Source of the DNA: Erysipelotrichaceae bacterium
Lineage (GTDB): Bacteria; Bacillota_I; Bacilli_A; Culicoidibacterales; Culicoidibacteraceae
Direction of reading: 5' to 3'
Assembly: GCA_003864555.1 (NCBI GenBank)
Contig: BHER01000001.1
Span: 1-24,000, forward strand
Length of the DNA stretch: 24,000 nt
This document shows positions 1 to 24,000 of the stretch, piece by piece (positions within the stretch are counted from its first letter, which is position 1; every line of letters starts with the position of its first letter). The position numbers and the translations under genes are program-made. The notes under the pieces were generated by a model. The model did not search any database and had not been told where the DNA came from. It saw only the letters and a program-made list of their open reading frames with translations.

Positions 1-90
1 GAACAAATGTTCGTTCATTAATCAAAGTCAAAACTTGAGTTGTCAGGACTCCGTATTAAAGGCTCTCCTTTGGGAGATGCCTGTCAGATT

Positions 91-114
91 GACCCACTTT
101 ACGGGTCTTTTTTT
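91..114 (+). terminator. Rho-independent terminator, probably of the gene upstream of the window
   Basis: GACCC (91-95) pairs with GGGTC (103-107) around a 7-nt loop, followed by a T7 run (108-114). A second hairpin precedes it: GGCTCTCC (61-68) with GGAGAtGCC (73-81). Confidence 0.6.
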
Positions 115-149
115 ATGCCCAAAATCTTCCCATTAATCTTTTTCAAATT

Positions 150-164
150 ATGAAAACGCATACA
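150..164. promoter_or_regulatory. Candidate cre (CcpA catabolite-responsive element) upstream of the GH4 gene
   Basis: ATGAAAACGCATACA fits the cre consensus WTGNAANCGNWNNCW at every constrained position. It lies about 10 nt upstream of the -10 element. Confidence 0.55.
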
Positions 165-173
165 GCATATATA

Positions 174-182
174 TGATATACT
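174..182 (+). promoter_or_regulatory. Extended -10 promoter element for the GH4 gene
   Basis: TGaTATACT at 174-182, 48 nt upstream of the ATG at 230. No convincing -35 hexamer. Confidence 0.45.
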
Positions 183-229
183 TTAAATAACAACAACATG
201 AGAATATAAAAAAGAAAGAGGTTTTATAT

Positions 230-1576
230 ATGTCGAAAAAAGGAATTAAAATAGTTACAATTGGTGGTGGATCAAGCTATACACCGGAGTTAGTTGAAGG
301 GTTCATCAAACGTTTTGCAGAATTACCAATAAGTGAATTATGGCTAGTTGACATTGAAGCAGGAAAAGAGAAACTTGAAATTGTTGGGGCAATGGCAAAA
401 AGAATGGTTGCAGCAGCAGGTGTAGATTGCAAGGTGTATTTAACAATAGACCGTGAAGAAGCCTTAAAAGATGCAGATTTTGTAACGACACAATTTCGTG
501 TAGGACGACTGCCTGCAAGAATTTTGGATGAGAAAATCCCTCTAAGTCATGGGATGATTGGACAAGAAACAAATGGTGCTGGTGGTATGTTTAAAGCATT
601 GCGTACAGTTCCTGTTATTTTGGCAATTGTTGAAGATATGAAAAGACTTTGTCCAGATGCGTGGTTAATTAACTTTACTAATCCTGCGGGAATGATTACA
701 CAGGCTGTGTTAACTTACGGAAATTGGAAAAAAGTTATCGGTCTTTGTAATGTACCAATTGGTGCAATGAAAATGGATGCAAAAGCTTTGGGTACTCCTG
801 AAGATCAGCTTCGCTTCCAATTTGCTGGGATTAATCATTTACACTGGCATACAATTAAAGATAATAAAGGAAAAGATAGAACACAGGAAGCAATCAATAA
901 TATGTTTGCAATGGCAGGGACAGAAAGTGGCATTGCGAATTTAAAAGAGCTCCGCTTTTTACCAGAGCAAGTAAAAGATTTAGGGATGATTCCATGTGGC
1001 TATCATCGTTATTACTATATGACTGAGCAAATGCTTGCACTAGAGATTGAAGAAGCGAAAACAGTTGGAACACGTGGTGAAGTTGTACAAAAATTAGAAG
1101 ACTCACTTTTCGAGTTATACAAAGATCCTAATTTAAGCCATAAACCAGAAGAACTCTCAAAACGTGGGGGAACGCATTATAGTGATGCAGCATGTGAAGT
1201 TATCAATTCAATTTATAATAATAAGGGAACAACAATGGTTGTGAGTACAGAAAATAAAGGTTGTATTGATGATGTGCCATATAATAGTGCAGTTGAAGTA
1301 TCTGCTATTATTGATGCAGCAGGAGCACACCCAATTAACTTTGGTTCATTCCCAGCAAGTGAGCGTGGATTACTCCAAGTGATGAAAGCGATGGAAGAAT
1401 TGACGATTGAGGCAGGAGCAACGGGTAACTATGGTAAGGCATTACAAGCATTTACAATGAATCCACTTGTTGTAAGTGGTGATATTGCACAAACATTGCT
1501 GGATGAGATGCTTATTGCTCACGCAGCATACTTACCACAATTTGCTGATAAAATTGCAATGTTAAAAAATAAATAA
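230..1576 (+). CDS. celF: 6-phospho-beta-glucosidase, glycoside hydrolase family 4 (ChbF/CelF/LicH type)
   Basis: 448-aa ORF. The N-terminus KIVTIGGGSSYTPELVEGFIKR and the blocks DADFVTTQFRVG, GQETNGAGG, INFTNPAG and CNVPIG are near-colinear with E. coli ChbF as I recall it. RBS AAGAGG lies 8 nt upstream. Confidence 0.9.
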   Translation: MSKKGIKIVTIGGGSSYTPELVEGFIKRFAELPISELWLVDIEAGKEKLEIVGAMAKRMVAAAGVDCKVYLTIDREEALKDADFVTTQFRVGRLPARILDEKIPLSHGMIGQETNGAGGMFKALRTVPVILAIVEDMKRLCPDAWLINFTNPAGMITQAVLTYGNWKKVIGLCNVPIGAMKMDAKALGTPEDQLRFQFAGINHLHWHTIKDNKGKDRTQEAINNMFAMAGTESGIANLKELRFLPEQVKDLGMIPCGYHRYYYMTEQMLALEIEEAKTVGTRGEVVQKLEDSLFELYKDPNLSHKPEELSKRGGTHYSDAACEVINSIYNNKGTTMVVSTENKGCIDDVPYNSAVEVSAIIDAAGAHPINFGSFPASERGLLQVMKAMEELTIEAGATGNYGKALQAFTMNPLVVSGDIAQTLLDEMLIAHAAYLPQFADKIAMLKNK

Positions 1577-1596
1577 AATCAACTGAATATATTAGG

Positions 1597-1624
1597 AAAA
1601 AGGGTAGTATTTACTACCTTTTTT
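1597..1624 (+). terminator. Rho-independent terminator after the GH4 gene
   Basis: GGTAGT (1603-1608) pairs with ACTACC (1613-1618) around a 4-nt loop. Flanking A-run/T-run pairing extends the stem, and a T tract runs to 1624. Confidence 0.7.
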
Positions 1625-1695
1625 CTGTGATGGCTACTTTTTTACCTATAATAGTTGATGGGATGTTATAATAGATAGACTGGAGATGAGATAGA

Positions 1696-2220
1696 ATGCA
1701 AAAAACATGGTATTTAGAAAAAAGTTGGGCAACAGATTTTTTTGGCGAGGCAAAGACGGAAGCTGAAATTAAGGAATTGACACTCAAGCGTTATGAAAAG
1801 GCAATGGAGATCATCTTTAGTTCAATGGCAGAAAAAGAGTTGGATTGTTATATAGCACATGTCAAAAATGATTTAAGCTTTATATCTTTGGGGCGTTTAC
1901 GTAAAACACTAAGAGAGGCAGGAACTGGATTTGCAAAGCATTATCCGGGAGTTCAGATTTTTGCGGGTGCAATCGAAGAAGAGTACTCTGCGATATTTAC
2001 TGATATGGGAGAACAAGGGCTTTTTATCACCGCAACAAATCCTCTCAACGATGAGCAAATTCGTTTAGAGGGGGATGTGCAGTTACAATTGAATGCACGC
2101 GATTTTCTCAACCGAAATAATATCGAGTATTGCTCACATGAGAACTATCTTCGGACCCTTAATATTTATTGTGCATTAGCAGATATTATTACATATAAAA
2201 CAGGAGGAAATAAAGAATGA
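1696..2220 (+). CDS. Hypothetical protein (174 aa), no recognisable motif
   Basis: Long ORF with background composition. TGtTATAAT extended -10 at 1664-1672. Its stop overlaps the next start (ATGA at 2217-2220). Confidence 0.55.
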   Translation: MQKTWYLEKSWATDFFGEAKTEAEIKELTLKRYEKAMEIIFSSMAEKELDCYIAHVKNDLSFISLGRLRKTLREAGTGFAKHYPGVQIFAGAIEEEYSAIFTDMGEQGLFITATNPLNDEQIRLEGDVQLQLNARDFLNRNNIEYCSHENYLRTLNIYCALADIITYKTGGNKE

Positions 2221-2408
2221 TGAAATCACAAACAAATTTAGCTATTGGAGATCATGTGGAAATTGTCTTAAAAGCAGACCAGAAAACAGATAAAAGAACA
2301 CGTGGACATGTTAAAAAAATCTTGACACGGAATCTAACACATCCCCATGGACGGAAAGTTATGCTTGTTGAGGGAAATGCTGTTGGACGTGTAAAAATAA
2401 TATTATAA
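2217..2408 (+). CDS. YwbE-like small protein (DUF2196 family)
   Basis: 63 aa. The pattern GDHVEIVLKADQKT..RGHVKKILT...HPHGRKVML..GNAVGRV matches the conserved YwbE/DUF2196 pattern as I recall it. Translationally coupled to the upstream ORF. Confidence 0.7.
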   Translation: MMKSQTNLAIGDHVEIVLKADQKTDKRTRGHVKKILTRNLTHPHGRKVMLVEGNAVGRVKIIL

Positions 2409-2659
2409 ATATTGGTAGTTTCCGGCGAGGTGTGTAACCGATTTTAAGACTTCAAATTTTAGCATGTTTGATAGGCGGTGGTATGGACTAATCTAGAGTA
2501 GATTATCAGTAAAATAGAAGAATTTTTTAGAAGTTTTGTGCTGGCACTGACATCTGGGAAAAAAGAGTGGTCCGATGATTGCCATAAGTTGTCGTGAGCG
2601 TTTGTGCTTACCCACACTTCATACTACACGACCATGTGAATTATAATCTCCAACAACTC

Positions 2660-2689
2660 TTGACAACGCTTACATTTCAGTGTTATACT
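2660..2689 (+). promoter_or_regulatory. Strong sigma-A-type promoter
   Basis: TTGACA (2660-2665), 18-nt spacer ending in TGt, TATACT (2684-2689). Confidence 0.6.
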
Positions 2690-2848
2690 GTAAGCAATTA
2701 GGATCGTTACCTTTTTTAAAGGGCGAAACATTAAGAGCTACGTTAGTGGGCACTTAAGGTTTTTTTATGATATCTACTAGAAGTCAAAGAGATCGGATGA
2801 TGATTTTGAAGAACCGGTGTACAAAATGCACGGAATTGGGAGGTTTTT

Positions 2849-4021
2849 ATGAATAATATAAGAAAATCGAGGAATAGAATTTTATCAATTTTCTATATAT
2901 GGTGCTATAATAGCAGGCAGGAAATACGATGCTTTTTCAAAAAAATACGAGAAAATATCACAAAGGCTCTACGCTTTAAGAGTGGTGGAAAATTCGTGAG
3001 CACATTCCTTATCGGTGCAATGCTTGCAGGCTGCGCGGGTACGAATGGGACTAGAGTACAATTTGTCTATATCGCGCCTGGCGGTAATACGGCTTATCAA
3101 ATTGTGGAAAATACGGTTGTAGACGAGCAATTGAATATGATAAAAGCGAAAAAAATTGGAAAGCCGTGGTCGTATATGGGGCATGCTCTGTTTGGTAATA
3201 CTTACTACGATGGTCAGAAAATGTATAGCTCAATTGGACCAAACCTGTATATTTATGATAGTATAACAGCGAAAACAACGATACACAAAGGGTATTCAAG
3301 TTATGCTATGAAAAAAATAAATGGTGATATGTGGATTGCAACGCAAAGTGGTAAAACAACAAGGCTGTGTAAAATTGATGAGAAGCAGACGGTTGAGTGC
3401 CAATACGAGGTGGAAAACCACCAGATTACCGATTTTTATTTTAACTTTGATGAAAATACGCTTTTTGCCACCGGAACTGGAAGCGGTGTGGAAACGGGCG
3501 ATATGATGGATCAATATAAAGTGGTGAAGTATGATTTGATGACGGGCGTGGAAACAATACTCAAACATGGTGGCGAGCATATCTTGGGCGCGCGCCTTGC
3601 GAATATATGCCCCGGTCAGTTTATCACGAGCAACGGAAATATCTACACAACAGATGGTGAAAAGATTGGAGCAATTATTGGGACAAGCGGGCAGCAATTA
3701 AGTGGATTAGTCAATGATCAAATTGCAGGGACTGCAGCCTTCATGGATTATGATAATAATTTATTTGAGGTATATAGTTGCGAAAACAACACCCCCGTGC
3801 TCCAAAGAGTAATTGAACTCTCGCACGAACCCGATACCTTTCCCGAATCCTATTCGCGCGAGAGTGCGGATAACGGAGAAATAAGTATGCGAATTAGATC
3901 GAACGAGGACTTTTCTGAGACAATTGGAATCCAGAGTGTCAATCTACGAAGTGGAAAAGTTGAGGTCTATTATTTTGATGAGCCGGTGACCAATATTCAT
4001 GCCGTAGCGCGATTTTTGTAG
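2849..4021 (+). CDS. Putative lipoprotein of unknown function, start ambiguous (ATG 2849 or GTG 2996)
   Basis: Lipobox FLIGAMLAGC at residues 53-62 of the long ORF. ATG 2849 has RBS GGGAGG 5 nt upstream, but gives an unusual 50-aa basic N-extension in AT-rich sequence. GTG 2996 (VSTFLIGAMLAGC) follows GGTGGA, and a TGcTATAAT element sits at 2903-2911. The body is visibly more G+C/CpG-rich than neighbouring genes. Confidence 0.7.
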   Translation: MNNIRKSRNRILSIFYIWCYNSRQEIRCFFKKIRENITKALRFKSGGKFVSTFLIGAMLAGCAGTNGTRVQFVYIAPGGNTAYQIVENTVVDEQLNMIKAKKIGKPWSYMGHALFGNTYYDGQKMYSSIGPNLYIYDSITAKTTIHKGYSSYAMKKINGDMWIATQSGKTTRLCKIDEKQTVECQYEVENHQITDFYFNFDENTLFATGTGSGVETGDMMDQYKVVKYDLMTGVETILKHGGEHILGARLANICPGQFITSNGNIYTTDGEKIGAIIGTSGQQLSGLVNDQIAGTAAFMDYDNNLFEVYSCENNTPVLQRVIELSHEPDTFPESYSRESADNGEISMRIRSNEDFSETIGIQSVNLRSGKVEVYYFDEPVTNIHAVARFL

Positions 4022-4023
4022 TG

Positions 4024-4413
4024 TGTACTTAAGAATAAGCGCATAAAGAATAGTTCATGCAATCGTAATGGATAAAAAAATCAGAAAGTAATATGTCAAA
4101 TAAGACGAAATGATAGGTATACTCGGTAATTGGTCTGTTTATTTCACTAATTATGATTATAGCGAGAGCGATTGACCTAAACTGGATGCTATGCCAAGGA
4201 CATATGAAAAAAAGCATGGTTAATGTATGCACATAAAAGATGATTACGATATTCTATCGGCATCATCTTTTTTAAATTCCACTGATAGTGGTGGTGATTA
4301 TAATCAGCCATCGTATTTTTAATGTCTTCTAAATGTATACATAACGAAAAAGCAACTTCATCCTCACTATGCCCAAAGAAAGATTCCATTGGTGCATTGT
4401 CCCAACAGTTTCA
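4024..4413 (-). mobile_element. Relic 3' end of an IS3-family (IS150-like) insertion sequence
   Basis: Contains the transposase C-terminal fragment listed next. The plus strand at 4024 reads TGTACT, the same first six bases I recall for the IS150 terminal inverted repeat. The 5' part of the element is absent. The outer boundary is low confidence. Confidence 0.5.
4189..4410 (-). pseudogene. IS3-family transposase (OrfB integrase core) C-terminal fragment
   Basis: The minus-strand translation NCWDNAPMESFFGHSEDEV...YNHHHYQWNLKKMMPIEYRN matches the conserved IS3-family C-terminus (C-x-DNA-x-MESFFG ... Y-N ... P-x-EYR). An in-frame TGA lies immediately upstream (4411-4413), and no upstream catalytic region is present. 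Confidence 0.75.
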
Positions 4414-4440
4414 ACCAGCAGCGTGATTTTTTTAAAAAAA

Positions 4441-4469
4441 TTGAAGATAGAAAGCATCCGTGATATACT
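4441..4469 (+). promoter_or_regulatory. Sigma-A-type promoter upstream of the zinc-ribbon pseudogene
   Basis: TTGAAG (4441-4446), 17-nt spacer ending in TGa, TATACT (4464-4469). Confidence 0.5.
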
Positions 4470-4567
4470 TTCTAGGGAACTCCTTTTGAATGATACTTTT
4501 CATATGTTCAGGAGTGTGTCTCTCTCTGGATAAAAAAGTGCTATTATTCCTCTATAGAAGTGAGGTA

Positions 4568-4786
4568 ATGAGTATTACGAGCGAAAAGGAGGAAGAAAAG
4601 AGGGCCGAATTACAAGATATAACCATTATTTGTCGCGACTGCGGAAGAGCATTTGTGCGGACTGCTGGAGAATAAGCGTTTTATCTTGAAAAAGATTTTA
4701 CAAATCCACCGGTTCGATATAAAGAGTATCGTGATCAACGAAAAGTAGAAAGAAATAATAATCGTGATAACCAAACTAGCTACTAA
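4568..4786 (+). pseudogene. Decayed zinc-ribbon (zf-trcl-like CxxC...CxxC) small protein gene
   Basis: Reads MSITSEKEEEKRAELQDITIICRDCGRAFVRTAGE, then TAA (4673-4675). The same frame continues AFYLEKDFTNPPVRYKEYRDQRKVERNNNRDNQTSY to TAA at 4784-4786. The family pattern as I recall it is C-x-DCG-x-x-F-x-F-T-A-G-E-Q-x-F-Y-x-E-K-G-F-x-N-x-P-x-R-C-x-x-C-R. Here Q is a stop and both distal Cys are Tyr. Confidence 0.65.
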
Positions 4787-4936
4787 AAAAACTGTGGGTT
4801 CGCGATAGAAAACAAGGTATTATCTGCATCGTAAACTATGAAAAAAATTAAGCATGAGGAAGAAGAGTAGCATCCCACTTTTTATGCCATTTAATACGGG
4901 AGTATTTCCGAAATCAAATGTAAAAGGAGAAAAAAT

Positions 4937-5476
4937 ATGACAATAACAAGTGTAATGAAAGAAAGAAGAACAATAAGGACCTTTACTGGTAATATCCCCG
5001 ACAAAGATCTGTTAGCATTACTTGGGAGTGCAAGCTATGCGCCCAATCATAGGATGAGAGAACCATGGTCGTTCATCCTAGTCAATAGTATCGGTGATTG
5101 GGAGAAACTGTACACATTGACTACCAAAAGGCCTCCTTATTTAGCACAATTGGCGAAGCAATTGGAAAATGATGGTACATATCCAACGGGTATTATCGTT
5201 ATTTGCCCAGTAAATGCTGACCCAAAAGTAGCGAGAGAGGATTTGCTAGCAACAGCAGCCTTCATCCAAAATTTCCAGTTAGCTGCGTGGGCAGATAAGT
5301 ATGGTGTCGTTTGGCGAACAACTTGTATTGATGCCGATTTTGAACAAAGTATTGGAATTAAAGCCAATGAAATCGTCGTCGGATTTCTACAAGCAGGAAC
5401 ATTTGTGAACACGGCACAAAGTCTACCATACAGGTCAAATATTGAGGAAAAAATAAAGAGATTATCTGAAGTCTAG
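4937..5476 (+). CDS. Nitroreductase family protein
   Basis: 179 aa. N-terminal ERRTIRTFTG...LL..ASYAPNHRMREPWSFILV is typical of the NADH/FMN nitroreductase fold. RBS AAAGGAG. Confidence 0.8.
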   Translation: MTITSVMKERRTIRTFTGNIPDKDLLALLGSASYAPNHRMREPWSFILVNSIGDWEKLYTLTTKRPPYLAQLAKQLENDGTYPTGIIVICPVNADPKVAREDLLATAAFIQNFQLAAWADKYGVVWRTTCIDADFEQSIGIKANEIVVGFLQAGTFVNTAQSLPYRSNIEEKIKRLSEV

Positions 5477-5585
5477 AGTCTTTTTCGTGTGAAAGAAGAT
5501 TACTTGGTTTTAGATTGTTTAATTATTCTATTTACACTTTTAGCAGCAGAGTTTGACAAGATACTCATAACCATGTTCGCAATCT

Positions 5586-5613
5586 AAACACTACATTTTG
5601 TAGTGTTTTTTTT
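5586..5613 (+). terminator. Rho-independent terminator downstream of the nitroreductase gene
   Basis: AAACACTACA (5586-5595) pairs with TGTAGTGTTT (5599-5608) around a 3-nt loop, and the T run continues to 5613. Confidence 0.75.
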
Positions 5614-5828
5614 GATGAAATAAAATCCTACAAGGGTACAAAATACTTGGGCACATCAAATACTATAATAACTTTCGGCATCAATGGGCTCTATCACAAG
5701 TGGGTCCTGTAGAATGTAGCACTTCCAACACTTTTAGCTTTTTATTTAAGGGCGTACAGTTTAACTGCTATAGAAACTTTTCTATTATCTTAAAACTATT
5801 ATTACCCCTCTAAATAAAAAAAATGCCC

Positions 5829-5842
5829 TGAAAACGCTTGCA
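5829..5842. promoter_or_regulatory. Candidate cre box overlapping the -35 of the yhf-type operon promoter
   Basis: TGAAAACGCTTGCA against cre consensus TGWAANCGNTNWCA has one mismatch, at the W position. It overlaps TTGCAA at 5838-5843. Confidence 0.6.
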
Positions 5843-5866
5843 ATAAAAAAGAAAGTAAGCTACAAT
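5838..5866 (+). promoter_or_regulatory. Sigma-A-type promoter of the nine-gene operon
   Basis: TTGCAA (5838-5843), 17-nt spacer, TACAAT (5861-5866). It sits 54 nt upstream of the ATG at 5920. Confidence 0.6.
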
Positions 5867-5919
5867 AAAACCATCAATATACAAAATAATGAATATTGTA
5901 AAATGAGAGGAAGATTTTT

Positions 5920-6282
5920 ATGTTGAAAATAGTAGTAGGCGGACAAATTGATAAACCAGAAATTGCAGAATTAGTTAGAGTATGTGGGGGCGATGCAATT
6001 GAAGTAAGTGTCCAAAGTGACCTTGATGCAGCAATGTCGCTCCAAGCAGGAAGCGTAGATTACTATATTGGTGCCTGTAATACTGGTGGAGGTGGAGCAC
6101 TTGCAATGGCGATGGCACTTGTTGGTCATGATTTTTGTGCAACATTATCAATGCCCGGAAATATAAAATCAGAAGCAGAAATTCGTGGAGAAATCCAAGC
6201 TGGTAAAAAAGCTTTTGGGTTTACTGCACAAGATAAAGAGCAAATCATTCCAATCGTCATATCAGAGCTATTAAAAAAATAA
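5920..6282 (+). CDS. yhfU: DUF2620-family small soluble protein (YhfU-like)
   Basis: 120 aa. KIVVGGQ N-terminus and a Gly-rich Cys motif YYIGACNTGGGGALAMAMAL (Cys53). It sits directly upstream of a YhfT-like membrane protein and in the same operon as php. RBS GAGAGGAAG. Confidence 0.7.
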   Translation: MLKIVVGGQIDKPEIAELVRVCGGDAIEVSVQSDLDAAMSLQAGSVDYYIGACNTGGGGALAMAMALVGHDFCATLSMPGNIKSEAEIRGEIQAGKKAFGFTAQDKEQIIPIVISELLKK

Positions 6283-6307
6283 GAATACAAAGGAAGAGGA
6301 ATAAAAA

Positions 6308-7618
6308 ATGGAAACATCAAAAATAATTGAATTACTCGTCGTCGGCATGCTTGGAGCACTTGCAGCAGTTATTGCAAACAAGGGAATTGCTGTTTTTAAT
6401 GATGGACTGCGCCCAATTATTCCACAGTTTTTAGATAATAAAATTGGGAGAAAAGAATTAGCAGCAACAAGTTTTGCCCTTGGGTTCGGGCTTGTTATTG
6501 GATTTGGGATTCCAGTATCTGTCGGAGCATCTATCATTTTAGTGCATAGTATTCTCCTCGCAACCGATATTATTGGAACATGGTCACCAGGAGGGATGAA
6601 AGGTGTCATCATCTCAGCTATTATTGGTGGGATATATGGTATTGCAATTGTTCTCGGATTACAATATATTGTAGACCTTTTCGCAATGCTCCCAGTCAAC
6701 TTCCTCGATGCCCTTGCAAAAGTTGGTGCACCAGTTATTGTTGCCTTCTCAGTATTCCCATCGCTTGCAGTGGCATACCAACATGGGTTTAAAAAAGGTG
6801 CTATTACATTTGGAACATCGATATTTTTCATGTTTTTGGTAAAAGAATTTGGGGTTATTCAAATTTCTGATACGGCAACACTCAAATTAAGTGTTGAGGG
6901 AACAACACTTCTTGTGGGGATGGCATTTATGATTTTTTTCTCCCTTGGAGAAAAAGGATCAGGATCAGCAAATCAGCAACTGGTCAGTATTTTTGCAGAA
7001 CGGGTAAAACGGATTAAATCAAACTGGATAATTCTTGCAGTGATGGGAGGACTTGTTAGTGCGGCAACAAGTTTACTGATTTTAGCAGGAGATCCAATTT
7101 CGCAAAAATTAATGATTGAGGGTCTTTATAGTGAAGCAGCACTTGCAGCCTTCGCTCGTGGAATAGGCTTTATTCCGCTTGTCTTCTCAACAGCAATTGT
7201 AACGGGTGTGTATGGACCGGCAGGAACAACTTTTGTTTTTGTTATCGGGATTTTATTCCGTGGGAATCCATTACTAGCATTCGTCGCTGGATTTGCAGTT
7301 ATTGTTGTTGAAATTTTATTACTTGATAGTGCAGCCAAAGGACTTGATAAATTCCCTGGTGTCCGTGAAATGGGTGAACATATCCGAACAGCAATGAATA
7401 AAGTACTAGAAGTAGGACTTTTAATTGGTGGTGCGCTTGCATCAGAAGCAATTGCTCCGGGGATTGGTTATTTCTGGGTTATTGGGATTTACCTCTTAAA
7501 TAAAACAGCGAAAAAACCATTAGTTGATTTAGCCGTTGGACCAGTCGCAGCAATTTCACTAGGACTCTTGGTTAATATTTTAGCATTAGTTGGATTATTT
7601 ACAATTCCAACAGTATAG
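6308..7618 (+). CDS. yhfT: YhfT-like polytopic membrane protein, putative transporter
   Basis: 436 aa, hydrophobic and Gly/Ala-rich throughout, with about 11-12 TM segments by eye. Position and size parallel E. coli YhfT as I recall it. Confidence 0.7.
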   Translation: METSKIIELLVVGMLGALAAVIANKGIAVFNDGLRPIIPQFLDNKIGRKELAATSFALGFGLVIGFGIPVSVGASIILVHSILLATDIIGTWSPGGMKGVIISAIIGGIYGIAIVLGLQYIVDLFAMLPVNFLDALAKVGAPVIVAFSVFPSLAVAYQHGFKKGAITFGTSIFFMFLVKEFGVIQISDTATLKLSVEGTTLLVGMAFMIFFSLGEKGSGSANQQLVSIFAERVKRIKSNWIILAVMGGLVSAATSLLILAGDPISQKLMIEGLYSEAALAAFARGIGFIPLVFSTAIVTGVYGPAGTTFVFVIGILFRGNPLLAFVAGFAVIVVEILLLDSAAKGLDKFPGVREMGEHIRTAMNKVLEVGLLIGGALASEAIAPGIGYFWVIGIYLLNKTAKKPLVDLAVGPVAAISLGLLVNILALVGLFTIPTV

Positions 7619-7645
7619 TTCGAAAAAAGAAATGGGGATATATAT

Positions 7646-8668
7646 ATGCAACAGAATATCAAGCGTTATGCGAAAATGACAATTGCAGCCCTCAAAAATG
7701 AGCATAATACCTGTATACATGTCAATAGCGATTGTTTTGCACAAGTTTGTGAGTATACAAATACAGAGCACGAGGCTCTCTACTTCGGTGCAAAAAATAC
7801 AGCAGCTCTCAAACCATTGATTAGTAAGTTACAGGGTAATGCTTATTTCTACCATACAATTGATGCACTCGCAGATAATGGACGAGCAATTGATATTAAA
7901 TTACGAAACCCACTAACAGATAGAGCAATGAGTGGTTCATCAAGTGGTAGTGCAATTAATGTCTTTTATGGCATAAATGATATTGGAATTGGAAGCGATG
8001 GTGGTGGTTCTGTACTTGCGCCGGCAATGAGTTTAAATCTTTTTAGCCTGATTAGTCCATTATTACCAATCACACAACTTGATAAAATATCAACAGATGG
8101 GATTAAATTTGCACCCGTTGCGGGTATTATTGCTCATAATTTTAAACATTTTATTCAAACGGTGGAGTATCTTTTATTAGAAAAAAAGCCAAAGCCAAAA
8201 GCCAAAATTAGCATCTTGTGCCAAGAAAATTTTACCAAGCTTGATGGCGATAGTAACTTTCAAGTAACTAAAATGCCATTTCCAGATATAAATGGTCCAA
8301 GAGCGATACTTATTGCTTGGTGTACCCAAAAACTTAAGCTATACGATATAATAATAAGTGAAGAGGGACCGATTGATTGTTTGGAATATGGCGATACCTT
8401 ACAAGGAATTTTTTCAGAAAAAAATACCAAGGAACAACAAAAAGCGGGTAAAGGACTCCTGCGGATAGTTGCCATGTCGAAAGCAACAGCCATAACAATA
8501 CCAAAACTTGCAAAAGCTGAGGGGTATGTCCTCATTGCCAACTCAACACCTAGGGATATCTACAATCTCCTAGAAGTTGGGAAAATAGTAGAGCAACCAT
8601 TTCCGGAAATAATCAAAAAATATTTCCACCAGAGCTATAATAAACGTGAAAATAACATCATATTTTAA
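7646..8668 (+). CDS. Short, divergent amidase-signature-like protein (no counterpart in the E. coli yhf set)
   Basis: 340 aa. Residues 96-127, SGSSSGSAINVFYGINDIGIGSDGGGSVLAPA, follow the amidase-signature pattern G-[GAV]-S-[GS]2-G...[DE]-x-[GA]-x-S-[LIVM]-R-x-P with exact spacing. Ser98 and Ser122 are 24 residues apart, and there are about 4 mismatches including R to L. A KPKPKAK linker at about residue 180 splits the protein into two halves. Confidence 0.6.
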   Translation: MQQNIKRYAKMTIAALKNEHNTCIHVNSDCFAQVCEYTNTEHEALYFGAKNTAALKPLISKLQGNAYFYHTIDALADNGRAIDIKLRNPLTDRAMSGSSSGSAINVFYGINDIGIGSDGGGSVLAPAMSLNLFSLISPLLPITQLDKISTDGIKFAPVAGIIAHNFKHFIQTVEYLLLEKKPKPKAKISILCQENFTKLDGDSNFQVTKMPFPDINGPRAILIAWCTQKLKLYDIIISEEGPIDCLEYGDTLQGIFSEKNTKEQQKAGKGLLRIVAMSKATAITIPKLAKAEGYVLIANSTPRDIYNLLEVGKIVEQPFPEIIKKYFHQSYNKRENNIIF

Positions 8669-8701
8669 GATGATAAACAGAAGAAAAGGTGTGTGTGGGA
8701 A

Positions 8702-9589
8702 ATGAAATTAGTTGCAGGTATAACACTTATGCATGAGCATACAAGAATTGATCTTTCAGGATTAAAAAAGAATGATGATTGTAATCTAAATTGCTTTGAA
8801 CAGACAATTAAAGAATACAAAGAACTCTACCAACAGGGTGTTCGGAATATTGTGGATGTGACAAATATTGGCATGGGTGGTGATGCAGCATATGTCCAAA
8901 AAGTTGCGAAAGCATCCAATATCAATATTATCCATGCCACAGGCTTCTATCAGGATAAGTTTTTGCCACCGATTGTTTTTTCCAAGACTGTCGAGCAGCT
9001 AGCACAAATTATGATTGACCAGATTGAAATTGGGATTGATGGTACGAGTGCAAAAGCAGATATCATTGGTGAAATTGGCACAAGTAAAAATGAGATGACT
9101 GCAGCAGAGCAGAAAGTTTTCAAAGCAGCCATGCTTGCATCACGCAAAACGGGTAAGCCACTAACAACCCATACAACACTTGGTACGTATGGGAAAGAGC
9201 AAGTTGCTTTTTTCAAAGAACATGATTTTCCTTTAAATATGGTGATGATTGGGCATGTTGATTTAACGGGCGATACAGAGTATGTCCTCGACTTGCTAAA
9301 AGAGGGGGTATATGTTGAACTCGATACAGTGGGGAAACATAATTATATGGCGGATGCAGTCCGTTTGGAGATGCTCAAAGAAATTGAAGAGCAGGGGTTT
9401 GAAAACCGGGTTTGCCTATCGCTCGATATTACACGGAAATCACAATTAAAGTATCTAGGAGGTATCGGCTATACATATATGCTTGATACTTTTATCCCGT
9501 ATTTACGCGCGAGTGGTCTAAGTGAGCGTTTTATTGAGAAGATGCTCATCGAAAATCCACAGCGGTTTTTTGAAGAAAAAAGCCAATAA
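8702..9589 (+). CDS. php: Phosphotriesterase-homology protein (Php; amidohydrolase superfamily, binuclear metal centre)
   Basis: Candidate metal ligands are HEH (His11/His13), GEIG (Glu124), TTHT (His157), IGHVD (His185) and LSLDIT (Asp242), counted from ATG 8702. ATG 8702 is preferred over the GTG at 8693 used by the ORF track. Confidence 0.9.
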   Translation: MKLVAGITLMHEHTRIDLSGLKKNDDCNLNCFEQTIKEYKELYQQGVRNIVDVTNIGMGGDAAYVQKVAKASNINIIHATGFYQDKFLPPIVFSKTVEQLAQIMIDQIEIGIDGTSAKADIIGEIGTSKNEMTAAEQKVFKAAMLASRKTGKPLTTHTTLGTYGKEQVAFFKEHDFPLNMVMIGHVDLTGDTEYVLDLLKEGVYVELDTVGKHNYMADAVRLEMLKEIEEQGFENRVCLSLDITRKSQLKYLGGIGYTYMLDTFIPYLRASGLSERFIEKMLIENPQRFFEEKSQ

Positions 9590-9607
9590 AAGAAAAGGGG
9601 AAAGAGG

Positions 9608-10711
9608 ATGCAAACATATCCATTAACAAGTATTTCAGTAGAAGAGGCAACACAAAAACAATTTGCTTTAATTGATGCAATTACCCGTGTTTTTAAAGGG
9701 AGCGAAATTCTTACACGTGGTGATTTAGGTGTTGTTAGGGGGCTTAATCAACCACAAACAACGGCAAAAGTTGAGCGTGTATTAGCAACTTTTTTCAATG
9801 CACCAAAAGCGATGCTTGTGCGTGGTGCAGGGACAATGGCAATTAGACTTGCGCTATATAGTAGTATAAATTTGGGTGAAACAATTTTAATCCATGATGC
9901 AGCAGTTTATCCAACAACAGATACATCTTTCCAAATGATGGGCTTAAAAACGGTACGAGCAGATTTTAATATTTCGGGTGCAATAACCCGTGCATTAAAG
10001 CAAAATCCCGAAATCAGAGGAGTACTCATCCAGTTCACCCGCCAGCAGCCTAGTGATTGCTATGATATGGAAAACATCATTGCTGAAATCCGGGCCTATA
10101 CGCAGGATTTGCCAATTATTACAGATGATAATTACGCTGTTTTGAAAGTACCCAAAATTGGTTGCGAACTGGGAGCAACACTCTCGTGCTTCTCAACATT
10201 TAAGCTCCTTGGACCAGAAGGTATCGGCTGTATTATTGGGAATCGGGAGGCCATTGAAAAACTGCGGAGCCAAAATTATTCTGGAGGACTACAAGTTCAA
10301 GGACATGAAGCAATTGATGTCCTGCGTGGCATGATTTATGCGCCAGTAGCCTTAGCAATTTCTGCAAATGTTACAGAGCAAACTGCCCAAAAATTAAATG
10401 AGGGTGCAATTGCGGGTGTAAAATCATGCTTTATTGCAAATGCACAATCAAAAGTACTCATTGTCGAACTAGAAAAGCAAATTGCAGATGCAGTCTTAGT
10501 TGAGGCCGAAAAATTAGGTGCAGCACCCCATCCAGTTGGTGCAGAATCACAGTATGAATTTGTACCAATGTTCTATCGTATTTCTGGGACATTTAGAAGC
10601 AGTGATCCAACACTTGAAAAACGGATGATTCGGATTAATCCGATGCGCGCAGGGAGTACCACAATTCTGCGAATTCTTGAAGAGGCAATTCAGAATGTAA
10701 CGCAGGGATAA
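9608..10711 (+). CDS. yhfS: YhfS-like fold-type-I PLP-dependent enzyme
   Basis: 367 aa. ITDDNYA (Asp173) and SCFSTFKLLG (Lys199) resemble the PLP Asp and Schiff-base Lys motifs of aminotransferase/Cys-Met-metabolism-type enzymes. RBS GGGGAAAGAGG. Confidence 0.7.
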   Translation: MQTYPLTSISVEEATQKQFALIDAITRVFKGSEILTRGDLGVVRGLNQPQTTAKVERVLATFFNAPKAMLVRGAGTMAIRLALYSSINLGETILIHDAAVYPTTDTSFQMMGLKTVRADFNISGAITRALKQNPEIRGVLIQFTRQQPSDCYDMENIIAEIRAYTQDLPIITDDNYAVLKVPKIGCELGATLSCFSTFKLLGPEGIGCIIGNREAIEKLRSQNYSGGLQVQGHEAIDVLRGMIYAPVALAISANVTEQTAQKLNEGAIAGVKSCFIANAQSKVLIVELEKQIADAVLVEAEKLGAAPHPVGAESQYEFVPMFYRISGTFRSSDPTLEKRMIRINPMRAGSTTILRILEEAIQNVTQG

Positions 10712-10738
10712 TATACCAAAAGAAGGAGATGAACACCG

Positions 10739-11662
10739 GTGAAATCAGATTTTTTTCAGAAAAAAGGCACAGCAATTAAGCAATTAGCTGAAGTTTTAAT
10801 TGTAATGCAACCGGGAGAAAAACTACCAATTGTCAGTGTGCTTCAGGAAAATCTAGGAATATCACGGGGAACAGTACAGAATGCTTTGCAATTTCTCAAA
10901 GACCAAGATGCAATTGTGCTTGTAAGCAGGGGCCATCTTGGGAATTATCTTACAAGTATCAACCACCGTATTTTACAACAGTATGCAGGAACGGATGAAC
11001 TTTTTGGGACAATGCCATTGCCATACTCGCGGATCTATGAGGGGTTAGCAACTGCACTATATGACACCCTAAATGCTCAAGGAGTACGGCTTAATATGGC
11101 ATATATTCGGGGTTCAAATGACCGCTTGCAGTCAGTTGTGCGAGGGATGTATCAGTTTGCAATTGTTTCAAAATATGCTGCAAGACGTAGTATTGAAATG
11201 GGAGAAAGCCTTAAAATCATTGCCGATTTAGGAAAGTATAGCTATCTATCACAACATATCCTATTACTAAAGAATCCAAATGCGACAACAATTGTTGCAG
11301 GAGACCGTGTTGGAATTGATATGAGTTCAATTGATCAAAAGGAGCTTACGCATATATTAACTGCTAACACAAAAGTAAGTTATATCAATTTACCAGGGCA
11401 CCAATTAATCCATGAAATTGAGCTTGGGAGAATTGATGCCGGTGTTTGGAATTATGATGAAATTATCGAAAAGAACTATGAACATCTAAATTACCAACTC
11501 ATATCAGATATGGCAATTTCAGAAGAAGTATCCACAGCAGTCATAGTCTGCAACCAATCAGATATCCTGGTACAAACAGTCTTAGAAAAAAATATTGATA
11601 CAATTAAAATCTTACAAATTCAACAAGATGTTAAAAAAGGGAAAATTATACCTCGCTATTAA
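10739..11662 (+). CDS. yhfZ: YhfZ-like transcriptional regulator (GntR-like winged HTH plus C-terminal ligand-binding-type domain)
   Basis: 307 aa from a GTG start, with RBS GAAGGAG 10 nt upstream. HTH segment SVLQENLGISRGTVQNALQFLKDQDAIVLVSRGHLGNYL. The next gene is a PRD protein, as in the E. coli yhfZ-yhfY pair. Confidence 0.7.
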   Translation: MKSDFFQKKGTAIKQLAEVLIVMQPGEKLPIVSVLQENLGISRGTVQNALQFLKDQDAIVLVSRGHLGNYLTSINHRILQQYAGTDELFGTMPLPYSRIYEGLATALYDTLNAQGVRLNMAYIRGSNDRLQSVVRGMYQFAIVSKYAARRSIEMGESLKIIADLGKYSYLSQHILLLKNPNATTIVAGDRVGIDMSSIDQKELTHILTANTKVSYINLPGHQLIHEIELGRIDAGVWNYDEIIEKNYEHLNYQLISDMAISEEVSTAVIVCNQSDILVQTVLEKNIDTIKILQIQQDVKKGKIIPRY

Positions 11663-11684
11663 TAAAAAAAAGGAGAAATTTGAG

Positions 11685-12032
11685 ATGATCTACAAAAAAA
11701 TGGAGATTTTAAAAAATGGAAATATTATTGATGAAGCAGCATATGACTATGCGTTTAAAGTCATCAAACGCTTAGGGGAAGAGGGGATAGATGTGCAATC
11801 GGATAGAGCACAAGTATTTGTAACACATCTTGCAATGGCAACGATGCGGATGCAAAAAGGCGAAGTACTTGAACCACTATCAGAAGCAATTGAGGCTGAT
11901 TTAAAGGGGCAATCAATATTCGCGCAAGCAGAAATACTCTGGACACAGCTTGCATATTTTGCACCAAAACCATTTGCCCAAGCCGAAGAAGGATATATCT
12001 ACATCCATATGTGTTCATTATTGAGCAACTAG
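11685..12032 (+). CDS. yhfY: Stand-alone PRD-domain protein (YhfY-like)
   Basis: 115 aa from ATG 11685, with RBS AGGAG 9 nt upstream. All-helical, with the His-containing segment VFVTHLAMATMR typical of PRD modules. The ORF-track start at 11595 would overlap yhfZ by 68 nt and lacks an RBS. Confidence 0.65.
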   Translation: MIYKKMEILKNGNIIDEAAYDYAFKVIKRLGEEGIDVQSDRAQVFVTHLAMATMRMQKGEVLEPLSEAIEADLKGQSIFAQAEILWTQLAYFAPKPFAQAEEGYIYIHMCSLLSN

Positions 12033-12047
12033 AGAGGAGCACGCATC

Positions 12048-13217
12048 ATGTTTTTAACGATGACGACAAACCGCAATCAGGAACTTATCGATTTTGCAGT
12101 AGAACTGCATCAAAAAGGACAAATTTTGCCCGACACCTATGTCATTGACGTGGATACTTTGTGTGAAAATGCCCGGATGCTTGCATGCTCTGCTAAAGAA
12201 TATGGCATTGAGCTCTATTATATGACAAAGCAAATTGGTCGCAATCCTTATCTTGCAAAAAAAATTCATGAAGCAGGCATCAAAAAAGCAGTAGTTGTCG
12301 ACTTCAAAGAAGCACTGCTTTTAATGGATGCAGGACTACCACTTGGAAATGTTGGGCATCTTGTACAAATTCCCAACCAATTATTAAAAAAGATTTTAGC
12401 TTATGGTACCGATTACGTCACTATTTACTCAATAGAGATGCTTAAAAAAGTTGATGCAGTTGCAGGCGAACTCGGTATTATTCAGCCTGTGCTATTGCGG
12501 ATTTTAGATGAGGGAGATCGGATTTATGAGGGGCAATATGGTGGGTTTATGCTGGATGATTTACCAGCGCTTATGCAAGAATTTAAAAAATTACTAAGCA
12601 TCAGAATTACCGGTCTGACATCTTTTCCCTGCTTTTTATATCAAGCGGAACAAGGAGAGTTTATGTCAACACCCAATGCTCAAACACTATATAGAGCACA
12701 AATACTTCTGAATAAAGCAGGCTTTGCAATCACGCAACTCAATATGCCCTCGGCAACATGTGTCCGCTCACTCAAATTTTTAGCAGAAATTGGAGGAACA
12801 CAAGGAGAACCAGGGCATGCACTAACTGGAACAACACCGATGCATGCCAAAGAAGTATTAGCAGAAAAACCAGCACTTGTCTATGTGAGTGAAATTTCTC
12901 ATAGGTTTAAAGGGAAAAGCTATTGCTATGGAGGGGGTTACTATCGCCGTGGGAATTTATCAAATGCCCTCATAGCGACAAAGGGGATGCCATATACGGA
13001 AACAAAAGTTTCTCCTTTTGATAATGAGAGTATTGATTATTACCTTGAATTAGCAGGCATGCAACCACAAGATGCAACGGTTATTATGGCATTTCGAACA
13101 CAAATTTTTGTAACCCGTAGTGAGGTTGCATTGGTTGAGGGATTATCGACAAATACGCCTAAACTTGTAGGAATTTACGATAGCTTAGGTAAAAAAAATA
13201 AGGGGGATTTAAAATAA
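12048..13217 (+). CDS. yhfX: YhfX-like fold-type-III (alanine-racemase-N-terminal-like) PLP enzyme
   Basis: 389 aa. The N-terminal barrel-type region has candidate PLP lysine YYMTKQIGRNP. RBS GAGAGGAG. Position and size parallel E. coli YhfX as I recall it. Confidence 0.65.
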   Translation: MFLTMTTNRNQELIDFAVELHQKGQILPDTYVIDVDTLCENARMLACSAKEYGIELYYMTKQIGRNPYLAKKIHEAGIKKAVVVDFKEALLLMDAGLPLGNVGHLVQIPNQLLKKILAYGTDYVTIYSIEMLKKVDAVAGELGIIQPVLLRILDEGDRIYEGQYGGFMLDDLPALMQEFKKLLSIRITGLTSFPCFLYQAEQGEFMSTPNAQTLYRAQILLNKAGFAITQLNMPSATCVRSLKFLAEIGGTQGEPGHALTGTTPMHAKEVLAEKPALVYVSEISHRFKGKSYCYGGGYYRRGNLSNALIATKGMPYTETKVSPFDNESIDYYLELAGMQPQDATVIMAFRTQIFVTRSEVALVEGLSTNTPKLVGIYDSLGKKNKGDLK

Positions 13218-14422
13218 TGGCAAGATTTATAGTAGTCGTTTTAGATAGTTTTGGTGTGGGTGCAATGGATGATTGCAAAGCTGTACGCAAACAAGATATT
13301 GGGTCGAATACCGCCTTACATATTCTCGAAAAGACGCCAAATTTGTATCTGCCTAATCTTGAAAGTTTGGGTCTTATGAATATTCTTGATGCAGAAATAG
13401 ATGGGATGATATTAAATCCAATGTCAAATTATGGGACTGCTAATTTAGCACATTTTGGGGCAGATAGCTTTGCAGGCCATCAGGAAATCATGGGAACGAA
13501 GCCCTCAAGACCTTTAGAACTTGCAATAAATGATGTTGCAGCAGAGGTGAAATTAGCATTAGAACTTGCGGGGCATCGGGTAGATTTTATTGAAAAAGAT
13601 GGATTAAAAGCAATCCTCGTCGATGGGACTGTTTTAGTTGCTGATAATATGGAAACAGATTTAGGGCAAGTGATTAATGTAAATGGAATATTAGATGAAA
13701 TATGTTTTGCAGATGTTGAGAAAATTGGTCGGATTGTCCGTGGCGTGGTCAAAGTATCACGTGTAATTGTTCTTGGAGGTAGGAGTGTTAGTCTTAATAG
13801 GATGCTTGCAGCCCTAAAGACTAACTCAGAATTTATTGGATTGGATACACCAAAATCAGGGTTATATTTAGATGATTACCAGGTAATTCATCTTGGATAT
13901 GGCGTAGATACGACCATGCAAGTTCCTCATGCCCTTGCACAAAAGAAAATCCCAACAGTATTTGTTGGGAAAGTTGGCGATATTGTTGCCAATCCGGGAG
14001 GATGCAATATTTCAGGTGTGGATACGCAAGATCTTTTTGATGCTTTTATTACGGAAATTAAAAAAGAAAAAACGGCTTTCTTCTGTCTTAATATTCAAGA
14101 AATGGATTTAGCAGGTCATGCACAAAATGTAAAAAAATATGCAAAGAAATTAAAAATATCTGATGATAAAATTGGTGAAATCTTGGAAATTTTAGGAGTC
14201 GATGATGTGCTTATTGTGATGGCTGATCATGGCAATGACCCAACAGTTGGTCATAGCAGGCATACACGCGAGCGGGTCCCATTACTAGTTGCTAAGCAGG
14301 GTCTAACCTACGTACGACTTGATGAGCGTGAGACGATGGCAGATGTTGGTGCTACAGTTGCTGCTTTTTTTGGGACAAGCATAGCATATGGGACATCCTT
14401 TTTACGAATGATTCAAAACTAA
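13217..14422 (+). CDS. yhfW: YhfW-like phosphopentomutase-family metalloenzyme (putative phosphomutase)
   Basis: 401 aa. VVVLDSFGVGAMDD, GADSFAGHQEIMG, DLAGHAQN and ADHGNDPT align with DeoB motifs VLDSFGIG, GKDTxSGHWEIAG and ADHGCDPT. The start overlaps the yhfX stop (TAATG). Confidence 0.8.
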   Translation: MARFIVVVLDSFGVGAMDDCKAVRKQDIGSNTALHILEKTPNLYLPNLESLGLMNILDAEIDGMILNPMSNYGTANLAHFGADSFAGHQEIMGTKPSRPLELAINDVAAEVKLALELAGHRVDFIEKDGLKAILVDGTVLVADNMETDLGQVINVNGILDEICFADVEKIGRIVRGVVKVSRVIVLGGRSVSLNRMLAALKTNSEFIGLDTPKSGLYLDDYQVIHLGYGVDTTMQVPHALAQKKIPTVFVGKVGDIVANPGGCNISGVDTQDLFDAFITEIKKEKTAFFCLNIQEMDLAGHAQNVKKYAKKLKISDDKIGEILEILGVDDVLIVMADHGNDPTVGHSRHTRERVPLLVAKQGLTYVRLDERETMADVGATVAAFFGTSIAYGTSFLRMIQN

Positions 14423-14428
14423 AAAAGA

Positions 14429-14465
14429 TCGTCCTCAGGTGGAAATTTGAGGACGACCTTTTTTT
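14429..14465. terminator. Strong rho-independent terminator between convergent genes, potentially bidirectional
   Basis: TCGTCCTCA (14429-14437) pairs with TGAGGACGA (14448-14456), a 9-bp perfect stem with a 10-nt loop, followed by a T7 run (14459-14465). An A6 run upstream (14421-14426) could serve the minus strand. Confidence 0.85.
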
Positions 14466-14527
14466 AATCTGTTTTATCGAGGAGCTCATCGTGTTGAGGG
14501 CTTGGGAATAGATGTGGTAGTATGATA

Positions 14528-16138
14528 TTATCCTCTAAAAACAAGATGCCAGAAATTTATTTTTTTGGACATTAACCAAATAATGGCTAAATTGATAACA
14601 CCAAGGAGCACAAGATAAATTAGTGCTAGAAGGCGACCTTCAAAAACTGCGGGTACAAACTGCATAATAAGGGAATTACAAGCAAGTGTTAGGAAAAACC
14701 CAGGGATGCTACAAATAATGGTTTTGCCAATAGCATTATAAATGAAATAAGGTTTTAAATCAACTAACTTCAAAATATCACGTGTTGATAGATAAACAAT
14801 CATTAATAATCCAAGCATCGTTGCAAAAATATCGCCATACACCCCGAAAAAATAGACAAGGGGGAAGTTTAGGATAAGTTTTACAACGGGGCCAATAGCG
14901 CTGTAGATGAGCGCTTTTTTCTTTTCTCCAAAAGCAAGGAGGACTGATACTGAAATAGTTTCAAGTGCAAATGCCATACCACGGAAGCCATCTACCCGTA
15001 AAACCGCAGCAATAAACTGTGTCGTAACATTATCCAAATTATAAAAAAAAGTAATCAGAGGGACAGATAAGGTTACCATAATAAGGACTGCTGAGAGTGT
15101 TGTGAAAAAAATCATGCGATAGGATTTCTTGACATATTTTCGCGTTTGTCTCATATCTTGGCTCTCGTATGCACTCGTGACAAAGCTGATAATTGCAACC
15201 GAAATTGCTAATGAAAAAGTCAAAGGAATCGAAACGAGTTTATCACTCCACTGGTTGATAACGGTATACTCTGATTTTGCTAGTAACTCAGTTGCACCAG
15301 CAAAAATCCGAATTTTTTCAAAAGTAAATAAAGTAATCTGGGAATAGAGTGTTGCTGCAAGACCAGAGATTACAAAAGGGAGAGCAGTAAGAATTAATTG
15401 GCGGCTGATAAATTTCTTATCGGAACCTATTTGATCCAAAGAAGTTTCCATCAGTATTTTATGCTCCCGTCGGGTTTTAGCATAGAAAGGATATAATGTG
15501 AAAATTGTAATGATAGTTGCAATAGGGAGAGCAATAAAGGCATAAGCAATCGCTTTTCCACTTTCTATTTTAAAGAAGTTTAGCGTAATATAGAGCGTGG
15601 ATAAAAGGATGATAACATAGGCAAGGCGCTCAACGACTTGTGAAATAGAAACACCAATTACGGTTTTAAAACCTTGGAGATAACCACGCATCCCACTCAA
15701 AATTGGGATAAGGACAAGTGCTGGTGCCATAATATAGAGTGCAAGGGTAGTTGCTTGTGCAAGCTCTGGATTATCGGGTGCTTTAAACTGTCCAAATGGT
15801 TGAGCAAAAAGAACAAATAAAACCATCAAAACAAGACCAAGGACAAGCATTAAGCGTTGTGCAATTTTTAAAACCTCATTAGCAGTCTTATACTGACCAT
15901 TCACATTGTAAATTGAAATCAGGCGTGCAATAGCAAGGGGGAGGCCTGCAAGGGATAGTTCATAGAATGGTTGAAACATCGTATAGGCATAGCTATTGAC
16001 ATAATTGGCATTGGTATTAAAAACCATTGCTGCAAAAGGGATGAGGTAGGCAACACTTATAATACGTGTTAAAAAAAGTCCAATTGTTGAAATGAGGGCA
16101 ACACTAACAAAGGACTGATTTTTATTTATTTTGTTCAT
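14528..16138 (-). CDS. MOP-superfamily flippase (polysaccharide biosynthesis protein; MurJ/YtgP/SpoVB-like)
   Basis: 536 aa with about 14 TM segments by eye. The overall architecture is typical of Wzx/MurJ-type flippases. RBS GAGGAG. Confidence 0.7.
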   Translation of the reverse strand: MNKINKNQSFVSVALISTIGLFLTRIISVAYLIPFAAMVFNTNANYVNSYAYTMFQPFYELSLAGLPLAIARLISIYNVNGQYKTANEVLKIAQRLMLVLGLVLMVLFVLFAQPFGQFKAPDNPELAQATTLALYIMAPALVLIPILSGMRGYLQGFKTVIGVSISQVVERLAYVIILLSTLYITLNFFKIESGKAIAYAFIALPIATIITIFTLYPFYAKTRREHKILMETSLDQIGSDKKFISRQLILTALPFVISGLAATLYSQITLFTFEKIRIFAGATELLAKSEYTVINQWSDKLVSIPLTFSLAISVAIISFVTSAYESQDMRQTRKYVKKSYRMIFFTTLSAVLIMVTLSVPLITFFYNLDNVTTQFIAAVLRVDGFRGMAFALETISVSVLLAFGEKKKALIYSAIGPVVKLILNFPLVYFFGVYGDIFATMLGLLMIVYLSTRDILKLVDLKPYFIYNAIGKTIICSIPGFFLTLACNSLIMQFVPAVFEGRLLALIYLVLLGVINLAIIWLMSKKINFWHLVFRG

Positions 16139-16264
16139 AGGGACACTCCTCTATATTGCTTTTTGAGTAATAATCTAAAAACTGCCCCAAAAGGCAGACA
16201 TACCATCATTATATCATATTTTTTTCAATAGAGGAAAAAGTGCTAACGAGATCGCTAAATTTTA

Positions 16265-16293
16265 TTGTATTTGTTTTATTTATTGGGTATAAT
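16265..16293 (+). promoter_or_regulatory. Sigma-A-type promoter of pflA
   Basis: TTGTAT (16265-16270), 17-nt spacer, TATAAT (16288-16293). Confidence 0.5.
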
Positions 16294-16367
16294 TAAAATG
16301 AATAGAGTTAAATATAGTAGCCAACTGAGAGATATATCTATTTGGTTATGATGTTAGGAGAAATAAA

Positions 16368-17162
16368 ATGCTAAAAGGACATGTGCATTCCATCGAGACA
16401 TTTGGAACAGTTGATGGACCAGGAATTCGCTTTGTGGTTTTTTTTCAAGGATGTATGCTTAAATGCCAGTACTGCCATAACCCTGATACATGGGATCTAG
16501 AAGGCGGGGTAGAATATACTGTTACAGAACTTTTGGATGAATATGATAAATACCGTAATTTTTTAAAGGGTGGAGGAATTACTGTAACAGGGGGTGAGGC
16601 ATTATTACAAATGAATTTTGTCACTGAGCTCTTTAAAGAAGCAAAAGCACGGAATATTCATACCTGCTTGGATACTTCGGGAGCAACTTTTCGCAAAGGG
16701 CTTGCAGCGAATGTTCGAAAGATGCAGAAATTAATGGATAATACAGATTTGGTCCTCTTAGATTTAAAACATATTGATGATGCTAAACATAGAGAGCTTA
16801 CGGGTATTACAAATAAGAACATCCTTGATTTTGCAGTCTGGCTTAGTGAAAGCGGGGTAGCTGTTTGGATTCGCCATGTGGTAATTCCAGGGATAACACT
16901 AGATGATTCTTCCCTATATCGCCTTGGACGTTTTATAGGGAAACTTGATAATGTTGAAAGAATAGAATTACTACCCTATCATGTGATGGGGGTTAATAAA
17001 TGGGAAGCACTTGGTTGGAAATACCCGCTTGAGGGCATCGAGCCACCAAAAGCAGAAGAATTTAGTCGTGCACAGCAGATTGTTATTAAAGGTGTTAAAG
17101 ATCAACATCTGATGTTAAAAAAACAAAATACACTTAAAAAAAACAATATTCACCTTGAATAG
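16368..17162 (+). CDS. pflA: Pyruvate formate-lyase (glycyl-radical enzyme) activating enzyme, radical SAM
   Basis: 264 aa. HSIETFGTVDGPGIRFVVFFQGCMLKCQYCHNPDTW contains the CxxxCxxC cluster motif. It is colinear with E. coli PflA through VWIRHVVIPG and IELLPYH. Confidence 0.9.
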   Translation: MLKGHVHSIETFGTVDGPGIRFVVFFQGCMLKCQYCHNPDTWDLEGGVEYTVTELLDEYDKYRNFLKGGGITVTGGEALLQMNFVTELFKEAKARNIHTCLDTSGATFRKGLAANVRKMQKLMDNTDLVLLDLKHIDDAKHRELTGITNKNILDFAVWLSESGVAVWIRHVVIPGITLDDSSLYRLGRFIGKLDNVERIELLPYHVMGVNKWEALGWKYPLEGIEPPKAEEFSRAQQIVIKGVKDQHLMLKKQNTLKKNNIHLE

Positions 17163-17224
17163 TTTATATGAGTATGATACACTAACAAAGGTTTAAAAAA
17201 ATGAAGTATATAAGGAGAATAAAT

Positions 17225-17770
17225 ATGAATAGATTTGTAGGAAGATTTCTAATATCCGTGCTTGTCTTAATTGGTTTCGTCGCATTCAGCTTTTTTAGTT
17301 CAGCAGATTCAGCAAGCGTAAAAGTAGTACACACTATCCAAAAACAAGAACCTATATTAGCAGGTCGACCAAGTGGTGATTTACTACTTAGTTCGATGGT
17401 TAATTTCTATGCTGGTGCAGCAGAGGCTAGTGATGAGGAACTCGGAATGGATGCAAATCAAGGGACAGCATTCAGAACATTAGCAAACTATATTGCTTTA
17501 AATGTTCCAAATGTCGAAGAGTCATCAGCCAAGAAAGTTAGTGGAGCCTATATTGGTAACAGCTCGGATAGCTCAGTTACAGGGGTTTATGTGCTCACAT
17601 TTCCTCGTGATATACAGATTGGACAAGATATCAGCGACATAGCCAATACAGCAGAACTAGAATATTTCATCGTAAAAGATAAAATTATGGTTATTGCGGA
17701 TGCTGATTATCTAGCTGATCTAGATATTGATTTTTCTGATTTTGAAGCAAAAGTACTAGCTAAAATATAA
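17225..17770 (+). CDS. Small secreted or membrane-anchored protein of unknown function
   Basis: ATG 17225 follows AAGGAG by 7 nt, whereas the ORF-track start at 17201 lacks an RBS. Signal-peptide-like N-terminus MNRFVGRFLISVLVLIGFVAFSFFSSADSA. Acidic C-terminal half. Confidence 0.6.
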   Translation: MNRFVGRFLISVLVLIGFVAFSFFSSADSASVKVVHTIQKQEPILAGRPSGDLLLSSMVNFYAGAAEASDEELGMDANQGTAFRTLANYIALNVPNVEESSAKKVSGAYIGNSSDSSVTGVYVLTFPRDIQIGQDISDIANTAELEYFIVKDKIMVIADADYLADLDIDFSDFEAKVLAKI

Positions 17771-17789
17771 TAGTCAATCTTAATTGAGT

Positions 17790-17826
17790 GCCCAACCAAG
17801 CAATCTGCCTGGCTGGGCCTTTTTTG
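17790..17826 (+). terminator. Rho-independent terminator
   Basis: GCCCAACCAAGC (17790-17801) pairs with GCCTGGCTGGGC (17807-17818) at 10 of 12 positions around a 5-nt loop, followed by a T run to 17825. Confidence 0.75.
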
Positions 17827-17963
17827 TGGAGAAAAAAGTGAAAAGTGTAAAAAGACAAAGCGGATTAAAAAAAATGATTTGAATCCTTAAAATCGCTTTT
17901 AAAATCAGGACATACATGCTAAAATATAATGTGATAATTTAAAAAAGATAAGGAGAAAATAAA

Positions 17964-19055
17964 ATGGGAAAACAAATAGGGGTTTCAATCTATCCGGAGC
18001 ATAGTACAATAAAAGAAATCAAAGCATATTTAGATTTAGCAGCAAAATATAATGTCAAAAAAGTCTTTAGTTGCCTATTATCCGTTACAAAACCAGTTGA
18101 AGAAATTAAAAAAGAATTTAAAGAAATCAATGCGTACACTGTAAATCTTGGAATGGAATTGATGTTAGATGTCTCACCACGTGTTTTTAGCACTCTTGGG
18201 ATCAGCTATGATGACTTAAGCTTTTTTTCAGATATTTCAGCAACAGGAATTAGACTTGATATGGGCTTTGATGGTGTAGTAGAAGCAAAAATGACACATA
18301 ATCCTTATGGACTCGATATCGAAATTAATATGAGTAATGATGTTGCTGGAATTGATAATATTATGAGCTATCGTCCAAATACGGACCGCTTAATTGGTTG
18401 TCATAATTTCTACCCCCAAGAATATACCGGATTACGGCTTTCACATTTTATGAGTTGTTCAGAGCGATTCAAAAAATTTAACTTAAAAACATCAGCATTT
18501 GTTAGTGCACCCTCGGCTAAAATTGGGCCTTGGCCAGTTATGGATGGACTTGTAACACTAGAAATGCACCGTAGGTTGCCACTTACTGCACAGGCAAAAC
18601 ACCTTTTTGCAACGGGCTTGATTGATACCGTTATTATTGGGAATATGTATGCCTCAGAGGAGGAGCTAAAAGCATTATCAGAAATTGACCCAGATATTAT
18701 AAGTCTAGAAGTTGAATTTGCTCCCGGAACAACAGAATTAGAAAAAGATATTGTCTTAAATTCTCCTCATTTTAATCGTGGAGATATTAATGATTATATG
18801 ATCCGTTCAACAATGAGCCGTGTTGTCTACAAAGATCGTCCATTCCCAATCCATGATGTATCGACACTTTCAAAAGGAGATATAATTATTGGGAATGATT
18901 TATTTGGTCAATACAAAGGCGAACTCCAATTATGCATCAATGATTTACCAGAAGACGGACGTAAAAATTGTGTTGCCCGCATCATTGATGCTGAGATCTT
19001 TTTAATAGACTATATTAAAGCATGGGATAGATTTAAATTTATTGAAAAAAAATAA
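17964..19055 (+). CDS. mupG: DUF871 / MupG-family protein (putative 6-phospho-N-acetylmuramidase)
   Basis: 363 aa. The N-terminus IGVSIYPEHSTIKEIKAYLDLAAKYNVKKVFSCLLSV matches the conserved DUF871 N-terminal TIM-barrel pattern as I recall it. RBS AAGGAG. Confidence 0.7.
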   Translation: MGKQIGVSIYPEHSTIKEIKAYLDLAAKYNVKKVFSCLLSVTKPVEEIKKEFKEINAYTVNLGMELMLDVSPRVFSTLGISYDDLSFFSDISATGIRLDMGFDGVVEAKMTHNPYGLDIEINMSNDVAGIDNIMSYRPNTDRLIGCHNFYPQEYTGLRLSHFMSCSERFKKFNLKTSAFVSAPSAKIGPWPVMDGLVTLEMHRRLPLTAQAKHLFATGLIDTVIIGNMYASEEELKALSEIDPDIISLEVEFAPGTTELEKDIVLNSPHFNRGDINDYMIRSTMSRVVYKDRPFPIHDVSTLSKGDIIIGNDLFGQYKGELQLCINDLPEDGRKNCVARIIDAEIFLIDYIKAWDRFKFIEKK

Positions 19056-19073
19056 GCAGGAGGAGCAAAAAAA

Positions 19074-21266
19074 TTGTTAGTTTTCCAACTTATTATAGCA
19101 GCAATTAGTTTATATCTTGGCTGTTTCTTATTGGGTGCACTTGTATTAAAATTACTTTTTAAAGATGCGAGTAAATTACTTTTTGCACCATTTGGCTTTA
19201 TCGTATTTCAAGTGATCTTCTGGATTTTAAGCATAGCACTTATTTATAGCCATCAAAGCTTTTCATTATTGCTTATCATAGTAAGCATCATGCTTATTGC
19301 CATTTTTGCAGTTGCACTTAAACAATTTGATATCAAACAATTACGCAACTGGTATTATGCAACATCCAATCCATCTAAATCGATCTTAGTGGTTATAATA
19401 TTGCTCGGAATTTGCCATGGGATATTACAAATTGGCTTTTGGAATGTTGATAATTCGATGTCTGATAATGGATTTTATGTGTCCATTGCAACAGCAATGG
19501 CGAGTAGTAAAGCAATGTGGACAACTAACCCTGGTAGTGGAATGGAAATGGGCAGTATTCAGGCAACCTATATGATTTCAACATATGAGACCTCAATTGC
19601 CTATCTTGCCAAAATAAGTTTATTACATCCGGCAATTTATATGCGAATTATCATGCCAGTTATAATGAGTCTTTTATCATTTCAAAGCATCTTACTCCTT
19701 TTCCGGAAGATATTGAAAAAAGAGAAATTTGCATTAATCGGCATACTAGCATTTATCCTCCTTTTATATTATGCACCTAATTATAAGAGTAGCTTAAATG
19801 ATTATTCACTGGAAGAGTGGTTTTTATACTATAATCATGTAGGAAAATCGGTGCTGCGCTATCTGGTTATGCCAATTACATTTATTATTTTTATCGAGAT
19901 ATATGAGGCTAATACCAAAAGGGACTCACTTGGTTTGAATGCGGTTTATTCCTATATGATGCTGCTTGCAATAGTAGGGATAGGGTATATTACATTATCA
20001 CCGGGTGGTGCAGTCTATTTCTTAGCATTAGAAGCGGTTTTCTTACTCCTTCTCTTTTTTAAAAAGAGAACAAAAAAAAGTGATGTCATGATCCTTGGGC
20101 TCTCAAGTATCACTGGATTTGCAGGACTCCTTATCGCCTATATGACAACATCTCTAGAAAAAAAGAGTAGTATGCCAATACATGAGTTAAGCAAGCTACG
20201 GTTTCTCGGATATGGGTCGGAATACTATAATAAGGAGCTTTTCCAAAACTTTCTACTATCGGGTGAGTTTGATGGCTATTGGTATTTACGTTTTGGTCAA
20301 GCACTCTTCATCGCTTTACTCCTGATTTCAGGAATTATCTTTGGTATTACTTTTTTAAAAAACAAAATAATTATAAGGAAAAAGCGGCAAGCTACGGTAG
20401 AATTTTTTTGGTCTGATAAAAAGACGCTCCTCTTTTTTTCACTTGGATTTCCACTCTTATATGTGATTTTCACGCATGCGCCACCAATTGTTGAAATTGT
20501 TAGTGAAAAACTTGCCGTTTTTGGCCATCAACGCCTAGTTGGGATATATCCCTATGAAATAATGGGGATTGCCCTTGTTATTATGGGGGTTAACTATTTT
20601 ACCGTTATGTGTACAAGCAAATGTAATATCGGGATTCGACCAAAACTACAAGCCATAGTTGCGCTCTCGAGTGCATGTCTTCTGGTCATATGCTTCATCA
20701 TGCTACCAGCACGGCCATTTACCTACCAATATGCTTTAGAGAGTGAGCGGCATGAACGCTTAAAATTCAAAGATAGCTATTATGATGGTCGTTTTGATTA
20801 TATGCGGCTGCTTGAAAATCCCTATCGCTTAGATAATGCTGCAACACAAATTACGAGTGTAATTAGCCCAAAAAGTGGGAAAAAAGTTGTAGCTGGGACA
20901 ACAAACCAATTCTTTGGACTTACACATGTACGCAATTATGATGCTAATATTCAAGTTGTGCGCACGCGATTTTCACAGTACGCGGATGCGGAATATGCGG
21001 ATGCATCCTATCTTCTGCGGACATATTTCTCACCATGGGATAATGAGCATGAAAATATCACCAAAACACACACTATTAAGGAAGTAAAAGAAGCAATCAC
21101 ATTATTTGATGTAGATTATCTTGTTGTCCTAAAAAATTATAAAGATCAGCCAAATTTTGGGAAAGACATGGAAGCAAAATTCATAGCTGTCATTTCTGAG
21201 ACAGAGGAAACTGAACTTTTTTATATATTTACAATTAAAAAAGATATACCCAAAATAAATGATTGA
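19074..21266 (+). CDS. Large polytopic membrane protein with a C-terminal soluble domain, function unknown (GT-C-like architecture)
   Basis: 730 aa from a TTG start 8-10 nt after AGGAGGAG. About 14-16 TM segments by eye over residues 1-560, then a roughly 170-aa hydrophilic C-terminal domain. It begins 18 nt after the mupG-like stop. Confidence 0.65.
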   Translation: MLVFQLIIAAISLYLGCFLLGALVLKLLFKDASKLLFAPFGFIVFQVIFWILSIALIYSHQSFSLLLIIVSIMLIAIFAVALKQFDIKQLRNWYYATSNPSKSILVVIILLGICHGILQIGFWNVDNSMSDNGFYVSIATAMASSKAMWTTNPGSGMEMGSIQATYMISTYETSIAYLAKISLLHPAIYMRIIMPVIMSLLSFQSILLLFRKILKKEKFALIGILAFILLLYYAPNYKSSLNDYSLEEWFLYYNHVGKSVLRYLVMPITFIIFIEIYEANTKRDSLGLNAVYSYMMLLAIVGIGYITLSPGGAVYFLALEAVFLLLLFFKKRTKKSDVMILGLSSITGFAGLLIAYMTTSLEKKSSMPIHELSKLRFLGYGSEYYNKELFQNFLLSGEFDGYWYLRFGQALFIALLLISGIIFGITFLKNKIIIRKKRQATVEFFWSDKKTLLFFSLGFPLLYVIFTHAPPIVEIVSEKLAVFGHQRLVGIYPYEIMGIALVIMGVNYFTVMCTSKCNIGIRPKLQAIVALSSACLLVICFIMLPARPFTYQYALESERHERLKFKDSYYDGRFDYMRLLENPYRLDNAATQITSVISPKSGKKVVAGTTNQFFGLTHVRNYDANIQVVRTRFSQYADAEYADASYLLRTYFSPWDNEHENITKTHTIKEVKEAITLFDVDYLVVLKNYKDQPNFGKDMEAKFIAVISETEETELFYIFTIKKDIPKIND

Positions 21267-21283
21267 AAGGAATTGAATATGAT

Positions 21284-21925
21284 ATGATGAAATTTTTAAA
21301 AATGACTACAGTAATACTACTAACACTTGGACTTTATGTGGGGTGTGCTAAAGCGGAGACAGGAGAAAATAACAAGCCTACTAGCAATCCTACGAGTGCA
21401 AGTGGTTTTCCACTGGCAACAATTGAGATGGAAAATGGTGGGATAATCGTAATTGAACTCGACGCCAAGCAAGCACCAAATACCGTTGCAAACTTTGTTG
21501 AGCTTGCGCAAAATAAATTCTATGATGGACTTAGTTTCCATCGTGTGATACCAGGATTTGTTATCCAAGGAGGAGATCCAGCAGGAAATGGTATGGGTGG
21601 TCCAGGATATGGTATCACAGGAGAATTTAGTGCAAACGGTATTGAAAATAATCTGCTCCACACACGTGGGGTCATCTCAATGGCACGTTCTGGACAAATG
21701 GATTCAGGGGGTTCACAATTTTTTATCATGGTTGCAGACAGTACATCACTTGATGGGCAATATGCCTCGTTTGGAAAAGTCATAGCAGGAATGGATGTTG
21801 TCGATGCAATTGTTTCGGCAGATCGGGATGCAAATGATAAGCCAATGGAAGATCAGCGCATGAAAAGTGTTACTATTGATATGAATGGTGCAATATTACC
21901 AGAACTTGAGAAACTAAAAGAGTAA
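21284..21925 (+). CDS. Cyclophilin-type peptidyl-prolyl cis-trans isomerase, lipoprotein
   Basis: FHRVIPGFVIQGGDP and SMARSG...GSQFFI are cyclophilin signatures. Signal plus lipobox MMKFLKMTTVILLTLGLYVGC. ATG 21284 is preferred to the TTG at 21263 used by the ORF track. Confidence 0.9.
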   Translation: MMKFLKMTTVILLTLGLYVGCAKAETGENNKPTSNPTSASGFPLATIEMENGGIIVIELDAKQAPNTVANFVELAQNKFYDGLSFHRVIPGFVIQGGDPAGNGMGGPGYGITGEFSANGIENNLLHTRGVISMARSGQMDSGGSQFFIMVADSTSLDGQYASFGKVIAGMDVVDAIVSADRDANDKPMEDQRMKSVTIDMNGAILPELEKLKE

Positions 21926-21938
21926 TGAGCATATTGCT

Positions 21939-21968
21939 AAAACCTTGACGGAAGTTGAGGTTTTTTTT
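21939..21968 (+). terminator. Rho-independent terminator after the PPIase gene
   Basis: AAAACCTTGAC (21939-21949) pairs with GTTGAGGTTTT (21954-21964), including 2 G-U pairs, around a 4-nt loop. The T8 run ends at 21968. Confidence 0.7.
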
Positions 21969-21992
21969 ATTTAAAAAAAACATTACAAACAC

Positions 21993-22021
21993 TTGACAAA
22001 AAAAGTACCTTGTAATACAAT
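21993..22021 (+). promoter_or_regulatory. Consensus-like sigma-A promoter of the PadR operon
   Basis: TTGACA (21993-21998), 17-nt spacer, TACAAT (22016-22021). Confidence 0.7.
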
Positions 22022-22053
22022 GTAGTCAAAGGCATACATTGTATTACAAGGTA
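22006..22053. promoter_or_regulatory. Perfect 19-bp inverted repeat, candidate PadR operator overlapping the -10 hexamer
   Basis: TACCTTGTAATACAATGTA (22006-22024), 10-nt spacer, TACATTGTATTACAAGGTA (22035-22053). The arms are exact reverse complements. Each arm contains an 11-bp sub-palindrome, TTGTAaTACAA and TTGTAtTACAA. Confidence 0.65.
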
Positions 22054-22079
22054 TGATGGAATGAGAAAGGGAGATTTGG

Positions 22080-22406
22080 ATGGATACACAACTCAAAAAA
22101 GGGACGCTTGAATTTTGTGTTATTGCGTTATTATCACATCGTGATTGGTATGGCTATGAGCTTACGCAAGAGCTTAATAAATTGCTTATTGTCAAAGATG
22201 CGACAATTTATTTGATATTACAGCGTTTAGAAAAGGCAAACTTTGTCGAGGCCTATATCCAAGTTATGGATGATAGTGCCAAAATTCGTAAATACCATCA
22301 CTTAACAGCAAAAGGAATTGAACGCCTCTCCTTATTACAAGAAGAATGGGCTAGGCTTGCAATTATCGTAGAGCAATGTATTGAAAAAGGAGAGATGAGC
22401 AAATGA
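22080..22406 (+). CDS. PadR-family transcriptional regulator
   Basis: 108 aa. LEFCVIALLSHRDWYGYELTQEL...IYLILQRLEKANFVEAY....RKYHHLTAKG is the canonical PadR winged-helix pattern. RBS AAGGGAG. Confidence 0.9.
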   Translation: MDTQLKKGTLEFCVIALLSHRDWYGYELTQELNKLLIVKDATIYLILQRLEKANFVEAYIQVMDDSAKIRKYHHLTAKGIERLSLLQEEWARLAIIVEQCIEKGEMSK

Positions 22407-22957
22407 GTAAAAAAATGTATTTAGACCGTTTATGGAGCTGTCTGTCACAGTATGAGGGCGATATTGCCGAGCAAATAGCAAATTATGAAATTATCATTGA
22501 TGAATTACTAGGGGAAGGACTAAGTATGGAGCAAATTGTAGAGCGTCTGGGTACACCCGCTATGCTTGCATCAGAAATAGCTGATGAATTTAACTTTGAA
22601 TATAAGAAAAATGAAGGAATGCCAAAAAATTTAAAAATAGTCCTACTGATCGGGGGAGTTTTTATCTGCCTTCCATTTATTGGGACAATAATTGGATTTC
22701 TGCTTGCTGGACTGGGCATTATTATTGCGTTTTTTATTGGGATGTTAGCACTTATTTTTGGAGCAATTGCCTCAACTATTTTTATTTGGACAGATGCGAC
22801 AACAACAATGCTTTTTAAAACTATTGTGTCACTTACGGGTGGATCTGTGATTATTTTAATCTGCTCACTTTCCTACTTTATGGCAAGAGCGCTATCGAAA
22901 ATCATACAGTACCTCCTATCGGTATGTCGAGAACTTATTAAAAAAATAAAAATATAA
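22403..22957 (+). CDS. DUF1700-family membrane protein
   Basis: 184 aa. The N-terminal helical domain MYLDRLWSCLSQ...EIIIDELLGEGLSMEQIVERLGTPAMLASEI is followed by a hydrophobic Gly/Ile-rich membrane region. The ATGA overlap with the padR stop suggests translational coupling. Confidence 0.75.
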   Translation: MSKKMYLDRLWSCLSQYEGDIAEQIANYEIIIDELLGEGLSMEQIVERLGTPAMLASEIADEFNFEYKKNEGMPKNLKIVLLIGGVFICLPFIGTIIGFLLAGLGIIIAFFIGMLALIFGAIASTIFIWTDATTTMLFKTIVSLTGGSVIILICSLSYFMARALSKIIQYLLSVCRELIKKIKI

Positions 22958-22969
22958 GGAGGAAAAAAG

Positions 22970-23848
22970 ATGAAAAGAAGACAATTAGACAAAAGCATTG
23001 GAATTATGCTTGGAATTAGCTTATCTTTGACCATTATTGGAGGAATGCTCATTGCTTTTATGTTTGTGGGTGGGTTAGTATTTATCGAGGGTACTCCCCA
23101 AAAAAATATGGAGCAGATGGTCACAATTGCAGAAAATTATGAGAATATCGAGACAGTAGAATTAAATATCAGGACAGAAAATGTCCGGATTATACCAAGT
23201 GGAACAAATAACTTAACGATGAAGTATGAAGGTAGTAAAGAGTATAATCTGAAAGAAAAAAATGGAAATCTAGAAATATCAGAAGTAGAATATATGATGT
23301 TGCGTAGCCGTGGATGGAAACTTGGTTGGTTTGCACGAGATGAGGGGATGGAGACGATTGAAATCGGATTGCCATCACAGATAACGGCTCTTAAAATTAA
23401 TGCAGGCGTTGGAACAGTATTACTAGAAAAAATTACAACAAATACATTAGATATTGATGCAGGCGTTGGAACAGTAATACTTAAGGATAGTCAAATTGAT
23501 ACAAGCTTAAACATTAAATCATCAATTGGGAATGTCGAACTTACACGCATTACAGGTGGACCCAAACTTAGTATTGAGGGTGGTGTTGGTGAAGTTTTAG
23601 TGGACGAAATAGGTCCAGTAGAAGCCAAAATCAGTTCAGGTGTTGGACGTATTAAAATTAATCATATGGTAACAGACTATATGGAAATTAATAGTGGGAT
23701 AGGGACAATTGAAATCAATAATTCCAAAATATTAAAATTTAAAAGTGATGATGATTTTCGCCGTGTAGATATCGTAAATAGCGAAGTTTCCGAATATATT
23801 GGGAGGAGCATAACTAATGCAACAGATATTTCGAGAAGGGACAATTGA
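22970..23848 (+). CDS. DUF4097-family protein (LiaG-like putative beta-helix/adhesin domain) with an N-terminal TM anchor
   Basis: 292 aa. TM segment IGIMLGISLSLTIIGGMLIAFMFVGGLVFI. The C-terminal half is built of repeated xGxGxhxh units (AGVGTVLL, AGVGTVIL, SSIGNVEL, GGVGEVLV, SGVGRIKI, SGIGTIEI). Confidence 0.75.
   Translation: MKRRQLDKSIGIMLGISLSLTIIGGMLIAFMFVGGLVFIEGTPQKNMEQMVTIAENYENIETVELNIRTENVRIIPSGTNNLTMKYEGSKEYNLKEKNGNLEISEVEYMMLRSRGWKLGWFARDEGMETIEIGLPSQITALKINAGVGTVLLEKITTNTLDIDAGVGTVILKDSQIDTSLNIKSSIGNVELTRITGGPKLSIEGGVGEVLVDEIGPVEAKISSGVGRIKINHMVTDYMEINSGIGTIEINNSKILKFKSDDDFRRVDIVNSEVSEYIGRSITNATDISRRDN
23400..23476 (+). repeat. Intragenic direct repeat (57-nt period) within the DUF4097 gene
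   Basis: ATGCAGGCGTTGGAACAGTA occurs exactly at 23400-23419 and again at 23457-23476. Both copies encode the AGVGTV repeat unit. Confidence 0.8.
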
Positions 23849-24000
23849 AATATTGCTCCAAATGGCAATATTATATTTCATCGGGTATGCAATTTTATTG
23901 AACTGGTATCCACAAGAACTTAAAAAAAAGCAGCTTGAGAAGTTATTAAGCCTAGCTACAAAAATGGAAGAGAAAATCGGGCTGAAAACAGTGATTGGGG
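23817..24000 (+). CDS. Partial ORF (runs off the window), fourth gene of the PadR module, small membrane protein of unknown function
   Basis: Missing from the ORF track because it has no stop inside the window. ATG 23817 lies 8 nt after GGGAGGAG (23801-23808). There are 61 stop-free codons, MQQIFREGTIEILLQMAILYFIGYAILLNWYPQELKKKQLEKLLSLATKMEEKIGLKTVIG. It overlaps the DUF4097 gene end by 32 nt in another frame. Confidence 0.55.
   Translation, partial: MQQIFREGTIEILLQMAILYFIGYAILLNWYPQELKKKQLEKLLSLATKMEEKIGLKTVIG

What the first reader, a model, noticed from the sequence alone, without database searches (positions are those of the whole stretch)
5829..14465. Complete nine-gene yhf/php-type operon with no function I know of: Gram-positive counterpart of E. 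coli yhfZYXW-php-yhfUTS plus one extra gene
Seen: nine same-strand ORFs (5920-14422) are separated by only 18-27 nt or overlap (TAATG at 13215-13219). There is one promoter with an overlapping cre box (5829-5866) and one strong terminator (14429-14465), so this is a single transcription unit. Established, from recalled family knowledge: eight products match the E. coli yhfS/T/U-php-yhfW/X/Y/Z set family by family. These are the DUF2620 protein, the YhfT membrane protein, the phosphotriesterase-homology protein, two PLP enzymes of different fold, a phosphopentomutase-like mutase, a PRD protein and the YhfZ regulator. To my knowledge no substrate or pathway has been assigned to this set, and Php is a long-standing case of known structure without known function. 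Inference: the operon combines a transporter, an esterase/lactonase-type hydrolase, a phosphomutase and two PLP enzymes, plus an amidase-like protein here. With catabolite and PRD control, that suggests a catabolic route for a phosphorylated amino-sugar, sugar-acid or sugar-amino-acid conjugate. The gene order differs from E. coli as I recall it, and all genes are fused into one operon. That conservation across phyla argues for a single selected pathway. The operon has no kinase, although a phosphomutase needs a phosphorylated substrate.
Basis: partly seen in the sequence, partly recalled or inferred. Interest (0 to 1): 0.85.

Follow-up and report, generated by a model that had tools for sequence, protein, structure and literature searches.

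The report
Conserved yhf/php operon, function unknown
This is a complete, intact copy of a gene cluster found from E. coli to gut Firmicutes whose food source nobody has identified. Comparison with about 80 relatives points towards an amino-sugar or cell-wall-derived nutrient but does not settle it.

Summary
Nine same-strand genes (5920-14422) sit between a promoter-like site with a cre-like box and a strong terminator. Eight are full-length orthologues (29-53% identity) of E. coli yhfU, yhfT, php, yhfS, yhfZ, yhfY, yhfX and yhfW, and their catalytic residues are conserved. The ninth is a short protein of the amidase-signature type.

No paper in the searchable library, and no RefSeq annotation of September 2026, assigns a substrate.

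New here:
- YhfT relatives were confirmed in at least 548 species. The ninth gene is a recurrent accessory (46 of 80 related loci) found at four different positions.
- YhfU has the fold of ribose-5-phosphate isomerase B with an invariant Cys-x-Thr. It is not a PTS IIB fold, and YhfT matches no solved fold, so a hidden PTS is not supported.
- No kinase lies beside any locus.
- Recurrent co-operonic accessories are nagB, a secreted PBP4B-like serine hydrolase and a nucleoside-hydrolase-like gene.

Best reading: an inducible catabolic operon for a nitrogen-containing sugar conjugate, substrate unproven. It is a new member of a known but uncharacterised cluster. Interest is moderate.

The parts
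5586..5608 (+). Terminator-like hairpin closing the upstream nitroreductase gene. It marks the upstream limit of the unit.
   Evidence: 10-bp perfect stem followed by a T-run.
5829..5842 (.). cre-like box (candidate CcpA site), TGAAAACGCTTGCA.
   Evidence: 13 of 14 match to TGWAANCGNTNWCA. The pattern is enriched in the window: 8 strand-matches against 1.8 expected. It is not conserved in L007, L008 or L025 and is present in L016.
5838..5866 (+). Sigma-70-type promoter-like site, TTGCAA-17 nt-TACAAT, 54 nt upstream of the first ATG.
   Evidence: 9 of 12 match. On its own this is at chance level. The position between a terminator and the first gene is what supports it.
5920..6282 (+). yhfU-like gene (DUF2620, 120 aa). 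The protein has the RpiB/LacAB-type fold with invariant Cys53-x-Thr55.
   Evidence: PF10941 E 3e-43. 38% identity to E. coli YhfU. AlphaFold2 model pLDDT 96.9. Foldseek top hits are RpiB, TM 0.65-0.70. Invariant residues.
6308..7618 (+). yhfT-like gene (436 aa polytopic membrane protein), the presumed importer.
   Evidence: PF10797 E 4e-160. 33% identity to E. coli YhfT. No PDB fold match. The family has only 348 clusters at 50% identity.
7646..8668 (+). Short amidase-signature-like gene (340 aa), with no E. coli counterpart.
   Evidence: PF01425 30.3 bits over residues 87-128 only. Family invariants are K50, S98-S100 and S122 in GxDGGGSVLAPA. Homologues sit inside yhf-type operons.
8693..9589 (+). 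php gene (phosphotriesterase-homology protein, 298 aa, GTG start).
   Evidence: PF02126 E 9e-83. 47% identity to E. coli Php. PDB 1BF6 and 4LEF at E 8e-85. Metal ligands H14, H16, E127, H160, H188 and D245 are invariant.
9608..10711 (+). yhfS gene (fold-type I PLP enzyme, 367 aa).
   Evidence: YhfS-like_C E 2e-43 and Aminotran_5. 53% identity to E. coli YhfS. PDB 4J8L at E 2e-118. K199 in the S-x-F-K motif is invariant.
10739..11662 (+). yhfZ gene (GntR-type HTH plus YhfZ_C ligand-binding-like domain, 307 aa, GTG start).
   Evidence: NF041241 YhfZ_full 361.6 bits, above the cut-off of 260. HTH_41 and YhfZ_C.
11685..12032 (+). yhfY gene (stand-alone PRD-domain protein, 115 aa).
   Evidence: PF00874 25 bits against a cut-off of 23. 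31% identity to E. coli YhfY. His48 is invariant. His107 is conserved except in E. coli.
12048..13217 (+). yhfX gene (fold-type III PLP enzyme, 389 aa).
   Evidence: Ala_racemase_N and YhfX-like_C. PDB 4KBX at E 2e-110. K61 is invariant.
13217..14422 (+). yhfW gene (phosphopentomutase-like metalloenzyme, 401 aa). Its start overlaps the yhfX stop.
   Evidence: NF009049 520 bits, above the cut-off of 254. 48% identity to E. coli YhfW. Metal ligands are conserved, and the nucleophile is Ser84 where phosphopentomutase has Thr85.
14429..14465 (+). Intrinsic-terminator-like hairpin plus T-run, 7 nt after the yhfW stop.
   Evidence: 12-bp stem with 5 G-C pairs, a 4-nt loop and the tail CCTTTTTTTA.

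Best explanation
Identity (about 0.97). The locus is an intact orthologue of the E. coli yhfZYXW-php-yhfUTS cluster, carried by an Erysipelotrichaceae bacterium. It has a ninth gene for a short amidase-signature protein.

General role (about 0.85). It most likely works as one inducible catabolic operon. Control would come from the GntR-type YhfZ together with the stand-alone PRD protein YhfY. In this genome a CcpA cre site over the -35 box may add catabolite control.

Proposed flow (inferred, not shown):
1. YhfT imports a nitrogen-containing carbohydrate conjugate. In some genomes a secreted PBP4B-like serine hydrolase would first release it outside the cell.
2. The amidase and the binuclear-metal hydrolase Php open an amide bond and an ester, lactone or phosphoester bond.
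3. The amino-acid-like part is processed by YhfX (fold-type III PLP: racemase, or D-amino-acid-type deaminase) and YhfS (fold-type I PLP: beta-lyase or aminotransferase type).
4. The sugar-phosphate part is rearranged by the mutase YhfW and the RpiB-fold protein YhfU.
5. Where nagB is attached, the sugar part leaves as glucosamine-6-phosphate and then fructose-6-phosphate.

My confidence that the sugar part is a hexosamine is about 0.4. My confidence that the substrate comes from microbial cell envelopes is about 0.25. The substrate itself remains unknown.
For: Shown here:
- Family assignment and full-length orthology for eight of nine genes.
- Catalytic residues invariant in Php, YhfS, YhfX and YhfW, and in the amidase family.
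- Tight same-strand packing with one strong terminator.
- The core set U-T-P-S, X-W and usually Z-Y is kept in about 80 loci from Bacillota, Fusobacteriota, Thermotogota, a spirochaete plasmid and Izimaplasma. YhfT relatives were confirmed in at least 548 GTDB species.
- The E. coli cluster is in 5062 of 5426 complete E. coli genomes.
- The amidase gene is linked in 46 of 80 loci at four different positions, which argues for selection on linkage.

Supporting a catabolic, amino-sugar reading:
- nagB (TIGR00502, 293 bits against a cut-off of 237) lies directly downstream on the same strand in 11 of 80 loci, and also in Oceanotoga.
- A PBP4B-like lipoprotein is in 12 of 80 loci. It lies inside the operon in L036 and L082, and it is 50% identical between Thermotogota and Clostridia.
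- Cof-type HAD phosphatases occur in 3 loci.
- cre-like sites are enriched in the window.
- The PRD histidine His48 is invariant.

Against: - No substrate, induction or activity has been shown for any gene.
- No kinase or PTS component lies in or beside the loci, so the origin of the phosphate that a mutase needs is unexplained.
- The accessory genes point two ways. nagB and the PBP4B-like gene suggest hexosamine or cell wall. A nucleoside-hydrolase-like gene in 7 loci, together with the phosphopentomutase-like and RpiB-like proteins, suggests a ribosyl compound.
- nagB is attached in only about 14% of loci.
- YhfS's nearest solved relatives are cysteine desulfurases and cystathionine beta-lyases, not the glucosaminate-6-phosphate lyase.
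- A Bacillus thuringiensis plasmid variant lacks YhfW and YhfZ.
- The cre box is absent from 3 of 4 related loci checked.
- A single transcript is inferred only.
Confidence: 0.55

Rival explanations
1. Hidden PTS. YhfU would be an EIIB-like phospho-cysteine carrier and YhfT an EIIC-like permease. The substrate would then be phosphorylated on entry, which would explain the missing kinase and the PRD protein.
For: The U-T adjacency is invariant. Cys53 is invariant in YhfU. YhfY is a PRD protein with a conserved His. No kinase lies near any locus.
Confidence: 0.1
2. Ribosyl-conjugate or modified-nucleoside catabolism. YhfW would act as a true pentose-phosphate mutase and YhfU as a pentose-phosphate isomerase. 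The amidase and the PLP enzymes would dispose of an amino-acid-bearing aglycone.
For: YhfW aligns end to end with Bacillus cereus phosphopentomutase and keeps all metal ligands. YhfU has the RpiB fold with the Cys-x-Thr motif. A nucleoside-hydrolase-like gene lies just upstream on the same strand in 7 loci.
Against: No nucleoside phosphorylase or ribokinase is nearby. YhfW scores below the cut-offs of the true DeoB models: TIGR01696 154 against 341, and NF003766 181 against 256. YhfU is 30 residues shorter than RpiB, and its strand-1 loop is GGQ rather than RpiB's Asp-His. nagB linkage is more frequent than nucleoside-hydrolase linkage.
Confidence: 0.15
3. Biosynthetic or modification operon, for example making an unusual amino sugar or D-amino-acid building block, rather than catabolism.
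For: A mutase, a racemase-like PLP enzyme and an aminotransferase-like PLP enzyme also occur in biosynthetic routes. The Bacillus thuringiensis plasmid variant is flanked by ATP-grasp ligase genes.
Against: The set includes a dedicated membrane permease, two hydrolases and GntR plus PRD regulators. There is a cre-like box, and nagB (a catabolic deaminase) lies downstream. The cluster is patchy across phyla and is carried on megaplasmids, as accessory catabolic islands often are. No glycosyltransferase, ligase or exporter is conserved with it.
Confidence: 0.07
4. Organophosphate or xenobiotic detoxification, centred on Php acting as a phosphotriesterase.
For: Php belongs to the PTE family (PF02126).
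Against: The score against the OPH model is 94 bits, with a cut-off of 500. The bridging ligand is Glu127, as in E. coli PHP, and not the carboxylated lysine of true phosphotriesterases (plus my own knowledge of PDB 1BF6). E. coli PHP was reported to lack phosphotriesterase activity (my recollection of Buchbinder et al. 1998, not checked here). The conserved partners are PLP enzymes and a mutase.
Confidence: 0.03

Closest known systems
E. coli K-12 yhfZ-yhfY-yhfX-yhfW-php-yhfU-yhfT-yhfS cluster (b3383-b3376)
   Same: Eight orthologous families with full-length alignments at 29-53% identity. All genes are on one strand with short gaps. The sub-blocks Z-Y, X-W and U-T are kept. Structures exist for Php (1BF6, 4LEF), YhfS (4J8L) and YhfX (4KBX), all without an assigned function.
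   Different: The order here is U-T-amidase-php-S-Z-Y-X-W. A ninth, amidase-signature gene is present. YhfY keeps a second PRD histidine that E. coli has lost. YhfW has Ser where most relatives have Thr as the nucleophile.
Nine-gene yhf-type operons of other Bacillota, Fusobacteriota and Thermotogota (for example Isobaculum melis, Clostridium swellfunianum, Cetobacterium somerae plasmid, Oceanotoga)
   Same: The same nine families, including the short amidase. Isobaculum has the identical gene order.
   Different: The amidase position and the placement of Z-Y vary. Some loci add nagB, a PBP4B-like hydrolase, a nucleoside-hydrolase-like gene or a HAD phosphatase.
[quoted passage not shown]
   Same: The logic is shared: a sugar-derived alpha-amino acid is deacylated by an amidohydrolase-type enzyme and then deaminated by a PLP enzyme (PMC9537276, PMC9529869). 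YhfX shares fold-type III with OngC.
   Different: No detectable close sequence relationship was found. The yhf sets have two PLP enzymes and a mutase. They have no kinase, no KDPG aldolase and no PTS.
EF_0830/AHA_3911-type conserved cluster (Gly-rich SFCGS protein, PRD protein, DUF4310/4311/4312 membrane proteins, SelA-like PLP enzyme, amidohydrolase, aldolase)
   Same: YhfU gives a weak match to the SFCGS family (PF14272 E 8e-4, TIGR03577 E 2e-3). The general make-up is similar: a PRD protein, a small Gly-rich Cys protein, membrane protein(s), a PLP enzyme and an amidohydrolase-superfamily enzyme. The make-up of that cluster is my recollection of the TIGRFAMs descriptions and was not checked here.
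   Different: The membrane proteins are different, and that cluster has no mutase and no fold-type III PLP enzyme. It is also uncharacterised in the searchable literature.
Ribose-5-phosphate isomerase B / LacAB family
   Same: YhfU has the same fold (TM 0.65-0.70). YhfU's GACNTGGGG aligns on RpiB's ICGTGVG, so Cys53 and Thr55 fall on the catalytic Cys66 and Thr68 (the residue roles are from my own knowledge).
   Different: YhfU is 120 aa against 149 aa. The strand-1 loop is GGQ instead of Asp-His. The C-terminal Arg residues that bind phosphate in RpiB have no visible counterpart. YhfU is always encoded next to a membrane protein.

Membership tests
E. coli yhf/php-type gene cluster | All eight families present (YhfZ, YhfY, YhfX, YhfW, Php, YhfU, YhfT, YhfS) | tested here: met
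   Pfam and NCBIfam hits. BLASTP gives 29-53% identity over the full length against the K-12 proteins.
E. coli yhf/php-type gene cluster | Contiguous same-strand cluster with the Z-Y, X-W and U-T pairs adjacent | tested here: met
   Window gaps run from -1 to 27 nt. The same pairs are adjacent in E. coli and in about 80 loci.
Amidase signature (AS) enzymes, PF01425 | Gly/Ser-rich signature with the cis-Ser, and the nucleophile Ser in GxDxGGS | tested here: met
   MSGSSSGSA...GSDGGGSVLAPA; 30.3 bits against a gathering score of 27. S98-S100 and S122 are invariant in 37 homologues. Aligns to GatA 4N0H.
Amidase signature (AS) enzymes, PF01425 | Full AS fold of about 450 aa, with the catalytic Lys about 75-80 residues before the signature | tested here: inconclusive
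   Only 38-45 residues align to any AS profile or structure. The protein is 340 aa. An invariant K50 lies 48 residues upstream.
RpiB/LacAB sugar-phosphate isomerases | RpiB fold | tested here: met
   Foldseek top hits are 5ifz, 3k7o, 2vvr and 1o1x, probability 1.0, TM 0.65-0.70, E about 2e-3. The model has pLDDT 96.9.
RpiB/LacAB sugar-phosphate isomerases | Catalytic Cys and Thr after strand 3 | tested here: met
   C53 and T55 are invariant. hhalign places them on RpiB Cys66 and Thr68, but the alignment is weak (27 columns, E 0.06).
RpiB/LacAB sugar-phosphate isomerases | Asp-His after strand 1, and the His and Arg residues that open the ring and bind the phosphate | tested here: inconclusive
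   The strand-1 loop is the invariant G7-G8-Q9, and the protein ends at residue 120. No residue-level structural superposition was available. It should not be filed as an RpiB.
PTS EIIB/EIIC | EIIB fold with the phospho-Cys loop after strand 1 | tested here: not met
   No IIB structure among the top 50 fold hits. hhalign against UlaB and GatB gave probability 0.2%.
PTS EIIB/EIIC | Membrane component related to an EIIC family | tested here: not met
Phosphopentomutase (DeoB) | Binuclear metal site and a hydroxyl nucleophile | tested here: met
   D10, the D297..H301 pair, the D337-H338 pair and H349 are invariant. Ser84 aligns with Thr85 of Bacillus cereus phosphopentomutase.
Phosphopentomutase (DeoB) | Equivalog-level score to the DeoB models | tested here: not met
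   TIGR01696 153.7 against 341.2, and NF003766 181.4 against 256. Only the YhfW-type model NF009049 passes, 520 against 254.
Phosphotriesterase family, Php subgroup | HxH, bridging Glu, two His and an Asp as metal ligands | tested here: met
   H14, H16, E127, H160, H188 and D245 are invariant in 7 orthologues. 47% identity to E. coli Php.
Phosphotriesterase family, characterised activities (OPH, phospho-furanose lactonase) | Equivalog-level score | tested here: not met
   OPH 94 against 500. Phospho-furanose lactonase 88 against 630.
BglG/LicT-type PRD antiterminators | PRD with a phosphorylatable His, plus an N-terminal RNA-binding CAT domain and a RAT RNA target | tested here: not met
   The PRD is present with invariant His48. 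The protein is only 115 aa with no other domain, and there is no Rfam match in the window. It is a stand-alone PRD protein.
CcpA-cre catabolite control | cre operator at the promoter, conserved among orthologous operons | tested here: inconclusive
   A 13 of 14 match overlaps the -35 box. A similar site lies upstream in E. avium L016 but not in L007, L008 or L025.

The most novel reading that the evidence does not exclude
The yhf cluster would be an undescribed uptake-and-breakdown route for a phosphorylated amino-sugar/(D-)amino-acid conjugate shed from microbial cell envelopes. It would use a new transporter family (YhfT) working with an RpiB-fold partner (YhfU) and a miniature amidase-signature enzyme. 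Glucosamine-6-phosphate would be one exit point.
Probability: 0.2. Interest if true: 0.8.

Novelty: new member of a known kind. Interest (0 to 1): 0.45.

Why it matters
Php has had a crystal structure since the late 1990s, and YhfS and YhfX have had structures since about 2013. None has a known reaction. The cluster is in 93% of complete E. coli genomes, and YhfT relatives were confirmed in at least 548 species, including gut Enterococcus, Clostridium, Lactobacillus and Bacillus.

Identifying the substrate would assign functions to eight or nine protein families at once. It could also reveal a nutrient niche shared by commensals and pathogens. This locus does not solve the problem. The comparative results narrow the experiments in four ways:
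- Recurrent linkage to nagB, a PBP4B-like secreted hydrolase and a short amidase.
- An RpiB-like fold for DUF2620.
- No support for a PTS.
- No kinase anywhere near the loci.

Tried and rejected
- PTS hypothesis (YhfU as EIIB, YhfT as EIIC). I raised it because of the PRD protein, the invariant Cys and the missing kinase. I rejected it on the fold search and profile comparisons.
- Literature. Seven full-text searches used gene names, DUF numbers, 'phosphotriesterase homology protein', cog1735/Lmo2620 and SFCGS/DUF4311. I also read passages in PMC5293155, PMC3423039, PMC7513527, PMC12147183, PMC2831329 and PMC2965389. None assigns a function.
- Rfam scan of the window for a leader RNA: no match.
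- Kinase search among 99 immediate neighbours of related operons: no sugar-kinase family among the 25 most frequent Pfam families listed.
- cre conservation: inconsistent.
- YhfS against the glucosaminate-6-phosphate lyase: not among the PDB hits, even at E up to 10.
- Structure prediction. Both jobs went to YhfU and YhfT, so the amidase fold was not modelled.

Full report
**Observation.** The window carries nine + strand ORFs at 5920-6282, 6308-7618, 7646-8668, 8693-9589, 9608-10711, 10739-11662, 11685-12032, 12048-13217 and 13217-14422. The gaps are 25, 27, 24, 18, 27, 22, 15 and -1 nt, each gap with a purine-rich ribosome-binding site. The last two genes overlap in TAATG. Upstream, a perfect 10-bp hairpin with a T-run (5586-5608) ends the preceding nitroreductase gene. 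A promoter-like TTGCAA-17-TACAAT lies at 5838-5866, and a 13 of 14 cre-like box lies at 5829-5842 and overlaps the -35 hexamer. The promoter scan is at chance level for the region as a whole (35 found, 34.7 expected). The cre pattern is enriched in the window (8 strand-matches against 1.8 expected, 0 of 100 shuffles as high). Seven nucleotides after the last stop codon lies the best terminator of the region, with a 12-bp stem and a T-run. The anatomy fits one transcription unit, but transcription itself was not shown. One gap is 15 nt, not at least 18. The yhfY start is the ATG at 11685.

**What the genes are.** Pfam and NCBIfam give the following in order:
- DUF2620 (E 3e-43).
- YhfT (E 4e-160).
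- A match to the amidase-signature family that covers residues 87-128 only (30.3 bits, gathering score 27).
- PTE family (E 9e-83).
- YhfS-like_C plus Aminotran_5.
- HTH_41 plus YhfZ_C (NCBIfam YhfZ_full, 362 bits against a cut-off of 260).
- PRD (25 bits against 23).
- Ala_racemase_N plus YhfX-like_C.
- Metalloenzyme (NCBIfam PRK12383 'phosphopentomutase', 520 bits against 254).

I fetched the E. coli K-12 region. BLASTP against its proteins gives full-length matches:

| Protein | Identity to E. coli K-12 |
|---|---|
| YhfU | 38% |
| YhfT | 33% |
| Php | 47% |
| YhfS | 53% |
| YhfZ | 29% |
| YhfY | 31% |
| YhfX | 47% |
| YhfW | 48% |

The amidase-like protein has no E. coli counterpart. E. 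coli's order is Z-Y-X-W-php-U-T-S, and here it is U-T-amidase-php-S-Z-Y-X-W. The pairs Z-Y, X-W and U-T are kept. The exact amidase-like, YhfU and YhfT sequences are on record from an 'Erysipelotrichaceae bacterium' assembly.

**Are the enzymes intact?** I aligned the window proteins with orthologues from E. coli, Isobaculum, Clostridium, Izimaplasma, Cetobacterium and a Bacillus thuringiensis plasmid.
- Php keeps the metal ligands H14, H16, E127, H160, H188 and D245.
- YhfS keeps K199 in S-x-F-K.
- YhfX keeps K61.
- YhfW keeps D10, D297..H301, D337-H338 and H349.

Against Bacillus cereus phosphopentomutase, the nucleophile Thr85 aligns with Ser84 of the window protein, and most orthologues have Thr there. 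In 37 members of the short amidase family, K50, S98-S100 and S122 (in GxDGGGSVLAPA) are invariant, as are H70, T71, D73, R80 and D83. Nothing looks decayed.

**Distribution.** I kept 80 loci from Enterococcus, Vagococcus, Carnobacteriaceae, Clostridium, the Bacillus licheniformis group, Lactobacillus, Erysipelothrix, an Entomospira plasmid, Petrotoga and Izimaplasma. ORF calling plus BLASTP labelling showed the core U-T-P-S, X-W and usually Z-Y everywhere, in several orders. The E. coli cluster is present in 5062 of 5426 complete E. coli genomes. The YhfT family itself is compact: a profile search of 1.84 billion representatives found only 348 proteins at E up to 0.001, and the 150 best listed are of YhfT length or shorter fragments.

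**The ninth gene.** The short amidase-like gene is not an oddity of this locus. It has at least 196 homologues of about 320-370 aa. Every context I looked up is a yhf-type operon. It is present in 46 of the 80 loci, at four different places: after yhfT, after php, after yhfW, or divergent upstream of yhfU. Linkage that survives rearrangement argues for a shared function. The family is very remote from canonical amidase-signature enzymes. A family profile aligns to solved structures over 38 residues only (yeast GatA homologue 4N0H, E 4e-6).

**Testing a hidden PTS.** A PRD protein, an invariant cysteine in YhfU, the constant U-T adjacency and the missing kinase suggested that YhfU and YhfT might be EIIB- and EIIC-like.
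- YhfU: an AlphaFold2 model (54-sequence alignment, pLDDT 96.9) finds type B ribose-5-phosphate isomerases as its best solved relatives (5ifz, 3k7o, 2vvr, 1o1x; TM 0.65-0.70, probability 1.0, E about 2e-3). No PTS IIB protein is in the top 50.
- hhalign puts YhfU's GACNTGGGGALA on E. coli RpiB's LICGTGVGISIA (weak). In RpiB those positions are the catalytic Cys66 and Thr68 (my own knowledge). In YhfU, C53 and T55 are invariant.
- Comparisons with UlaB and GatB are null.
- YhfT: a model (pLDDT 77) has no fold match in the PDB (best TM 0.2), and hhalign against UlaA is null.

The PTS idea is therefore not supported. DUF2620 can be described as an RpiB-fold protein that keeps the Cys-x-Thr motif. 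It lacks RpiB's Asp-His loop and its C-terminal extension, so it should not be filed as an RpiB. Whether it is an isomerase or a cytoplasmic partner of YhfT is open.

**Accessory genes.** I clustered the non-core ORFs of the 80 loci and identified them with Pfam and NCBIfam.

| Accessory gene | Loci (of 80) | Notes |
|---|---|---|
| nagB, glucosamine-6-phosphate deaminase | 11 | TIGR00502, 293 bits against cut-off 237. Same strand, median 76 nt from the operon end. Hosts as different as Izimaplasma, Bacillus, Peribacillus, Clostridium and Acidaminococcales. |
| Lipoprotein of the class-C beta-lactamase / PBP4B type | 12 | NF002968, 230 bits, below cut-off. Inside the operon in L036 and L082. 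|
| Nucleoside-hydrolase-like gene (IU_nuc_hydro) | 7 | Just upstream of the operon. |
| Cof-type HAD phosphatase | 3 | |

No sugar-kinase family appears among the 25 most frequent Pfam families listed for 99 immediate neighbours. An Oceanotoga locus combines the PBP4B-like gene, all nine genes and nagB. Its PBP4B-like protein is 50% identical to a Clostridium one, and its NagB is 48% identical to a Bacillus one. A Bacillus thuringiensis megaplasmid carries a reduced set without yhfW and yhfZ. The genes that flank the operon in this window look unrelated to it. They are a GH4 glycosidase, a nitroreductase, a MurJ-like flippase, PflA, MupG, DUF6077 and a cyclophilin.

**Regulation.** YhfZ combines a GntR-type HTH with a domain that weakly resembles periplasmic-binding-protein folds (NMT1, E 1e-3). 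It is a plausible effector sensor. YhfY is a bare PRD domain of 115 aa. Its first histidine (His48) is invariant. The second (His107) is conserved except in E. coli. With no CAT domain and no RNA element detected, it is not a BglG-type antiterminator. It more likely passes PTS or HPr phosphorylation state to YhfZ, which is an inference. The cre-like box recurs upstream of the Enterococcus avium operon but not in three other loci, so CcpA control is at best local.

**Literature.** Full-text searches with all gene names, DUF2620, DUF4310-4312/SFCGS, 'phosphotriesterase homology protein', cog1735 and Lmo2620 returned no paper that assigns a substrate or pathway. The few mentions are lists or incidental. 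RefSeq still names the E. coli products 'putative' or 'uncharacterized'. The PDB entries 4KBX and 4J8L are titled 'uncharacterized protein'. The library lacks most subscription journals, so an assignment published there cannot be excluded.

**How it most likely works.** Shown: the gene set, its integrity, its conservation and its linkages. Inferred: it is a catabolic operon (about 0.85), on the following grounds.
- A dedicated permease.
- Two hydrolases.
- Effector-type regulators.
- A cre site.
- Patchy distribution, partly on plasmids.
- A catabolic deaminase attached in 14% of loci.

The enzyme set implies a substrate with three parts: an amide and/or ester-lactone bond (amidase, Php), an alpha-amino-acid-like centre (two PLP enzymes of different fold), and a sugar-phosphate-like part (mutase, RpiB-fold protein). 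Php's characterised relatives include phospho-sugar lactonases. That statement rests on my own knowledge and on the name of NCBIfam NF045706.

The nagB linkage makes a hexosamine the leading candidate for the sugar part (about 0.4). It also suggests that the amine is free or is freed by the pathway itself, since no nagA is co-linked. The PBP4B-like exo-enzyme belongs to a family tied to D-amino-acid peptides and esters (my own knowledge). Together with the racemase-fold YhfX and the amidase, it makes a cell-envelope-derived conjugate attractive (about 0.25). Published precedents show PLP enzymes acting on sugar-derived amino acids: OngC (fold-type III) on glucosaminate (PMC9537276) and the glucosaminate-6-phosphate lyase (PMC9529869).

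Against all of this, the source of the phosphate is unexplained. The nucleoside-hydrolase, phosphopentomutase-like and RpiB-like trio points instead to a ribosyl compound. YhfS resembles C-S lyases and desulfurases rather than the glucosaminate lyase.

**Verdict.** This is a new member of a known, catalogued but uncharacterised cluster, in the widespread nine-gene form. It is not categorically new, and this uncultured-genome copy is less tractable than E. coli's own. The long-standing question of what Php and its partners do remains open. The comparative clues gathered here make it more testable. Interest is moderate (0.45).

Noticed in passing
window 7646-8668; homologues P0001-P0120; alignment A4: The short amidase-signature-like proteins (about 320-370 aa) form their own family. 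Only about 40 residues align to any canonical AS enzyme or structure, yet K50, S98-100 and S122 are invariant. Every genomic context examined is a yhf-type operon. The fold of the remaining roughly 300 residues is unknown.
   Followed up: partly
window 5920-6282 (model m74ca3e09d361): DUF2620 (YhfU) is predicted with very high confidence to have the RpiB/LacAB isomerase fold with an invariant Cys-x-Thr. It also matches the 'Gly-rich SFCGS' family weakly, which suggests that both DUFs belong to the RpiB superfamily.
   Followed up: partly
window 6308-7618 (model m555abe36368d): YhfT has no fold match among solved structures. Its family has only 348 clusters at 50% identity in 1.84 billion representatives. 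It may be a transporter family of its own. The model quality is moderate (pLDDT 77).
   Followed up: partly
window 151-164, 2433-2446, 2661-2674, 5829-5842: There are four cre-like palindromes in 24 kb, about four times the chance expectation. One lies just upstream of the GH4 glycosidase gene at 230, and two lie ahead of the unannotated ORF at 2849-4021. This region of the genome may be under CcpA control more generally.
   Followed up: no
window 1696-2220, 2217-2408, 2849-4021, 17201-17770, 22403-22957: Several ORFs of 63-390 aa have no Pfam or NCBIfam match (2217-2408 and 22403-22957 were not both scanned in both libraries). The ORF at 2849-4021 (390 aa) is preceded by two cre-like sites.
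   Followed up: no
window 17964-21925: MupG (6-phospho-N-acetylmuramidase), a 730-aa DUF6077 membrane protein and a cyclophilin form a tight same-strand trio, with the last two ORFs overlapping by 4 nt (19074-21266 and 21263-21925). This peptidoglycan-sugar gene lies 3.5 kb from the yhf operon. The link may be chance.
   Followed up: no
L091 (Bacillus thuringiensis plasmid NZ_CP126475.1, locus 11184-16502): A reduced yhf variant (Y-U-T-php-S-X) without the mutase yhfW and without yhfZ, followed by two ATP-grasp genes and an MFS transporter. It shows that the mutase is dispensable in some versions.
   Followed up: no
L093 (Oceanotoga, locus 6727-17896): One locus combines the PBP4B-like gene (divergent), the full nine-gene set and nagB. 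The PBP4B-like protein is 50% identical to one from Clostridium, which suggests that the accessories travel with the operon between phyla.
   Followed up: partly
L001 16061-16423 (E. coli yhfY) against window 11685-12032: E. coli YhfY has lost the second conserved PRD histidine (Asn in its place), while all six other YhfY sequences aligned, most from Firmicutes, keep it. PRD-mediated control may differ between the lineages.
   Followed up: no
L033 (Entomospira entomophila plasmid p118) and L090 (Cetobacterium somerae 705-kb plasmid): yhf-type operons occur on large plasmids in a spirochaete and a fusobacterium. This is consistent with horizontal spread of the cluster as an accessory metabolic island.
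   Followed up: no

Follow-up and report, generated by a model that had tools for sequence, protein, structure and literature searches.

After sixty years of research on the PTS, its families of permeases are considered to be catalogued. In the Rossmann-type EIIBs (Lac/Chb/Mtl/Gat/Asc), the cysteine that accepts the phosphate lies close to the N-terminus, in the loop that follows strand 1. DhaKLM is a precedent for substrate phosphorylation that is driven by EI and HPr and carried out by soluble proteins without an EIIC, and PTS-Ntr is a known branch that is regulatory only. The closest described gene cluster to the one analysed here is yhfZ-yhfY-yhfX-yhfW-php-yhfU-yhfT-yhfS of E. coli K-12, which has the families of 8 of our 9 genes; a DUF2620 control search recovers E. 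coli, and NCBIfam names the YhfZ, PRK12383 and PRK09875 types. A literature search found no published function for the E. coli cluster or for the operon studied here, and no functional papers on yhfU, yhfT, DUF2620, SFCGS or DUF4311. The B. subtilis genes called yhfU and yhfT are unrelated and merely share the names.

Our window is a stretch of 24,000 nucleotides from an Erysipelotrichaceae bacterium (contig BHER01000001.1, positions 1 to 24,000). It contains a nine-gene operon spanning 5920-14422 which, compared to E. coli K-12, is led by yhfU-yhfT, has yhfZ-yhfY in mid-operon and carries an additional amidase-signature-like gene. The features are as follows.

5586-5608: terminator-like hairpin of the gene upstream of the operon
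5838..5866, + strand: promoter-like site of the operon (TTGCAA, 17 nt, TACAAT), from a consensus scan only
5920..6282, + strand: yhfU, 120-aa DUF2620 protein (PF10941) with an RpiB/LacAB-superfamily fold, candidate Cys phospho-carrier
6070..6099, + strand: YhfU Cys loop, G51-A52-C53-N54-T55-G56-G57-G58-G59-A60 (Cys53 codon 6076-6078)
6308..7618, + strand: yhfT, polytopic membrane protein of 436 aa and probable permease (PF10797)
7646..8668, + strand: short amidase-signature-like protein, 340 aa, optional operon member (PF01425, residues 87-128 only)
8693..9589, + strand: PHP (YhfV), phosphotriesterase-related amidohydrolase (PF02126, 278.6 bits)
9608..10711, + strand: YhfS, PLP-dependent enzyme (PF22475 and PF00266)
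10739..11662, + strand: YhfZ, HTH regulator of the GntR type whose C-domain is binding-protein-like (NCBIfam YhfZ_full, 361.6 bits, cut-off 260)
11685..12032, + strand: YhfY, stand-alone PRD protein of 115 aa, counted from the ATG at 11685 (PF00874)
12048..13217, + strand: YhfX, PLP enzyme of the alanine-racemase fold (PF21279 and PF01168)
13217..14422, + strand: YhfW, phosphopentomutase-like metalloenzyme (NCBIfam PRK12383, 520 bits, cut-off 254)
14429..14456, + strand: terminator-like hairpin closing the operon (12-bp stem, then a T run)

The gene-level observations behind the original prediction, which read YhfU and YhfT as a non-canonical EIIB/EIIC-like phosphorylating transporter, are borne out: the 120-aa ORF begins MLKIVVGGQ and has Cys53 in a Gly-rich loop, and since yhfU stops at 6282 and the 436-aa yhfT starts at 6308, the two genes are 25 nt apart, with a ribosome site of the AGGAAGAGG type within the gap. 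The same is true of the operon content, a PRD protein and a phosphomutase-like enzyme with neither a kinase nor a canonical PTS part. Pfam and NCBIfam profiles for kinase, PTS EII, HPr and EI families gave no match among the nine operon products, and no PTS EII component is found among the recurrent neighbours outside the yhf operon. YhfW and PHP are members of families acting on phosphorylated sugars, though the operon encodes no kinase. PHP scores 329.5 bits with the NCBIfam phosphotriesterase-related model, which is under the equivalog cut-off of 486, and its match to phospho-furanose lactonase is weaker. The amidase-like gene is present in 60/80 yhf loci. An Rfam scan of 4800-15000 returned no RNA families.

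YhfU is a clear member of Pfam DUF2620 (146.9 bits, cut-off 25, residues 3-116). It has three cysteines, C22, C53 and C73, and near-invariance is limited to C53: the residue is kept in all 35 close relatives and in 63/66 diverse ones (full-length representatives of 50%-identity clusters), as expected if it matters in the way originally proposed, and in the diverse set T/S55 (64/66) and G56 (65/66) are retained with it. The Cys53 loop is a signature of the YhfU family. In the AF2 model, a five-stranded flavodoxin-like alpha/beta domain with a pLDDT of 96.6, strand 3 finishes at Cys53, and the helix that follows is capped by T55 and the Gly run. Alignment and model together place the other conserved positions (G7-G8, T75-G80 and G100-T102) in loops at the C-terminal strand ends. 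Strand 1 is followed by a loop, G7-G8-Q9, that has no Cys, and Q9 is missing in 42/66 relatives. Some sequences appear to be YhfU fusions (P0156, PHP-YhfU; P0191, YhfU-YhfT; and P0253) and were set aside as probable artefacts of read-through or frameshifted gene calls, while the 300-residue N-terminus of P0263 is probably an over-extended ORF in high-GC DNA.

The nearest solved structures to the YhfU model are RpiB isomerases, with TM scores of 0.65-0.70; in the Foldseek search against the PDB, RpiB entries take most of the leading places, with TM (query) 0.61-0.70 and a probability of 1.00. The best 50 matches consist largely of RpiB, CheY-like receivers, flavodoxins and B12-binding domains, and PTS EIIBs are absent from them. 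At the sequence level the relationship to RpiB is more distant. YhfU stays under the gathering score of the RpiB/LacAB family PF02502 (best E 0.17, in 1/35 members) and has only marginal RpiB-like matches among the sequences of solved structures (3c5y and 2ppw; E 0.4-0.7). In profile comparisons with hhalign, homology of DUF2620 to RpiB is seen only via a third family, SFCGS, with E 9e-5 for DUF2620-SFCGS and E 5.5e-8 (probability 94.8%) for SFCGS-RpiB. For EIIB, PTS_IIB (PF02302, the Lac/Chb/Mtl/Gat/Asc type) and PTS_EIIB (PF00367, the Glc type) give no match in 35 YhfU members with an E limit of 10, while the hhalign probability is 1.9% with Chb-type EIIB, for which the EIIB alignment consists of two sequences. 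YhfU as a canonical EIIB is rejected: there is no profile or fold match, and its Cys follows strand 3, not strand 1. "EIIB-like" thus fails as a statement of homology and holds as an analogy only.

The comparison with RpiB/LacAB isomerases (PF02502; PDB 2vvr, 1nn4, 1o1x and 6fxs) is informative about what YhfU has kept and what it has lost. Common to both are the five-stranded parallel alpha/beta fold and a Cys that ends strand 3, with x-Thr-Gly and a glycine-rich helix cap coming next, so that C53-N-T55-G56 of YhfU aligns with the C-G-T-G loop of RpiB, in which the Cys and Thr have catalytic roles (PMC3755991). By contrast, the Asp-His pair after strand 1, which is essential in LacAB given that D8A and H9A inactivate the enzyme (PMC3755991), is replaced by G7-G8(-Q9). 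YhfU is also shorter by approximately 30 residues and ends before the C-terminal helix of RpiB, which is why it has no counterpart of the ring-opening His or of the C-terminal Arg/His clamp that holds the phosphate; when the hhalign alignments are chained, H-N of RpiB lines up with non-conserved A/G residues of YhfU.

YhfT belongs to PF10797 (533.9 bits, cut-off 26.1), and its AF2 model has a pLDDT of 87.6 and a pTM of 0.84. Compared with PDB folds, EIICs included, the model finds no match (TM <=0.25, E > 0.02), and a search of 32 YhfT orthologues with an E limit of 10 detects none of the EIIC Pfam families (PF02378, PF03611, PF03609 and related ones). With no profile or structure match, we reject the idea that YhfT has the fold of a known EIIC or of another solved transporter. 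YhfT is probably the permease of the yhf module.

The two genes travel together. In 79/80 genome loci yhfU lies directly 5' of yhfT, with a median gap of 18 nt, and the PRD gene yhfY is usually directly upstream of yhfU. In one locus (L028), yhfU, yhfT and the amidase-like gene form a divergent unit of their own, apart from the enzymes. In another (L034), yhfT follows yhfY with no yhfU in between, and in a high-GC clade yhfU does not adjoin yhfT, which lies 3-3.5 kb away.

A sister arrangement is provided by the SFCGS module EF_0829-0833, which consists of a small PRD protein, SFCGS (PF14272), DUF4312, DUF4311 and DUF4310. SFCGS is homologous to YhfU, given Pfam cross-matches in 32/35 members and the hhalign result above, with the Cys loops aligned. 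Both modules have a small PRD protein, a Cys protein and one or more membrane proteins, followed by an amidohydrolase and a PLP enzyme, and both are without a kinase. They differ in that the SFCGS module has the additional DUF4312 protein and is followed by a DgaE-family lyase and a DagF-type aldolase, enzymes that require a 6-phosphorylated substrate. Homology of YhfT to the SFCGS membrane parts is undetected on thin alignments (hhalign probability < 1%): with three-sequence alignments only, DUF4311 and DUF4310 give probabilities of 0.2-0.3%, and the best pairings, which are non-significant, are of the YhfT N-half with DUF4310 and of the C-half with DUF4311. The genome of the operon studied here also has a copy of the SFCGS module (L108).

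Pointers to the PTS come from gene context in several phyla. YhfY matches the PRD profile (24.7 bits, cut-off 23), and among 79 orthologues H48, R55 and E101 do not vary and H108 is present in 92%. Petrotoga has an HPr gene that overlaps the stop of yhfW, with EI next; the order yhfW-HPr-EI recurs in a second Thermotogota MAG, with one gene between yhfW and HPr, and in a third case the contig opens with a 3' fragment of yhfW, followed by HPr and EI. HPr also follows yhfW in a Fusobacteriaceae locus. Across Thermotogota, DUF2620 occurs in 5/151 species genomes, and EI is present in 5/5 of these versus 8/146 others (nominal Fisher p = 2e-6, uncorrected for relatedness). Three of the Thermotogota genomes (G001, G002 and G392) have EI and HPr, with YhfY as the only PRD found. 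G001 and G002 gave no match to five EIIA families, PTS_IIB or PTS_EIIC, and G392 none to EIIA_1, EIIA_2, gutA or EIIC; all three are MAGs or drafts of unknown completeness, and two are near-identical at YhfU.

In the high-GC clade (six 90%-identity clusters, 55-100% identical), YhfU is fused to a PRD domain, with the Cys and both His motifs kept, and the gene order in the three contexts that were read is [YhfU-PRD]-YhfW-YhfX-HPr-EI, with mostly overlapping stops and starts. PRD fusion is not specific to YhfU, since a PRD domain is fused to PHP in one MAG. An EI N-domain is found in 54/55 genomes with a yhf locus, and the lone exception is a 1.1-Mb MAG that has an EI-like ORF beside its yhf operon. 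The occurrence of HPr and EI inside the operon in two unrelated lineages supports, at the genomic level, a dependence of the yhf module on EI and HPr, although by analogy to PTS-Ntr their presence could be regulatory only. Of the PTS-like transporter originally predicted, it is the coupling to the PTS that is supported, by gene context (EI/HPr in the operon, the PRD fusion); homology to EIIB and EIIC is not, there being no profile or fold match.

We favour, with a probability of roughly 0.45, the reading in which YhfU serves an unconventional PTS branch as its cysteine phospho-carrier. Phosphate would pass from PEP to EI, to HPr (His15) and to the stand-alone PRD protein YhfY (His48 and/or His108), and from there to Cys53 of YhfU and on to a hydroxyl of the substrate. 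The latter would enter via YhfT and then reach the phosphorylated-sugar enzymes, i.e., the phosphomutase-like YhfW and the lactonase-like PHP. YhfU would be reusing the RpiB/LacAB scaffold, with the Cys at the end of strand 3 placed within a glycine-rich, helix-cap anion hole whose equivalent binds the sugar phosphate in RpiB, the remaining isomerase residues having been lost. YhfU might dock on YhfT for group translocation, as EIIB does with EIIC, or it might be a soluble PTS-driven kinase that acts after uptake, as in the Dha system. The families, fold, conservation, linkage, fusions and EI/HPr co-occurrence are as described above, and from them we infer every phosphotransfer step as well as the donor role of YhfY. 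Signalling from YhfU to YhfY, the direction first suggested, is one option, and YhfY upstream as the donor to YhfU fits at least as well.

The strongest competitor makes YhfU a cytoplasmic enzyme of the RpiB/LacAB superfamily (an aldose-ketose isomerase, epimerase or other Cys-base catalyst, for instance) that acts on a phosphorylated pathway intermediate, with a purely regulatory PTS link in which EI, HPr and YhfY would modulate YhfZ or an enzyme, and with YhfT as an ordinary secondary carrier or channel. Since the relatives of YhfU are enzymes and the catalytic Cys and Thr of RpiB are retained, this is a live alternative, if an unlikely one. It agrees with RpiB heading the Foldseek list, with the aligned Cys-x-Thr-Gly loop and the SFCGS-RpiB profile match, with the high-GC clade, where yhfU accompanies the YhfW and YhfX enzymes rather than yhfT, and with the existence of regulatory-only PTS branches. 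Against this, an isomerase would have to work with Gly-Gly(-Gln) in place of the Asp-His pair and with neither the ring-opening His nor the phosphate-holding Arg. Moreover, the source of the substrate's phosphate, the adjacency of yhfU and yhfT in nearly all loci, and the EI and HPr genes in the operon of genomes where no other PTS part was found are all left unexplained.

The tight linkage of yhfU and yhfT would also suit a YhfU that is soluble and non-catalytic and forms a subunit of the YhfT transporter, such as a gate on the cytoplasmic side, a cap that binds substrate or product, or a partner with a regulatory role, its Cys loop binding a ligand and carrying no phosphate. The divergent unit in L028 and the position of the homologous SFCGS protein next to membrane proteins point the same way. 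We nevertheless regard this as improbable, as a near-invariant anion-hole Cys across two families that are approximately 24% identical points to chemistry and not to binding, and a PRD fusion and HPr/EI linkage without an adjacent yhfT are hard to explain for a transporter cap. Least credible by far is that YhfU and YhfT are a true but diverged EIIB (Lac/Chb/Mtl/Gat/Asc type) and EIIC: a small alpha/beta protein with a conserved Cys beside a polytopic membrane protein is what such a pair would look like, but the profile and fold searches, the place of the Cys after strand 3 and the absence of a solved-EIIC or EIIC Pfam match for YhfT all speak against it.

If the phosphorelay through YhfU is correct, it would resemble a canonical EIIA-EIIB-EIIC system with a Cys-EIIB in the order of transfer (His to His to Cys to sugar), in the small alpha/beta Cys carrier and its polytopic partner, in the dependence on EI and HPr and in the link to PRD proteins. 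It would differ in that all three components are non-homologous, the Cys is topologically displaced and a PRD domain takes the presumed role of EIIA. DhaKLM, in turn, is built from unrelated protein families and relies on an ADP cofactor on DhaL, not on a Cys. The YhfU-YhfT pair may be an undescribed kind of phosphorylating uptake system. A wider and more doubtful proposal is that the yhf module and its SFCGS sister together represent a complete, undescribed PTS permease class assembled from non-homologous parts, with the stand-alone PRD domain as EIIA-like His carrier, the RpiB-fold protein as EIIB-like Cys carrier and YhfT, which would have a new membrane fold (or, in the sister, DUF4310 plus DUF4311), as EIIC-like translocator.

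Should this hold, the field would gain a further class of PTS permease, built on unrelated proteins both as carrier and in the membrane. A PRD domain would be able to serve as a relay component beyond its role as a sensor, and an isomerase scaffold would have been recruited as a phospho-cysteine carrier. The long-orphan eight-gene operon of E. coli K-12 and the widespread EF_0829-type clusters would gain a function. Finally, for some Thermotogota and high-GC bacteria yhf would be the sole PTS found, which would explain why these retain EI and HPr and, more generally, would account for isolated EI/HPr pairs in genomes seemingly without a PTS transporter.

The operon lies at 5920-14422 of the window, where G+C is 37%, and comprises nine genes on one strand, with the following features (products as assigned by Pfam and NCBIfam).

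5586-5608: terminator-like hairpin, upstream of the operon
5838-5866: promoter-like site, 5' of the operon
5920-6282 (+): yhfU, operon gene 1, DUF2620 protein of 120 aa, N-terminus MLKIVVGGQ
6308-7618 (+): yhfT, 436-aa membrane protein, starting 25 nt beyond the yhfU stop
7646-8668: short amidase-signature-like protein, 340 aa
Further operon products: PHP/PTE; YhfS, PLP enzyme; YhfZ, GntR-type regulator; YhfY, PRD protein; YhfX, alanine-racemase fold; YhfW, phosphopentomutase PRK12383
14429-14456: terminator with a 12-bp stem, 3' end of the operon

The pairing of a small Cys-loop protein with a membrane protein, as described in the original prediction, is present as stated, and the family assignments agree that the operon holds a PRD protein and a phosphomutase, with no kinase or canonical PTS protein among its nine products.

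We compared 80 loci from one-genome-per-species collections of Bacillota, Fusobacteriota, Thermotogota and Spirochaetota. All contain both yhfU and yhfT, with yhfU directly 5' of yhfT in 79 (median gap 18 nt), and the genes usually run yhfZ-yhfY-yhfU-yhfT-(amidase-like)-php-yhfS-yhfX-yhfW. The recurrent neighbours of these loci include no canonical EII gene. The PRD hallmarks H48, R55 and E101 are invariant in 79 YhfY orthologues, and H108 is found in 92%. The amidase-like gene is present in 60 of the 80 loci at variable positions. In the window, the similarity of its product to the 445-position amidase model is confined to the vicinity of the Gly/Ser-rich signature (residues 87-128), and the product may be an amidase-signature protein that has been truncated or remodelled.

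Two MAGs have unusual arrangements. In a Miniphocaeibacter MAG (L028), PHP (7721-8953, minus strand; 410 aa) carries a PRD domain at its N-terminus, of which residues 43-110 are GlcT-PRD2-like, and yhfU, yhfT and the amidase-like gene (9893-12664, plus strand) form a unit divergent from yhfZ-php-yhfS-yhfX-yhfW. The PRD-PHP fusion, which may be genuine or may result from misassembly, means that PRD fusion is not unique to YhfU, for which it is described below. A Bacillota MAG (L034, 1709-10363) has two yhfT paralogues, one directly after yhfY with no yhfU between, the other followed by a 183-aa ORF without assigned function and then yhfU.

Cys53 of YhfU (codon 6076-6078, within G-A-C-N-T-G-G-G-G) is invariant in 35 relatives at 57-83% identity, the closest being from a Culicoidibacterales MAG (83%). 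Clustering at 50% identity, from a pool of 1.8 billion proteins, left 66 full-length representatives; 63 have Cys53, 64 T/S55, 65 G56 and 63 G8, and the three representatives without Cys53 look degenerate or frameshifted. The remaining cysteines are less conserved (C73 in 39/66; C22 variable even between close relatives). Conservation of the proposed phosphate-carrying Cys is therefore borne out across the DUF2620 family. The AlphaFold2 model (pLDDT 96.6, pTM 0.90) predicts a five-stranded alpha/beta domain in which Cys53 would be the final residue of strand 3, with T55 and the glycine run capping the next helix. The top-ranked PDB matches to this model are mostly RpiB ribose-5-phosphate isomerases (6fxs, 3k7o, 5ifz, 1o1x, 2vvr and 1nn4; TM 0.61-0.70), and the others in the top 50 are mostly generic flavodoxin-like folds at TM approximately 0.5 (CheY-type receivers, flavodoxins and B12-binding domains).

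Sequence comparisons point the same way. Searches with phmmer and hmmsearch gave marginal matches to RpiB-like PDB entries, aligning the YhfU Cys loop with C-G-T-G, and 32 of the 35 YhfU members cross-match Pfam Gly_rich_SFCGS. By hhalign, DUF2620 matches SFCGS (E 9e-5, 99 columns) and SFCGS matches RpiB (probability 94.8%, E 5.5e-8), both with the Cys loops in register; in Mollicute genomes, weak matches to the SFCGS model are the genomes' own RpiB genes. Because the fold matches and the sequence evidence agree, YhfU is, by predicted structure and profile, a member of the RpiB/LacAB superfamily. The EIIB-related fold of the original prediction has to be given up, and we reject YhfU as an EIIB homologue: no PTS EIIB is among the top 50 fold matches, and hhalign gives a probability of 1.9% against Chb-type EIIB. 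The catalytic Cys and Thr of RpiB are both kept in YhfU. LacAB requires an Asp-His pair after strand 1, opens the ring with a His and holds the phosphate through C-terminal Arg residues (PMC3755991). YhfU has Gly-Gly(-Gln) in place of the Asp-His pair, the ring-opening His position is unconserved and the C-terminus falls short of the Arg-bearing helix; a role as a standard isomerase is therefore implausible.

For YhfT, a model from 32 orthologues (pLDDT 87.6, pTM 0.84) has no meaningful PDB match (best TM 0.25, every E > 0.02), and none of the orthologues matches EIIC or another transporter family at E up to 10. YhfT is, as modelled, a membrane protein of a fold unsolved to date, and the label "EIIC-like" of the original prediction can stand for it as a functional analogy only, not as homology.

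The strongest result of this analysis is the linkage to EI and HPr. The PTS is rare in Thermotogota, where DUF2620 is present in 5 of 151 species genomes; all five have EI, and an EI-type N-domain is found in 8 of the 146 others, strong in only 3 of those 8 (nominal Fisher p = 2e-6, with genomes related to one another). In Petrotoga sp. UBA5851 (L051), yhfW and the HPr gene overlap at the yhfW stop, and EI comes next; a second Thermotogota MAG (L052) is arranged likewise apart from one intervening gene, and in a third (G001) one contig opens with a 3' fragment of yhfW, after which come HPr and EI. The His15 motif is kept in the operon HPr proteins. The Thermotogota genomes G001 and G002 each have one EI and one HPr and no match to EIIA_1, EIIA_2, PTS_IIA, EIIA-man, gutA, PTS_IIB or PTS_EIIC, and a further one, G392, has none to EIIA_1, EIIA_2, gutA or EIIC, all three being MAGs or drafts that may be incomplete; the controls Brachyspira and Entomospira gave many matches, except for gutA (both) and EIIA-man (Entomospira). 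The sole PRD domain detected in these three genomes, two of which are near-identical at YhfU, is that of YhfY.

Independently, in a high-GC clade of metagenome contigs (67-70% G+C), YhfU is fused to a PRD domain (six 90%-identity clusters, 55-100% identity), and every fusion retains the Cys loop as well as the two His motifs. All three contexts examined have the order [YhfU-PRD]-YhfW-YhfX-HPr-EI, in which most neighbouring genes overlap at their stop and start codons, and a related contig carries YhfU, PRD, YhfW, YhfX, HPr and EI unfused; yhfT lies 3-3.5 kb off in a separate transcription unit. Across locus-carrying genomes, the EI N-domain is present in 54 of 55, and the window's own genome has both EI and HPr. 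The exception, a 1.1-Mb Erysipelotrichaceae MAG (L069), has a 627-aa EI-like ORF adjoining the operon (17199-19082, minus strand; 0.8 kb downstream, opposite strand), the N-terminal region of which has no PF05524 match.

Several of these loci carry additional genes. The gene between yhfW and HPr in L052 (17194-17916) belongs to the glucosamine-6-P isomerase/6-phosphogluconolactonase family, and the high-GC clade has a KDPG-type aldolase (PF01081) and cupin GPI-like, 2-hydroxyacid dehydrogenase, class-III aminotransferase and SIS-domain genes (L119:15216-15863 and neighbours), with an ABC sugar transporter immediately upstream of yhfT in L119. Such lineage-specific genes may hint at the substrate.

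SFCGS proteins belong to a sister system. Canonical clusters (L110, L111) match the TIGRFAM EF_0829-EF_0839 set and encode a small PRD protein, SFCGS, DUF4312, DUF4311, DUF4310, a DgaE-family ammonia lyase (464 bits to the D-glucosaminate-6-phosphate lyase model, under the equivalog cut-off) and a DagF-type KDPG aldolase exceeding its model cut-off. In the Salmonella dga pathway, the substrate is 6-phosphorylated by a mannose-type PTS permease. Since DgaE- and DagF-type enzymes require a 6-phosphorylated substrate and the SFCGS operon has no kinase, the two systems have in common a small PRD protein, an RpiB-fold Cys protein, membrane proteins and phospho-substrate enzymes; no homology of the SFCGS membrane parts to YhfT was demonstrated in the comparison run. 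The window's genome has its own SFCGS cluster on another contig (L108, C3:7500-27000; minus strand, 2839-10155), in the order small ORF, SFCGS, DUF4311, DUF4310, Lac-family EIIC, amidohydrolase, DgaE-family lyase, KDGP aldolase and GntR regulator. It is unusual in the Lac/Chb-family PTS EIIC (446 aa) inserted after DUF4310 and in the absence of a DUF4312 gene; the 88-aa ORF upstream of SFCGS, at a position held by PRD proteins elsewhere, has no Pfam match.

We consider a phosphate relay, all transfers of which we infer, the best reading, with a probability of roughly 0.45. EI would pass phosphate to HPr, HPr would phosphorylate YhfY on His, YhfY would donate the phosphate to Cys53, and YhfU would phosphorylate a substrate imported by YhfT. 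These putative steps would be chemically identical to the canonical HPr to EIIA(His) to EIIB(Cys) to sugar, and a thiophosphate intermediate suits a Cys in the backbone-amide anion hole of a sugar-phosphate-binding scaffold. Transfer from EIIB(Cys~P) to PRD(His) is established for BglF/BglG, so the reverse, from PRD(His) to Cys, is plausible by analogy. YhfU might be docked on YhfT for group translocation, towards which the 79/80 adjacency leans, or might, like the Dha system, work as a soluble kinase driven by the PTS, the option towards which the high-GC arrangement leans.

That YhfU is instead an RpiB-like enzyme with purely regulatory PTS input is rather unlikely: the retained Cys and Thr would fit, and the missing isomerase residues would not. 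A non-catalytic transporter subunit, to be set beside both the tight yhfU-yhfT pairing and the conservation of Cys53, is more doubtful, and a true but diverged EIIB, for all its loop Cys, is highly improbable, being contradicted by our sequence and fold tests.

Our literature search yielded no functional study of YhfU, YhfT, DUF2620, SFCGS or DUF4311. If the relay mechanism is true, the yhf parts would amount to a PTS component set of a new class.
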